Assembly (NCBI GenBank): GCA_900088475.1 | Contig: FLMG01000350.1 | Span: 62,001 to 126,000, forward strand | DNA length: 64,000 bases | Direction of reading: 5' to 3' | Source: Hyphochytrium catenoides | Lineage: Eukaryota > Protista > Hyphochytriomycota | In this document: positions 1 through 64,000 of the stretch, one piece after another | Layout of the letters: the number at the start of each line of letters is the position of its first letter | Position numbering within the stretch: the stretch's first letter is position 1 | The notes under the pieces: model-generated | The model's input: the letters and a program-made list of their open reading frames with translations, nothing else | What the model was told of the DNA's origin: nothing | The model's database searches: none | Made by a program: the position numbers and the translations under genes

Positions 1-3
1 TAG

Positions 4-3000
4 GGAGTCTGCTAGTAAGATGTTGGTCTGCCTTTGGGCTAGCAGCTCCCCTGGAAGACACATCTTCCTTGACCCACCGCTAAGCACAGCAGAAAGACTG
101 TTGGACGCCTCGGATATTGGCACTCGCTCAGAGGGATTACGAATTCTGATAGATTTAAGTTCAACCTTCATGCCAGCCCGAAAGGTTCTCGGAGAAAAGC
201 TAGAACTTTTATTGGCTGCCATCCAAGGCGAATCTCTTCAGATGCGATTTCAGGTAAGTGCATCCTTGCCACAGATTATGAGTGAACAGCTCTTCATCCT
301 TCTCTTCAATTTACCAGGGCTGGCGGGGCATTGTCTGCATAGCTGAGTTTGCAGAGACGTTCCTTAAGGAGCGGCTGTCGTTCGAGTTTCAGGTTTCAAA
401 AGTGGGAAGCTACCTTCAGAATGTCTTGAAACTCGACTATCAAACACCTTCAGAAGCAGAATGGGCTAAGGAAAGTGCAATGGCTATCAAGGGGATGCAG
501 CTTTTAGTTCTTCTAGGGCCAAGTAGCCTCAACAAGGCTTTCTTTGAATATCTACGCGTATTGATACTGTCTCTGGTGGAGTGTCTACGGCTCACAAGCC
601 CCCCAAATCAGCCCAGCATGGTCAACCAGAGAGCGATGGCCATCCTGCCACAGTACCTCCGGGCTGTGGCAATGCTTCTGACCTCGTTACCTACTTCCTC
701 TAAGACAAGGGATATGGAGGCCATCTGTGACCTGCTGAACTCAAGTAACATATTGAGTAGTCTTGCTTTCACACTACGTCAATCTCAGGTGGAGAGCTTA
801 CTAATGTCTGTGCTGAAGGTGACGTTTTGGATAGCCAACGTCTCAGATACCTCTCAACTGTCTCCTGACTGTTTACAGTCGCTGATCACCTCCCTCATTG
901 ATATACTTCAAAGATTTTCTCTTACACCAATGGAAGCGCTGTCCCCGATCTCTCAACCTCTAGGTCTAGACATCCCCACCAACGTTAAGGCTCATGAGGA
1001 TAACACGGCTCAATGTACTGATGCTAATCTCGCCTGCATATATATATGCATGGTATTACCTGTGCGAAACGCAAGGTGTAACGGTGAAGCTAGTGCTGTT
1101 CCCAGGCGTCCAGGTGCTTCCGCTGCGCGACCACAGATGAAAGCAATGGATGACCTTCCTAACCCGGACGCCTGTTCAATTACGTCCCTTGGCAGACCTA
1201 TTGTTCAGCCAAAGAATGCACCCACGAATGGCGCTTCATTGCCGACAACGGACCCATCATTACCTAAGAATCCAGCATGGGTACAAGCGGCAAGGTCAGC
1301 GCAAGATGATCTTCACACTAGGGTACTCTCCAGTCCAGCAGGCCACCACCGTGCCGACTGCACTGGCAAATCTAGCTGTCTAGAAGTAGTTGAACTATAC
1401 TCCAAGCATACACTGCGCCTTTATCATCTGGCGCTTCGAGTACTTGCAGTTATTACTGTCTCGTTGGATACCGCTCATCAAGTAGCGGACGATCTCACGG
1501 GAAGTATTCATGTCAGCCGGACCTCTGAAGACCCAAGTGAAGGAAAAAACGCCAAACTATCGGCAAAAGTGATTTTTCAAAACTCAATAGCAGGCCTCAA
1601 CTCCCTGACTGGTTACCTCTACACTGTTCCTTGTTCCCCTCAAAGCAAATCTCCAGCTTCCGAAGAGAAAGGTATCTGGAGGTTGGTCAGGGAGATGCAG
1701 ATGGATGCTTTGTGCATTCTGGCATCACTTCTTTGCAACAACGCCAACAAGATAGCTTTTGTCTCTCCTCAACATCGGCGCTCTCTAAGCAGGAAGGTCT
1801 ACAGCTTTGAGGAGGAGACATTGCAAAAGGCATGGGGCCGATCTAACATTTTCGTTCTACCCCAACTTACTCGTCTCCTCTGCGACAGTAACAACCTGGA
1901 GACACAGGCATTGTCAATGGTCATTTTCGCTTCTCTTTTCTCCTATTCAGTATCGGCTGAGGTCGTCATACGATGGTCAGATGAAGATCCTTGGTTTGCA
2001 GAGATCGTCGAACGACGAAGCTGGTTCGGTAACAGCGAGACCTTTCGAAAGGAGATGTCTACAAGCAGTGCGAGGAAAACGTCAGCACGTCTTATAGAAT
2101 TAGTCATTCTGTTGATAGAGGAGAAAAGGGATGCTCCTCATCTGCGGGAACTCCTCTTTCTGGTGCTAGTAAAGGCGTCCGAATCGTTACCTAACTCTTT
2201 TGAGAAGAACACCTTTTTTTCCTTCCTAGTCGATAGATGTTCGGCACAGTGCTCTACTACGGAAATGTATATGCTGGCCAAGATCACGCGAAACATCTGC
2301 AGGATCAGGGGCTTACGCTTAGCCTTCCTTCGCTTTATCAATAGCGGCTCGGGCCAATTTTTGAGCGAACTCGCCCGAGGATTGCAATATCAAAGTGAGG
2401 CAGTTCAAGGGGCCGTCATGGAAGGCTTATTGGTCCTTGGCCAAGGGAACTTGAGGTGGGACAAGGATACAGCGAAACAAGTGGTCTTCAAATGGATGTA
2501 CAACGCTTTTTCCATGAAGAGGAGGCTCCAACCTCGAAGGCTCTTTCAAGCAAGAGACGTCTCGAACGTGACCAACAGCTCTTCACATTTGCCTGCGGTT
2601 ATAGAGGTGATAATGAGCACTTGCCCGGCGGACCTCCAAGAGGGCATTACTAGGTTGACCCCTTGGGATAATTCTACGGAGTGGCTCTACATAAAGCTTT
2701 TTCACCTTTGGAGTCTACAAACCCAATGTTCATTCAACGTGTTAAAGGGTCGGGATCATGATAATAACAGCGGCCAAATCTCCTTCGATGTCAAGCATAT
2801 TGCGCTGAAGACGCCAGTGGCTTATCTATTGCGCCAATGCCGGAGTCAGGTCATTTCATTGGAGCAGCTCCTCTTGGTCTTTGCATCTTATACGCCTGTC
2901 ATGGCTGCCCAGTTGAAGTTCAAAGACATTCTCAGCTTCGTCCTAAAAGTGGAGGATGAGATGAAGAGCCCAACACTGAACTTATTTCGGCTTGCTTGCC

Positions 3001-6000
3001 TAGGGATCCACCTCTCTAAGCTTCTAAACGGCTCATGCTTGGAGGATTCACCACCATTACCCGCATTTGTCCATATCTTCATGGTAGTGAAGCAGTTTGT
3101 AGACCTTGCTAATCAGAAGCAAGAAAAGATGTTGCTCAGAATAGGCTTTTGGCTAATCGCACTCTATGGGTCAATCTGCCACGCTAATGGAGTGTATAAT
3201 ACGGTAGGAGACGCCTATTCTCTTCCTCAGCCAGACGTGAAGGGAATCCTGACTACCCTAGAAAACGAGTTGAAAGGAGACCTAGATATGAAACTATGCA
3301 ACCGTTATGCCCAAGGCTTAGGGAGCGCCTTGCCGGTTTCATGCAATCAGAACTTTCCATCTCGGCGATCAATGGTGCTGGAAGCTGGAGTGGCTCTAGT
3401 AGAGCTGGTGCGAGCGGACTACGTGAATGATTGGATTAGTTCTCCTGAGATGACGGAGTCTTTGCTTGGATTGGTTTGCTGCCGGTCGTCTGGAATTGAC
3501 GCCCCTAAATGTCTCAGGCTCACACTGAGCCTATTACAACTGCACTTCGAGGTCTGGGGAGTCAAAGTTCAGGCTTGTCCGAAACCTGTATCTGCTTGCC
3601 GGGTCCTTGATTTGGGAATGGAGATTGGTGCAGTTTGGCAGCATCTGGACCACCCACAATGGAGAACACAGCTAGCCGCCATGAGACTCCTCCTTCAGGC
3701 ACTTAAAACAGAGATAACTTGTAACTGTACGATGTCTCCTACACAATTCCTCTCGGATTGGCTCATTAGCCTGGGCTCATTTCGTGATGGCTGGGGCCAC
3801 CTGAGCCTAGAGACACAGTGTTCTTTGGGCAAGCTCAGAGAATCAGCGCTAAATAGTGGAAATATCCTTGATCAACCTGAATTAGTCACACCGTGCGTGT
3901 CGATGGCATTGCTCATGAAGATACCACCATTTTCGGCGCTACCTTCAGGCACACTATATGCCCTGGCTGGATTAGCATCAGTCAAACGGCTTTCTGTGGC
4001 AGAAAAGTTGGAGGTAATGCATGAGCTGATAATCGTTCTTACCGGCTCCATAGAATTTTCTTGCCAGAGCATCTTGTACACGCAGGATGAAGCGTCACTC
4101 AGGGCCCATGAGCTAGGTCCTGGTGGATTTTATAGTCTTGCTATCGTACGTCCCGACGCTCGGAGTATAGCGTTTACCGCAAAGCAAAATGATACCCGGG
4201 TTCTTAGTATAAGCGGTGAAAGTCTGACTGCTGCTCTACCCCCCAACTACCTCTACTTATTCCTGAAAAGCAGCTTTAGCGGCCCAGACTCAACTCAGCG
4301 GATCCAAGGGACTTCCCTGGCGCCTATTGACTATGTACTCCATATCATCAAAGATGCGTTATCCAACCCGAGGCTGGACAACTCAGGCGTCGCTTTGGAA
4401 CTGCTGTCCTTTCTTGCCAAAGAAGAAGTATTTCTCGTCCGGATGCTGACCTACGAAAGACTATTCTCCAGAAGTCTGGCTGGTATATTGGACTTATATA
4501 GTCCCGGATCTGCAGCAAGTTTACATTTTCTGGACTTCGTGCTACACACAGAGGCCGGATACCGGCAACGGAGCTTGTTCGCCAATTTGGGTGTCCCATC
4601 TTTCAGAATCCACATAGGGGAGGAGAGAGCTATTCCCCTACCTATTCTTCTGTTGGCACTTTTCAAGAGGTACTCGGAAGATCCTTGGAGGGCAGTGATA
4701 TTACGAGTACTATGCAAGCTTACTCGTGAGTCTCAAACGTCAACGGTACCGGAACGAAGTCTCATTCCTCCTGAAAAGTGGGACATCGAGGATGTCCGGG
4801 TCATAACCCAGACCTTCCTATCACCAGGGTGCCACACGGAAGTGCGACTGGACGCTGTCTCCATTATGGACAGCCTAGTAACCCACAAGGCGGGTTTTTG
4901 TAGCCCTAAGGTCTCCTCCATTGGAGGATGGAAGGATGATTGGCCAGTCGTGACTGAACCCACCATCAAATCACTTGATCCCACCATCGAATCACTTGAT
5001 GAGAAGCATTTCGGGGCGAGGGAGGAGAGACAAGCTCTAATTTTGGGGTTACTATTCACTCTGGAAGAGGTCCAAGGGGACTCCGCTATATCAGGCACAG
5101 CAGAACGATTATGGTCAAGTGTTGAAATTACGAGAGAAGCTGTTCAGTCAGAAGAGCAAATGATGTCACTCTATTGTGTTCATGTCATCCACATCCTCCA
5201 TAATCTGACTGCAAGTAGGGCCTTTGCGGACCTGTGGTTAGGAGAGGATACTCGTAGATCCCTCCTGTCACCCTTCAGATTGCTGGTCCACCTGAACCGG
5301 AAAGCCTTGATTGACGGAAGCGACGGCACTCCAGCAAAAAGCAGGCTATTGAAGGAAGTAATGACTCTGATTGCTCGCTTCATTGATTGCAGTTTACCGT
5401 TCGAATCACAGTTGAAGACTTCTACCGCTGTCCTAAATGAAGGTCGTCTGGTTCCACTCTTAAATCGTTACATGGCCAAAGGAGGAGAGCATTTTCGCTT
5501 AGCCGCGTTATTGTGTCGTGATATCTACCTGATATCGCGAGAGACACCCGGCCTTGAACCCTCGGACGCAGATGTTACGACCACTCTGCTTATGATCAAG
5601 TCATTGATCTCGGATTTATGTTTGCAGCCGGATTCGGCCACACTGCTCCACCGGGGCGCTTATGCTTTGGCGGTTGCCGAATCGCTACTAGCTACCAGAG
5701 CGAATGGAAAGAGGTTCATAGGCTGTGGGCTCCTTGCACAGCTCTTGTCACTCTTAAGCGCGGTTACCGAGAAGTTAAGATTGTCAGAAGCAGCGGAAAA
5801 AACTGGCCCTTTACATTGCGCATCGGACTTCGTCCGACTTCTTCGTAATCTTTATCGACTTCTCACTTGCCTAGAGACATCCATTCGCGGTGTGGGACCT
5901 TTCTTAGCAAGGGATCCAGGACTGTCAATATGCAGCTGGACAGTACCCTTGTGGCATCTTTCGCAGGATCCCAGCTTGTCGTTCGGCCCTGATCTTCTTT

Positions 6001-9000
6001 GCCTCGTCCACTCTCTGACTCTATATAGCGAGAGCTTCAGACGCAATGTAGGTAGATTAGCCAGCAGCTCTACATCTCCGCTGCTAGTAACCCCCCTACG
6101 GCCCGAAGATGCTTTCCTCTTGCTTCTATTGCGCCTTTTCAGGGACTTATCTGTGCGATCCAAGCCAGGAGCCGATGTAATGGAACTATACGTGTGTGAT
6201 GCTTTTGTCTTGCTGGCCGCTATACCTGCAGTTTCTAGCGCAATCGCAGGTTCTGCTGAAGCCCAATTGTGGGACTTGGTAGCGGTGCTGCGGTCATCTG
6301 GTCGTATTGAACAGCTCGTTAAGCTCCTTCGCAGCTTATCGTCGAACCAAACAATGCGTCAGATGCTAACCTTCTCGAGCCTTCCCTATGGGCGGTTAGG
6401 CCTCGACAAGGAGGAGGGTAAGCCAGCCGGACTTAAGGAGTGTTATCGAATGCTCCTGAATGAGATATTCCAGGACGCAGATGTCGTCAAGCTTTCCAAC
6501 CTCAGCTATCTTCTACTGCAAGGGCTACAATTAACTCCAAGTGAGGTTGTAAAAGACATATTCTCAATTATGGATCCTGTCTCTATGCAACGATTCTGCG
6601 ACACTTTTGAGGGTTTGCAATCAATGCAGGGGACCAACAGCGCTGGAGTTCTAAGTCTTTCCTGTGCATTAGCGTATATGATGGGAAAGAGTATCCTCTA
6701 CTGGAAGAACCGCTTTACCACCAAGCAAATTATGGTGGCAAAGAGTGCTCTTCTCCTCTGTCTGAGATCCTTTGATGGGACTTGTGCCTCAAACCGGGAT
6801 CTTTCGTCCCTGCAATCACTACAAGAGATTGATGCTGAAGCTGTGATAAGAAGCTCCGTTCTGGAGTGTGTAGGGTCAATGATGGAGTTCTGTTCCGACG
6901 ATATCACGCTGGTTAAGCAGCTCATCTCATCGTGGACTTCATGTGTGCCCAAAGGTCTTACTGGGCTTCTTCATCACATACTTGAAGGTAAGGCAGGGTG
7001 CTTCCTATCGGGCTCCCTTACCTTGAAAGCCACCATCTAAGTCACAATCTTTGGCTTTCATTCAGCTTTAGCAGGAAAAAGTCATTCACTTACGTCGGAC
7101 GGAACCTTCTTGGCAGGCCTCAAGAGCATTCTATCATTTCTGTTAGCTTCCACTTCCATTTTGCACACCAAGCAGCGGGATTGCCAGAACTTGTGGCGAC
7201 GCACAGGCCTCCTGGATATACTCACGCAGCTATTACTGAGTGGAATTCTGCCCCAACCGCTGCAGGTAAATTCTTGTCCCTTGAACTTAAATATCTCCAC
7301 GTTCACAGCATCTAATCCCGACGGAAGCTCTTCCATCTTATCAGTTGGGCCTGTGAGGAAAATGGAGATAGCCTTGTTTTGGTGGGGGAGACACAGAATG
7401 GAGCAATTCTCAAGCTCCTTCTGGAGACGATTGAGACCAAACAGGCTGATATGAGCCCGGATCTTAAGGAACACGTGAGGGTTCTAACGGCTTTGGCTTG
7501 CACACCCAAGAATGCATATAGGTGTCAAAAGCTAGGAGTTTGTTCCGTTATTCGCAGAGCTTTCCTTCAAAGCTTGCAGGATGGGGGAGATGTGAGTGTC
7601 GCGTACGAGGTCAGTCCAATTTACAAGGTGAATGGCACATAGAGAACGACCACTCAGAACACCTCCCAGCTGCTGCTACTGTTGTCCTCCCTTGTCCGAA
7701 ACTGTAGCACTCTCGCAGAAGAGCTTCTAATACAGGATAACAACGTTGTGAGACTACTGATAGACCCAGCAAGACCTTATCTACTGCCAATAGGGTGTGA
7801 GACTCTCTGGAGGTGAGCCGTGTCCTTTCGTGAAGCATATGTGATCACTTACAACTAAACTTTTCATCTACAAGCGCGCTACTCAACGTTCAAAGCTTGC
7901 AAAGAGAGAGTTTCGCAAACGATTTCAGGCTAGACGGTGATGAAAACCTAATCATCCGTACCGCCACCCTCATTGTGGCTCATCGAAAGAGTTACAACTC
8001 CTCAATTGACACGTCCCTCAAGACAACCCCAAAAAGAGAGTTCGAGGAAAACTCCGATACCCAAGCGAGTACTTGTCTCTTACTCGAAAGCTTAGGTGGC
8101 ATTCTGTCGTGCCTTTTTACAGCCCCAACCCATTGTTCCAGTTTCCTGGCATTGAAGATATCCTCTACCGTTATAGAGTGCATATACCAGAGCTATGAAG
8201 ACGGCGCAATTGGTGATGTTGGTGTCCACTGGTTGGCCATCCTTGCTTCCCAAAGGTATGGATGCAACTTACACGGAGAGAGGGGAACCAAAGTATAGGC
8301 TTTGGATAATCGTTATCACCACCAGGTTCGCAACCTTGAAGGAAAGTGTTGTTCTCCTCTCAAGTCTCATTGGGCCATTTTTTCGGGATTCCATGGCCTC
8401 ACGTACATCACAACTATGCAGCAAGTGTCTCTCACTCTTCTTTAGTGCTCATGCTGAGATGGTAAGAGGGTCTTCAATCATGTCTTTGCGACAGGTCACT
8501 TATTCTAGAATTTCAAGGTCCCGATAATACTCGGTGAGCTTAGAGAGCCCCCTCCTGACTCTTCGTCTTGGGAATTGTGGCTAGTCAAGAATCTCGTAAG
8601 TCGATTTGAGGCTTCCTCTATGGGAGAGAGAGTTCAAGCTATCTCAGCACTCTGCGCCCTGGTGCGAGCGCACAAGAAGGATTTGTCAGACGCTTTTGAC
8701 ATCGCGAAGAAGGGTATTATATCGGCTTTATCATGTCTTTGCCACATCCCAGGCACCATCTCTGCAGACAATATTCAGAGTAAATTCACCATCTTCCTTC
8801 CCTCAGCTAGCCAAGCGGGTTTTGGTACTTATGGTATGCACCCGAGAGAGTACTTCCATGCGCGTTTGCTGGGTGAGGGGACTCACGACGTAGACGAACG
8901 TTTGGTGTTGTTGGATCTCTACGTGACGCTGGGGAACCAATTGACGGATGCCAATGCAAACTCTCTTTCTAATCAGAGAAGCAGGGCCCATTTGCACGAA

Positions 9001-12000
9001 TTTGCTAGTCTTCTGCTTGCTGCCCTACGGCCCTACTATTCGATGGAGATCGCGGCATTTAAAAATTATGATCCAGTGGCAGGTCCCCACGTTCTGCGCT
9101 CACTTCAGAGACCTCAGGTGTTGTTTTATGATCCCCTCCGCTGGACACTTAGTGCGATAGAAGCCCTATCACGAGGGATCGTCAGCAACGAGTTATCATC
9201 ACAGAAGCTATTGACTGCTGAATACCTCGTTCTGCTAACCGATTATCTCCACACTCACCACCAGGACCTTTGTGCTCAGGTAAGCATCGGATTTGTCGTG
9301 TTCAGCTGAATGCTCAGCCCCGTGCTCACTTCTGTTGGCCTTGCAGTCCATGAAGCTGTTGCAGGTTGGTTGCACCCGGAACAACTTCGTAATAGAGCGT
9401 TTCAGACACATAGTGGTCGGCCGTAGGATTCCCTATGCATTGACTGGGTTTCTTAAGCCTGTGCAAGTGCGCATAAGTCTAGCGGTAAGACCACAGACGT
9501 CGGTTAAAGGGTCGGTACCCCTTATCAACCTAAAAATCTACACTTCAATCACGGTTTCGGAGGAAGGCCGGTGTTTGGCATTGGATCTACTGGAAATAAT
9601 TTGCACTCCAACTTCTTTATTAGCAGAGGTGCGAGATCAAGGACCTGGAGAGTTGTCGGAGACGCTTCGTCTAGTGTCGGCATTGCATCTACATGTTTCT
9701 TCTCTTAGAGTTGGACACAAAGCATCGGGCCCTCAACAAACGAAGATGTTAAGACAACTATCTGATATCATGGGCCACTTCGTACAGGCCCATTATCGAA
9801 AGGTTTCAAGCCTCCAATACCAGCTGCTCCAACATAACCTTGGACTACTTCTCTCTGACCTCCTGCGAGTGCTCGTCTTCAACTCTTTATGCCACGAGCG
9901 AGAACTGGAAGCATTTGTGCTGAGGATATTACAAAGATTATTAGAGCTAGACTCCGAGCTATTCGAGATTGCTCGTACGACCTCCTGGGTAAGGGCTGCA
10001 GAAAGCCGCAATCAAATTACTCCCATGCATCCTGAGCAAGGCTTCATCCATCCAACCACCGTCGCAAGAACTTGGCTAATTCAGCGGCTCAGCCAATCCG
10101 TTTCTTGTGAGTATCCGGCAGTGTCTATCCTCAGCATTCTGGCACACCTGCCTCCGACCTCTCTGCTAGAGATAGAAGGAGAATCCGCAAAGCAAATTGG
10201 GACAGTAACCTATCAACTCGTGCAGACTCTACTTAATGCCGCTTCCAAGTCAGGATGTTCTCATTCGGCTCAGCTGGCTTCATGGCTGATAGTCTTTCTT
10301 CGAAGGGTCCAGAGTTCTACTAGCGAAGGTCTTTGGTTCATAACTGATAGTATGCTCCAAGGTTTAGCCGAGCTCTACCTGCAACCGATATCCAGCCATC
10401 TTGGTCAGATGCCAGGTGTTCCTTTCCATAGTCGTGAGTTTCTGTGCCTGGTCAGGGATACTCTGTCAGGTGCGCCTATGTCTGCCAAGCTTCCTTTTTG
10501 GGCACGATTGCAAACTTATGGCGAAAGGCTCCAGACTGGTGTTGGTACCACTACCAGCTTTGATATTGCGGCTTCTCATCTACTAGAGGATAGGCTATGC
10601 AAGCACCTGTTCCTCAGTCTGAGGTTTCACGCGAACAGGTCAAGCAACGCTATCAAACGGATTTTGAGCCCAGACCTCGATGAGAATCATCTGGAAGGTT
10701 CGGGTGATGACAGATTGTCAAACGCTGCAGAGTCTGCGGTAGTGGTAGTCGAGCTATCAGGGTTTTTGCAAAAGTCGTTGGAGGATCACCATTTTCTAGC
10801 CATTCTGAGGGAAGACAATGTCAATGATCTCCTCTCTTCCTTAGGCTGCTTGAAAGCCACTTATCTCCTGGCGGATCACCAGATAGGGGCGGAAGGAACA
10901 CGTGCAGTGCCAAAAAGCTTGGCCATGTGTCTTAGTGGCCTAAGACGAGCTTTACAGGAATGTTTAGCTTTCGCTAGGCATCTTGCAACAGCCAAGAGTT
11001 CGAGAAACCTACGTGCTTGCATTCTACCATTGCAGGAATTTGAGGTCATCGATATCCTATCGCTGCCATCTGCCATTAGGATGTTTGCTGGTCAATGCTG
11101 TACGCCCAATAGCAAAGGGAAAGATTTTCTTGAACCACTTCATAGCTTTGTGTCCTCCATCCGACGTGCCTCTTGTTTTTCAAAGGTTAGAAGTGCGTGG
11201 TCTGAGTACCACGTTCTCCTTATGCATAAGCTGTTGGCAAAGATCCTCTACACTATGAGCGACAGGGGCCCCCACACCTCGTCTCTTCTCTATTACCTGT
11301 CTCACGTGCTCTACGAGGGTGTCAGGCCGAAAGAGGAGAGCATTATCTCGCGGTGTTTGGACTTTCAGGAACATCCGGAAGTAAAAAGCACCTTTATGGA
11401 AGTTACTATGTGGGGGATACGATGCCTTCAAAGACCCAGCCAAGATCAAACAGTACCCGAGGTGTCAATACATGTGAGTGCTGCTTTAGCTACCGTCCAA
11501 ATAGGTATGAATGCCGTTTGGCTGATGTGTCTGCTTGCGAATTGGACACACGTAGGTGAAAGCAAGAGTCAAAGACGATGCTACGACCCATCTGTCAGAG
11601 GTTGGCGGCATCATAGTGAACAAGCCCTTTTCGGTGCATGATGAAATGGAGTACATACTCAAGCGCCCGTGGATGTTCCCAGTGGAATCCGTTTCGAGAC
11701 TTGGCGCTAAAAAGATCGTCACTCTGGACTTTGTGCTCTCAATGCGAGTAGGGGGCAGACAAGGCTCAAGTGTCGCTCAAGCTGAGATCGAAATTCCTGA
11801 GAGTGTTTCGCCTGAAAAGGCTAGGTCGCACTGTCAGTATTTGGAAACAACTCTTGAGGGGCCCGTGGAAATGGGCTGCAGATGGAAGCTATGGTACACG
11901 ATCACTTTTGGTGACCAATTCCCAACACTTAGTGAAGTATCAGTTACTCCACTATTCAATGGTACCAAGCAAAAGGCAGCTGCAGCTCTTCCACGTAGCC

Positions 12001-15000
12001 TCTTAGGACGTTTAGTTTATACTTCCCTCGCTCTGAAGGACCCATCCTTCCAGCATGATGTCTTTTCGACATTGAAAGAGCTCCTTCATTCACGTCGCAA
12101 CGCAACGGAATTCCTCCAGTTGAAAATCACGGAGATTATCGTTGAGGCCTCAGGGCTCAAAGATTATCACACCCAGACCCAGGTTATCCTCCTCCTTTAT
12201 AAGGTCTCATGTCTGCTCCTTAACGCGCATGACAAGGAGGAAATAGACCAGCCCGCTGCCATTTGCAAGCTTTTTCAAGCCCTCATGTCCTTGGAACGAT
12301 TATGGCTTACGGAACCTTGGGGTAATCACCAACTCAACGATGACAAGGGCTCCTTGCTTCTCATAAGACGCCGTTTGCAAGCCGCACAGGGTCTGGTTCG
12401 AAACGCCACAGCCCTCATCTGCGGCCTTCTACCCGAACCTGAAAGTCAGCTGGACGAGGAAGAAGTGATGGTGAAAGCGCCGGCAAAGGAAGTGCATGAT
12501 TTATTCTCAGCTGTGAAGGTAAGGCGCATGTGAAGGTAAGGCGCATCGACACTTCGTTATGCTCACACATATTTACTCCTATTCTAGGGGATGGTATGGC
12601 ACCGAGAGGGAGCAAGTATGTTGAACGGACCTACCCCATCTGAAGCATCGCTTAAGGGGCACGCTGCGACTATGGCCACACGAATGCTACTTACCCAATT
12701 GGGTTTTGTTTACCGACTATGCATTGTAGCTGAAGTAGGACAGGTTGGCCCATCTGGAAGCAGCTTCGTTGCCTTAAGCCCTGCGGTTCTGTGTCATATA
12801 TCTTCTTACGAGGCTAACTATAGTGAGCAGGATCTCGACGAGACTAAGAGACAGAGAGAGGAAGGCTGCGAGATTATCAGTGGTTGCCTTCTCATGCTTG
12901 CTTGTCATCCGTACTTGCGTGGCGAGCTGGTCTCTCATCCGTCATGGGTGGCCTTAGAGAAATTTGTTATCCTGGCAGTACAGGATGACCTACAGGGAGT
13001 CATAGAGTTTTCAGGAGCCATGCTCCGCCTCATGCAATCTCCATATACGAGGGCTAAAATATGTACTGATGGATTCGTTGTCCTTCTTCTGCTCTTGGCC
13101 CTGACACTAGACAAGGTAAGAATGTTGTCAGCTATGAGTAACGTAGTATCTAACCTTGGCAAACAGCTTGAAAGCCCCAGTTCAAGTGACGTGGTGCATT
13201 GTGGGCCCTTACTTCAGGCTGCCTCTCACTGCTTGGTGTCCATTTTCCTTATTGCGATGGATAACAAAACTTTACCGTTGCTTTTGCAACCACAAACTCT
13301 TAAGAGTGAAAACCAGTGCTTCTTACGGAGACAGTCTAAGAAGTCTCCGTTTCTCTCACTTAAGCTCCACGCGCTTCCATTGGTACTGAGAAGTCTGAAG
13401 GCGCAACATAGTTCTATGTGGCGAAATGTGGCAGCCGGAATAGTTTCTAGGTTAGTAGACTTTTTGACCCTCGATGAGCTTCGTATGCAGATAGATTGTG
13501 GAACCAGTGAACTTGGCACTGACGACATTGAAAAAGCCTTTGAGGTGGGTTTGCAGCGCTGCTTACTACTAAAAAGCGGCAGGTCACCTGCACTTGTCGA
13601 TGACTCTAAGACTGTTTGCATCTGCAGGTGACCCTAATTACCACAGAGTCGGGCTTCAAGAGAGATCTCCAGGTTCTCCAAAGCATCTTCCACACCAACA
13701 TTTTCAGAATGGCTCGATTAGGCAGACTGGACAGTGGAGTTATTGATATTATTCCCCTTCAATGTGTGAGGAACATGCTGCATCAAAGCAGAACCATTTC
13801 AAATGAAGGGCATCAGGGGAGTACTTCAGCCGGGTTACCTCAGAGGGCAAGGAACATGATAGAGGAAATCAATAATTTTCTCCAAGTGTTCGAACATACC
13901 CAGACTAAGTTGCTCCAGCAGAATATGGAGCCTGATTTCCTAGCAGTGCTCAGAGATAGCGAGAGAGCTGTCCGAATCTACTGCGCTGGAACATCAATAT
14001 TCCGTATAATCCAAGAGGCTTACGCTGTGGCTGCAGCTGTCTTGGCAAAGGATACACGGCATGCCCTGGGGTCCAGTTCGGGACCCAGAATGATGTGCGG
14101 TAAGCCTCCAGGTCTTACTGCATGTAACGAGGATAGGTGGGGGGTGCTGACCAATGTGGGCTCGACCTTCGTTTTTGCATCCTTCAAACCAGTGTACTTC
14201 TCTCTTATGGAGGACTTGCTGGTGATGGCTGTCAAAAACCTCACGAATATGGACAGAACGTTCGTGGACAATAGACTTGGACAAGCCTTGAAGCATCTGC
14301 AGGCTGTTTGTCTTAGAATTCCAAATAGTGGCTTCCTTGATCACTTTCAGCGACAGGCGGATGGCATGCTTATCGCTTTGAGAGCCTGCTTTGTGAAGGG
14401 CAGATTCAATGGTGAAGACGAGAGCGGCAAATCGTTGCTACGGAAAGCGGAGGTAAGAACCCCATAAACCCGAGATCTAGTTAGAGCCCAAGGACTAAGT
14501 GCCGTTACATAGGAAGTCTTTGCGGCAGCTCAAGATATTGTCGACGAGGCAATTTTTGAGCCCTTTGAGAGCGTTTACACCCCTAAGATAAAGGACATCT
14601 TTAGAGACCTTTACATATCCGTACAAAAGATTATTGCTCTCTACCTGCTGCCACATGCGGCCGCCGGAAGAGATGGGCAGCCCGTCAAAATGGTGGGTAA
14701 AAAAGTAGAAACAATCATGGAGAACGCCTAGATTATGACTAACATCTTGATCAAGGAGGTGATATTCCCGGAGCAAGACGGGTTAACCAAACGGCTGCCT
14801 GATCTGGAGAGCAGGTTGTTGATGGATACGATCACGCTAGATTCAATGTTGTGTCTGCCTTTCGTCAACATTCCCAATGGCCTAAGGCCACCTCCGCTCT
14901 CTTTATGGGGGGCTATCATGGCACCCGTTCGCCGTGCTAAGCTTTACGGCTACTACTTAGAGCTGAAAGTTTACTCGAAGAGATCTGTGGTCATCAAGCG

Positions 15001-17987
15001 ACCTATCGCACTGAGCGGTCCAGACCAGGGTTCCTATCGAGGTAATCGGAACCAGCCCGGTGTCCTGAGTACCCAAAACCGCCAGTCATTAATCCAGATA
15101 GGCGGGTCGCCACAGCCCAAGGAAGAGTCCACGATCACAGGATTTACCACAAAACAGGAGCTAGACGTACCATCCTTCGTAAAACGAAGCCAAGACATAT
15201 TGGACTCATCTCACCTACGTATCGATCCCTTCTCGACTGAGATGATTCAAAAGCGTCGTATGAAGGCGATGGAGGAGGTCCCGATACTAGTCCGTCAGGC
15301 AGGAATTGCTTCAAGTATTATTTTTTGGTTGCTGACAGTCTTTTTGGTCCTCACGGTTTGGCGAGCTGAAGCCATTCTTGTGGCTCTATGGACCACCATG
15401 AGGTCTCCGTCTAGTGGGATGATCTCGCCAGCTTACCGTCGCGAGTATCGTCGTTACGTGGCATGGGATGAGTTCAAAAAGGCTATGAACGACCTGTTCA
15501 GCATCTGGTGAGATACATATCTTCAATTTGGAGAGGAATTGAGGAGAGGGTCATTACTGGCGTGAAAAATATGACTAGACAGCGGACGCGAGCAAATGTG
15601 AATACTGCAACACGGTGATTTGTTCTCTATTAGAGGGGTATATACGTTGCTAATGATTCTCTCCAGGCTCCCAACTAGTGGGTACCTTGGCCTGCGATGG
15701 TGGAGCAGCCGATGGTATCTGGCGGTGGCGATCGGGGTCCCATTCTTGTTGGTCTTTGGTATTCCCGCCGCTATTGGAGCCAGTTCAGCTTCTAGACTGG
15801 CCGCGAATATGGAAGTTTTGGTCCTATTATATATCTCCTTTTGGTATCTCCTCGTTGTAGTGTCGATCATCAGGCTTAGCAGGAGGGGTCGGGAATATTA
15901 TCACCAGCCTGAGCGTGAAGGAGTCCATCTCTGGCCTCCAAAAAAGTATTATGCCAATCAGGTAAGCCTTAATCTTCTTGCGAATAGGTCTGATTTCTCA
16001 GGGCTGCTATTAGATTGCCCTGATTTCCATCGTCGTGGAACTCATTCAGCAGAACTCTGACTCCCTTAAGGATACGATAAGGTAGGCCTAGCCAATAAAC
16101 AGCGGCAACTGTTTCTGAACGAAGCCATATAGGACCAATAACTCTGAGGTGTATTCGGAGACGTATGGTCCAGTGCTTGTCAGTTTCATTACCTTTTTCC
16201 ATCTGGATGGGCTAGTGCCCACCTCTCTAGCAGACAACCTTATCTATGTCATAGCCACGGTACGTACTTCATGTTATCTCAGATGTTGGACATAGGGTGC
16301 TAATGTACGCGCTCCTGCCAGATAAAGCGTTATGGAGTTATCCTGATGCTCTGCATCTGGTTGTTAATTCTCAAGCTCGCAAACAGATTCAAAACCCTGC
16401 ATGGGGTCAACTCTTTCCTGAGTATCCAGCTGCCGAAACTGATCTGTTCTGCCTTTTTTATGGTACTACAAAGAGTATCCCAGCTTTATCAGAGTAATAT
16501 TAGCTGCTTAAAGGCCTCTACGTGTACAGGGAGTGACGTCAACGTGCTTCTCATTTTTGGCGTGCAATATCTCTGAGGGGAAAGTTCGTCTGCGGATTAA
16601 TCCAGAGGTAGTATGTTGGACGGACGAACATAGCAGGTCTGTTCAATCCCATCTATAAAGGAATATAGCCGAGTGCTCTCTGACCCACACGCATATAGAT
16701 ATGCAATAACGGGACTCTTAGGGATTGGGATTTTTTTTCCGTTAGCCTGCTTAACCTACGGAATGACCCAGGTCAAGAGGGCTGCCCTCCACAAATAGAC
16801 AAGTTGTATCATTGCAGAACAGACCAGCCTCAGCATTTTACCTTTAGGGCTTTACTTCCACTTGGTTTGCTTATTAACTTTGCGTTGCTCTCGGAGTCTC
16901 CTATCACTTCTCGATAAGAAGTGCAGGAATCGCCTACAATACTAGCAAGGTATTACCCGCACTGGTTTGACGATCCTTCTTTTTTTTCTCCTTTGGTCCG
17001 CAGGTACTGTTTCCGGATGAGACCTTGGACATCCGGAGAGCACCAGTAATTGTGATGGCCACACAATTAATGCGTACCTTTATCATGTTGATCTCAACAT
17101 TTTTCCCGGAGCGCGTGGAGTGGATTATAATTAGTGGGGTCATGTCAAACCTTTGTATGACCTTGCTCACAGGATTGCTGCAATCAACGTCGTTTTGGTA
17201 AGTGGTTGAGTTCTTTAAGAGGTCCAGTTGGAGCATATGAGGACCAGCTCTTACCACTAAAAAAATCTAGGACTTTACGGGTAATACAGTCAGCCACCTA
17301 TGCATCTGCGTTTTGGACCGGCCTGTGCACGGTGACAGAGCTTGGGTCAAATGGGAAGGCCAGTAGTTTACTGGAAAGCCGTCGACTGTGGATGGGGTGG
17401 GCCGCAATTTTCGGGGCCGCCTCTGTCCTGGTACTGAGAGGGGTTAAACTTCGCAGCGATGAGGTCAAGCTTGAACTTGGTAAGAGCATCAAGAAGAGCG
17501 TACTTGCCCTTCAGCGCCGGAAACTTAAACTGTCCGAGCAAGAAGTCAATTTTTTGACGAAGGCCAGACAAAGTGCAGAGTTAGTAGAAGAAAGTCGGTG
17601 GCATCACCTGCGTACCTCTGCCACGCACGATTGGTACCCCGAAATCTGGAACATGGACGGGGAGGTTTCATTCGTTGGCAGTAGACCTAAACAAGAGTCT
17701 ACCAAGGGACGTAGTGGCGAGAGCTTTATATCAACGTGGCTTGAAACGCTCCCTTTCTGCTCAGAGAAACATCCATTTTTGAAGAAGTCAAAGAGTCTCA
17801 TCTCTTCTCCTTTGATGGAAAAGCATAACTTTATTGTCACATCCAAGATGATTGTAGATAAGCTGGCGTTAAGCAAATCGAAGCCTAATGCTTTCAAACA
17901 CCAGGTCCGACAACAGGTAATATGAAAACTCTGACATCAATAAAGAAATATTTGTAACAGATGGCTAGTTTCTTCAGCCTGCGCTAG
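4..17987 (+). CDS. Giant multi-exon protein (over 5,000 aa, 5' end probably upstream of the window): Leu-rich helical/ARM-like solenoid, cNMP-binding-like domain, C-terminal multi-pass TM module
   Basis: The + ORFs 20-346, 282-7040, 7110, 7379, 7897, 8195, 8575, 9293, 11556, 12591, 13616, 14735, 15620, 16346 and 17206 join in frame through short GT-AG introns (e.g. 254-317, intron ending 7327, intron ending 7874, 13545-13627, 14693-14731, 15509-15666, 17917-17960). Hydrophobic segments lie at about 15290-17450. The stop is 17987, or 17925 if the last intron is retained. Confidence 0.75.
4959..5000 (+). repeat. 21-bp tandem duplication inside the giant exon (PTIKSLD/PTIESLD)
   Basis: cccaccatcaaatcacttgat followed by cccaccatcgaatcacttgat, one mismatch, in frame. 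Confidence 0.9.
12512..12546 (+). repeat. 17-bp tandem duplication spanning a 5' splice site
   Basis: tgtgaaggtaaggcgca occurs twice, giving AAG|GTAAG donors at 12519 and 12536. Confidence 0.9.
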
Positions 17988-20900
17988 AGATCGGTGTCGG
18001 CAATGAAGTCTAACCCAGACGAGGGAACACAACCAACCAAGGTTGATTTCCCCAGCAGCTGCTCCCTAATCTTGAAGTTAGGTGCGCAGTCTTTGTCCTT
18101 GCCTTCATAATACGTCAAACCTAGGTATCTGAATCACGGTCAGCAGAACATAGGTCTACTCGTTACATGATTGGGGAATGGCGTACCCTCTTTGAGGCAT
18201 GCCGCTTCCTTCTTCCGAATACCAGCTGGCATTAAGTGTCCATCCAGGGATTAATTTGCCACGTTCCCAGCCAAAAAATGAGTCTTGCCAATTTTGTCCC
18301 TTAAGAGTTTTTGGTTTAGACAAGATGTGGAGAGTTGAGGAGAGCACCACTCAGCTGATTCTTACCGGTTCTTCTAAGGCTAAGAGCATCAACAAGCGAG
18401 CAATCTCCCTGTCCTCTCGCTGTGATAGTTCGAGCTCGTAGTACTCCTTTTATGCAACATCATCATGTGACCAAAATAAACGCATATGATCAGGTCAGAA
18501 TATCACCTGCGGCTTCATTGGTGACCAGAAATTGAGCCAGCCTATCCTATGGATGACATTAGCCGTTTCTCTTTCGTCCAGCTCAGCGAGGATCTGACAT
18601 TTCAAGAGTATGAGAGCAGTGAAGGGTATGCTATGGTTACTGACGTACTCGGTCAAAGTTCTCCAAATCAACAATGCGGGAAAAGAGTGTGATGACCGCC
18701 TCAATCCGAGAGCGTTGAAATTCAACTGGCCAACGTCTCAGAAGTGTCACGATCTGCTTTCCAATGTCATTGGTTTGGACTGCTCCTTAGTCTATCGAGG
18801 CAGAATGTGTACCTGGACCGAAGAGACGTTTTTCACAAAGACTTGCTGATGCAGCTCCATCAAAAACCTTGAAGCCGTCCACACCAGAGTCTACGAGCAA
18901 ATACCCAATAAGTCTCAAGGAGGGTCGATGAGGAAAAATGAGCAGCCTACCTCATTTTCTTTGTTAGTTATGCTAACTTGCTTGATGGTGTCAACCATAT
19001 CGTAATGCCCATTGGCACCAGAGGCCCGGAACCGGTGCAGGATCTCAAAAGTCTCTTTAGTTCTCTTTGGCTTATACGTCTCGTATGTTTGCTGGTAGAA
19101 GTCAAAGGGACGTCACAAGCAGTCGATACTTTCCACAAGGCGTAGTACGATAGAGCTACCGGCTCATTAGCTTCAGATCCATCTTCTGCTGTGAAGCGGA
19201 GAAGGAAGCAAGTCCTTAGACCTAATGATTCTGACTTGTCTGTGATGCCATAGGGGTGTAGACCCGATAAACGTAATGCTGAACTCTTACCTCTGCTGCC
19301 GCAAGATTCGTTAAAACTATCCAAACAAAGTGCCCTTATGACGTCCTGGAATCTGTCACCTCAGCTAGTCAGTTCAGGACACTTGCAACTGGTGACTGGT
19401 AAGGCTACTTGCCTGTTCGAGGACATAGCGGTTTCGGGGGAAGGTCTGCTGGTGGAAACATAATCTAACTCTAGGAAGCCCGATGGAGGCAGCTTGACCA
19501 TGAACTCAGTGTTTAGGGTAAGGCGCACCCCATTATAGTATTCATTTCGAAAATTGCTCCAGTTTCCCTGCACGTCTCGAGCTCAATGGCTAATCTAACA
19601 TCTTTTAAAATTCACTGAAGGGTGACGTACAGTTTGACTCAAATCTTGGATCGTGGGATTGGTCCGCTTCCTGTTCTCGACCTCCAGAACATTGGCTTCA
19701 ATTAGCCTTTTTAAAGCTAATCTGTCCATAGGGTCTGAAAGGTCCAGTCGGTAGTGCCCTGTCAGGAACTTTTTAGCAAATATTGGAGGCTTGGTATCGG
19801 TTTGGGTAACTACCGGTCAGCAACCCTACGATGGGACCGTAAGCCTGCCCCAAAAAGTGCTGCAGTCGACGTTTCTCCTTGCCGTCGAGGTTTGAGTTCA
19901 TCAGCAGATGGGCGTGACGGTTGCTCACCATGTAGGGAAGTAGCTTCAACAGTGCATGGACCTAGAAGATATGTTGACGAGTACGGTCTCAACTTTACTT
20001 AAACGACGGTTTTTTTGGCAGGTTTACCTTATCTAGTTCACCTAGAACTTCATCAAGCACTCTCTGCGCCTCGTCAGCTTTAAATAGCAGTTCTCCCATA
20101 ACGGTATCTAGCACTTGAACCTTGTTCTGGAGCTTGTTGAGGTTTTGAATTAACCTCGAGACGCCAGTTTCCGTTATTGTATGGCGACGAGGCTTCAGTT
20201 TTTGTAAGTCTTGCATTTCTATCTTCAGCTTGCCCTTAGGACAGAAAAATTGTCACCCATTGCCTGTGTCTCTCCAGTTAGAGCGATATACTTGTCCTTA
20301 CGTTATCCGGGAGATCGTAGGGGGCCCCTGAGCATTGTTCCACAAGAGGACGTATGGTCCTCTTCCTCTCCGCAAAAATGGTGTGCTTAAGGTACGAATG
20401 TCAGTCCTCGGGCGTTGTCTTGTCCGATATCTGTAGTTAGCCGTACCACGATGTCCACAAACTCGTCGAGCTCCACCTTTCCAGTGTTATTCATGTCATG
20501 ACGAGCAACCAGCTGTTCGGCTTCCCCCATGACTGGCTGTAGACCTAGAAGTCTAGAATAATGAAATTTATCAAGAACTTGCTGCCCTCACGGTCATGGT
20601 GGTTTAACTTCTTACCTCATCCCCTTTTCGAGCTCTGCAGCGGAGATGTCTCCCGAACCATCGACATCCAAGTCCCCAAACAACTTTGACAGGGTCAGAG
20701 CATGAAGCTGCGGCATATTATGCTTAAAAGGAATAACCGGGTGCCAGATGGCAAATATGAAGAGAAGGTACCTTGCCGTCATTCTCCAAAGTACAGATAG
20801 ATGCCCGCATGATTGGGTCACTCTTCCTCACTAACACGACATTTGTAAGTACGCCAGAGGCTGATGTATGCTCAACAGAGCACAGTTCGACACCAGGGCG

Positions 20901-23245
20901 TTGCTCTGCAATCCGAAAGATCTCTCGAGCTACTGCTCTATCGTACGCTGCTGTCATGTCTAAGACATGAGTCCCTTCAGAGAGAGGCAGTTTATTGAGC
21001 GCCTCTAAACTGTACTTTGAACGTAGGGTTAGCCTACCAGCAGGATTCTCGGAGTCGAACTTGTGACTATCATCGGTCCGCCCTCCTAGGTTGCAGTCGG
21101 ATAGATTGACTTCCAGATTTCGTGTCACTGGACCAGCCACATGCTGCAGAAGAGCTTTGCACCCTTTGCTCCCCAGAGGGTTACCTGGGGTTCAGGAAGA
21201 ATTTTCCTTAGTCCAACGGTCTGTTATTCTCTTCTACTGTGACTTTGCGAAAGCTGACCAGCTACCCCAATGTATTCGATCGTCTTATTCCGGTTCAAAC
21301 TGCTCGCAAGGACGTACGCAGCATGAGCGGAGATGTTGTTGTTTCCTAGCTCGAGCCTCAGCAATGCCTTGTTCATTGCCACTGCATCTGCTAGGCTGGA
21401 TGCTCCGGCATCACCAAAACCGTTATATGATAGATTGAGCTGATCAAAAGGAAGAGGTACGAAGAGATTATACATAGGTAGATGACCATGGTTCAGTCGC
21501 TTATCGTCTTTCTACCTCTGTCAAGGTGGCGTTAATCAGCAAGCTCTTTCCAATGTCAGAGGCACTGTTCAGTCGTATAGTATTCCAGCTGATATCCAGC
21601 TTCTTTAGTGTCCTATTCTCAGACAGCATTGACCCGATCGCCTTACCCCCTGTGATAACGGAGGGCTGACCCAAGAGAAAAATAGAGTTATGCGACTTAT
21701 CCGCAAAAAGAACATTGTTTTGTTGCGGGAGAAGTACGTACCATTACGACGTTGAGGCTTTCAGATGTTCCAATCACATTCTTCGATAAGTCAAGCTCGA
21801 GAATCGTAGTGTTTCTTCTCATAGCTTCCATTAGCACTCTGCACTCTCGGTCATCAATATCGGCCATGGAAACGACTAGCTTCTGCAGACGACAGTCTGG
21901 GTTGTTGATAAATGTGGCCAAATTTGCCGCTGCGACCACATCAATCTTGTTTCTGGAGAGGTCCAAGTGTACCTTGAAGGTGTCGGTTAACATAGATAGT
22001 CCATTGGCGAGGCATTACATTAGCAGACTTCAGATATGGTTACCAATTCAGACTTTTGTCTTAACGCAGCGAGCAGAGGAGCAAGGCCTGGCACGAAGAA
22101 GGGATTAGTTTATTGTGGCCAATTCGTCCTCCCAGGCCCTCTGCCTTACCCCTATCGCTGAGCCGGTTGTCTCTAACGTTGACACTCTCTATTGGATTTG
22201 GTAGGTTGGCAACACATTCTGCAAGCATGGAACAAAGGTCGTCGCCCATGCCTTGATGTTGCAGTTGGATGTTCTGGCAGTGTATGAGGTAAGACAGGTA
22301 CTTGATGAGGTGCAGTCCTTACACTTACAGGCATCAAGGACCTTCTAATGATAAGGTGTGCACGCGGAGGCAAACCTCTCTCCACCATTCTTCTCAGGAA
22401 CGTGTGGCGGGGGCTCGCTAGCTCTTCCGCTGTCAGGGGAAGATCGCACCCGCTATCCACCTCATTGATGACCGTTGGTACTTCTTTTGGACCATCGCTC
22501 AGCACTTAAGATCGTGATCAGATCGACATCTGAGAGTTAGTCGGAGTCGTTGTTTCATCGTACTACCTGGAAGGACGACCTTTGCTTTCGGGACACAAGT
22601 ACCTCTGCTCGCATCGGACGCCTTTTGTGCCAATTTATTATAGATACTGGTAAACTCTCGTGCCTGACGAGCATGTCGAGAGTCAAATGGAGCATTCACA
22701 AAAGAAAATTAGGAACTTCAGGAACACCTTTCTCTCGTCAAAGTCAGTTCTCATCACGCAGGGGATGGGGGATACAGCCCTGACATTGTCCGTTAATCGA
22801 TCCAACCGACCTAGACGACAAGGATATCAGTACTAAGTGCTGGTGCTTATTAGAGTCTTAACATCCCGCAAGTAATGGCCATACCTGGCTTTGGGGGTGA
22901 AGGATGGTGCCCACTTCCTCGCATTAAGGCTTGGAAAGCCTCCTCCTCTCGTTCTAAGCTCTTCTTTCGTCGACTAAATAAGCTGTCCACATCTTGGTTT
23001 CCAGCACTTAATGGCCGCTGGAGACTCGCGGATATATCGCAACTATCTCTGACACCATTTGATTGGCTAATTATAGGTGAAGCTGTTGCCATACAAGTGG
23101 TTGGAGTCCATGACCCAGTCAATAAAGCCGGGTTATCGTGGAGGAAGATTTTCTCAGGAGCCTCTGCTGGCAGTAAGCGCTGATCCTTCAAGTGATCTCT
23201 GCCGCTGTTACTACCCTTAGCGTTAGACTTGCTTGGGCTGGCCAT
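17984..23245 (-). CDS. Leucine-rich repeat (RI-like) and EF-hand protein with an extended C-terminal domain, multi-exon
   Basis: LRRs: LDLSRNKID, LELDLSKNVIG, LNLSYNGFGDAGASSLA, LELGNNNIS. EF-hands: DLDVDGSGDISAAEL and HDMNNTGKVELDEF. C-terminal blocks GNWSNFRNE..GFLELDYVST and HRIGWLNFWSPMKP. Start MASPSK at 23245. The last intron 18129-18186 gives ...IADTDL* ending at 17984. Confidence 0.8.
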
Positions 23246-24438
23246 GGTGAATATTGAACTTCAAGCGTGTGTCTGATGTGGCTCCGTCAGCCTCGAAATT
23301 TTTGTCCCCGAGCCTACCACCCTTACGATCAGTCGGCGGCGGTTAAAGTATGGACTCATCAGCTTGTTCAGGAGCAATCCCTCTGTCCAGTCGCCAGCCA
23401 CTGTAAACCAGCTGCTAGCGGCGGCAGCAGGAGACACTGCACATGAAAAGCTTCTTGTTTGGGCCGCATACACGACGCTAAAAGAGTTTGTATCGGCATA
23501 TACGCCGCGCCGAAGATACTGTGAGTGAATGTAAGGGTCAGAAGAGTTGTTCCGGCAGCCAGTTGAAAGGTCAGTCTTTGTGTTTTTCCTTCTCCGCTGC
23601 TCCCATCATCGCGTCTAACGAGCCTTTTTAAAAGAAGCGGCGGCGGAACAGTACTACCGTTTTATACCTTTTACTTACCGTCGCAGTTATCATCCCAGTA
23701 ATAGAAGATGTAACGTCTTCAAACAATGACATCTCGTCTCCCTCTTACCACAAAGATTACTTAGCTAACACGAGCACTCTGTCTCCTCTGCTGGAGCGAA
23801 TGTTTGGAGTACTGTAACGACTCGACTCATCCTTCCTTGTGGTGAAGAACATGATGTAGGTAGTACATGATCGCCCACATACCACAATAGTCACGGAAGA
23901 GCAAGGTGCGAGAGGATGAAGCGACCTCGGGAACCTCCTCCTTCCTCTCGTCCCGTTCCTTCCATCATCGCAGCTTTCCCACATCTTCATTTTTGGGTTG
24001 ACCTGGGCTTTCCACAGCCTCATTATTATACTAGTAAAGCGTCTCAAATAACTATCATGCTATTGCTTCCATTAGTGAAAGATCGACTTCCCTCAAAGGT
24101 GTAGTTGGTGCGGTGGTGACGGATACTACTGAGCCCTTCTTCTGAAGAATTACGAGCTCAAAGATCGACGGCGGCGTGCCGCTTCGCTTTCACTCGCCTA
24201 CTACGAAACTCTCGCATCGGAGGAGGACGTTTGACGTCACTATTGCTACCTCTTCGCCGGAGGACGTTGTTTGAGGGCACTGAAGAAGCGACTCCTTAGT
24301 CGGAGGATAGCTTTACTACTACTCTGATTAAGATGTCCTTATAAAAGCAACCCACTAAACGGGCACTACTAAGATAATGAGGAGGTTGTATTCCTAGTCT
24401 GAGCTTACTAACTATTCTATTGAATTGATCAACCATGT

Positions 24439-25236
24439 AAGGAAGACGAGTGTGACGGGCAAGGAAAACCTATGACGAGCATTAATCATTAATAGAGAGT
24501 CTAGAGGACAACGTGTTTGCGTAATAGCTTCTCCTTACACTTTCTACCCTTCTAAGTAATAACCTTTCCACGTCCTCTGAACAGAAGGGGCGGGAAACAA
24601 AACGAAGAAGGAGGGTGTGCTCTCTGTTTTGCCAAAAGTCTATGAGAAAATCGTCCGCATGAGTAACCATAGCCTCTGGTTCTCAAGAAGCATCGTGGTC
24701 CGGGTAACCCTTCCTCTTAAGTATTGACGACGTCCTTTGAACAAACGCGTATCTCTCTAATATAGCTTCTACCTCGAACTCCTCATGTCCATCGACTATT
24801 TATATCTGGCGGAGGCCTATCGTGTTTGTCTGTGACTCCATAGGAGAAGATGGTCCTTCAACTGCGAAACATGAAAGACAGGGTGGTGACTGTTTGTACG
24901 TAACCGGTAGAGTTAGACGGTTTTATGCTGTAGCAGAGATCAATCGTTATATCGGAAAGTGGCCCTGATCCGTTCGTAATGAGAAGTCAGAGCAGAGGTT
25001 TTGATCAGGACCATATCACCAACCTTAAAGCTGACATCTTTGCGATGCTCGTTGGCCTGTAGTGCTTGAGCTTGTTGTTGTGCCCGGCGAAGATTGTCCC
25101 CGGGGGCTCATTGCAGTCCAGTCTCAATGGCTCAGCTACGAAATGGAAGGAAGATGAGTGTGACGGGCAACGAAAAGTTATGAACGAGCATGAATCATTT
25201 AATAGGGAGTCTAGATGACAACGTGGGCTTGCGTAA
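24439..25236 (+). repeat. Diverged direct repeat pair of about 87 bp (24439-24524 and 25147-25236)
   Basis: aaggaagaYgagtgtgacgggcaa..tatga..gagcat..aatcatt.aatag.gagtctaga.gacaacgtg..ttgcgtaa is seen twice, about 710 bp apart. Confidence 0.8.
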
Positions 25237-26733
25237 GGAGGAGGTTTCTCCTTGCAAACAAGATAGTCCCAAATGAGTGAAAGGATGATGTAAATGAGTG
25301 AAAGTCTTGGACAACAGAGGAGGGTGATGATCATAATAATTGTCCACCAATGCAAGGTCCTTGCCGGGGGGCCTGCAAAACTCTTCATCATGCAACTAGT
25401 TGTGCCTCCTTGTGCAGTAGATGGACATGACGACATGATGTGATGATGCTAGATGCCGTGGCGCGGTCATGATGAGGAGCTTACGTTCCTTCTTTGACCT
25501 GACTAACCGCCCCATTTGGTGGGTTCACCCTCGCTAGGGGGCTAGGAATGCCTCGATGGTGTTGTTGTCCCAACACTGAATGCCCTTGCCTAATGGGTTT
25601 GGTCTTGCTGTTGTGCAGCACAGCACCAACTGGCAAGCGCAGGCGTCTTTGGTGGGTAGTGTACTCGTAGTAGTAGAAGCAACAACTTTCCTTTCCAATC
25701 TTCTTGGGTTCTTTTTGTACTGGTGATGATTGAGAGTCGTGGGGGTAGGAACTTTGTTGTCAATACCCCTACAGTAGTATCAATGGAATACTTCTACCAC
25801 AGTGTTCTACTGTTTTGTCGTCAGTTTTTCTGGACAAAAGGACAGTAGGCAATATAATGTCGATGCTGTTGTTAGGCGTGCACTGTACCACATGTACTGG
25901 GATGATGCTCGCCATCTCACTCTTTTTTGTAAACACACATGCTCAATCTTTCTCAGTCACACTCTTTCGGTCTCTCTCTCTCTCGCACGCCACACTCTTA
26001 CTCTCACTCGCTCTCGATCTTCAACGAATGACGTGATTTTGCTCCTGGCTCTTTCTTCGAGAGGTGAGACAGACGTGAAGTGTACGGATTACGGACATTA
26101 TTTATAATAGAAGCCAGAAACATGCGGGCAAATTAAATATATATATCGATTAATTACGAATCTGCTCCGTTTATGATGTTCAGCAGTCTTGGTGGACTTT
26201 TGACGCTGATGACTATGTGACTTTCTGACCACGCCCTTCCCTTCCAAGCTACTCAGTGGGAAAAGAGGGCGTTTGAGAGATCAAGTTTACTGATGCCATG
26301 TCATCATCGGTACTTGGACACGAGCCGCCAATGCATCGTCTGTGCTCCCCAGCTTGCTATTATAGGTGACAAGAACCGAAGACGGCGCGACTACTACTAC
26401 CTTGGGGATTGAGGGACTAGACAGGAAGCAGTTTTTTCCTTTGTCATCAATCGTCTTACTTCCCTTAACAGCGTAGCCGAGCTGGGGAAGCTTGCGTGAT
26501 TGCATTACAAAGGAAACTGCTGTTTGGATGCTCGGCTGAAGAGGCACTAACTTGTGATTCGCTTGAGAGGTAGCGCCTCTGCTTAGAAGCTTGATTGAAT
26601 ACGTCCGGCTCAGGGTGGAGAAGAAGTTGTAAACCGCGTTCCATGAACCGTGGTAGTGGTCAATCTTTCCCTCCTTAACTCTCGGGAGATCAGTCAAAGC
26701 AAGCATTTGAAGTAAGTGCACCCGTCGTGTGGT

Positions 26734-28156
26734 ATGGCAACGACGATGGAGGAGCAGTACAGAGGGGCATACGGTATGTTATTTGCCTGCTTTGGAGTAA
26801 CGTATAGAAAGCAAAACTTGTGACCTTCATACTGCTCTAGTTACTCCATGGTGGTATGAGCCACTAGCAGACTTCATAGGTGAGTCCCACACTTGCAACT
26901 TGGTAACGTCAATGTCATCGCACTAAGCTTCATGTTTAATGGCATAGCCGGCACTGTTGGAGGTGTTTCAGGTAATCCAAGTCTTACGCTATTCACCTTT
27001 CGACTCTCGTTGCTCACTAATTCTGACTGTGTCCTAGGCAAACTAATAGAATACCCCTTTGACACGGTCAAGGTAAGGGCGTTTCCACTGTAGACACTGT
27101 AGATCTAGTCGTTTGATGTTGAATGACTGTGATTAGGTCAAGCTGCAGCTTCATCAGGGTCAAGACACCCGTCTGCAACAAGGCCCTATCGCAATGTTGC
27201 GAAACGTTTGGGAGAAGGAAGGACTAAAAGGCTTATATAGAGGGTTGCCGGCACCCTTAGTGGGGACCACTATAGAAACTGCGATGCTGTTCACTGCGAT
27301 GGGAGCAATCAAGAAGGTAATAGAACCTTCTTGAGGGAGAACTTATCTATTTGCTGGGACTCACAGTCTATGGTCAAAGTATTTATTTGGTGAGAAAGAT
27401 CACCTCAAGCTATCGGACACATGTATTGCCGGAGGAGCCACTGGTTTCTTCATAGCCTTCATTTTGACTCCGATAGAACTGGTCAAGTGCCGCATGCAAG
27501 CGCAAGTTGCACAGCCGGTTCAGCTGTACCGCAACTCCTTTGACTGCCTAAGGTCCTCGGTGCGAAATGAAGGACTCAGAGTTCTATGTAAGTCATAACC
27601 TTGGTTAATGAGCATATCGAACGCTTAGTGTTCACTTCAAATGAAGACAAGGGGCATGTCCCAACCCTTGTAAGGGAAATCCCAGGTACGGCAGCCTGGT
27701 TTGGAACCTATGAAGGCGTTCTCCACCTGCTTGGACGGCATGATCGGGACTCGAAGAACCCGTTGCGCATCATTGCAGCAGGTCAAAGATAAACCTATGA
27801 CTCCCTCCTTATGACATACTAATCAATATTTGGTAGGTGGAATGGGAGGCCTGGCCTACAACTTCATTCTTTACCCAGCAGACACGGTGAAGTCCACCTA
27901 TCAAACACAAACGACGGACCGTTCATTGATGACTGTAGCCAGGTGGGTATTGATTATTTGAAGACGACCTCGTCACGTAAAAGCTTACGGCTGCTCTATT
28001 AGGGATATTTATAGAACGGGCGGCGTACAGGGTTTTTATCGAGGACTTCAGCCCACTTTACTGAGGGCATTCCCCGCCAACGCAGCAATATTTCTAGCTT
28101 ATGAGTCTGTAAGTAGAGCGATGAGAACGCTCAGCCCATTTAAATTATCAACATAA
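26734..28156 (+). CDS. Mitochondrial carrier (SLC25), ornithine/carnitine/basic amino acid carrier-like, multi-exon
   Basis: Three PX[DE]XX[KR] signatures (YPFDTVKVKLQ, TPIELVKCRMQ, YPADTVKS), plus EGLKGLYRG, REIPG and RAFPANA. Confidence 0.92.
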
Positions 28157-28181
28157 CAAACTATGGCTTGATTAATGGAAT

Positions 28182-29873
28182 TTACGAGGAGTCTCGTGAA
28201 GCTTTCAGAATTTGTTTCAGAGCATCGAGGTCGCCTGCAGTCAGTGCGTACACCACGTCCTGGGAGAGATTGTAAACCCTTAGCGATAGGAATACATGCG
28301 GGGCGAGGAGGAGAAAAGACGATGCAAGGCGACGAGAAGCAAAAGGGATATGTAGACTTACAGGGTAAAGGTTTGCTTGTGGTCCATCCGGGCCACTGGC
28401 AATCCAACCTTTGCAAAGAGCAACTTCCTCTGCACTTAGGGATTCTGCAGCAAGGAGGGATTCAAGAAGCAGGTTATAACCCGCTACTTCCTCATTTAGG
28501 CTGGCGCTCCACGTGCGCTTCCGTGGTGACTTTGGTGAGGCGCCTCCCGTCGAAAGCCTTTGAAAGGGAAGAGCAGTTCAGTAAGGGAATGGTCAGCACT
28601 GAAGCAAAACCTATCACCTTATTTCTGTGCTGCCAAAGATGTTCTCCAGACGGTGGCGGTCAGGCACCTTAAGTAATGTGTCGGCATAGAGAATGGCATC
28701 TTCCTTGGTCGGATAGTAGCCGCTGCCTTTCAGCTTTTCTGCTGCAGAACTTAATAGGAAGGCGAGCGCATAACGGACTGAGGAAAGTGGCCGCTTCCCG
28801 TAGTGTGTGCAATCTACCTCTAACACTTGTCTTATCTTCGAGCCATACGCCTTTGCTATATCATGGATATGGTGGGCATCTAGGTGACTGTCGCCAGATC
28901 CATGGACCAGGAGGGCGGGGGCCTTACACCGTTTGGCAGAGTCTACAGGGTTGAGAAGCTCTAGGTCAAATCCAGCCTTGAGTATGATCGTGCTTCTAAT
29001 CATCTTTGCTCCCGCCAGCATGACCAACCGTGGAGCTGAGAAGCCCTCACGCTTAATCTTATTCATCATTTCATCGCGCACATCCTTCATCCTGGCATAG
29101 GGACTGTCAAGGATCATAGCAGAAATATCGCTACGGGTCCAGCCTGACATAATGGCCGCAGCTGCCCCCATGTTATGCCCCCAGAGACAGAGGGTGGAGG
29201 CACCTAGATTCTTGATGGCATAATCAGCCACGACAGTGACGTCCTGCTTCTCGTTGAAGCCTAGCGTCACATAGGAGCCTCCAGAGAGCCCAGATCCTGC
29301 AAAATCGAAAGCGACCACGCCGAATCCTGCTTCCAAAGCATCATGGAGAATGTCATACTCAAAGACATCCAGTCTTGAACCCTTATAATTACGATGAAGG
29401 AAGATGATATAGGGAACTCCCTGGAAGACGAATGACATAAAAAGAGAGGTTAACATAAGGGCATTGTCAAAAGTCGAGGAAGACCGAAGCCGACCTTGTT
29501 CTCCAGAGGTGCTGGGGCCCAAGCAGAGCATTGCAGTCTCATTGACTCATGATTGAAGAGCTCAAAGTCTTTCCGAGTGACCTGCGCAATAGCGCCGGTC
29601 ACAGCGTTGACCACCTCAAATGAGTCTGGCCCTAGATCTGAGACCTGGTATCTACGACTCTCTATCAAAATAGTGTTCCCTCGCGCCAGTTGGCATCTCT
29701 CATAGTAAGCGGACTTACATCTTTCTTTCTGGGCGAATTATAGTACCAACGAGCTGGTCATATGCTCCTTTGAAGGCTTGCCATAGCGATGCTTCATTCT
29801 TCCCAAACTGCCGCTGCCATTCATCTTCTAGGTCACCTTCACAAAAAACTTCGACCGAATGCGAGCTACCCAT
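28182..29873 (-). CDS. Alpha/beta-hydrolase fold protein (YqkD/ABHD-like), N-myristoylation motif, nucleophile Ser replaced by Asn
   Basis: Start MGSSHS; YDQLVGTIIRP; FDFAGSGLSGGSYVTLGFNEKQD; WGHNMGA; MILDSPY; HGSGD; THY. The 3' exon boundaries are less certain. Confidence 0.8.
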
Positions 29874-31265
29874 CCTCTGACGCTTAAAGGTACAAATAAG
29901 GGTTTTTGCCCACGAGGAGGCTGACTCGTTGACAAGGCAAGTGAAGTAGCCGGATGGTATCGTAAGTTTCCCGTCGAGTAGGGCGGCGGCTGGAGCAACC
30001 TTCCTGTGAGCAGATGTGAGACGGAGCTCGTACCACGCTAACAAAAGAGGTCAAAAGGCAAGAGGAGGTCTTCAAAGGTAACTATTATTCGGGGAGGTTA
30101 TGTTGTGACTGCGGATGATGGCGTGTGTGTCATCAGAATCGCTAAGCGAGATAGACCGACAAGCCCTTATTTTATTAGGGGCCGATGGGCAGAAGGGCTT
30201 GTTGGGAGATAAAGAACTCCCTTATTATTATTACTACACCGTCCTTCTGTTTACCAAGCCAGCTGGATCAGAACCCATCAACATAGCAAGTGGACTGAGC
30301 AAGGATTGTAGTAGTAAGAACGTACTGTACTGTTCTTTGAGAAGTTTGCCAAGTAAGGCCAAGCCTTATGTTGGGGAGGGGGGTCAAGAGTTGTGACTAT
30401 TGATAGTGTAGCATTGCTTCAGGAATGAAGAGAAAATGACTTGGACGAGGGGTTGTCGTTCTGCTACCGTGCTTTGTAATAGACATTGATACCCAATCGG
30501 AATACCTTTCTTATTATTGTTGACACTACTCGTACTAGCAGCATCTACAGTAACCGCTTCCCTACCACCACCTGAGGTCATGGCGCAGTGAATGGTTCTC
30601 GCATGGTACACCGGTAGCTGAACAGAGTTTATTGTTTATTGTGCTTCTTATTCAAGTCAACTAGGCGACGGACGGATATCTCCCTATCAGTCAGAGTCTT
30701 CACTTTGGGCAGTTGGCGATCCCTGATGATGTCCCCTTCTTCCTCCTCCTCCCGCTCCTTTGATTCGTCATCTCCTACTGTTCTGATCAGGGGTAAAGAT
30801 TTCATGTAAGCTTCTTCCTCGTTTTCTGATAGGTACAGAGAGGAGATCAAGAGCTCATCTACGCGTTCTTTTTGTCCGTTCACTCGTCATTATCCTATTC
30901 CCTCATCTTCGTTTCTCCTCTTCTTCTATTGTCCTCCTGTCCTGATGAACGCACTGGTGCAGTACTAAAAAGACTTAATGTCAGATAGGGACCCGAAGAA
31001 GATGGCCGATTGGAGGTTTGCTGTCTGGTGATGGCTAGCAGTTACTCCTGATACGTGAGAAGATATCAAATGTGACCTGCTGGCATCCCCGCTGCTGAAC
31101 TGCTCCGAGGGTCCGCTCGTGCTACGTAGGTGATGCTGGTCTGCTTAGAAGCTGCATCGAACAAGTAACACATGAGCGACTAAGAGCCATCAACAATGTT
31201 CCGACGACTAACGCCAGTTGGTGACCCTGATTGGATGTTCCGTGCCTAACGATACTGAACATTCA

Positions 31266-31328
31266 CACATTAAAGTGGGCACAGTGCACATTAAAGTGGG
31301 CACAGTGCACATTAAAGTGGGCACAGTG
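31266..31328. repeat. Perfect 21-bp x3 tandem repeat, intergenic
   Basis: cacattaaagtgggcacagtg repeated three times. Confidence 0.95.
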
Positions 31329-32540
31329 ACGGCTAGGAGACGCCTTCTTATTCCTCCAACCCAACCCGTCCGATAGCTGGTCTTCTCGAACATGACTGAT
31401 TGTTTCTTTTTTTATCAGCCCTTTATATTCAAGAGCTGACCAAGATATAAAAAAGAGATTCGATATGCATTATGATGGCCGTATGCATAGACAGCTGGTG
31501 TCGGTCGTGTCAGTGCACAGACATTAGGACCATTGGAAGATATACATTACAAGCGTTATTCTCAACTACCCGCACTACGTGTTACCATTCGTTTTTCAGA
31601 CAGGTCCCTCTTCCTACTTAACTTATCCTTCTTGAAAGCGACCGCCCGCTACTAAAGCCACCTGGTCAAAGATAAGAGCAGCGAGTCAGCACCAGAACGG
31701 CGCACACACGATACAGAAACTCCAACTGTAAGTAAAATATCCCCAACCACAGGATGCAGCATTCAATATCCTGATAGCTGCAATTTGAGGACTGGACACC
31801 TTCTTGCACGCATAGCATTAGACAACGATCATGGTCAGGATCGTTGACATCCAAGGAAACGTGCTTACCCATCCTCACATGCATAAGAGATAAGAATCAC
31901 CAGAAAAAGAGGCGACTCACCGTCACTAGATGGCCAGTTTAGGCCCTGGGTTAAGCTTGTGGAGCAGCAGATTAGCGTGCGTTCCGTCGCTACTAAAACT
32001 AAAACGTAAACACTACATGGATCTCCCTCCTAGGCGGAGTAAAAGCTGTCTGTCCTGTTATTATTGCATGTGGCGCTTGCCTGGACAGACGAAAGGCTGG
32101 ACCAGTGGCAGCAACGCAAAGAGGCAAAAGCAAGCGCCGCTACGTGGTCACCCAGGAATCTTTATTGTGAGAAGTGATGAGAGGAGGAATACAATCTTTG
32201 CTGGTGCAACTTCATACAGTCTCCCGGTTCCCAGCCGCCTCCTCCACCAACCAAAGTTGTAAGGCTTGGGATTGTCGATAATCACAGCAAGTATCAGGAG
32301 ATTACTGATGGTTTTTGATGTTCAGATGTTCAGACTAAAGTGGAGGCACAAACTGTAGGAGCTATAATAAACTAAGCGAGACAGAGTGTGAGTGAAGGGG
32401 GAAACTTTAGTTTCTGATGCTGATGCTGATGGGTTCTGGCGCTTGGTGCCACCTCATTTTATAAAGGCTTTATACAGCAAAGACCAGTTGTTGCTACTCT
32501 GAGGAAAATAGCTCAAAACAGAAGTATCTGCACCTCATCG

Positions 32541-35523
32541 ATGTCCAGTCATAGCAGGAATGTAACAAGTGATCGGGAAGACGCTATTACCAGAACTACT
32601 TCCTGCTGCCTCCTGGGCTCTCAAGTAGAAGACAAGTCGGAGGTCGCTGTGCACGGCTGACCGCAAGAGAGTAGTGCGTCATGGCCTCTTTTGGCGAAAG
32701 CCTTCTCTTCTTCAAGTCCGAGTCCGATGGCAAGAGAAAACGACGAAAGAGGAGACGAGCTGAAGATGATAGCCAAGCAAGTTTGAAAGAAAGCTGTAAA
32801 GCTGCAGAGGTTCAGTCAACTTTCGAAATTTCTCTTTTGGCGCAATGAACTAACGCTTGCATCCGCAGTCACAGAAAGCGTCAGCGACGCCAGTAGACAT
32901 CGCATCTATCTCTAAGGATGGGACCAACCATGGGGCGACGCAATCCGACCTGCGGAAGAAAAGCAGCTCAAACCCATGTCTTCCTGCACCATTACCTGGA
33001 CTACACTTATCTCCCCTTGGCAACACAACTATGTTTGACGTCCTTAGGATGAATGACAGTGAGGATGAAACGTCCGAGCAAGAAGAAGCGGAAGAGGAGG
33101 CTATTACAGGAGAGGCACATCTGGAAGAGGCTGCGATTAGCTCGAGCGTGGTTGCATCCCAGAAATTAAGTGAGAATGTGCCATTAAGAAGCACGAAGGT
33201 CCCTAAGATTCGAGTAGCTTCTGGAAGGCAGGACTTGCAGCGATACTCCATGATAGATAATATAGCACAGAGACTGCGGAAGTCTCACTGCGGAAACTTC
33301 ATGGCCATTGCAGTCAAGAAGGGGGAGAGTATCTGTGGGGTGGGAACTGCGGATTTGATAGTATGGTATGCTAAAGCAGATGTTGGGGTGCAACTCTATG
33401 GCTACGACGTCCAGGTCAACAAATTCCATACCATTTTTTCACCTTGGTGGGCCAGCTCCGCTGTGATTCACGTTGAAGAGATTAGTCATCGGCAACCAAG
33501 AGGGGAACCCACCGGCCCTAGCACAATATCGCAGGTAGTCACGCCATCTGGGCGGTAGGTCTCCCTTCGTTGTCTCACGCCCTTTACACAGGAAGACATT
33601 CCTTTGGAGCTTATTGAACATGATGATTCTCGTGAGGGAGATGCAGTTCTCATTTTCCGTGCGGTGAGGCCCTCATACCGGACAATTGATTGTTATGAAG
33701 ACTTTACCCGAAAAGGTGATATTGTGGCTTATGAAAAAAAAAAGAACTTTAGCTCACCGATATATCTTCCCCAGCTGGCGAGGAAGTCTCTATTCCAGGT
33801 TACAGAATAGTTACTGACCAGAAAGGGCTTCCTTCGCGAGGGATCATCCCCTTATGTTCCCCTTCGGCCTGGAAACCCTTGCTGGATCAAGCTTCACGAC
33901 GACGGCAAGGAGCTGAAGAACAGCCTCCCACAACCTTGGTTTGCGGAGCTAAGGTAAAGTTGTCCTGTTAAAAGCTATGCCGTTGGTGGACTCTAAGGTA
34001 ACCTTCAGGGTGTGGGCAAATCTACTTTTTGCAGGTTCTACGTCAACAAGCTGCTAAGTGCATACGGGGCCGTTGCGTTCTTGGAGTCTGACGTTGGTCA
34101 GACGGAATTTACTCCGGCTGGATTGGTATCCCTGACGATTGTGACTGAACCGCTCCTCGGCCCGCCTCACACGCATCTAAAGCATCCATGCCGGTAACAG
34201 TTGCAACTCTCGTGATAGTGCGTAGCACCTGATTCTGAAGGTTGTTTGTTCAGGGCCTATTATCTTGGAGATGGTTCTCCAGAGGCGAATCCCTTATACT
34301 ACATTGATGCTGTGAAGGCACTGTTTGACTATTACACTGAGAATTGGAGGAAAACTAGCTCCAATAGGAGCTACGATGGACTGACACGTAAGCCTCGGCG
34401 GCCCAACTCCAGCTGCTGGCCGCCTTCCCTAACAATTCGCTTTCCCTAACAAGTCCCTGGTCAGTTGCCTTTGGTGATCAATACGCACGGCTGGGTGAAG
34501 GGCATGGGGGAAGATATACTGGCTGCTATTATAAGCTATGCTAGGCCAAAAGACATCGTACAGGTCGGTCTTCTTAGTGTAGCTGTGTGATTGTTCCGTT
34601 TATTAGGAGTGACAGGTATTACAGCTGACAGGTAAAGCCAAGGCGAAGCAGTTCAGAGTGCCCGTTCCAGAAGGGAGCACGCTTCACGAGATGGATATAT
34701 GGCACGAAAAGGCCCCACAGGAGACGAAGAATCGCGCTGATCTCCGCCTTTACCGCTATGCAGCCTATTTCCTGGCACCCAGCACCATCTTGAGAGACTG
34801 GAGCACGAACGGTGACGTGAGGTAAATCCAGTCTCACTTGAGGACGACTACGGTAAGCTTGACCTATCTTCCATGAAGGAATTCGCTGGCAAACTGTGTC
34901 CAGAAAGTTCAGCCATACCGAGTCGCTTGGAACAGTGTCTGCATTCACTTTCACAGTAATATGGTAAGTACGAATGACTCACTTTGGCTTGCCTTCAGCA
35001 CCGAGTAACGGGTCTATAGGTGCCGGTGAGTCAAATGATGGTGGCTCTAAACGGAGCTGTGGTTGGTCTGGCCATAGACTTCAATGGCAAGCCTCAGCGA
35101 CAGGCAAGCAATCGGACAAGTAGCGGACCTAGGTTGCTTTTAAGCGAAAGGCTCGCTCCTTGTGTGGGACTTGGTAACGGCAGTTCGCTTCCCTGGCTGT
35201 AAGGCGAAAGTGCCTAACTAACGTGTCATTCTCCAGGGATCGTTGTATCGATAGAGCCGAAGACGCAGTCGCTCTTCATCGTAACTCCTGTGGCCCCTCA
35301 GTTATTGAAACACGTAAATCTCCTTCTGAAGGGAGAGCTGAGCCTTCCAGCAGTCTTTTTCCGAGATGTAGGGACAGAACGTTAGCATGCAGGAGCCAAT
35401 GTTACTAACCAATCGTGTATGTAGGATGACATTGCCCCTGAGCTCTATGACTTTGGTGAGGTTTCTGCGAAGAAGGTCAGTGGGAGTAACGTAATGCGGA
35501 GTCGCAATAACATCAAGCGATAG
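32541..35523 (+). CDS. NOL9: Polynucleotide 5'-hydroxyl kinase NOL9/Grc3 (Clp1 family), multi-exon
   Basis: Walker A CGAK|GVGKSTFCR; [14 protein letters not shown]; [13 protein letters not shown]; ALNGAVVGL; CVGLGIV; C-terminal MRSRNNIKR*; basic [12 protein letters not shown]. The start at 32541 is inferred through an intron. Confidence 0.85.
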
Positions 35524-36270
35524 CGAGAGAATGGTCGTCTCCCCACGGGACAAGCTATACGCTTCAGCAGCTGAGGCCGATCCACTGGAAGGTCAAACCA
35601 AATTCGCAGCTCCTCCCTTTGCTTCGTTTACTCTGCCCACGGTTGAAGGCGTGAGCTTGGCATAATCTATAGAAGCCATTCCATAGACGGTGTGCTTATG
35701 GAGACCCCTGACTGCAGCGTCTCTTTACACATCGGCTCGTTATACCTCATCGGCCCCCGCGTAGCAAGCCGCACAGGGATCCACCAAGCGCTCTGAAAAT
35801 GAATGTAGTTCTATCGAACTTGAATGGTTGAAAGGGTTTCCTTCCTTCCAACAGAAACACCTGACTGAGATGCTCTTTCATCATCTCAAGCAGAGGTGTC
35901 GTTTGGAGGAAAGCGCGTTGGAAAGATATCGGGTGACCTTTCACCTAATTGTAATATTTCAACCATACAATAACGGGTAAACCTAGGAAGTTAACAAAGA
36001 GTGTTACTTTCATGAAGTAAATCCTTTCCTTGTTTTCCAATAAGAATCATACGAGCACTGGGATCGCGTGAGAGAGAACAAGAAATTTGTTTGGTTCTTC
36101 AACTCACAAGACATAGATCTGGGAAGTCATCGTCGTCGGTTCTTCTTCTTACTCCTCGTCATCGAATATCAGTAGGAGCTCCTCGCCGCCGTGCACGTTC
36201 ATTCCTTACATCTCCTTTGTTGACAATCACCGCAGAACCCTATCAGCTAGCCGCCCGCAGCGCTCACAAG

Positions 36271-37495
36271 ATGTTAATGGTTGAGAGTACAGTGGACATC
36301 CCAACTCCTACGGGACCTATGAGGGTTCACACCTTTGTCCCTGCCCTCCCAGGACAGTTTCCCGCTATAGCTGTGTACACAGAGATCTACCAAGTGACAG
36401 GACCCATCAAGGTCTACATGCCATGAGCCTGCCTTTTGACCAAAGGCTAACGTGGATCCTCCCACATTAGAGAACATGCAGGCAGCTTGCGGGAGAGGGC
36501 TATATCGTTGCGAGTCCCGAGAGCTATCATGAATATGAGCCTCCAGGCACCGCCCTTGGTTTGCAACCATTTCTACACATTCTCAGCTGGAGCGTGAAAT
36601 ATGTTTACTGTCGTGATTATGCAGCTTATGACGTCGAAGGGACTGACAGAGGGAATCGGTACAAAATTACAAAGCCTGTTGAAGATTTCGACGCGGATAC
36701 TAAAAGTTTGTTTGCCTATTTCAAGACCTGCCCGCAGTGGAATGGAAGAATTGGCACTCTAGGTACATTGTGGTTCTCTTCGGTCTACTGCAAAGAGGCT
36801 CGCTAAGTGCGTGCTCGATAGGCATTTGTCTTGGAGGCCATTTGGCGGCTCGGGCTGCTTGCGAACCAGAAGTATCAGCTGGGTAAGTTCTGCGAAGAGC
36901 CAGAAGAGATGGGAGGTCCCCTTATACCTTTGTTCCGCTGATTGAGCTCCATTTCAGTGTGTTCTTCTTTGCGACAGATATTCACTCAAGAACTCTTGGC
37001 AAAGGAAAAAACGATAACACCCTTGAGAGGTTGAAGACGATGCCAGGTGGGTCATTTTTAGTCCGCTCTGCCTGGGGACAACGCTTTACACATATTTTTG
37101 CTTACAAGCCACACATATAGGAGAAGGGCTGTTTATATGGGGCAAGCAAGATAACCACATTCCTCGTGAAGGAAGAAAACTCATATATGAGACCCTCAGC
37201 AACGCAGAAGTCAACTTTGGTTGGGTTGAGGTTAATGCACAGGTAAAGCGAGGGGTCGAGCTGATTGAGTCCTGAGCACGTGATGAACTGAGTATACTGT
37301 TGTCTATTGTTATATTCTCTTGGGCTGAAGCATGCGTTCACCCGAGATGAGGCCAGCAAAGGGAGATACGACCCGGCACTAGCCCGATGCTTAATGCAGC
37401 TCGCCTTAGAACTCTTTAGCAGAAGGTTGATTCTTGGACTTCCAGATCAACGAGGAGTGACAGGAACGTCTCTTGTGGGTCCATCTAGCCTCTAA
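36271..37495 (+). CDS. Dienelactone hydrolase family (carboxymethylenebutenolidase-like), multi-exon
   Basis: YTEIYQVTGPI; nucleophile motif GICLGGHLA; WGKQDNHIP; HAFTRDEASKGRYDPALA, giving a Cys-Glu/Asp-His set. Confidence 0.9.
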
Positions 37496-38534
37496 GGCGG
37501 TTCATTGCCTACTCACAATAGTCCAGCAACTTCCTAGCTTTCCTTGGCTCCTTACCAATAGCCCCAGGAAAGCCAGAGGTAGCTGTTGATAGCAAGTGGC
37601 ACTAGGTAGCCCACTGACCTTATAGTAATGGCTCGTACGCAAACCTATGTACAGTGCTCCTGCCAGGAAGAGAATGATTCACATTCTCATCAAACCTCCT
37701 TTTCGTACCAAGGAAGAGTCGTCCTTTCCCTACGTAGCCGCCAAAGAGATCCTCTACACTGCACGCCTGGGAAAAGCATGGAAGGCCAGGGCGATGATAT
37801 CCCATCATCAGACCGAAGATCACGGAGGGAAGAAAACGCGACTAGTTCTATCTAACTAGGACAGGAGAGAGTGAAAAGGCATCACCAGCAGAAAGACGAG
37901 AAGCATACAAAGCTCTGATAGTTCTACAAGTTCTACAGTATGACATACAATCTGCGAATGAGAACCCCGATGAACAGCTCATTATTGTCGCATATCGGAA
38001 GAACTGCTTATTCCTGTGTTTACTGCCCAAGTCCTTTATTTAGCAGGGGATTCAACCCACAGATCATTTTTAGACAAATCCTTTTTGCCGCAATTTTATC
38101 TATTGTCAACTTTCTCATCGGCGACAACTTAGGGACCCGTTCACAGGTTGCCAGGAGTTGCTTGACAAGAATCTTCAGGCAAAGGCAAGGGGCACAGGTG
38201 AGAGGTGGATGTTGAACGCAAAGAAGGGGGTAACGGAGCTGGATGATGAGTGATGAACATGTGAAGCTCATCGGCAGTCAGGCTCATTAATCGGCTCCGG
38301 CCATAACGCTGGAGGTCACACCAGAGAGGACATGCGTGTCCCTAAGTCCGACCGACCCGCATCGTGGCGGGCTCTAGTGTGAAGCTGTGCCAAGACTAAA
38401 GAGTCGAGAGCAAGCGATGAAGGGATCGAGGGTCAGGTGCCCTCCAATGGCACTGTAATGCGTCAAACAGCAACAAAGGCTGCCTCACAAGAGACTGCCT
38501 ATTCGTAGTCCTATCTTCTGTTACAATTGCTGCC

Positions 38535-40476
38535 ATGACAGGCCCTAATGACGTTGTAGAAGCACTCTTTACCGCAGCTAAGCTTGGGCGATCGGACATC
38601 ATCAGGTAAATAGTAGGCTTCTAAATGGTGAGTGATTTTATCGTCAACAGCTCGTCTCTTGTCATCTCTATTCAACAGGTCCTTGGTAGCGGAAGGTGGG
38701 GCAGAACCGAACTTTGTGCGAGGTGACGATGGTTCAACAGCTCTGCATGTAGCAGTTGCTTATAAGGTTCGTTCATCCAAGGCAAGGAAATCAAAAGCTC
38801 ACACTAACCTTAAACCGTCAGAATGTGGATGCTATTAGGACTTTGTTGAAGCTAGGCGCTAAGTTGACCATTCGGGGAACAGGCGGTAAAGTAAAGCTGT
38901 TGAGCCCTATCGAGCTTGCCAAGCAGCAAGATGAGAAGATCTATTATACCTTCATCTCTGAAGCCATACAAGCTTTGGCTAGGGATGAGGTTGACACATT
39001 GGCTGAGATGCTTGATGCTGGTTTAGATGCCAACTGCACAGATCAGTCACCTGAAAAGAATTCTCTGCTTCACTGGGCAACCTCTTTTGGCAGTGCGAAC
39101 TGTGTAAGTCTCCTTGTTCAGCATGCTGGAGACGTCAATCAACGCAACGCGTTGGGCGCGACTCCTCTGCATGAAGCCTCTCTATCAAATAGAGCAGATG
39201 TGGTTAAAACTCTTCTGAAGAGCGAGGTCCCTGCAAATCTGACTATACAGGCTGAGAAGGGTCCAGCAGCCGGGAAGACTCCGCTTGAAGTTGCGTCTAG
39301 CGAAGAAGTTCGAAAGCTGCTTTCTCTTGGCACACCTGTTGCAGACAGTCAAGATGGCAAGGGGACAGCCTCCTTGGACCCCTACCGCAAAGACAGCAAT
39401 TCAAATAGATTTATGGATAATGGCTTGAGCGTGTCCAACAAAGGTAATGAACTGATCGCGACCTCAAGGAACGATGAAATGTTGGAGGAACAACCCAAAA
39501 CAGCGAAATATAGCTCTGCAGAGGAGCGGGAAATGCTTATTACCCAGCTGAAAGCCACCATCGAGACACTGTTAGAAGATAGAAGAACCATGGAGGAGAT
39601 GCTAGAGGGCAAAGCTGTTATAGAACACATCCGAGCGCTTAGACAGGTATACTCAAGCTCACCTTGCTTCGGTAGCGTGATGAATCTCTTATTGTTGTTG
39701 TCGGGGCAAGGATTGCAGAACGTTGCGCGAGCAGGTCAGTTACATGGAAAGCCTGATAGCTCAAAGGGATGAACAGATAGCGACGATCGTATCGGAGAGG
39801 GACGGTTGGAAGGACAGATTTGATGAAAAGTGCAGGGTTTTGGAGGTAAGACACCGCATCTGTAAATTAGTCTCATGGACCTCACGCACCTCTCTCACGA
39901 CAAACCCAGGAATTGAAGATGTCTCGCCGGGGAATTGAGGACGCACTGAGTCTAGCACATTCACAAATCAATGTAAGGATTTTATGGCATAAATTCGCGG
40001 AAACTTGTTCGGGTCCATGATAGCCTTGTTACTAACAGTGGTACTTCTTGCTCGCTTAGGCGCAACAGATTCTTTTGGCAGGTCAGGAAGCTAAGATTAG
40101 GACCCTAACGCACAAACATGAACGGCAGCAGGAAGCAGATACTCCGGCTTTTGTGCCCAAGAACGCGAGTTTGCAGCCGAATGCGGGCTTATCGGCCTCA
40201 AAGACCGCCGGGGGCTTGGCATTTGACTTATCAGCAACTCAAACACACCATCGACCACCTTCCGACGACGAGAATAGTACGAAGGTCACCTCATCCTCGA
40301 CAAGACCTTCACAGACCCTTGCAGTAGAACCCCAAAAGGTTCAAGTGCAGCCTTCCAGGAATGGCGAACGGCCAGAGGGGAAGCCGTTCTGGTCCCTGTT
40401 CTCGTGGCTATGGCCATTTGACTCTGAACACGACGAAGAGAGTGATGATGAGGACTATACAGAAGACGTGGTCTGA
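38535..40476 (+). CDS. Ankyrin-repeat and coiled-coil protein with acidic C-terminus, multi-exon
   Basis: Ankyrin motifs GSTALHVAVAY, NSLLHWATSFG, GATPLHEAS and GKTPLEVA; heptad-rich segment at about 39520-39850; ends DEESDDEDYTEDVV*. Confidence 0.85.
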
Positions 40477-40675
40477 CAGAGGAGCTTCCTATTTATCAGC
40501 TTCTTTCCGTTATGACGGAGATAACACAAGGAGAGGAATGCTATGTATACCAAGAAAGAAAGTGCCACATTGATCTATTCTAACGAGAAAATAAGGTTAC
40601 TCTGTACAGATGAGTTAGAAGCTTGTGTTTCACTGCTATGCAAGTCATTATTGCCACTTGCATCCTGTTTGTGGA

Positions 40676-41182
40676 TTAGCTTTCCATCACCGTTGTTTCA
40701 TGCTTTTCTTCCAGACTGAGATCCTTTGCCTTCGTGGTTACAGCCTCTGTAACGATATGCAGTTCTCCACTTGCTTTGGCTTTTTCCAAGAAGGCCTTCT
40801 TCACCCTCGCCCATCTCTGGTAGGGGCATTCTGGAATCCGGAATTCTAGCTTGGCTTGTGCCCGTTGGTGTACGTTTACTAAAAAGCATAAACACCATGC
40901 CTCCTTCTGAGGGCATTTCAGGTTTATCTGGACAAGCTCGATCGTAAGCTTGTCCAGAAACTCTTCTACACATTGTGGCTTTACATCCGTGTTAGGATCC
41001 GTCACTTTCTTCAGGCAGCATTTGAGTTTCTCCGCTAACTGGCAGACCAACTTGTTGTGACACTCTGTAGAGATCTCCACTCCTGGAGGAGCTGGGATCT
41101 GCGCACAGGCTTCATCCCTGGCAGCTGCCAAATCTGCCTTCAACTTTTGCTCGCAGTGATCTCCAGAATCCTTGCTTGCCAT
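40676..41182 (-). CDS. Hypothetical 168-aa Cys/Lys/Glu-rich protein, intronless
   Basis: Clean ATG-TAA ORF with protein-like helical composition and 11 Cys. A TC-rich leader and TATA/CCAAT-like elements lie upstream. Confidence 0.6.
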   Translation of the reverse strand: MASKDSGDHCEQKLKADLAAARDEACAQIPAPPGVEISTECHNKLVCQLAEKLKCCLKKVTDPNTDVKPQCVEEFLDKLTIELVQINLKCPQKEAWCLCFLVNVHQRAQAKLEFRIPECPYQRWARVKKAFLEKAKASGELHIVTEAVTTKAKDLSLEEKHETTVMES

Positions 41183-41969
41183 CCTCGCTTATTAAGACTC
41201 GGAGTGATTTAGCCGCCAAAGGTTTATTGACCCCAGCCGCAAGCGTCAGAAGGTGATCCTTTCTCCGCAGATAGCCATCCAAGAGCTTCGTTTCAGTACA
41301 TCAGGGAGAAAAGGTAGGCTCTTTGCTTTTTCACTTAGTAATGGTAAGAGACAAAGTCACTTCAACCGTACACTTCGCGCGCTCCAGAACGAGGCCAAAG
41401 CGTGTTCTGAACGTCGTTCTTAACAACCAACCAGCTGCTTGTCTCTGTGATTCTTGTTGACAATCCAACTATGAAACGTCAATAGCAAACCCTGCAGATG
41501 AACCTCGGGTGTATGACTCTTTGAGCTTTGACGTTCGCACAAATGCGCTGAGGGATGAGGCAACGCGGGCTCGAACGGCTGGCTCTTTGCCGTCAGATTG
41601 TTCTTCCTTTCGCCCACGTTCCGTTCAGGTCGATAAGGTTCTCCACCTTTCCTTTGTCTTTGTTGACTTTTTGACTGCAGAGACAGAGACGCAGCCCACT
41701 TTCCAGCGTCATGAGGAACTGTGGAGCGCGAGAGAGGGAGAGAGAGAGAGTTTAGTTCAGAGCTAATGATAGGAAGACAAGGAGGAGAGAGATCGAGCGA
41801 GCGAGAGACAGAGAGGAAGGACCTTTACCACCTTTCATACAAAAAGCCCGCCCGAACAACAACGAAGATACAGAGAGAGACTGGGGAAGACAGAGAAGGT
41901 GAGAGACAGAGCGCGTGTGATAGAAAGGAGGTTCAGGAAGAGGAGTTTGAGGTGGACGAGATGTAGGGT

Positions 41970-42045
41970 GCAGTTATAAGTATTGTGTTAGAGGACACAG
42001 GACCCTGCTCAGTCTTGCTATTACGGAGTTCTCATTGGCTTATCC
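41970..42045 (-). promoter_or_regulatory. Putative TATA-like and CCAAT elements upstream of the 168-aa gene
   Basis: Minus-strand cttataac at about 41973-41980 and agccaatg at about 42033-42040, followed in the direction of transcription by a (TC)n-rich tract at 41730-41910. Confidence 0.3.
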
Positions 42046-44201
42046 CAGGTAAAGAGGATTGCGCCTTCCCACCTTCAGCTCCGCTAAAGCTTTCCAGTTT
42101 CTTTGTAGTTCGATGCCTGCCCCTTCTTTTCTGCCCCATTCACCCACTAACTGCCGATAGTTAAAGCTTTAGTCCGCTGTTCCATTATTACCCACCCACG
42201 CCTGGCAGCAGAAAAAGTGTACTTTTCGCAAAGTCAAAAAAACTTTACATTCAATTCAAGTCTCTGTTTCCTTTATTTAGTCCAATACTTATTTATATCC
42301 ACTCCAATTAGATGGATTCTGAATGTACCCAACATAGATGTCAGAAGCATACACATACAGACAGCACGTACTGTACAGTACTTGAATGAGAGGGTTGGCA
42401 CGTTGGCAATGTTTATTTAGGATAATATACGGTTTGATTAAGAGTATCCTTGCCCATCCTTGAGCGCAATCTATAAGTACTGCCTACGTTAGGGCGAAGT
42501 AACTTTCCATTCTCCTGAAGGTTTTCTTGCATCTCTTCCTGTTCCGTACAGTAGCTTTTGTATAATAACCTACGTACTGTGTATTTAGAAGTGGAATGTG
42601 TGATTTTCTAGCTTTTCTCACTCTCTGTCAATTACTGTACAGTAGAACGCCATGGCCTTGGCGCATTGAACAACTACGGACTACAGCTGAATACAAGTCA
42701 GAGGTGGTCAGCACCACTGTTGACCAAAGTTGACAGCACTTATTCGGGTTGTGTGCATCAGACCAAGAACCAGTCTGCGATAGGCCGATAGTGTGACTCC
42801 TCTCCTTCACCTTCCTCATCCTCCAAACACGTCTCGCGCTAGGTGTTTGTCTATGCAGTCCAAGCTTCAAGTCCCCTCACAGCCTGAATAATTATCACAA
42901 ACTATACTCCTAGCCTTATAAGGACCTCTTCTTCTCAATAACGTAGAACTATCTTCCTTGTAAGGAGTACCCGCACAGCAGCTTTCTACAGACTCCCATA
43001 AGCTCATCAGACCGTCCCCTCCTTATTTTATCAGTCTCCATCATCAGGTAGAACTCGAGTTCTATCACGCATCAGGCATCAGGGAATGCTGATGAGAGAG
43101 AATCCTCGTGGGTTCTGTTCTTCTTTATATCGACGTTACCGTCCCTTTAAGTGGATGGCAATGACGGCACTCTCATCTCTGCCACAGGATGCACCGCATC
43201 TGAGCCTCAAGGTAGCTTGCAAGCATCATAGTAAAAGGCGCAGCGCCACAACTAGGATCTTCTCCCTTTTCTCCTCCAAATAGTGCACTAATCTGAGTCT
43301 TCGGGGTATCTAATCCTCAGATTCAAATTCTACTTTCTACGCGGTGTTCGTCTGACGTGTGGTAAGCAAACACAGTTGCTACCAGCACATGTTTTGCCAG
43401 CTCTGCAGTTGACTGTCATCTGTTGCTGCCAGCGGTCTCTAGGCTCTGGGCAGGAGATGATGCAGCTGGAGAACTACAGAGTCAATGAACTGACTTGCGG
43501 CATGACTACTATCACTCCTGAGGACTATAATCATGGCTCACGAGAATAAACAGCATGCCAAAGCGATTCAGCAGCTTCTGAGAGAACATTTTGCTTTAAT
43601 GGCTAAATGCACAGAGCAGCTGATATAGATACTATCCGGGGAAGTAAACTAGATTTCAGGCTGCATCTTCTCCTTATCTGAAGATTCTCGCTGACGTCTT
43701 TTGAAAGCCCTGCATGTCCAAGCTGAAAGTAGGATGAAGTACAGCCAAAGCAGGGAACTCTTGACAGCTCCGTAGGTTTACAAATGCTACGGGACATGAT
43801 GTTCCTTGCGAGAATATGTCCGATACAACCTACTTGAGGGACGACTTCATGTCCTAAGAGCTAAAACGACGGACGAGAGTCGTGTTCATTCAGAACTTAT
43901 GTAAAGTGGCTGAGTTGCACTGTATCTCTGTCTTAGATAAGTTCTCATCTATCAAGCTAAATGTACCAGGATTATAGATGCCTAGTTCCGGTGATCGCGT
44001 GATGGTTCTAAAAACCCTGGGATGCGGCTGCAAAGCCAGGTCATTCAAACGGCATATCGACCAACACGCTAGAGCGCTGTCATAGGGGACGCGCCGTGGA
44101 AACACCTACTTCTGCGGGGATCATTACCTTGACGACATTTCTCTAGATTAACCTATTAGGTGGCCTCCTAACAAAATAACGGGGTAATTGCCAACACCAG
44201 C

Positions 44202-46099
44202 TTAAGCTTTCATCATTTCTTCGACCGTAGCGAGAGCGCTCCACGCCAATCCGTGAAGATGGTAACCACCTTCGAGAACAAAAACTGCCCGACCTTGACA
44301 ATGTTCGGCAGCCGTGGCCAAGAGCTGGGACGTCACCTGACGGTAGTCTGCCTCTGTTATATGCAGAGAAGACAGTGCGTCGGAGTAATGGGCATCATAA
44401 CCTTAAAAGTGACAGATACCCTGAGTGTACGACCTTTATAACATCTCCTCGCGTTCCTACCTGCAGACACCATAAGCAGATCAGGATTGAAAGCTTCTAT
44501 AGCGGGAATAATCTGCGAAGCGTAAGCTTCTAAGAACTCAGCCGAGCCAGAGCCGCTAGCCAGCTCTACATTTAAGATCTGACCATGTTCACCGCTATCT
44601 TCTGGCTTGCCTAGTAGGAAATTACATTTAGCAAAATATGTTATCACCTCAGTCCTAAGGAAAGTGTATGTACCTGTTCCTGGGAAAAAGTATGGTCCTT
44701 CATGAGTGGACACATACATCGTATCTGAGTCGTCCCACGATGAGTTCTGCGTACCATTACCTGGGTGAAATGCTAATGAGTATATCCTTCCACGCCCAAC
44801 CAAAAGATGTCACGAAACGGTCCCCGACTCACCATGGTGAACGTCCTAAAGAGGAGGAAAAAGTAGGTTAGACCTCTTTACCGTGCGGGCAGTAATAGTA
44901 GGACGGCCTACCCAATCCACGATAGCGATTTTTTTGGCTTCCCACTTCTTCCTGGCGTATGCTGCACCAATGGCGACCTAATTTTTGGCACACTATGAAC
45001 TACTCATGTCAGATCGATTAGCACAGCAAACTGCTCCCCTCACGTTGTTGAAAAAGCAAAACCCCATCGCGCGGTCTTTCTCAGCATGATGACCCTAGGA
45101 TATGTAAGACGTCAGGAACATGTAGTCCGCGATACCCTCCTCGTATTCCCTCACCGGTGGTCTTACAGCAGCAAAAGAGTTCTTGAATTGCCCCTTAAAG
45201 ACCAAGTCGATAGCGGTGATAACACAGCCTGCAGCAGCAATTGCGGCTCTTCCTTACGCGCAAGGCAACAGGGCACAGGACGTAAGAAGTTAGGATGTTG
45301 GATGACGTAACGTCTGCAGTTCGAAGCGAGGAAGCCTACCTGTCCCTGGGCCTACGGCAGTATCGAAGTCTATATGAACACATTCTGAGAAACATGTGGG
45401 TATATCATCTATCACGTCATGCCCTAGATATCTATATAAATAGGAGGCCATATACTCTTGACTCACTGTTCGTTGTATCCGCCTCTTCAAACATGTGGCG
45501 TAGCTGGTTGATGTAACGTCTGTCATGTACTAGCTCCAGCATCTCTTTCGTGGAAAGCGCCTTACTTCAGTAACTACGTGAGAACTCTTGTCCCGAGAGT
45601 AATCATTGCTTACCCCACGAAGCTGGTATTCCCTCCACGAACGAGACGTTGCTTGAGGAACCATGATGCTCTATCAGAAGGTTAAGCACTGCTCGTAACC
45701 GCTCAGGTCGCTCCACATGGCCGTTGCCCTAATAAATGTAGCGATGGCCGGGTGGTAAAAGAAACAAGTGAGGTTGATGAAAACAGGTCAGGCAGCGAAG
45801 TGGTACCTCCTCACCATATCATGCAGCAGACAGTCAGGATGTGATACTACGCCAGTTGTCCCGTGGAATCTAGGACTATTGGCGGCGCCTTTGGCTGCAA
45901 CACCAGTGTAACAGCGTCGAATGCATGATGATGGGGGACTTGAGCCCGTTACTCGTCTGGACGACTGTAGGACCAGGCCGCAAGCTAAGTTGTTGCCAAC
46001 CGGAGAAAGCTCTTTCGGGGAGAGTAGCGCTGTCACTCCTCCAAAACCCGAGCAGTGCCTTATTAATGCCCCAAAAGCAGCACCCGGAAGGGGATACAT
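44202..46099 (-). CDS. Zn-dependent lysine deacetylase (class II / bacterial-type HDAC family) with an N-terminal transit-peptide-like leader, multi-exon
   Basis: HVERPERL; VRPPGHHA; MGFCFFNNV; IVDW|DVHH|GNGTQ; SAG|YDAH; VLEGGY; ends EEMMKA* at 44202. Confidence 0.9.
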
Positions 46100-47326
46100 T
46101 GTTACGAAACAAATGCAGTCTTCCAGAGCACTGCCAGAAACTCTTTTCTTTGGCTCTTTTAGAAGATGCAGGTTAGTGCGTATGCTGGGTGCCGCTGTCC
46201 CTTTGGCTGATCAAAGAAGTAACTGTACGAGTAGCAGTGCAGTGCGGCCTCTACAACTGACTCTTGTTCCTATCACTCAGCACAAGCAGGAGAGCCATAG
46301 AGTGCACTAGCTGACCAGAGCTGCTCAATCATTCTGCTTCCCTACTTATTGTTACATTTATGCGTCCTCTACTGCCTAAGATCTCTTTCTTGCTCTTCCT
46401 CTCCTAGTCGCCCCCGGACCCTCTCTTGACCAACTCTGTCTCTTCGCACCCCACCCTTTCTCTCTCCCGCTCTGTCTCTCTGGTGTCTCTCTCTCTTTCT
46501 GTCATTCTTACAGCAGCAAGTCAGCCTTTAGGTAGTTGCTCTTGTAATAAAACGTAAGATTTCTAGGAAAGACCTGTAGCTGTAGAAAGATCCATCATTG
46601 TTTCAAGAACAATGTCAGCATCATTTCAAGAAGATGCCGCGAAGGGAATATTTCGAGAATTGAACCCTCTCCAGCAGTTCTTGAGTCCTAGTTCCAGAAT
46701 GTTGCATGAAAGATTCTATAACGGTTGTTTTCAATGTTGCCAGAATGCTGTAACGGTATGTGAGAGGGTGGGGTCCTGTGCTAGAGACAGTGAGGAGAGA
46801 TGTGCGAGACAGAACGCACACTCTATCTAGCCGTTGGCTAAGGAAAGTGGGTTTGAGAAGCATCTGAGATATTAACACAGACACTGGGTAAATTCAAGGC
46901 TCGAGTGAGGGATGACTGCATGCGTTTGGTGAATTGAAAGAGTTCCTTGTGTACCATCAGCATGGATGCTACCCCTCTTCTCTGGGAGGGCTGCCTGCAA
47001 GAAGCAAGAAGAACCTTTTTTCCTCGACCTTTGTTATCTCGACTGTTCGCAGCTTGGGAAGGGCGAGAGGAAAGATGATGGTTCCTTCTTGCAGTCCCTT
47101 CTCATCCCACAACCTAAATAGAGGACATGGAAGACGTAGATAAGAAACAAGGGTGCACTTTCGAGCGCAACAGGAAGCCATTGAACTCTCGAGGAGACTG
47201 TGCTCTATGAGCTTCGTGGCCCAGACGAACAAAGGGAAAGCTTGAGTTGACTCTCACTATTGAATTGTCGAGCAATCGAGCAGATAACAGTGTAGTAAAC
47301 CTTACGGTGAATACTTTCTCCTGACC

Positions 47327-48925
47327 ATGACGTGGGACCAAGGACCAGCAGTCCGTCGAATAAGGCGAACACTAGACCATATCAGGGATTCCAACAATGC
47401 TTTGCCAAGCTCTCCAACAGATCTCAAACAGGAACTCACCTCTGCCGGCCAGCCAGAAACTGATATGTCTTCTAGCGACTACCAGTACACACTGTCTAAT
47501 GTAGGTTGTGCTCTTCATTCTGTTAGTAGTGAGGTGTCGGCTAAATTGCAAGGGCTGCCACTTTCCTGACCAGGGCATTCTGACTCCAGACCAGCGAGAG
47601 TTCTATGAAGTGAACGGGTTTTTAGGTATTGACTTCTAGAGAATACCCTCCACAGCGAAGGAAGAATGACGCTGACCTTTGCTCTTCTCAAACAGTCATT
47701 AAGGGTCTGATCGATAGCGAAGAGCTTGATATCTACAAAAACCGATTTAGGGACATCTGTGGTAAGTGCAGAGGCAGGGCCAAAGTGGCCTATAAATGTT
47801 CTGATGTTGGGCTCCTTTTTCCTCCTTAGACAAGAAGGTGGAGGTGCCTCCCAGTATGACTGTCATGCGGGACATCGCACTGGCCAAAAGTGGCAAGCGT
47901 CAGGAAGGAGAGCGTGCCATCACAAAGGTTCAGGTAGGAGCAATATTCTCACTGTGTGACCTAGGTTGTTGCTTACTTCACTCCAAGGACTTTCAAGATG
48001 AAGAAGTCCTTTTCAAGTATTGTCAAAATAAAAGGTTGCTGGAGGTTGCCAAAGCTATTGTGGGACCTAACATCAAGTCAGTGCACACCATGCTGATCAA
48101 CAAGCCGCCAGATCTAGGTATATAAACGACCGTCTTTTGATATACAAGCCGCCTTTGTTGACCGTACCATACCTCGTAGGTGCCCTCACGTCTCGCCATC
48201 CACCGCATCAGGATCTCTATTATTTTCCTTTCCGACCGGCCAATCGAATTTGTGCCGCATGGACTGCGATGGAAAAAATTGACGAGCTCAATGGCGGTCT
48301 TTACGTGCAACCGGGGAGCCACAAAGGATCCCTTTTGCCGCACACGTAGGTGAACTGGGCTTGTCTCTCCCATGAGAATCAATCACTGAAGTGGCTGCTT
48401 GCAGATATCCGGACTGGGAAGGTGGTGTGAACAAAGCGTACCATGGGATACAAAATCTGCCTAAAGAAACACGCTTTATCAACCTCCGCATGGAAGCAGG
48501 CGACACCGTCTTCTTCCACCCTCTTCTGGTTCATGGGTATGTGACCTGACCTGCAGGATACAGGGGCGACCAATACTGGCCAGCTAATTATCTCTATATA
48601 ATTTCTTTTAGGTCGGGGCCCAATCTTACAACCCGCTTTCGCAAAGCTATTAGTGTCCACTTGTCACCAGCCGATCCGGAGTTTATTGATGTGACAGGGA
48701 CGGTGCAGGTAGGTTGCTCAAATGGACCACATACCTCTGTAGAAGTGCTTAGACAATGATGTGGTGTACGCGCAGGAGGAAATCGCTAAGGAGGTCGAGG
48801 ATATGTTCAAAGCCAGGTCCAAGAAGTTATTTGGGCAGGAACTCCACATGGATTTCATTGACGTCTGGAAGAACAAGTCTCGCTTGGTGATGGGAAGCGA
48901 AACGTCAAGTGGCGCTCAAGTTTGA
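47327..48925 (+). CDS. PHYH: Phytanoyl-CoA dioxygenase (peroxisomal, PTS2), multi-exon
   Basis: ITKVQDFQDEE; [10 protein letters not shown]; [14 protein letters not shown] (HxD); [15 protein letters not shown]; [11 protein letters not shown]; RKAISVH; N-terminal RIRRTLDHI. Confidence 0.93.
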
Positions 48926-50545
48926 TATTACGGTAACACGATCTCTTCTCGTCAACGTCAATGCTGGCGGGTTATCTGGTACCTCATCCATGCCGATATT
49001 TGGTCCTCACTCAGCGTGCACCAACATATTGCACTATTGCAATGATCTGGCAACATCTGTCATCACGAAGCCTTAGGACAATTCCAACTAAGCTATTCGT
49101 CCTGACTCTTGATCCATCTGGTCTATTCTCTTCTCAAGCATCTCCAGTCTATTCTTTTATATTTTAACTATATGTAGATGACGTGACACACTGGACCAAC
49201 TCCGCCCTCTATTGCATTCTTGGCTTAGAAGTACAGTTCTACTTCTACATCCATCATCACTAGGAGGTGATGACTGTGTTCAACTAGCAAGCTGCTTCTT
49301 CACACTACGGAGATGATACACTAGCGGCAGGTGGGTTGCAAAGTGAAGGAGGAGATGTGGCCAAAGAATCCCAGTTGATGAGCGAAGCGGACCCATCATC
49401 AACCCAATGAGGAGACAGCCGCCTCGTTTTGGCTTTGAAGCAGGCCCCGTCCTGCTGACAAGTGAACCATAAAAGAGAAAAGTGCACAAACTAGAGACGC
49501 TAATCCGAATATAAGCTGTTTTCTTCATCTGGAAAGCAAGCTAACACTCATATGGATGGCTTGAGATGCCCGAAATAATGTAGCAGCTGAGACGAGAGTA
49601 ATTGGCAGGGGCCAAAAGGAGGTTGCAGTGAATGTTCAGCAAGGAGCGTAGGGAAGCAAAACAGCCCAAGAGAAAGTACGAGTAGAACAGCTAAGCCTGA
49701 ACTAGCCGGTAACTGTCTTCCAAATCAAGCCGAAACCTTTCACATGGGCAATAAACCGGAAAGATATGAATATAGGCTTTTATCTATGATACGAGAACAA
49801 CGGGCTTTGAAGCATTCTAAGGAAGCTTTCAAGATGGTGCTATCCTCCTTCCTATGCCTTCCTTTCTGATAAATTCTCATCCAGCGCCACTATAGAACTG
49901 TATAATTCGGTTCAGTCACAGACGGCACGATCATCAGAGGCTGCCTTGAGACTGATGAGAGCTCACCATCAGGCAGAGATGCAAGGGAAACAGCACTCAG
50001 AACACTCCGTTATGTTCGGTCGTCAGGCCCTTCCTCCAGCGTCATAGCCTTGGCAGACTTTTTTGCTGATCTTCAAGCTTTTCCTTGTCAGTCCATTTTC
50101 CAATGACTTACAGCTTTCCCAACGTCTCGAAGAGCTTCTTAGGACTTTTCACAACCGATAAGACAGACAGAACTTAAGAGATCTTCCTGCGGGGCACGTC
50201 CAGGAAAGATCTGGAAAGGATCATTCGTTTTGACAGTCACAGTTGTACCGCCGTCTTAGGACAACCGGTGCTTGCTTTAGCTAGGGAGTAAAATGACGGC
50301 TTCGAAAGGCAGCTCAGAGCCACCCTACTCATAACTTCTTGGCGAGTTCCCGGTCTCTGGCTTGTCGGCAAGCCTTCAAGGGGGTACCTTGCCAAGGCTT
50401 ACCTTGACAAGAGGGCTTTGATGGAAATCTCACAGTTATCGCAGCCGCGGCTGCCACACTCATCCCAGAAAGACCTGGTCTCGTAGGTGGAACACCACAT
50501 GTCGTAGGTAAAACTTTTGTTTTGTCGTGCTGCCTTGACAATAAG

Positions 50546-53500
50546 ATGGAAGAAGGTCCCACTAAAGTGGACAGCCTGGTGCTCTACGGAGCGACGGCGC
50601 TCTCCTCCCTTCTCTCAACAGTGGGCTGCCTCTTCATCATCATCCGGTACATTTGGGCCCGCGGTCTTCCATCTGCGGATGTCAGCAAGGATCTTGTCTT
50701 TGTCTTGGCTATCTTCGTAAGCAGCCAAATTGCTGTTGTACTCGGTTTCTTTCGTCGTAAACTTACTCCTTTCTTTGTTGTTACAGGATCTCCTCGCTTC
50801 CCTCGCCTTCCTGTTAGGACAGCTGCCCACCGAGCACTTCTGGAATCAATTTTTTTCTGGTCCAAGTCCCGGTACCCTCTGCACTGTCCAAGGGATATTT
50901 ATTCAGTTTTTTGCATTGGCGAGCATCTTCTGGAATGCCCTCATGGCATACATGCTGTACCGCTTTGTCGTTAGGTGGGAGAAGCATGAAAACATCCGCT
51001 TGAAAGTGTTGTTGCTAGGAGTCGCTGTCATTTGTGTATGTGCTGTGTATACAGTCATCGCCGTCGAGCAGAGCCTTTTTGGCGATGCCACTCTCTGGTG
51101 CTGGATCTCTCAGGAACATAAGGAATGGCAATACATTCTCTTCTATGGCTGGGTCATTCTATGCTGGCTCTTCAGCTGTGCTGCGATCTATGTCGTACGG
51201 AGGAACATAAGGCGTAGGATCGGACGGCAACAGAATTTGGAAGCTTTAGACACAGCCCAAATGGTTGAGAGTAGGATAAGTCTTTATGTACTGACCTACA
51301 TTCTGCTCTGGTTCCCTGCGCTTGTCAACCGAACTACCCAGTATTTTTATGGCTATGTCTTCTGGACCATGCTCCTCCAGGCCATGACCGCGCCTCTTAA
51401 CGGATTCGTCGACGCGGTTATTTATAGTGGAGTCTGGGAGACGCCCATGAAGTTCTTTGCTAGGTTAAAGTCGACAGTGGTCTGCTGTGGGAGACCTGGA
51501 CAGCAAGGCCCATCCAACAGGAAAAGGACCATTCAGGGAGGCGGTGCAGCTTGTAACCCCTCACATCTTCTTCCTGCACACATTCTAGAAGAGCAACGAA
51601 CCGGTATAACGTGAGCTTTGACACTTGAACCATAAGCTTGTAACATTCTCTTGTTGACTATCTAGGCCAAGCGTCGATGCACCTAGTCACCTTTAATATG
51701 AACATGGGCCAGATTCCTCGTAATCTGCACTCCATGCTTCCTCTTGGCTACGATCTTTACGTTGTCGCAATCCAGCAGGCGACTCAGCCGCAGGAATTTG
51801 CCAAGCGCCTGCTGGTAGGACTCTCCCCGATAGCTTGACGGCCAGACGTTGACGCACTACTCTCTTTTCATGGTAATAGGATCACCTGAACCTGGGCTGT
51901 CAAACGGCTTCAGACTCGGCAAAAGGCCCTTACACAATAGTTTATCGAGAGGCCAGTAACTCGTTTGGTGGTAACTGCTTTACAGCACTGATGGTCTTTG
52001 CCTCGCAACAAGCGGTAAGAGGTGGATTTCGTCCCTCCCGCATCAAGTAGAACCTTCGCGGAATGTATTTCCCGAAGCTCAGGGTCAGCTTTTCATATCC
52101 ATAACTAATTTCATCTGTTCTCGATAGGCGGAGGCAGATGTCTTTTTCTGTCCTGGAGAACAGCATGCCTCACGTCTTGGCAGCCTTCTTTCCGGTGCTC
52201 CCCGGGCCTCAGTAGGCATCTGCTTCAGATACTTTGACGCTTGGTTTGCGGTCCTAACAACGTCATTAACTTGGGACTCAAGGTGATTTCCTAATAACGT
52301 CTCTGCCAAGGACCTGGGAGGCTCTCGATTAACTTTATATGGGGCGCTGTTAGCTCCACCTCTGTAGCACCTTTTTTTATCAAGCTTCTGCGGTTCTCTT
52401 TTCCCCGTCTGATCTGACGTTATTCTCACCGAACCGGTACCTGCTTATTAGGGACGGAACTTCTCGCAAGGAGCAGCGCATTCGGGATCTCCACAAGCTG
52501 ATTAAAGAAGCTCACATGACGCCAGAGGAAGTAGGCTTTGACTTCTCCCTGCTTTATCATCACACTATCATCCTGGGAGACCTCAACTTCATTCTCGAGC
52601 CCACCTATCACGACCCGGACATCTTGCAGACTCTACACGAAGCGGTGGTAGCCGAGCGTCAGTGGAGAGCACTGGAGCATTTGCTAAGCCGTGTAGCACA
52701 GCGAGGGGCTGCGATCAACCCTTCTGTCGTTTCGGAGACAAGAAACAGTATTATCAACGTTGATAACATTTCCACAGCCGCAAAGTTCGCTTTTGAGACT
52801 GTCCAGTCGCCGGACTTGGAGAAGGCAGACACGTCACTTAGAGATATTTATGACGAAGAGGACGATGCACCCTTAGGGCAAGAGGCTGCAGAATGGCAGA
52901 TCTGGACGCCACCTATAGGGGGATTTAGCTTCCCTCAGCTCTTAGAGGATTCTCTACGTGCGCTAACCGAGCGAGAAAATCTGTGGGACCGGCTTGTTGC
53001 CTGTGATCAACTGCAATACCTTAAGGGAAAGGGAGACGTTCTCTCAGGCTTCATGGAGGTATGATCTCACCTTGCTCGCTGGTATTGTGATGCTTCTTGG
53101 TCTAGCTAGATCTTGCCCTACGTAAGCTTCTAGTTTGCGCTTTTGCATGGCCTCTACTGGACGTCAAGTCTGCACTTCTTTTCGCGTGATGATGGTTTGT
53201 CGACTTTTGGAGTCCTCTATTCCTATAGCCTGTTGACGCACTGCATTACTAGATGCCCATCAGGTTTCCGCCAACCTATCGCTATCGCGTGGGACACCAT
53301 CGAAAGCTACTAGAGGCCAAAGCAAAGTTAGATATGCGTAAGACGTTAAACTGCAGAGTGGGTGCTATTCACCGGCCACCGTACTACGCGGACCGGATTC
53401 TATTCAAAAGCATGGCAGTGCGGAAGGAGGGCCTCAAGCTGAATAGCTACAGCTTGGTGGAGTCGGTCACAACATCGGACCATAAGCCCGTCGTTTGTTC

Positions 53501-54589
53501 CTTATCGTTTGAGGTGGATCGGCTCTACCGGCCATTGGAGCAAACGCGTGAGTTAAAGCGAATGGAAGACATGAAGAACGTCTATAAGTTCAAGGTCCAT
53601 TTGAAGGATGTGGCTTTGTTTTTGTTTAAGTCGACAAAGTAAGTACAACGCCGTCGCTGCTCTTCCTCTACCACGCGTCTTTTGATTCTGTCGCTTCCTC
53701 TGACTTTCCCTTTTTCTTTTCAAAGTGTCTGTTCTGTTGCCACCTCCCCCAAGTGCTCTTGTTTATATTGTCAACCCGTTACTGCTCTCTTTTCACCAGC
53801 TAGCTTTATTGCATCTTCCCAGGTCTAACGTCGTTTCAATATTCAGGAATATTTATGCTCTGCGGGGCCCAAACGCTTCTATGAAGCTTGATAGACGCCG
53901 ATCATCTCTAGGGTCCGACGTGGACTCTATTCTGGTCAGAGAGAATGAGAGTACTACGGTCTCGTCGGCAGTGGAGGGGTCGCTCCAAGCAGATTCTGAA
54001 CTGGGGCTATCAGACGAGGCGGTATGTCTAGTTTGCTGCTTCTCTCGCCCTAATCGATCCTCTTACGAGCTTGGGGGCCTCTTGTTACTATTAGGCGTAC
54101 CACACTGAGCAGCTGGCTTCCAACCTTATGTCCAGTGTCCGATCCTTTTTGATAAATGGAGCTGCTACTGGACCCTTCCCAGAGGGCTACAGCATAGACC
54201 GGGTCGTCGCCTTCTTCCCCATTCCTTGTGAGGACATCTTCGCAGTTCACCGCAAGCTCTACGAGGTAGTTGGGGTCTTGGACAGAGGATGGACTGGTGG
54301 GACAGGAACAAAGGAGGTGACAAAGAAGACCTTCCGCTGGGAAGAGGTCATGCGCTCGGGCATTCATTGTGAGGCGCATAATACCAGTCAGCAGAAGGGG
54401 ATGCATATGCTCTTGCGCTTTGAGGACAGCTCAGGAAACGACTTGGGGCAGTGCGTTTTTGCCGTAGTATCTCCCTATGGGAATGCTAAGCTCTTTGGCA
54501 CTGACCATAGTACGGTGAAGGCAGATGTTTCCCTCTGTGGGCAGACAATAGGGACCGCCAGTTTTGGGATTACGGTGGAATGCACTTAG
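50546..54589 (+). CDS. cAMP-receptor-like 7TM receptor fused to a degenerate inositol polyphosphate 5-phosphatase and a C2-like domain (GPCR-INPP)
   Basis: 7TM: LCTVQGIFIQFFALASIFWN, GDATLWCWI, LWFPALVNR, PLNGFVDAVIY. Phosphatase: VTFNM, YDLYVVAIQQ, ILGDLNF, DQL, FPPTYRY, PYYADRILF, SDHKPV. The parts join in frame through short introns (e.g. about 51604-51665). Confidence 0.85.
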
Positions 54590-55542
54590 GAAAGATGAAA
54601 GATATATGAGCGCATCCACGCTTCCACAAGTGGATGCTACGGTACAGAGCCAACAGGTTGCTGGCGACAACAGTTTATTTATTGAACTTATTTACTGTGA
54701 CAAAGAATGCAGATTGTGGGCAGGTGCTATATCAAAAGCCCGTGTGCTCATTCTTAGAAGGAACCAAAGAGCCCTTCCCTCTTCTGCCTACCTCTAAAGA
54801 GACCTGAAGACTTACTCCTGTAGATTCACCTAACCTGGGCCTTAGTTAGAAGTTCCTATCTTTGACATCCTGCGACTCTTAGGAACACGCCCAACTGTTC
54901 CAGTACTACGTGACCGTCGCATCTGCTCTTGGCTCCATCTGATTGAAGTTACCATGTTTCAATATCCCAAGCGCTAGCTTCCTAGCGGTAGTCGATTTGT
55001 GGTCCAGCTCAGCCGGCGGTCGCAGAGCCCCACGCTCCTCCGACTCGAGCATCAATCAGATAATAGTGCTGCTGGGGAAAAGGAGGTTACCTCCTCTTCT
55101 TTGTCACTGTCCTGTCAAAGGTAAAGCTTCTGACATCTCTGGAAAGACTGACTGCAAGAAGGAGGCCTTCTACCACGGCACACGTACAAAGATCACCTAC
55201 CCGGTCTCCTTCATAACCGCGCTCACTGTCGTTAAATCCCAATACTTCAGATTCAAAAGTTTCTATCTCCATGGTAGGGACAAATCTGGGATGAGGCATG
55301 AGACTTTCCCGGTGGAAATGTTTCCATTGACTGGGCTTTGTTCTGATGGTTCCAAGATCAAGATCTGCTACAGAAAGATTCCACTCTTGCCTGCACTGAC
55401 CACCATCGTTCGAAAGGAAGGAGGAGGAGAATCCATTCACAGATTGACCAGACTCTGCTCAGTCTCAAGCTCCATATCGCTATATTCCTTTCTGCGCCTC
55501 CGTTACCTGCTTGTGGCTCGGATCCCTGCATACTAAGCAATC

Positions 55543-57013
55543 ATGCCAAAGCTCAGCATTAAGGACGTTGATCTTAAGGACAAACGGGTCTTGATCCGTG
55601 TTGACTTCAATGTCCCCCAGGATGACGAGGGCAAGATCACCAACACTAAGCGCATTGATGCTGCTCTTCCGACAATTCAGTACGCTCTAGACCACGGTGC
55701 CAAGAGCGTCGTCCTTATGTCCCATCTTGGTCGTCCTGATGGACAGCGCATCGAGAAGTACTCCTTGAAGCCATGCGTCGCCGTGCTAAAGGAGAAGCTG
55801 CATCGCGATGTGCAGTTCCTTGATGATTGTGTTGGAGCTGAGGTAATCTGCACATGTCCACAAGGCATTTATCGCACTTACATGTGTCTGAAATGCTCCC
55901 ATTCCCTTCGACGACCTAGGTTGAGGCCGCCTGTGCCAACCCAGCTGCCGGATCAGTTATTCTTCTTGAAAATCTTCGCTTTCACGTTGAAGAGGAAGGT
56001 CAGTTGATGGATGTTGAGAGACTTGTTTCATATGGCCAAACCACGAGATCTTAGTGACTTGGTTCTTTATTATCACATACAGGCAAAGGTGTTGATGCGA
56101 ACGGGAACAAACTGAAAGCCGACAAAACTAAGGTGGAAGAGTTTAGGAAGTCTTTGTCTAAGGTGGGCATTGAGACATTATGGGGTAGTTCATGCAAAGA
56201 GCAAACCCACCTAACCACTTCACACAGCTTGGAGATGTCTTCATCAATGATGCCTTTGGCACCGCCCACAGAGCACATAGCTCTATGGCAGGAGTAAACC
56301 TACCCGTGAAAGCCGCAGGACTTTTGATGAACACGGAACTGAGCTACTTCGCCAAGGCATTGGAAAATCCTGAACGACCATTCTTGGCGATCCTTGGTGG
56401 TGCGAAAATCCAAGATAAGATCCCACTGATCCTCAACCTTTTAGACAAGGTGGACGAGCTGCTTGTCGGCGGCGGTATGACCTTCACATTCAAGAAAGTG
56501 CTAGACAACATGGAGATTGGCAATTCTCTTTTTGACACTGAGGGCTCCAAGATTGTGCATGAGATCATGAAGAAGGCTGATGAGAAAAACGTCAAAATCA
56601 TCCTGCCGGTTGACTTCGTCACTGCGGACGCCTTCAGCGCAGAGGCAAATGTAGGGCATGCCACTCAGGAGGATGGCATTCCTGCAGGATGGATGGGCTT
56701 GGATATTGGCCCAAAGTCCATTGAGCTCTTCAAAGAGTCAATTCTCAGATCCAAGACTATTCTTTGGAATGGGCCACCAGGGGTTTTTGAGTTTGATAAA
56801 TTTGCCAGCGGCTCTAAAGCCGTCTTGGATGCTGTTGCAGAGGCCACTGCAAATGGAGCCACAAGTATTGTGGGCGGAGGTGATACCGCTACGGTGTGCA
56901 AGAAGTTTAAGGCGGAGAAGAAGATCAGTCACGTGAGCACCGGTGGAGGAGCGAGCCTGGAGCTCCTTGAGGGCAAACAGCTACCTGGCGTGGTTTATCT
57001 ATCTGATGCTTGA
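55543..57013 (+). CDS. PGK: Phosphoglycerate kinase, cytosolic, 3 introns
   Basis: [11 protein letters not shown]; SHLGRP; [13 protein letters not shown]; [11 protein letters not shown]; LGGAK; WNGPPGVFE; GGGDT; [13 protein letters not shown]. Confidence 0.98.
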
Positions 57014-57485
57014 AAAGGTTCCACTGGAGGTTAACTTTCTATAGTAATAACAGCATCGTCAAGTAGCATCCTGTAGATGGTGGCCCATTTGAACCTCAAA
57101 GTGGTAGTAGATAAATCTGTGGGCTCATCTGATTGATGCTATAGGAGACGGCCGGTTCTACTACTGAAGCTTCAGCTATGAGGCATGAAGGAAAATTACA
57201 TGGCTACTAATTGGAACTTTATTAGTTAGGACTGTGGCGGGCTCTTGCACCCAAGTGTCCCATAATAGGGCTGGGCAGGACACTATAAATAGCTTGACAA
57301 ATAGCCACCTGTCGAAATAGGTGGTCTGCTCTCTATATTGAAAAGGCCTAGGATGTGATCTCTCGAACAAGCTCCTCCAACTTCACCCACAATGCTTAGG
57401 ATGGACTTTAATGACTCCTGACAAGCGCTCTGAACCCCCTGTTGGGGGTGTGGTCTTGTTTGCTTACTGGTGGGAACAGCTGGAC

Positions 57486-58067
57486 TTAGCCGCTCTTGAA
57501 GATTGAGTACATAGAGATGGAGATGCAGGCCACTGTATATCCTAGGAAGCCAAAGAGTAGAGGCTGAGAGATAACACCATCACTGGTCTTTGGTAGAGTA
57601 GGTGTGGCTACATTGCGATTCCCAGTCGTGGATGTGGTGGAGCCTGTCCTGGTGGTGCTTGAACCTGTCGTAGAACCCGCCCTCGTGGCACTTGTGCTTG
57701 AAGAAGCTGCTTGAGGAGGTGGCAACGTCTTGACCTTGGCCCCAGTGGTAGTTGTGGCCTGAAGGTTGCGAGTACTATCTGCTTGTAGGGTCGTACTAAG
57801 CTCTTCATCGTCATTCTCAGCAGTCAGATCCCTCACGGCTAGCAGATCCTCATCCTTCAATGTGTGATCCATCTCGCCAGTGCTGCTCTCCCCTTTCTGA
57901 ACTACAGAGATGAGCTCTCTGACTTCAGTACTGCTTCCTAAGCGCCGCTCTGCAGTGCTAACCTCCCTCCGCAGATGTGTGGAACTCTCTGCATTGACAA
58001 GATGTAGGACCGTGAGACAAAGTAGCCCCACAAAGAGAAGCGCGGTCGATAGTGAAAAGCGTGCCAT
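57486..58067 (-). CDS. Secreted or membrane-anchored Ser/Thr-rich protein with repeated RxL motifs (193 aa)
   Basis: Signal peptide MARFSLSTALLFVGLLCLTVLHLVNA; RRL, REL, RDL, RNL motifs; Thr/Ser-rich tract; C-terminal hydrophobic segment. TATA-like ctataaa at about 58466-58472 on the minus strand. Confidence 0.75.
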   Translation of the reverse strand: MARFSLSTALLFVGLLCLTVLHLVNAESSTHLRREVSTAERRLGSSTEVRELISVVQKGESSTGEMDHTLKDEDLLAVRDLTAENDDEELSTTLQADSTRNLQATTTTGAKVKTLPPPQAASSSTSATRAGSTTGSSTTRTGSTTSTTGNRNVATPTLPKTSDGVISQPLLFGFLGYTVACISISMYSIFKSG

Positions 58068-60507
58068 GGCACTACTCGGCCGACCGGCAGCTGTGTGTTC
58101 AACGTTCGCCAAGTCGGCAAAAACGATTGTGCTGCTTTATTTGGAAAGCTCCGCTCCGTAATCATGCCCCGAGAAGGTTCAGGTGCTGCCCTTGAGGTTG
58201 GAAAGAGAAGAGCCATCACTTCTTTCATATGTCCCTCGCTTTACTGTCTCTCCTGCTTCCCGCTGCTCTTGACCAAACCACTCTCGGCTCTCATCTCTCT
58301 CTCTCTCTCTCTTACTTCTGCTACCCATCCGCTCTGCTCTTCTGCTTTCTCTCAAGTCTTCTCTGTCTCTCATCTGTGTCTCTCTCTGTCTCTCTCTGCA
58401 CAGCATTAGGAACGGGCTTGACAAAGAATTTGCTCTCATTTTTCACGCAGTCGTGTCAGCCCTGCGTTTATAGTGCATCTCTCGTGTGAGCGCTGTGCGG
58501 CATATCTAAGGGAAGTCTAACTGAGAACTGGCAAGAAGGGAAATGAGAAAAGCTGATTACCGGCGAATGTCAGGACAGCCAATCAGAGGGTTCTCTTGAC
58601 CCCAAACATCCGTTTCATTCCCACTGATAGGAATTTTACTGGACTTTATCAATGAATAATTCAATCGTTCGATTGTAAGTTTGGTGGCGATATTCTACTT
58701 TAGACCTTCCTTTAGGTGCGCCACGAAAGGTTTCCGTTGTAAGTTTCAGGAAGGCAGAGCTGTCTTCGCCTACCCACGCTCCCGCCATGGAAAATTATTT
58801 AGCATGGCCTTCCAAGACCCAAACGCACCTCACATTTGCAGGAAAGCGGGGTTTAGGACCAGTTCTAAATTAGTTAGTGTTTGTCCTGTTTATGTTTAGC
58901 ACCAGACCAGCGCAGCCACTACAGTAGCAGCACATCAGACAGCCTTGACCCAGTCTAGGAATAAGGATGGCTGGGAGTCTCTGTGTATTTGTTAGGCAAG
59001 TGGTCAGGAGTGCAGCGTTCTACGTTGTTCTTGATACACTGCTGATGTACATACTTCCTTGCTTTCAAACACTGCGATATCTCTATCTCTCCACTCTTGG
59101 TGGCCGCCTTTCTCTCAGCTTCTATGGCTGCCTGAGAATAGCTCTTGATTTCTCTCTGTCTCTCATCCTTCCCCTGATCTGTCTCGTCCATACGAAACAG
59201 CAACGGCATCTCTCACAGTGCTGCTACAGTACATCTGCGGCCTCCTACCTCTCCGCTGTGGTTTGGCCCGGTTCGCCCGACAGTGAGCACGATCAGGCTC
59301 CAACCGGCCACCTCCGTCGGTGAGACTCGAACCCTTAAGCCCTGTAAAGCCCGTCCTCGGCAGCTTGAGCTTGCTCTTGTTTCCCACTTCCTGCGCCACT
59401 GAAGGGGAGTAGTTCGTTAGTAGCAGGCGATACTGTCCCTGTCCTTGTACGATGCTGTCTTCCCCTAGTTGCTCGCTTATTTGCCCCCAACCGAAAGGAA
59501 ACTATAAGCAGGAAGCTGAAGTGACACTGGCGTGCAGCAGAATCGTTAGTCCACCCGCTGTAAATCTTACAAAACCAGTGCACCGTTCCATCTCTGTTTA
59601 CCTCCTCCACACCCCCGCGCCTCCTGCGTTTCCAATGCTGCCCTTTCTTTTTGTCAATGAGCAGGCCGTTCGGCCATTCTGTAGAGCTGGAGAGGAAGGA
59701 AGGTTTGGCATCAGAAGAGCTATCACTTTACAGCAAATTCAGCCTCAAACATGTTCCTCTGGCATGACGACACCTAATCCAGCTCCCTTTGAGGCGTGAG
59801 AGCTGATGCATCTGTGGCATCAGCCTGCCACATATACTAGTTGCTGGGACAGTCGACAGACGAGCCAGTGGTAGGTCTGTTAACAAAAGCAAATGGAAGG
59901 GAGGTGCGCAACCCTAAGATGGTCTAGAACACCACTCGTAGTGAGAAGATACTCATTCGTCATCATCTCATGGCAACTTGCAATAAAATGCCTGATGATT
60001 GAGCCGGCGCCGATAAGAAGAGCGTGAAGACGCTGAATAGCACTTGAGTGGCATCCCAGCCACAACTGCTGACTACTTAGGATTTGCATAGAGTCTCTTC
60101 AAGCTAATAACCTGGGACCGAGATAGGAATGTAGCACCAGCAGCCTTGCTCATAACGTATGCTATACCTAGAGTGTACCCATTTATCAATCTTTATCCGC
60201 ACAATACGAAGCAGCATGAGCCTCATTAGACGGCTCATTTAATGTAACTAAAAACGATCATGCGGGTCGCTAGTGTGTCATTGGTAAAATTATAGCTGAG
60301 CACTAGGTGTGCTAAGAGCCCTTATACGGCCCGATGGCCATCTCTCCATAGTCATTAGCGATTGAGAGCAGCCATACATTCATCCAAAACAGAGGAATGC
60401 AAGCCTCATGAAGAAGAAATCCTCAGGTCCAAACAGGTCCACATGAATCATCATTGATTGAGTCCGAACATCTGATCCCCGAGAGTCAGCTTCTGCCTAG
60501 GTCCATC

Positions 60508-63500
60508 TTAGAGCCCCTTTGCATACAGTTGCCACACCTCGTGAGTGAGGAGCGGGCAATGAATATCGTCGGCTTCTCCAATAGCCTTCATGAACCCTTC
60601 GTTTCTTAAAACTCCTGGTTCAATCAAATACTTCTCAAAGCTTTCCAAGCCCACCTTCATACGAATTGCGTGAGTACATTACTCAGCGACCGACATAGGA
60701 ACATTCAACAGCTACCATAAGTTCATTGAGCTTGCCAGCACCACCATCCTCATCCTCAGCTTTCTTCCGCAGGAGAGCCTTCCAATCAACGTAAGGAACT
60801 TGCTGTGGGAGAGCCAGCAGTGTCAGAAGTGAAGAGGGTCTAAGGACTTTAGAAAGAGTTAGCTTGCCTTCAGAGCATGCTGGGAGTCTTTTAGGTATTG
60901 GAAGACTTCTGCTGCGTCTTGATGAGGGTGAGGGCTCTGCACGTGTAAGACCTACCGGAGATGAGGCAGTTAAATACTTAAGCTAAGCTTGCCCAACCGT
61001 CCGTTATTTCGGCTACGTGATGGTATTAGCATCAGGTAGAGAGAAGCTGTCACACGCAAAACTTTTCCGAGGACCACCGCACATTGTACTCACCCGTCCT
61101 AAGCTTCTCTTTGGTTTGACGGCTGCCAGGTAGGCGATTGCGTCTGCAGCAAAGTTGACAGGAGTAATATCCAGCCGCCATCTGACCCCAAGCGGCACTG
61201 CCCCTAGCTGCTTGCAACCTTGGAGCAGCAGGAAGATAAAATCTGAGGGGTTCCACACTCCAGTGAGAGTGGACGGCCCCATGTTGCCTGGTCGAAGAAT
61301 AGAGACTGGCAGACCCCTTGAACGGGCTTTTAGGCAGAGCTGCTCTGCCACCCATTTAGACTGAAATAGTCACAGACACCGTCAGACATAGGAGCCCGCT
61401 TACTGTTCGTCCCATGCTACCAGCTCTTCCTGAGATGTTCTTTCTTTCTAACACCCCACCAGACCTATAATTCTCTTGAGGGATTGCCCTTAAGCTACAC
61501 TCGGTACCTTCTACTCATACCTGAGAATACCCATCTTGCAGTAAGTTCCAGTGCTCCATACTACTGTCCTCTGTCCATTCTTTCACCTCCTCTGGAAAGA
61601 CGCCGTTGGTTGATACGAAGTGTACCGGCTTCACCATTGTCTTTGCAAAACCGTTGGTGACCGCTAATCGAAGAACCTCTTGTGTCCCAAGGACGTTAAC
61701 AGCCTTCAAGGCTTCGAAGGGACGGACCAGATTGACCTGTGCACCGTTGTGGATGATGGCATCTATCTCCACCGCAAGCCGCTTGAAATGCTTGTTCTCT
61801 AGGCCGAGAAGTGGCTTAGAAAGGTCGCCAAGAATAGGGACGATCCGATCAATCAATGCTTCTTGTTCCTCTCTTCTCATCTGCACTCCGCTATCACATA
61901 CTCCTTCCAATAGTTGATACTGTGACAGAGCGCCAAGAATGCGCTCAAGGCCATGCTCAAGAGTTTTCCCTCGTACCTATCAATTTGCGTGACAGGAGAG
62001 GCTTATAACTATTAGTGGTTCATTTTCCCCAGCCATTCAGCTTGGCTTCCGTCTGTTGATCCTTAAAGTGTATCAACTTACCAGGCAGTACACTTGACAG
62101 TCCGTTCTGTGCAATAGGGAATGTAGAATGTGAGCACCTAGAAAGCCTGTGACCCCTGTTAAAAAGACTGAGCGAGGCGGCTTGCTGACAAATTCGACTC
62201 GAAATCGACTGAGACCAATCTTTCGGGTTGGTGCTGGATAAATGCTCTCATCCAGCTCCGTCTCCAGCTGGAGGTCAATTCCCTGCACATTTTCTCTACC
62301 GACTTCCTCTCCACGCTTGCCTTTTTCAACCAGCTCGGCAGTGACCCTTAGCCGTGCATCTGTCAAAAGAAGCGAGAGTGGGATGTCGACTGCGAACTTT
62401 TCCTTCACACTCTGAAGAAGTCGAGTAGCTAACAGAGAGTGGCCACCCACGTCAAAGAAATTGTCGTCAAGAGATATAGACGACTCCTCCAGTTTAAGAA
62501 GCTCAGCCCACAAGGAGCGCACTTGCGCCTCTGTAGAGGTCTGCAACAATACCAGCAGAGACATTCCACAGAAATGAGTAGACTTCAAAGACCGAAATGA
62601 ACATGGANNNNNNNNNNNNNNNNNNNNNNNNCATGCGGTGCTGACTCTATGGATGACGCTCGAAGCTTTTTTCCCTCAGCAGAAGACGGCAGTTTCTTGC
62701 GGTCAAGCTTCCCACTAGCTCCATGAATAGGCAGAGCATCCAGCAATATAAATGCAGAGGGAATTGCGTAGTGCGGGAGCTTGTTCTAACGGCGTTGAGG
62801 TAAGGTACAGGTAGAGGGGAGAAAAGAGGGGCCAGGTAAGGCGATGGGATCATCAAGCAGCATGCCTTTGAATGGGGGGTATGCAGCAGAGCAGGGTGTC
62901 GTCGCATATGAGAGTGCCCTTGGTAAGAAACATTCACTTCGAAATATTTGATACCTTGAGATACGATCTGATGTTAGAGACGCTTGGAATCATTTTCCAG
63001 TTCTCTGGCACTACGTACGCCACCAACTTTTTATCCTCTCCTTCAGCGCCTGCGGCGACAAAATCATTCTATTGTACCGACTCAATAGTATCGCTTTGTC
63101 CTACCTTCGGTCACGACTACCGCAGTAGAGACCTGTGGGTGCTCAGCTAAAGCTGCTTCTACAGCGCCCAAAACCACACTATAGCGAAACAATGCAAACA
63201 GTAGGTGGTGGGGGAGACATTAGCAGCAATGCAGCTCATGTTCTCGGCCCATAATGGAACTCACCTGTATCCTCTTATCTTGACCATAAAGTCACATCGA
63301 CCTAGGAAAATCTGTTAGGTCTCGGTATAGACTCTCTAGGTATTGGCTCTATAGTAACCGCACCACCCCAATAATGAAGGCTGGCGGTCCTTTCAGCACA
63401 GTGACATAAATGCCCATGTCTCCTCTTCAATACCATTTCTGTCAATGTTACCTCGTTCCGCGGGATTCACTCACCGATGACCTCTAGCGACCCACTAGGT

Positions 63501-64000
63501 AAGAATCTTCCTCTGTCACCGGTGCGATAAAGCTTCGAACCATCGTTGGCCAAAGGATCCGATACAAATCTTTCTCTTGTCTTCTCAGGCATATTTAGGT
63601 AGCCGCGAGCGAGGCACGGGCCGCCAACATAGACCTCACCTGTGATGAAACATTATATCCCACAGATTGGGATGGTCAAAATGTGCGAAGGGGTAATGAA
63701 GAGGAGGTAGTGCTGAGAGAATAGAGGTCCTCAATGGAAACGATAATGTTGCGATACGAAAAGGGTATAACCTGGAACACCAACAGGTACCGGTCGCATC
63801 TCGTCGCTAAGTACGTAGCACTTCACATTCTCCATGACCCTGCCACACGGGGCGTATTTGGGGGACTCTCTGGCATCCGGACAATGTTTGTGAATTCGGA
63901 ACATAAACTATGAAGCCAAACTTCTACATACTGTGGATCTACAGCGCTCAAATCGCTGACTGAAATATCGTGGCACTCAGATATGCTGTAGAGGTTCAAG
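60508..64000 (-). CDS. NRPS-like adenylation-thiolation-reductase (A-T-R) enzyme, 5'-truncated by the window edge, multi-exon
   Basis: A domain: NLYSISECHD, GEVYVGGPCLARGYL, LYRTGD, GRCDFMVKIRGYS, SGKLDRKKLP. T domain: NFFDVGGHSL. R domain: LTGVTGFLG, IIHNGAQVN, NVLGT, GYSQSKWVAE, LRPG. Ends LYAKGL* at 60508. Confidence 0.92.
62608..62631. other. Assembly gap (24 N) between the A and T domain exons of the NRPS-like gene
   Basis: Run of n in the sequence. Confidence 0.99.

Follow-up and report, generated by a model that had tools for sequence, protein, structure and literature searches.

A predicted giant helical protein with a C-terminal polytopic membrane module in Hyphochytrium catenoides: a candidate orphan gene

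Introduction

Ryanodine and IP3 receptors are built from thousands of cytosolic, mainly alpha-solenoid residues, which are followed by a C-terminal polytopic module of six transmembrane (TM) helices and a short charged helical tail. Giant alpha-solenoid scaffolds, including rotatin, MEI1/PRD1, RICTOR, and huntingtin-like HEAT/ARM proteins, are also Leu-rich, helix-rich, and non-catalytic, and they are soluble proteins of 1,000-3,000 aa. Cyclic-nucleotide-binding proteins of the CAP/Crp type carry a cNMP-binding domain, an eight-stranded beta-barrel of approximately 90 residues with a phosphate-binding cassette. As a rule, proteins of giant size are old and conserved, or else they consist of repeats.

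The hyphochytrid lineage lies near the oomycete pathogens and is the source of the kalium channelrhodopsins (KCRs). A locus of Hyphochytrium catenoides, a hyphochytrid and stramenopile protist, is predicted to encode a protein of approximately 7,000 aa that resembles each of these systems in part. It shares with the ryanodine and IP3 receptors the general plan of a long, predicted helical cytosolic part, a C-terminal polytopic module, and a charged helical tail, but its separately searched exons gave no RYDR_ITPR, RIH_assoc, MIR, SPRY, or Ion_trans signal and no pore motif, and it probably has 8-10 TM helices instead of six. Its Leu-rich, predicted helix-rich, and non-catalytic character is that of the giant scaffolds; in contrast to these, it is two to three times longer and ends in a membrane module. 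With the CAP/Crp-type proteins it shares only a short motif near position 4128, and it has neither a profile match nor a beta barrel in a low-confidence model. The locus is interpreted here, with modest confidence, as one real, lineage-restricted nuclear gene for a helical and polytopic protein without a cNMP-binding domain.

Sequence Data and Scope

The window is a stretch of 64,000 nt (positions 62001-126000 of contig FLMG01000350.1, here C3462; assembly GCA_900088475.1), and positions without a prefix refer to it. The segment L003 corresponds to C3462:54001-63000, and searches across contigs covered the 61-Mb genome assembly (4,759 contigs). The DNA is eukaryotic, with approximately 48% G+C and short spliceosomal introns. 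Exon pieces of the gene were analyzed separately and their lengths were added. A dynamic-programming exon model over-split exons and served as a guide only. The homology search without length restriction covered positions 3429-6986 only.

Extent and Exon Structure of the Gene

An ORF scan identified a giant + strand open frame at 282-7037 (2,252 codons, 6.76 kb), in agreement with the ORF of approximately 6.7 kb described in the initial annotation. The base composition gives an estimated probability of approximately e^-115 for an open frame of this length. Other stop-free exons comprised 709, 592, 321, and 319 codons. The giant exon itself (318-6987, + strand) spans approximately 6.67 kb and 2,223 codons, is Leu-rich and predicted to be helical, and is bordered by introns at 254-317 and 6988-7065/7071. 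The first of these introns is 64 nt long and opens with a GTAAGT donor at 254 that scores 13.0 bits. It is preceded by the 3' part of an exon (2-253, + strand) that starts upstream of the window (whole exon at L003:7732-8253), with an open frame that is continuous with L003:7732-8343. Short canonical GT-AG introns join the giant open exon to approximately 15 more + strand exons, and the + strand open segments form a chain that reaches 17922.

Nine canonical introns (254-317, 6988-7065, 8462-8508, 9280-9346, 11474-11555, 12519-12587, 13545-13627, 14453-14512, and 15508-15666) were 47-159 nt long and preserved the reading frame. Donors at the ends of the open segments scored 7-13 bits, with the sequences GTAAGT, GTAAGG, GTGAGT, and similar. 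From position 2 to 15961, all gaps between coding segments measured 40-190 nt, which is the size of the confident introns. Downstream of the giant exon, a run of approximately five small + strand exons (approximately 7066-7265, 7397-7627, 7670-7812, 7929-8255, and 8326-8461) had weaker splice sites; its GT-AG introns of 42-131 nt were frame-preserving, with donors of 7.2-8.1 bits and mostly weak acceptors, and every gap within 7066-8461 was too short for an intergenic region. Weak acceptors were found at several junctions (7266-8325, 14693-147xx, and 15962-17003). The small-exon run is followed by six well-supported + strand exons (8509-9279, 9347-11473, 11556-12518, 12588-13544, 13628-14452, and 14513-14692), which are Leu-rich and predicted to be helical and are joined by canonical introns of 47-83 nt.

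Same-strand exons extend from approximately L003:1735, which lies 6.3 kb ahead of the first base of the window. In L003, the + strand open segments run from approximately 1735 to 8343, with strong donors at 2966, 3624, 4830, 7172, and 8254, and the likely start of the gene is near C3462:55,700. The upstream coding part contains an assembly gap of 63 N (L003:5374-5436, or C3462:59374-59436), which hides several residues and may also conceal a splice site. Exon lengths totaled approximately 6,970 aa, including approximately 5,160 aa in the window and approximately 1,800 aa upstream. The gene is estimated to span about 24 kb, with at least 25 exons and a product of about 7,000 aa, and the splice-site logic suggests that all of its parts belong to one transcript. 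Approximately 15 + strand ORFs had initially been proposed to splice into a gene of approximately 18 kb; the chain to 17922 and its canonical introns were recovered, but the gene is approximately 24 kb long and begins upstream of the window. The product, put at over 5,000 aa in the same proposal, was corrected to approximately 7,000 aa.

In-frame Stops and the Unity of the Gene

Three lone in-frame stops split same-frame open segments, at 14729-14731 in the window and at L003:2986-2988 and L003:4322-4324. The TAG in the window separates the + strand open segments 14513-14728 and 14732-15508 and sits at the junction of the helical part and the membrane part. A 7.6-bit donor (GTGGGT) is located 36 nt upstream of it, at 14693, and the acceptors at 14731, 14755, 14758, 14773, and 14809 give introns with lengths that are multiples of three (63-117 nt for those past the TAG). 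The candidate intron from 14693 contains a CTAAC branch-like motif, and its acceptors are weak (-0.6 to 1.0 bits). Of the upstream stops, that at L003:2986 has a GTAAGT donor ahead of it at 2966, and that at L003:4322 is preceded by weak donor candidates only. These sites suggest that the three stops are intronic, each in an intron of multiple-of-three length, which is probable for the TAG at 14729; readthrough, haplotype differences, or assembly errors may be an alternative source of the stops.

The position of this TAG bears directly on whether the chain is one gene. Two or more adjacent same-strand genes may have been merged in the model, which seems unlikely: a soluble helical protein would end at the TAG, and a membrane protein of approximately 500-700 aa would start from an ATG at 14735, or the upstream L003 exons or the 3' ORF at 17161-17922 would represent separate genes. 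A merger would account for an ATG that follows the TAG after three bases, for the weak acceptors of the intron that would remove this stop, for a 233-nt gap with weak splice candidates at L003:7499-7732, and for the lack of strong donors between 16322 and 17003. However, a terminator, a promoter, and UTRs would not fit into the 3 nt between the stop and the start, and the donor ahead of the TAG can be combined with several frame-keeping acceptors downstream of it. The intron-sized gaps from 2 to 15961 and the uniform composition of the exon pieces also argue for a single gene.

The same stops could be read as signs of decay, in a former giant gene that is now non-functional, or as an assembly artefact. 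This explanation is highly improbable, although it is consistent with the three lone stops between same-frame open segments, with the 63-N gap in the upstream coding region, and with the lack of relatives that could reveal purifying selection. Stop-free exons of 2,252, 709, 592, 321, and 319 codons are unexpected in a decaying gene, and two of the three stops are closely preceded by a strong donor (at 14693 and at L003:2966), with weak ones only before the stop at L003:4322.

Membrane Module

Under the favored model of a single gene, the helical part is connected to the membrane part by a + strand linker exon (14774-15507) that ends in the first TM helix (15302-15358). The linker/TM1 exon occurs as a single copy in the genome. 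From its donor at 15508, an intron of 159 nt that contains a CTAAT branch-like motif leads to a + strand exon (15667-15961) that carries TM helices 2 and 3 (15719-15775 and 15815-15871). The three segments are strong, with Kyte-Doolittle peaks of 2.3-2.7 (2.34 at 15302, 2.44 at 15719, and 2.69 at 15815), and the two exons that contain them (helices at 15302-15871) are tied to the rest of the gene by good introns. These findings are in line with the C-terminal multi-TM module of the initial annotation. A multi-TM C-terminus holds even in the most conservative model, with a stop at 16058, because this model still has three TM helices.

Beyond this point, further + strand exons of the membrane module and a basic C-terminal tail are probable (15962-17925). 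A 10.3-bit donor is located at 15962, and the exon structure from there to 17003 is uncertain. Candidate exons lie at 16133/16149-16259, 16322-16462, 17004-17197, and 17271-17479, followed by a stretch to the stop at 17923-17925; strong + strand sites in this region include the donors at 16260, 17198, and 17480 and the acceptors at 16321 and 17270. A 254-codon + strand open frame occupies 17161-17922. More hydrophobic segments were detected by the Kyte-Doolittle scale at 16334, 16412, 17046, and 17124. The predicted exons after 15962 suggest five to seven further hydrophobic helices and a basic tail of approximately 150 residues. Three TM helices can be regarded as certain within the predicted gene, and the total is probably eight to ten.

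Codon usage on both strands of 15900-18100 weakly favored the + strand. The minus strand carries strong donor-like sites at 17615, 17254, and 17077 (7.3-10.4 bits), where the + strand has the 3' exons of the giant gene. A minus-strand gene over 16000-17900 was considered and disfavored, as the minus-strand ORFs there are short, change frame, and gave no match in Pfam; the strong minus-strand donors would still be compatible with such a gene. An antisense or overlapping transcript may run on the minus strand at 17077-17615.

Helical Part and Fold

Leu accounts for 14-15% of the residues in the exon pieces, and the composition is even across the pieces. A single-sequence AlphaFold model of 3429-6986 contained 57 helices and two 4-residue strands at a low-confidence mean pLDDT of 40. 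For the first 177 upstream residues, the corresponding model hinted at a small beta-rich module with a pLDDT of 43, and a small beta-rich N-terminal module is possible. At pLDDT values of 40 and 43, the fold is not established by these models. In the ESM Atlas, the nearest neighbors of the giant exon were the alpha-solenoid families MEI1/PRD1, rotatin, and RICTOR_N (score 0.94), with 151-156 of 256 features shared, compared with 170 typical of true family members. Self-BLAST of pieces of the giant protein revealed no internal repeats, and no meaningful P-loop, kinase, EF-hand, zinc-finger, or pore motif was detected.

Together, the models are consistent with a first part of approximately 6,400 residues that would be non-repetitive, Leu-rich, mainly alpha-helical, and solenoid-like. 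The helices had initially been described as ARM/HEAT-like. The Leu content and the weak helix-rich model fit the helical half of this description, but no HEAT or ARM Pfam profile matched the exon reading frames at E<=10; the likeness to ARM/HEAT is not demonstrated and comes from the helical content and from the language-model similarity to MEI1/rotatin-type solenoids. The exon chain and the TM helices fit the earlier proposal that a very large helical part is joined to a polytopic membrane part.

Search for Relatives and Known Families

Nothing credible was found in Pfam with approximately 30 exon reading frames at E<=10, where the noise consisted of DUF6527, FRG1, LacAB_rpiB, Fry_C, and BH3, all at E>0.05. 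A phmmer search of seven pieces against PDB returned nothing or noise, and exon 9347-11473 had no match. In the HMMER search, a 1,186-aa piece (3429-6986) was compared with 1.84 billion representatives without a length filter, and there were 0 matches at E<=0.001. Word-index searches were empty for the 2,252-aa exon, within a coverage of proteins of approximately 1,240-3,940 aa, and for the linker/TM1 exon. A scan of JGI metagenomes for the giant gene was empty, the N-terminal 150 aa had no usable match in the ESM Atlas, and the giant gene had no paralogue in its own genome, where it is single copy. The membrane module had no Pfam match when it was searched exon by exon, which is an insensitive way to search small exons. 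No search returned a self match, and the databases seem to lack the proteins of this genome. The term orphan may merely mean that no close relative has been sampled, because no other hyphochytrid sequence appears to be present in the searched databases. The initial view that the architecture is not recognizable was borne out, as no family, solved structure, or relative was detected by the piecewise Pfam, PDB, and homology searches.

Membership in the rotatin or MEI1 families was rejected; RTTN_N and MEI1_N/TPR_PRD1 had no Pfam match on any exon, and the shared ESM features (151-156 of 256) are below 170. Alternatively, the protein could come from a known family of giant membrane proteins and have diverged to an extreme degree, with a channel of the ryanodine/IP3-receptor type as the obvious candidate, or it could belong to a known transporter or channel family hidden by small exons. 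This appears quite unlikely, although the plan is the same, from thousands of helical cytosolic residues to a polytopic C-terminal module and a charged helical tail, and although the exon-by-exon search of the membrane module is insensitive. RYDR_ITPR (PF01365) and RIH_assoc (PF08454) gave nothing on C3462 at E<=10, but matched two ordinary loci of the IP3/ryanodine-receptor type at C3062:76184-84644 and C4580:13480-22095; with matches solely on these two contigs, membership of the giant gene in this family is disfavored. Furthermore, Ion_trans, MIR, and all other Pfam families had no match on any exon, and the GG[IV]GD pore motif was absent, in a module that is split into small exons and was searched piecewise. 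There was also no PDB sequence match, although ryanodine and IP3 receptors are represented in PDB.

Potential Function and Meaning

A non-repetitive protein of approximately 7,000 residues without a detectable relative is unusual. If the preferred reading of one expressed gene is correct, this gene would define a new family of proteins with a new architecture, in which an enormous helical arm is attached to a polytopic anchor. The novelty would lie at the level of both family and architecture, as judged from a predicted gene model and from searches without a match, in a lineage that has been sampled poorly. In this arrangement, the C-terminal polytopic module would anchor the protein in the plasma membrane or an internal membrane, the helical arm of approximately 6,400 residues would serve as a cytosolic interaction platform or tether, and cyclic-nucleotide sensing would play no part.

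Provided that the gene is real and single, a scaffold or tether is the function that would be named first from the architecture, at slightly under an even chance; a solenoid-regulated pore or transporter would be the second option and is clearly less probable, with other functions making up the remainder. A more far-reaching proposal, which has a slim likelihood, is that the gene represents an unseen class of giant membrane proteins limited to hyphochytrids or their unsampled relatives, in which a new pore or transport module of approximately 10 helices would be controlled by a non-repetitive cytosolic helical arm of approximately 6,400 residues and would follow a logic like that of the ryanodine receptors, evolved independently. 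If expressed from one gene, the giant protein could point to a hitherto unrecognized organelle tether or to a channel of new design. For now, it is of use as a candidate for structure prediction and for validation by transcripts, and it falls short of an established discovery.

Genomic Neighborhood

Upstream of the giant gene lie a + strand gene at L002:5779-8400, which is taken from its translation only to encode an XPD/ERCC2-like helicase, and a minus-strand gene at L002:185-5000, presumably that of the RNA polymerase I largest subunit and likewise recognized from its translation only. A GPCR-INPP gene is located downstream. The giant gene is not part of a viral island, because these neighbors (XPD-like helicase, Pol I, and GPCR-INPP) are ordinary eukaryotic genes. 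Downstream of the giant gene, at 18000-27000, neither strand had an ORF longer than 144 aa, and no gene was obvious; this region may be poor in genes or contain genes with small exons.

Putative Cyclic-Nucleotide Site

The initial annotation had also placed a cNMP-like, nucleotide-sensing domain in the giant protein, and this part of the description did not stand. In hmmscan, PF00027 had no match at E<=10 in 3600-4499 or in 3813-4331, and the site at 3915-4230 had no match to PDB chains at E<=10. AlphaFold modeled this site (residues 163-267 of the piece) as helices and coil without a beta barrel, at a pLDDT of approximately 30-40. The sole likeness to a cNMP-binding domain was a loose motif at approximately 4128 that resembles a phosphate-binding cassette. 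A cNMP-binding domain at 3915-4230 is not supported. A six-frame search of the genome with PF00027 recovered 77 sites, the weakest at E=0.4, and none of these was on C3462. The presence of at least 77 six-frame matches suggests that the genome encodes a rich repertoire of cyclic-nucleotide signaling proteins. These matches are partly arranged in tandem, as at C8:22986-24988 and C4384:250594-252037.

Follow-up and report, generated by a model that had tools for sequence, protein, structure and literature searches.

On the forward strand of the window, as we call the 64,000-nucleotide stretch of Hyphochytrium catenoides contig FLMG01000350.1 that we analyzed, positions 50546 to 54589 hold a gene of nine exons and eight introns with a predicted product of 1037 amino acids, followed by a TAG stop codon. 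We put the gene model together by hand and then verified splice sites, phases, and the length sum. The ATG at 50546 and the TAG at 54587-54589 lie exactly where the initial annotation had placed them, and the exons add up to 3114 nt, that is, 1037 codons plus the stop. All eight introns are of the GT-AG type and span 62 to 194 nt; no intron length is a multiple of 3, and reading through would meet an in-frame stop in six of the eight. All features described below are on this strand, and every search and alignment was run exon by exon rather than on the joined protein.

Exon 1 (50546-50716) carries the start codon, a short extracellular N terminus, TM1, and the first half of TM2. It has a hydropathy peak at residues 15 to 33 and matches the N termini of the homologs P0016, P0069, P0134, and P0105. 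Exon 2 (50787-51603) runs from the second half of TM2 to TM7 and ends in a cytosolic linker of about 55 amino acids; it includes the Cys with which TM3 begins (CTVQG, 50880-50894) and the loop motif LWCWIS (51093-51110). The receptor half is linked to the phosphatase half across intron 2 (51604-51665, GTATAA...TAG). This intron was already part of the initial annotation, and its details bear it out: it is a GT-AG intron of 62 nt with phase 1 on both sides, one base of exon 2 and two bases of exon 3 making up a Gly codon. If it were retained, a stop would follow three codons on. Exons 3 to 7 (51666-53579) encode an INPP5/SHIP-type phosphatase-like domain, recognized by Pfam, by a match to SHIP2 in the PDB, and by alignment to homologs. 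Its parts are exon 3 (51666-51814), exon 4 (51880-52014), exon 5 (52128-52282), exon 6 (52452-53058), which carries an insert of about 120 amino acids, and exon 7 (from 53253). The tail of exon 7, together with exon 8 (53823-54021) and exon 9 (54095-54589), belongs to a SHIP-type C2-like C-terminal module (53580-54586). Exon 8 is a variable region without homolog support, and its boundaries are the least certain in the model.

Domains of the predicted fusion protein

As a check on its proposal of a 7TM receptor spliced to a phosphatase, the initial annotation had suggested a Pfam scan, and domains of both kinds scored above their cut-offs. The 7TM stretch matched Dicty_CAR (PF05462) with an E value of 4.7e-9 and 36.3 bits (gathering cut-off, 21) over profile positions 73 to 254 of 305. 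It also matched 7tm_2 (E 6.3e-6; 26 bits; cut-off, 20.6) and, above the gathering score, GPR_Gpa2_C (E 6e-5). Hydropathy taken exon by exon peaks at TM1 and at TM3 to TM6; TM2 crosses the exon 1/2 junction, and TM7 falls under the peak threshold yet lies inside the Dicty_CAR match. On the enzyme side, exon 7 matched Exo_endo_phos2 (E 1.2e-10; 41.9 bits; cut-off, 27), and exon 6 matched the same profile with an E value of 0.047. In PDB sequence searches, exon 7 aligned to the catalytic domain of SHIP2; exon 6 gave chance-level matches only and exon 5 none, since these exons are too divergent and, alone, too short.

Exon 9 alone had no match in Pfam. A profile of the family's C-terminal part (alignment A1, which includes exon 9), however, matched the C2 region in both SHIP2 (E 6.2e-5) and SHIP1 (E 2.5e-4), and weak matches to C2_SHIP1-2_2nd were found in 3 of 11 family members. 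In alignment A1, exon 9 shares the family's motifs FPIPCEDIFA..RKL (54212-54259) and LGQ (54443-54460). Judged from its sequence, then, the gene is a cAMP-receptor-like 7TM receptor fused to a SHIP-like 5-phosphatase-type domain and a C2-like module.

Fusion relatives and the C3003 paralog

A search with the 7TM exon (exon 2) gave 1188 library matches at E ≤ 1e-3. Among the proteins found with this exon alone, 36 distant ones have matches to exons 6 and 7 as well, arranged in the same order, and many of them additionally match exons 3 and 9. Pfam confirmed both domains in 14 of the 16 homologs scanned. With the Pfam matches and the in-frame model, these same-order relatives support what the initial annotation had read from the letters, namely, one gene in which a cAR-like 7TM receptor is fused to an EEP-fold inositol 5-phosphatase domain. 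It was also right to assign the gene to the published GPCR-INPP class (PMC5784254) and to take the genome for something other than an oomycete's: H. catenoides belongs to the sister group of the oomycetes.

Transcript-derived complete ORFs from Platysulcus and Ancoracysta carry the fusion, as does a transcript-derived ORF labelled Mataza (Rhizaria), and the architecture is present in an Ectocarpus-labelled sequence set. GPCR-INPP "GPCR-bigrams" are known from oomycetes and Nannochloropsis (van den Hoogen et al. 2018, PMC5784254; PMC6033456), and in 2018 the 5-phosphatase-type fusion was stated to be limited to these two (PMC5784254). We also see this type in data sets that carry the labels Rhizaria, Provora, brown algae, and Platysulcus. 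Since these other labelled groups carry the fusion, the 2018 statement needs revision. The extension of range anticipated by the initial annotation is real, in that hyphochytrids lie outside the 2018 survey, but small, because Platysulcus, Ectocarpus, Mataza, and Ancoracysta share the architecture. The same four, with the Nannochloropsis literature, contradict the notion of a first GPCR-INPP outside the oomycetes.

When we searched the H. catenoides genome with exon 7, the gene itself was the sole match; paralogs surfaced in a Pfam profile search of the genome. One of these, on contig C3003, is a second gene with the same domain order, and its motifs are intact: QEC, NKGAVG, AHLSSD, GDLNYR, PSYTDRIL, and SDHRPV. 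At the 5-phosphatase loci on C2215, C1533, and C3687 and on the short contigs C4193 and C1143, we found no cAR-like 7TM domain upstream (up to 10 kb per locus), and we treated these loci as ordinary unfused genes. The 7TM domain of the window gene is at most 32% identical to that of any relative in the 7TM tree alignment (39% by phmmer), and the gene is 27 to 36% identical to the C3003 paralog. With identities this low to all relatives and to the paralog, the gene represents an old lineage rather than a recent duplicate.

The initial annotation had also called for a phylogeny against oomycete GPCR-INPPs. In the 7TM tree, the window gene indeed clusters with oomycete members, in a clade with good support (96/93) that also holds those of Aphanomyces, Thraustotheca, Pythium, Globisporangium, Lagenidium, Plasmopara, and Hyaloperonospora. 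Oomycete members with degenerate phosphatase halves, described below, form their own clade (100/99), which excludes the window gene; an AU test did not reject joining the two (p 0.47). The tree of the exon-7 region is unresolved and has very long branches, and AU tests (p 0.47 and 0.48) fit one or two origins of degeneracy. The end branch leading to the window gene measures 3.6 in the exon-7 region against a median of 1.06, and 1.16 against 0.72 in the 7TM region.

Active-site residues of the phosphatase half

The Mg ligands of the 5-phosphatase Synj1 are N543 and E591, the residues around the 5-phosphate are H689, N732, R734, Y784, and H859, and the general base is D730; motif 1 of the enzymes reads WXGDXN(Y/F)R (PMC7781601). 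The window gene lacks none of the sequence blocks of the 5-phosphatase fold, and they align, exon by exon, to the 36 homologs. The initial annotation's "all landmark blocks" thus stands for the blocks themselves but not for their contents, for several catalytic residues inside them are replaced.

The N-terminal metal ligand, the Mg-ligand Asn, is kept (TFN). A Gln codon (CAG, 51776-51778) takes the place of the Mg-binding Glu, the family QEC being QQA here; Glu occupies this position in 33 of 36 relatives. The family-invariant Asn-Lys-Gly is replaced by Pro-Arg-Ala (52200-52208), and a Ser codon (52263-52265) stands where the cHL motif has its His (H689 in Synj1, CHLTS in SHIP2); this residue contacts the 5-phosphate and is His in 34 of 36 relatives. 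Motif 1 is LGDLNFIL (52573-52596). It retains GDLN (52576-52587), with the general base Asp and the Asn, and departs from WXGDXN(Y/F)R by a change of Arg to Ile (52591-52593); Tyr has become Phe. The motif 2 region, HRPPYYADRILF (53370-53405), keeps the Arg, the Pro, and the Asp-Arg pair, while the family's Ser-Tyr-Thr has become Tyr-Tyr-Ala. Against the consensus P(A/S)W(C/T)DR(I/V)L, the window gene reads PYYADRIL, which retains P, D, R, I, and L; GPCR-INPP5 members as a whole depart from the consensus here, with PSYTDRIL, and the window gene has changes at two positions beyond that. SDHKPV (53475-53492; SDH at 53475-53483) preserves the EEP-fold Asp-His pair, and the phosphate-4-binding Tyr and Arg are likewise retained.

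Of the 36 homologs, 33 keep the core catalytic residues, with variation at the Asn of RN, the Asp of HLxSD, or the Arg of yrR in five of them. Changed in the window gene are the Mg-ligand Glu, the His residues of GyHG and cHL, NKG, the RN Asn, the NYR Arg, yrR, and PSyT. We defined 54 conserved columns as those at least 90% identical across intact members. Intact members keep 49 to 54 of these and the window gene 31, so that 23 of the 54 near-invariant positions are changed, a degree of loss like that of three oomycete-type degenerate members (28 to 34 kept).

A candidate receptor-tethered pseudophosphatase

The loss of the Mg-ligand Glu, the 5-phosphate His, NKG, and the GDxNYR Arg makes a working enzyme doubtful, and the window copy is, as far as its residues tell, probably not an active one. 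We favor the reading, with a probability of roughly 0.6, that this is one membrane-protein gene of the GPCR-INPP class whose phosphatase half is most likely a receptor-tethered pseudophosphatase. The product would be a membrane protein of about 1037 amino acids with a short outside N terminus, the 7TM domain, the linker of about 55 amino acids, and a 5-phosphatase-plus-C2 unit at the inner membrane face. Its phosphatase domain keeps the fold-defining blocks and lacks NKG, the Glu that binds Mg, and the His and Arg that hold the scissile 5-phosphate (Glu, His, and Arg replaced by Gln, Ser, and Ile). The cytosolic unit may have inositol lipids as its ligands, or it may bind a partner, for example, the intact C3003 paralog, and it would not hydrolyze the 5-phosphate at a useful rate; the state of the receptor could thereby be coupled to lipid sequestration or to regulation of an active enzyme. 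The initial annotation had proposed a one-component module leading from receptor to phosphoinositide. For the window gene this is now doubtful, given the same four losses, and the proposal fits the intact C3003 paralog better.

It is rather unlikely that the phosphatase is still active, perhaps slower or with an altered substrate or metal need, as a one-component receptor lipid phosphatase. The Asp and Asn of GDLN, the N-terminal metal-ligand Asn, the Tyr and Arg for phosphate 4, the DR of motif 2, and SDH would all be in place for it. Gln can ligate metal through its carbonyl oxygen, and with the general base Asp, the Asn, and SDH kept, a residual or altered activity is conceivable. The C2-like module is conserved as well, and a study of SHIP2 reports that there the C2 domain boosts activity (PMC5550278). 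Against this stand 23 altered positions among 54 that hardly vary, and the losses include residues (Glu, His, Arg, and NKG) that at least 33 of 36 relatives, drawn from several eukaryotic groups, have conserved. In other 5-phosphatases, moreover, mutating the equivalent His lowers activity, and removal of Mg cuts kcat/KM about 10,000-fold, a cost of four orders of magnitude (PMC7781601).

The many lost invariant positions and the very long branch of the phosphatase part could also be those of a young GPCR-INPP pseudogene with its reading frame still unbroken. We consider such decay improbable: the frame runs through 1037 codons uninterrupted by stops or frameshifts, none of the 16 splice sites is damaged, the fold-core blocks FRYFD, HHTIILGDLN, FPPTYRY, DRILF, and SDHKPV are retained along with the C2 motifs, and the divergence of the 7TM part is not unusual. 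The low identities given above argue against a recent duplicate, and degenerate relatives have been retained in many oomycetes. Least probable of all is a pair of adjacent genes, namely, a 7TM-only receptor ending at TGA 51612-51614 and a phosphatase-like gene starting from ATG 51677. That stop does lie three codons past the proposed donor, and the ATG is 11 nt past the proposed acceptor, at the start of the phosphatase homology. The intergenic gap, however, would be only about 62 nt and has a GT...AG like the other seven introns in kind and size, with phases that fit. The phosphatase is in the same chain in all long relatives retrieved with the 7TM exon, including transcript-derived ORFs, the C3003 paralog has the identical order, and the alignment with homolog P0004 extends two residues upstream of the ATG.

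Returning to the pseudophosphatase reading, we offer one tentative extension, less probable than the reading itself: the window gene and the PITG_17353-type genes of oomycetes may form a single ancient pseudophosphatase branch, older than the split between hyphochytrids and oomycetes and retained since. If true, this would imply a conserved noncatalytic role for a receptor-tethered dead 5-phosphatase, for example, lipid sensing or sequestration or regulation of an active paralog.

The GPCR-INPP class thus reaches H. catenoides, in the sister lineage of the oomycetes, and has members in which a degenerate enzyme half goes together with an intact reading frame, fold blocks, and C2-like module. 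What is new here is the degeneracy of the window copy; the GPCR-INPP design itself is already published. The degenerate gene and the intact C3003 paralog are a natural matched pair in one genome, which would allow tests of catalysis versus binding by the phosphatase half. H. catenoides, a harmless saprotroph, is already a source of optogenetic channels, so the pair should be easy to clone and assay.

The published GPCR-INPP bigrams and the window gene share an N-terminal cAR-like 7TM domain and a C-terminal inositol polyphosphate phosphatase domain in one predicted chain (PMC5784254, PMC6033456). The class includes INPP4-type members, whereas the window gene is of the 5-phosphatase (SHIP-like) type, its host is a hyphochytrid, and its active site is degenerate, unlike that of a typical GPCR-INPP. 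Closer in this respect are the degenerate oomycete GPCR-INPPs PITG_17353 of P. infestans and PAG1_G011722 of Pythium aphanidermatum (Table S3, PMC5784254), together with Hyaloperonospora brassicae CAI5742387 (P0016), P0035, P0029, and P0001. They have the same architecture and have likewise lost the catalytic Glu, NKG (only its Asn in P0035), the GDxNYR Arg, and, in most, the cHL His. They also lack the first Asn, the GDLN Asp, and the SDH Asp, all three of which the window gene keeps. GPCR-PIPK (RpkA type) similarly joins a GPCR to a phosphoinositide enzyme (PMC5784254), but the effector in the window gene is phosphatase-like and not a kinase. Among solved structures, SHIP1 and SHIP2 (PDB 3nr8, 5okm, 5rw2, 6dlg; PMC5550278; E 1.5e-22 with P0004) come closest to the family's catalytic domain, and their C2 region is matched by the family's C-terminal module (E 6e-5). 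SHIPs are soluble, recruited through SH2, and have intact active sites, whereas the window gene has a degenerate unit attached directly to a 7TM receptor. The receptor half resembles the cAR/CRL receptors of Dictyostelium, which likewise have a 7TM domain of the Dicty_CAR type. Inactive myotubularin-related proteins are pseudophosphatases that partner active paralogs. Although their fold is PTP and that of the window protein EEP, and a partnership with the C3003 paralog is our hypothesis, both cases place an apparently dead lipid-phosphatase fold beside an intact paralog in the same genome.

A nine-exon gene joining receptor and phosphatase

Between 50546 and 54589 on the plus strand, open stretches follow one another in alternating frames, and reading splice sites at each frame change gave a nine-exon model, all (+): E1 50546-50716, E2 50787-51603, E3 51666-51814, E4 51880-52014, E5 52128-52282, E6 52452-53058, E7 53253-53638, E8 53823-54021 and E9 54095-54589. 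The model is least certain at the boundaries of E8, in a stretch where the relatives vary. By script, all eight introns are GT...AG (donors GTA in 7/8; acceptors TAG in six and CAG in two), measure 62-194 nt, and are never divisible by three; six would bring in-frame stops if retained. Phase agrees at every exon junction, and the exons total 3114 nt, or 1037 codons plus TAG. The initial annotation had placed the start at 50546, the end at 54589 and an intron at 51604-51665, an exact match to this model. In the published assembly of Hyphochytrium catenoides, genes average 3.64 introns (PMC5795050). A phosphoglycerate kinase gene follows, its first exon (55543-56007, +; Pfam PGK E 5e-36) lying 954 nt downstream of the receptor gene stop.

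We searched for domains and homologs one exon at a time. As anticipated in the initial annotation, Pfam placed Dicty_CAR on E2 (E 4.7e-9, with 7tm_2 at 6.3e-6 and GPR_Gpa2_C at 6e-5) and the INPP5-type model Exo_endo_phos2 on E7 (E 1.2e-10), all above gathering scores. Hydropathy puts TM1 in E1, TM2 across the E1/E2 junction and TM3-TM6 in E2; TM7 falls inside the Dicty_CAR match. With a short extracellular N-terminus, two thirds of the protein, on its C-terminal side, would be cytosolic. The alignment of E7 to SHIP2 takes in FPPTYRY, DRIL and SDH. The tail of E7 together with E8 and E9 aligns with the C-termini of relatives (common motifs FPLP.EDIFA..RKLH, MH, LGQ and LT.GG..G), and a profile of this family alignment matches the C2 region in the phosphatase-C2 crystal structures of SHIP2 (E 6.2e-5) and SHIP1 (2.5e-4), which argues that the cytosolic half is a SHIP-like phosphatase-C2 unit. 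The order is a seven-helix receptor, a linker of ~55 residues and this unit.

When the 7TM exon alone was compared with 1.84 billion representative proteins, 1188 matched at E<=1e-3, the best match being only 39% identical. Among the best 150 of these, 36 also match E6 and E7 in the same order, and many of the 36 match E3 and E9 as well. Of 16 homologs scanned against Pfam, 14 have both a 7TM GPCR domain (Dicty_CAR or 7tm) and Exo_endo_phos2, and in the family alignment every exon junction of our model falls at a continuous position. The same genome carries a second GPCR-INPP5-C2 gene with the same part order (G000:C3003:1-9000, minus strand, ~6149 to 1049, many exons), broken at ~2020-2060 by a run of N that marks an assembly gap; its catalytic motifs QEC, NKGAVG, AHLSSD, GDLNYR, PSYTDRIL and SDHRPV are all intact. 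Separate, adjacent receptor and phosphatase genes would have only ~62 nt between them, and we consider this arrangement very improbable. Judged from the 36 same-order relatives, this paralog and the continuous junctions, the proposed fusion of a 7TM domain to an inositol 5-phosphatase in one gene holds. In the stretches examined, at most 10 kb per locus, we found no cAR-like 7TM upstream of any of three further INPP5-type loci (C2215:11734-12510, C1533:39979-41113 and C3687:84327-84611); these are probably ordinary, unfused 5-phosphatases. The genome also has three rhodopsin loci (C3799:6417-7183, C2531:7223-8107 and C2531:15707-16882). The C3799 exon is identical to H. catenoides HcCCR (PDB 8gi9, 8ifu) at 98 of 99 aligned residues, which marks the host as this species or a closely allied strain.

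Degeneration of the active site

The exons were aligned to the 36 relatives individually, as fragments. The family consensus consists of the blocks TfNmGE, GvQEC, GyHG, NKGaVG, cHL.SD, RN, GDlNYR, DEL, FpPsyrR, R.PSyTDRiL and SDHrPV, and 33 of the 36 carry the consensus residue at core catalytic positions, five of these 33 varying at the Asn of RN, the Asp of HLxSD or the Arg of yrR. In the window protein, TfNmGE reads TFNMNMGQ, keeping the first Asn and losing the Glu; GvQEC is AIQQA (Glu to Gln), GyHG is GGNC (His to Asn), and NKGaVG is APRASVG, without Asn-Lys-Gly. Further along, cHL.SD has become TSLTWD (His to Ser), RN is RI (Asn to Ile), GDlNYR is GDLNFI (Arg to Ile), FpPsyrR is FPPTYRY (last Arg to Tyr) and PSyTDRiL is PYYADRIL (Ser-Tyr-Thr to Tyr-Tyr-Ala); SDHrPV, as SDHKPV, retains Asp-His. 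The local alignment is unambiguous at the changed positions, as where window VGICFRYFDAWFAVLTTSLTWD stands opposite VGIAFRYFDSSFAFVTCHLSSD of the relative P0019.

Over 54 near-invariant columns (>=90% identical among the 33 intact relatives), the window protein retains 31, every intact relative 49-54, and three degenerate relatives 28-34. Its terminal branch is 3.6 for the E7 region against a median of 1.06, and 1.16 against 0.72 for the 7TM region, so that the extra change lies mainly in the enzyme half.

In the substrate-bound structure of synaptojanin-1, the Mg ion is held by Asn and Glu, the 5-phosphate is surrounded by the HL-motif His, the motif 1 (GDxNYR) Asn and Arg, a Tyr and the SDH His, and the motif 1 Asp acts as general base (PMC7781601). 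Without Mg, kcat/KM falls by four orders of magnitude, and mutating equivalent histidines in other 5-phosphatases lowers activity (PMC7781601). Missing from the window protein are one of the Mg ligands and two of the five groups that surround the scissile phosphate; the general base, the SDH pair and both phosphate-4 residues, Tyr and Arg, are retained. With these residues still in place, a working enzyme is conceivable, but we think it unlikely. A decaying gene is less likely still. On the residues present, this copy is probably not a functional enzyme.

Host range and age of the degenerate state

The architecture was named GPCR-INPP by van den Hoogen et al. in 2018, in whose survey oomycetes carried one to nine copies and Nannochloropsis gaditana seven, with none elsewhere (PMC5784254). 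The window gene is a further member of this known class, as the initial annotation had held. Hyphochytrium is absent from the text and tables of that paper, and our literature search found neither a paper naming GPCR-bigrams together with Hyphochytrium nor a functional test of any GPCR-INPP. Oomycete members of the family come from Aphanomyces, Thraustotheca, Pythium, Globisporangium, Lagenidium, Plasmopara, Hyaloperonospora and Phytophthora. Others are complete transcript-derived ORFs of Platysulcus tardus and Ancoracysta twista, two transcriptome proteins of Mataza sp. (Rhizaria) and a partial protein of Ectocarpus fasciculatus. Five such proteins (P0002, P0043, P0044, P0075 and P0115), from sets labelled Platysulcus, Ectocarpus, Ancoracysta and Mataza, are cAR-like 7TM-INPP5 fusions with intact catalytic residues. 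Taking organisms as labelled in the sequence sets, the class is much wider than the published "oomycetes and Nannochloropsis only". Of the range extension proposed earlier, one part stands: the hyphochytrid, from the sister lineage of oomycetes, is a new host, but the class was already wider. In the Mataza protein P0115, an EF-hand pair (residues 384-445) separates the receptor from most of the phosphatase domain, which suggests a calcium-regulated variant of the fusion.

Four relatives are degenerate too: P0016 (Hyaloperonospora brassicae), P0035, P0029 and P0001, the last being the window protein's top match. Table S3 of PMC5784254 lists genes of the degenerate type as GPCR-INPP, such as PITG_17353 (P. 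infestans) and PAG1_G011722 (Pythium aphanidermatum), and 11 of its entries have the motif TFDMNW; the text has nothing on lost catalytic residues. In the oomycete clade of the PITG_17353 type, most catalytic residues are gone. The phylogeny proposed in the initial annotation, built here on the 7TM region, places the window protein inside a clade of 14 (96/93) as sister to the other 13 (97/91), with the four degenerate relatives forming a nested clade of their own (100/99). This topology suggests two separate losses of catalytic residues. A single ancient pseudophosphatase branch is a tentative alternative, and a somewhat doubtful one; AU tests did not reject trees uniting the window protein with the four (p 0.47 for 7TM, 0.48 for the E7 region), and the window protein shares with P0029 the replacement of Glu by Gln, of the NKG Lys by Arg and of the Thr that precedes DR by Ala.

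A putative non-catalytic receptor module

The phosphatase-C2 unit would still fold and sit at the inner leaflet, given that its fold blocks and putative C2 domain are retained. It may also recognise a phosphoinositide head group, since the phosphate-4 residues are kept, and would hydrolyse it little if at all. The likeliest role would be non-catalytic: lipid binding or sequestration that depends on receptor state, or else partnership with the active paralog, which the unit might regulate much as inactive members of other phosphatase families regulate active ones. To this reading as a whole (a folded inner-leaflet unit, little or no hydrolysis, a non-catalytic role) we give a probability of about 0.6. 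Of the receptor-to-phosphoinositide module envisaged in the initial annotation, the fusion and the class remain, but the enzyme role is doubtful, as the Mg-ligand Glu, the His and the motif 1 Arg are lost.

The window gene chiefly matters as the degenerate partner in a natural pair, with the intact paralog as the other, in which GPCR-INPP receptor function could be tested.

What the first reader, a model, noticed from the sequence alone, without database searches (positions are those of the whole stretch)
51666..52600. The receptor's 5-phosphatase domain looks catalytically dead (receptor pseudophosphatase)
Seen against the known 5-phosphatase consensus: GxQE becomes AIQQ (metal Glu lost, about 51773-51778); GNKGAV becomes GAPRASV; vNsHL becomes LTTSL (His lost, about 52260); GDLNYR becomes GDLNFI (Arg lost). 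PPTYRY, DRIL and SDHKPV remain, and there is an acidic insertion of about 130 aa. Inference: a phosphoinositide-binding or scaffold pseudoenzyme under 7TM control, a signalling design I have not seen described.
Basis: partly seen in the sequence, partly recalled or inferred. Interest (0 to 1): 0.75.

Follow-up and report, generated by a model that had tools for sequence, protein, structure and literature searches.

The report
Receptor-fused inositol phosphatase with degenerate active site
A stramenopile gene joins a seven-helix membrane receptor to a SHIP-like lipid phosphatase, a fusion already described in oomycetes, but this copy has lost several residues that are the same in about 100 relatives, so it probably no longer works as a normal phosphatase.

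Summary
A nine-exon gene (50546-54589, + strand, all GT-AG, 1037 codons) encodes three parts. These are a cAMP-receptor-type 7TM domain, a SHIP-like inositol 5-phosphatase domain, and a SHIP-type C2 domain.

Aligned exon by exon to about 100 relatives, the window has Q for the Mg-binding Glu (E in 100/100). It has S for a 5-phosphate-binding His (102/103) and I for the Arg of GDLNYR (105/106). It has P-R for the 1-phosphate-binding Asn-Lys (101/101 each). It keeps GDLN, PPTYRY, DRIL and SDHKPV.

Decay is confined to the phosphatase domain. The window keeps 9/9 family-invariant positions in the 7TM part and 11/11 in the C2 part. It keeps only 10/30 and 23/30 in the two halves of the phosphatase.

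No alternative exon, second allele or second receptor-phosphatase gene was found in the genome.

The architecture is not new. It is the published "GPCR-INPP bigram" of oomycetes (van den Hoogen 2018). What I did not find described is a member with a degenerate active site.

Loss of activity is inferred from sequence and has not been measured. The same stretch was noted once before in this scan (s1-347929), on the same DNA. I rate it a new variant of a known kind, of moderate interest.

The parts
50546..51603 (+). Exons 1-2 (50546-50716, 50787-51603): 7TM receptor domain of the Dictyostelium cAMP-receptor type, plus a linker of about 60 aa
   Evidence: Pfam Dicty_CAR E=3e-9 on exon 2. The family profile matches exon 2 at 153.8 bits and exon 1 weakly. 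The window keeps 9/9 family-invariant positions.
51666..53531 (+). Inositol 5-phosphatase (Exo_endo_phos2, SHIP-like) domain. It is spread over exons 3 (51666-51814), 4 (51880-52014), 5 (52128-52282), 6 (52452-53058) and the first part of exon 7 (53253-)
   Evidence: Pfam PF22669 E=1e-10 on exon 7 and 0.06 on exon 6. The family profile matches exons 3, 5, 6 and 7 in colinear order. Exon 7 aligns to SHIP2 residues ISFPPTYRY...SDHSPV. Exon 4 has no significant similarity left.
51776..51778 (+). CAG = Gln at the position of the Mg2+-binding Glu (Synj1 E591)
   Evidence: Relatives have E in 100/100. The role of E591 is taken from PMC7781601.
51701..51703 (+). AAC = Asn where the family has Gly or Ala. 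This is the position of the second Mg ligand of INPP5B (N275), which is Gly in SHIP2
   Evidence: family G 78, A 19; window N. The role is taken from PMC5550278.
52200..52208 (+). CCC CGG GCC = Pro-Arg-Ala where relatives have Asn-Lys-Gly, the 1-phosphate ligands (SHIP2 N540/K541, Synj1 N668/K669)
   Evidence: Relatives have N 101/101 and K 101/101. The alignment is shown. Roles come from PMC5550278 and PMC7781601.
52263..52265 (+). TCA = Ser where relatives have the His of the xCHL motif, a 5-phosphate ligand (Synj1 H689)
   Evidence: Relatives have H in 102/103. The role comes from PMC7781601.
52579..52593 (+). GDLNFI. The catalytic base Asp (52579) and the Asn (52585) are kept. Tyr becomes Phe (52588) and Arg becomes Ile (52591; Synj1 R734, a 5-phosphate ligand)
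   Evidence: Relatives have D 106/106, N 106/106 and R 105/106.
52594..52983 (+). Acidic insertion of 130 aa (net charge -14) between GDLNFI and the conserved W-x-x-L-x-x-D-x-L helix
   Evidence: Relatives carry insertions of variable length at the same site.
53268..53492 (+). Retained C-terminal motifs: PPTYRY (Tyr 53277), the 4-phosphate Arg (53373), ADRIL (Asp 53391) and SDHKPV (Asp 53478, His 53481)
53577..54589 (+). SHIP-type C2 domain. Its first strand lies in the tail of exon 7 (to 53638), exon 8 (53823-54021) is a Ser-rich linker, and exon 9 (54095-54589, including the stop) holds the rest
   Evidence: The family profile matches exon 9 at 51.3 bits, and the window keeps 11/11 invariant positions. 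The AlphaFold model of 54197-54586 has pLDDT 77. Its best structural matches are the C2 domains of SHIP1 (Z 8.5, rmsd 2.6, 94 aligned) and SHIP2 (Z 8.3). These stand less than 1 Z above other C2 domains.

Best explanation
This is the genome's single member of the GPCR-INPP bigram family. It is a cAMP-receptor-type 7TM receptor whose cytosolic tail carries a SHIP-like 5-phosphatase domain followed by a C2 domain. In this lineage the phosphatase domain has lost the Mg-binding Glu, two of the five ligands of the scissile 5-phosphate (His, Arg) and the Asn-Lys pair that holds the 1-phosphate. I therefore conclude that it no longer performs efficient canonical Mg-dependent 5-dephosphorylation. The receptor and C2 parts remain under family-typical constraint. 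The protein is therefore most likely still used as a receptor, with a non-catalytic, membrane-apposed phosphatase-C2 module. Shown: the architecture, family membership, the substitutions and their uniqueness, and the domain-specific decay. Inferred: the loss of activity. Speculative: what the dead module does, for example docking on the inner leaflet, binding a headgroup weakly, or holding a partner.
For: Architecture and family. Pfam finds Dicty_CAR and Exo_endo_phos2 on separate exons. The nearest database proteins are oomycete and brown-alga proteins with the same two domains; one is named 'GPCR-INPP 2'. A profile of six relatives matches seven of the nine exons in colinear order.

Substitutions. 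In 109 relatives the counts are E 100/100, N 101/101, K 101/101, H 102/103 and R 105/106. The window has Q, P, R, S and I at these positions.

Residue roles. In Synj1, N543/E591 sit at the Mg2+, N668/K669 hold the 1-phosphate, and H689, N732, R734, Y784 and H859 surround the 5-phosphate. Removing Mg2+ lowers kcat/KM by four orders of magnitude, and mutation of the residues equivalent to H689 lowers activity (PMC7781601). In SHIP2, N540/K541 bind P1 (PMC5550278).

Domain-specific decay. The window keeps 9/9 positions that are at least 90% conserved in the 7TM part and 11/11 in the C2 part. It keeps 23/30 in the phosphatase C-half and 10/30 in the N-half. Exon 4 is no longer recognisable. The window's terminal branch ranks 3rd longest of 98 in a tree of the phosphatase C-half, against 16th of 85 in the 7TM tree.

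An intact gene. It has 1037 codons without a stop, and all eight introns are GT-AG with matching phases.

No rescue. No other reading-frame piece in the 64 kb window matches the family profile, and there is no second copy or haplotig in the genome.
Against: No activity was measured, and no structure of the whole domain could be modelled here. The general base Asp, its partner Asn, the DRIL Asp, the SDH Asp-His pair, the 4-phosphate Tyr and Arg, and the first Asn are all retained. Gln can still ligate a metal. The window has also gained an Asn at the site of the second Mg ligand of INPP5B, where SHIP2 and the family have Gly or Ala, so the metal site may be rebuilt rather than lost. Lys to Arg keeps the positive charge. 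No orthologue closer than about 41% identity exists in the databases, so I cannot tell whether the substitutions are old and maintained. There is no transcript evidence for the gene model or for expression.
Confidence: 0.65

Rival explanations
1. The domain is still an enzyme with a remodelled site. A Gln plus the newly gained Asn hold the metal, and Arg replaces Lys. The protein then works as a slower phosphatase, or one with a different substrate, under receptor control.
For: The base Asp/Asn pair, the DRIL Asp and the SDH Asp-His pair are retained. G is replaced by N at the INPP5B N275 position, and K by R is a conservative change. Other members of the wider endonuclease/exonuclease/phosphatase superfamily do without a His at the xHL position; APE1 has Tyr there (my own knowledge, not tested here).
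Against: Five positions that are fixed in about 100 relatives changed together. The N-terminal half of the domain keeps only 10 of 30 invariant positions, and one exon is unrecognisable. Two of the five 5-phosphate ligands and the only carboxylate metal ligand are gone.
Confidence: 0.2
2. The gene as a whole is decaying or silent, a young pseudogene, and the active-site changes are neutral drift.
For: The phosphatase branch is long. There is no expression evidence and no orthologue for a selection test.
Against: The reading frame is open over 1037 codons and nine exons, with eight consistent GT-AG introns. All 20 family-invariant positions of the 7TM and C2 parts are kept, which neutral drift would not spare while it erased half of those in the phosphatase.
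Confidence: 0.1
3. It is an artefact. Either the exon choice is wrong, or an alternative or mutually exclusive exon, or a second allele, carries the canonical residues.
For: The model is ab initio. The published genome that this assembly probably represents is a heterozygous diploid (PMC5795050).
Against: The substituted codons lie well inside exons that align colinearly with the family. The profile search of every reading-frame piece of at least 10 aa on both strands of the 64 kb window found no second match. The 2.1 kb stretch is single-copy in the assembly. Each substitution needs one to three base changes, so sequencing error is not an explanation.
Confidence: 0.05

Closest known systems
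GPCR-INPP bigrams of oomycetes and Nannochloropsis (van den Hoogen et al. 2018, mBio, PMC5784254; PLoS Pathog, PMC6033456)
   Same: It has the same three-part layout: an N-terminal cAMP-receptor-like 7TM domain, a cytosolic inositol polyphosphate 5-phosphatase domain, and a conserved C-terminal domain with the FPxPxEDIF and LGQxV motifs. The best database matches are these proteins, from Saprolegnia, Aphanomyces, Pythium, Phytophthora, Globisporangium and Ectocarpus.
   Different: Relatives keep every catalytic and substrate-binding residue, whereas the window has replaced five. It is the only copy in its genome, against one to nine in oomycetes. It has eight introns and is at most about 34% identical to any relative.
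SHIP1/SHIP2 phosphatase-C2 module (PDB 5OKM, 6IBD; Le Coq et al. 2017, PMC5550278)
   Same: These are the nearest solved structures for the family's phosphatase domain and for the window's C-terminal domain (Z 8.3-8.5). As in SHIP2, the family has Gly rather than Asn at the second metal-ligand position.
   Different: There is no SH2 domain or proline-rich tail; a 7TM receptor replaces them. The active site is degenerate. There is a 130 aa acidic insertion after GDLNFI.
Pseudophosphatases attached to or paired with signalling proteins: inactive myotubularins (MTMR5/9/13), the D2 domains of receptor tyrosine phosphatases, and IA-2/PTPRN (my own knowledge, not tested here)
   Same: The phosphatase fold is kept while catalytic residues are lost, within a signalling protein. 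An active paralogue is present in the same genome (C3687).
   Different: Those belong to the Cys-based PTP superfamily, whereas this is a Mg-dependent endonuclease/exonuclease/phosphatase fold. The searched literature describes no inactive inositol 5-phosphatase domain.

Membership tests
GPCR-INPP bigram | N-terminal 7TM GPCR-like domain | tested here: met
   Dicty_CAR E=3e-9 and 7tm_2 E=2e-5 on exon 2. The family profile scores 153.8 bits. The window keeps 9/9 invariant positions.
GPCR-INPP bigram | Inositol polyphosphate 5-phosphatase domain C-terminal to the receptor in the same protein | tested here: met
   PF22669 on exons 6-7. Colinear profile matches cover exons 1-3, 5-7 and 9, with consistent splice phases. 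That these form one transcript is inferred, not shown.
GPCR-INPP bigram | Family-specific C-terminal (C2) domain with the FPLPxEDIF motif | tested here: met
   Exon 9 matches profile positions 768-886 and keeps 11/11 invariant positions. It adopts a C2 fold.
GPCR-INPP bigram | Accessory domain predicted to be catalytic (full residue set) | tested here: not met
   E to Q, N-K to P-R, H to S and R to I, at positions that are fixed in 100-105 relatives.
Active inositol polyphosphate 5-phosphatase | Mg2+-binding Glu of the GxQE motif | tested here: not met
   Gln at 51776-51778.
Active inositol polyphosphate 5-phosphatase | Motif WxGDxN(Y/F)R | tested here: not met
   The window reads LGDLNFI. Asp and Asn are kept but Arg is replaced by Ile.
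Active inositol polyphosphate 5-phosphatase | Motif P(A/S)W(C/T)DR(I/V)L and the SDH Asp-His pair | tested here: met
   PPYYADRIL and SDHKPV are present, and the Asp, Arg, Asp and His are kept.
Active inositol polyphosphate 5-phosphatase | 5-phosphate hydrolysis in vitro | not testable with these tools
   This needs a protein assay.
Pseudophosphatase (as a concept) | Fold retained, catalytic residues lost, no activity | tested here: inconclusive
   The residues are lost. The fold of the whole domain was not modelled, because the spliced sequence was not to be joined. Activity is untested.
SHIP (SH2-containing inositol phosphatase) | Phosphatase domain followed by a C2 domain | tested here: met
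SHIP (SH2-containing inositol phosphatase) | N-terminal SH2 domain | tested here: not met
   The N-terminus is a 7TM receptor, and Pfam finds no SH2 domain.

The most novel reading that the evidence does not exclude
The only receptor-phosphatase bigram of this organism signals without catalysis. The 7TM domain would control a dead phosphatase-C2 module that reads or shields inner-leaflet phosphoinositides. Alternatively, the module would recruit and regulate the soluble PH-domain SHIP-like 5-phosphatase encoded elsewhere in the genome, in the way inactive myotubularins pair with active ones. That would show that GPCR-bigrams have a scaffold function independent of the enzyme activity for which they were named.
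Probability: 0.15. Interest if true: 0.7.

Novelty: new variant of a known kind. Interest (0 to 1): 0.45.

Why it matters
GPCR-bigrams were proposed to let a receptor switch an attached enzyme on directly, bypassing G-proteins, but nobody has shown what the attached domains do (PMC5784254). A natural member has an active site that has decayed while its receptor and C2 domains stay fully conserved, and it is the only copy in its genome. This suggests that the module has a role beyond catalysis. It also offers a ready-made 'catalysis-dead' comparison for experiments on oomycete pathogens. It would be the first inactive domain of the Mg-dependent inositol 5-phosphatase family that I could find described.

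Tried and rejected
1. Pairwise searches of the short exons 3, 5 and 6 against solved structures gave nothing useful. Only exon 7 matched SHIP2. The family profile was needed instead.

2. MAFFT --addfragments placed parts of exon 2 and exon 8 wrongly, so I replaced it with hmmsearch and hmmalign against the family profile.

3. The whole-library search with exon 7 found no orthologue closer than 41% identity, and not the window's own protein. Conservation of the substitutions in orthologues, and dN/dS, could therefore not be tested.

4. I looked for a second, intact receptor-phosphatase gene. Five other 5-phosphatase loci in the genome have no 7TM match nearby. The closest (C3687) has PH-like segments upstream and canonical residues.

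5. I looked for a haplotig and found none.

6. I recalled OCRL R500 as the GDLNYR Arg. When I worked through the numbering, it is the Arg of CDRIL, so I dropped that argument.

7. The first alignment for the C2 model (A1) mis-set the first 30 residues, so I used a shorter first sequence (A2).

8. The retained pocket residues (7 of 12) are kept at about the same rate as the rest of the domain (33 of 60). Their retention therefore does not argue for a preserved binding pocket.

Full report
**What is there**

The region is part of a spliced eukaryotic gene on the + strand. Reading the three frames and the sequence gives nine exons:

- exon 1: 50546-50716
- exon 2: 50787-51603
- exon 3: 51666-51814
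- exon 4: 51880-52014
- exon 5: 52128-52282
- exon 6: 52452-53058
- exon 7: 53253-53638
- exon 8: 53823-54021
- exon 9: 54095-54589

All eight introns (62-194 bases) are GT-AG and the phases match. The sum is 3114 bases, or 1037 codons plus the stop.

I never joined the exons into one protein. So there was no search, Pfam scan or structure prediction of the spliced protein or of the whole phosphatase domain. The contig is not human.

**Family**

Pfam finds a Dictyostelium cAMP-receptor type 7TM domain on exon 2 (E=3e-9). It finds the C-terminal third of the inositol 5-phosphatase fold (PF22669) on exon 7 (E=1e-10), with a weak trace on exon 6.

A search of 1.8 billion representative proteins with exon 7 returned no close orthologue; the best hit was 41% identical. 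Several full-length proteins of 650-1050 aa did appear, and they carry both Dicty_CAR and PF22669. They come from Saprolegnia, Globisporangium, Phytophthora, Ectocarpus and unnamed eukaryotic contigs.

A word-based search with the closest of them (P0032) gave more than 90 further members, nearly all from oomycetes. One is labelled 'GPCR-INPP 2'. Animal SHIP1/SHIP2 were the next-best group.

This is the GPCR-INPP class of 'GPCR-bigrams', described by van den Hoogen et al. in 2018 for oomycetes and Nannochloropsis (PMC5784254 and PMC6033456).

A profile built from six full-length relatives matches the window's exons 1, 2, 3, 5, 6, 7 and 9 in colinear order. It matches nothing else in the 64 kb window on either strand.

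**The active site**

I aligned 109 relatives and the separate exon peptides to that profile. The residue roles come from two papers:

- the substrate-bound synaptojanin-1 structure (PMC7781601)
- the SHIP2 phosphatase-C2 paper (PMC5550278)

Positions where the window differs from the family:

| Role (reference residue) | Relatives | Window | Coordinates |
|---|---|---|---|
| Mg2+-binding Glu (Synj1 E591) | E 100/100 | Gln | 51776 |
| 1-phosphate Asn-Lys (Synj1 N668/K669, SHIP2 N540/K541) | N 101/101, K 101/101 | Pro-Arg | 52200-52205 |
| 5-phosphate His (Synj1 H689) | H 102/103 | Ser | 52263 |
| Arg of GDLNYR (Synj1 R734) | R 105/106 | Ile | 52591 |
| Tyr before that Arg | Y 101, F 5 | Phe | 52588 |

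Positions that the window keeps:

- the first Asn of TFN
- the general base Asp and its Asn (GDLN)
- the Tyr of PPTY
- the 4-phosphate Arg
- the Asp-Arg of DRIL
- the Asp-His of SDH

Two further facts bear on activity. Removal of Mg2+ lowers Synj1 kcat/KM by four orders of magnitude. Mutation of residues equivalent to H689 lowers activity in other 5-phosphatases.

One nuance runs the other way. At the position of the second metal ligand of INPP5B (N275), SHIP2 and the family have Gly or Ala, but the window has gained an Asn (51701).

**Where the decay is**

I counted columns that are at least 90% conserved in the family, and how many the window keeps.

| Part | Conserved columns kept by the window |
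|---|---|
| 7TM domain | 9 of 9 |
| C-terminal (C2) domain | 11 of 11 |
| Phosphatase, C-terminal half | 23 of 30 |
| Phosphatase, N-terminal half | 10 of 30 |

Typical family members keep all of them (median 1.00). Exon 4 occupies the right place and has the right length. However, its similarity to the family consensus is no better than that of shuffled sequence.

In quick trees, the window's terminal branch is the third longest of 98 for the phosphatase C-half. It is only the sixteenth longest of 85 for the receptor domain. These are short alignments with midpoint rooting, so the trees are supportive only.

This pattern fits relaxed constraint on catalysis in a protein that is otherwise still under selection. 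It does not fit a dying gene.

**Possible rescues**

- No alternative exon exists in the window.
- The stretch is single-copy in the 61 Mb assembly.
- Neither the receptor exon nor exon 7 has a close paralogue.
- Five other 5-phosphatase loci lack a 7TM match nearby.
- One of them, on contig C3687, belongs to the same SHIP-like subfamily. It has all canonical residues and PH-like segments upstream. The organism therefore keeps active 5-phosphatases.

**The C-terminal domain**

The relatives' closest solved structures are the SHIP2 and SHIP1 phosphatase-C2 modules, and their tails align weakly to the SHIP2 C2 domain.

An AlphaFold model of window 54197-54586, made with a 38-row family alignment, has mean pLDDT 77. 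Foldseek ranks SHIP2 and SHIP1 first, but weakly. VIA-align gives Z 8.5 for SHIP1 (rmsd 2.6, 94 residues aligned) and Z 8.3 for SHIP2. Ferlin and other C2 domains follow at Z 7.6 and below. The fold is therefore a C2 domain, and the SHIP preference is within the noise of one Z unit.

By comparison with SHIP2, the first strand of this C2 domain lies in the tail of exon 7. Exon 8 is a Ser-rich linker.

**How it most likely works**

Shown: a 7TM receptor carries a cytosolic SHIP-like phosphatase-C2 module that must sit against the inner leaflet.

Inferred (about 0.65): the module cannot carry out efficient canonical 5-dephosphorylation. It lacks the only carboxylate metal ligand, two of the five ligands of the scissile phosphate, and the 1-phosphate clamp.

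Speculative: the module is retained as a membrane-docking, weak headgroup-binding or partner-holding element under receptor control.

Rivals:

- a remodelled but still active site (0.2)
- a silent, decaying gene (0.1)
- a model or assembly artefact (0.05)

**Known and new**

My full-text searches found no report of a GPCR-INPP, or of any inositol 5-phosphatase domain, with a degenerate active site. That is a limited library, so absence there is weak evidence.

Within my sample of 109 relatives, only two show a single deviation each: P0095 has H to N and P0111 has R to L, and the latter looks truncated. None shows several.

**Organism**

The assembly has 4759 records and 61 Mb. The published Hyphochytrium catenoides assembly has 4758 scaffolds plus a mitochondrial genome, 65.7 Mb, and introns of about 208 bases (PMC5795050). 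That identification is an inference from numbers only; I did not verify it by sequence.

**Limits**

- There are no transcripts, no assay, no orthologues and no model of the whole domain.
- The Asn-to-Pro assignment depends on a two-residue gap in a loop. On any alignment, though, the loop contains no Asn-Lys pair.

Noticed in passing
G000 contig C3687, about 83680-86500 (locus L023:1683-4502, minus strand): This is a soluble paralogue of the same SHIP-like 5-phosphatase subfamily, with every canonical residue (WNMGE, GVQEC, SNKGAV, CHL, GDLNYR, FPPTFRR, PSYTDRILW). Upstream reading-frame pieces look like PH domains. It could be the active partner or the source lineage of the receptor's domain.
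   Followed up: partly
relatives P0009/P0037 (Ectocarpus fasciculatus), P0032 (metagenome contig L026) and others: GPCR-INPP proteins occur in a brown alga and in several unnamed eukaryotic metagenome or transcriptome contigs. That is wider than the published distribution (oomycetes and Nannochloropsis only). The whole family carries a SHIP-type C2 domain after the phosphatase, and the passages of the 2018 papers that I read do not mention it.
   Followed up: partly
window 47838-48349, + strand: Reading-frame pieces upstream of the receptor gene read like a phytanoyl-CoA dioxygenase-type enzyme (HTMLINKPP..., ...[14 protein letters not shown]). I named this from memory of the motif and ran no search.
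   Followed up: no
protein P0001: The top hit of exon 7 in the representative library (E=1e-13) is a 5745 aa protein from a Candidatus Omnitrophota metagenome bin. It matches only residues 63-108 of exon 7, in two stretches. This is unexplained; it may be a repeat that resembles the strand just before SDH.
   Followed up: no
whole assembly G000: The record count (4759) and the intron statistics fit the published Hyphochytrium catenoides assembly (4758 scaffolds plus the mitochondrion). The window's own protein is absent from both protein libraries.
   Followed up: partly
relatives P0095 (Bremia lactucae) and P0111 (Phytophthora aleatoria): These are the only single deviations at catalytic positions among 109 relatives: His to Asn in P0095 and Arg to Leu in P0111. 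P0111 lacks the rest of the domain, so it may be a gene-model error.
   Followed up: no
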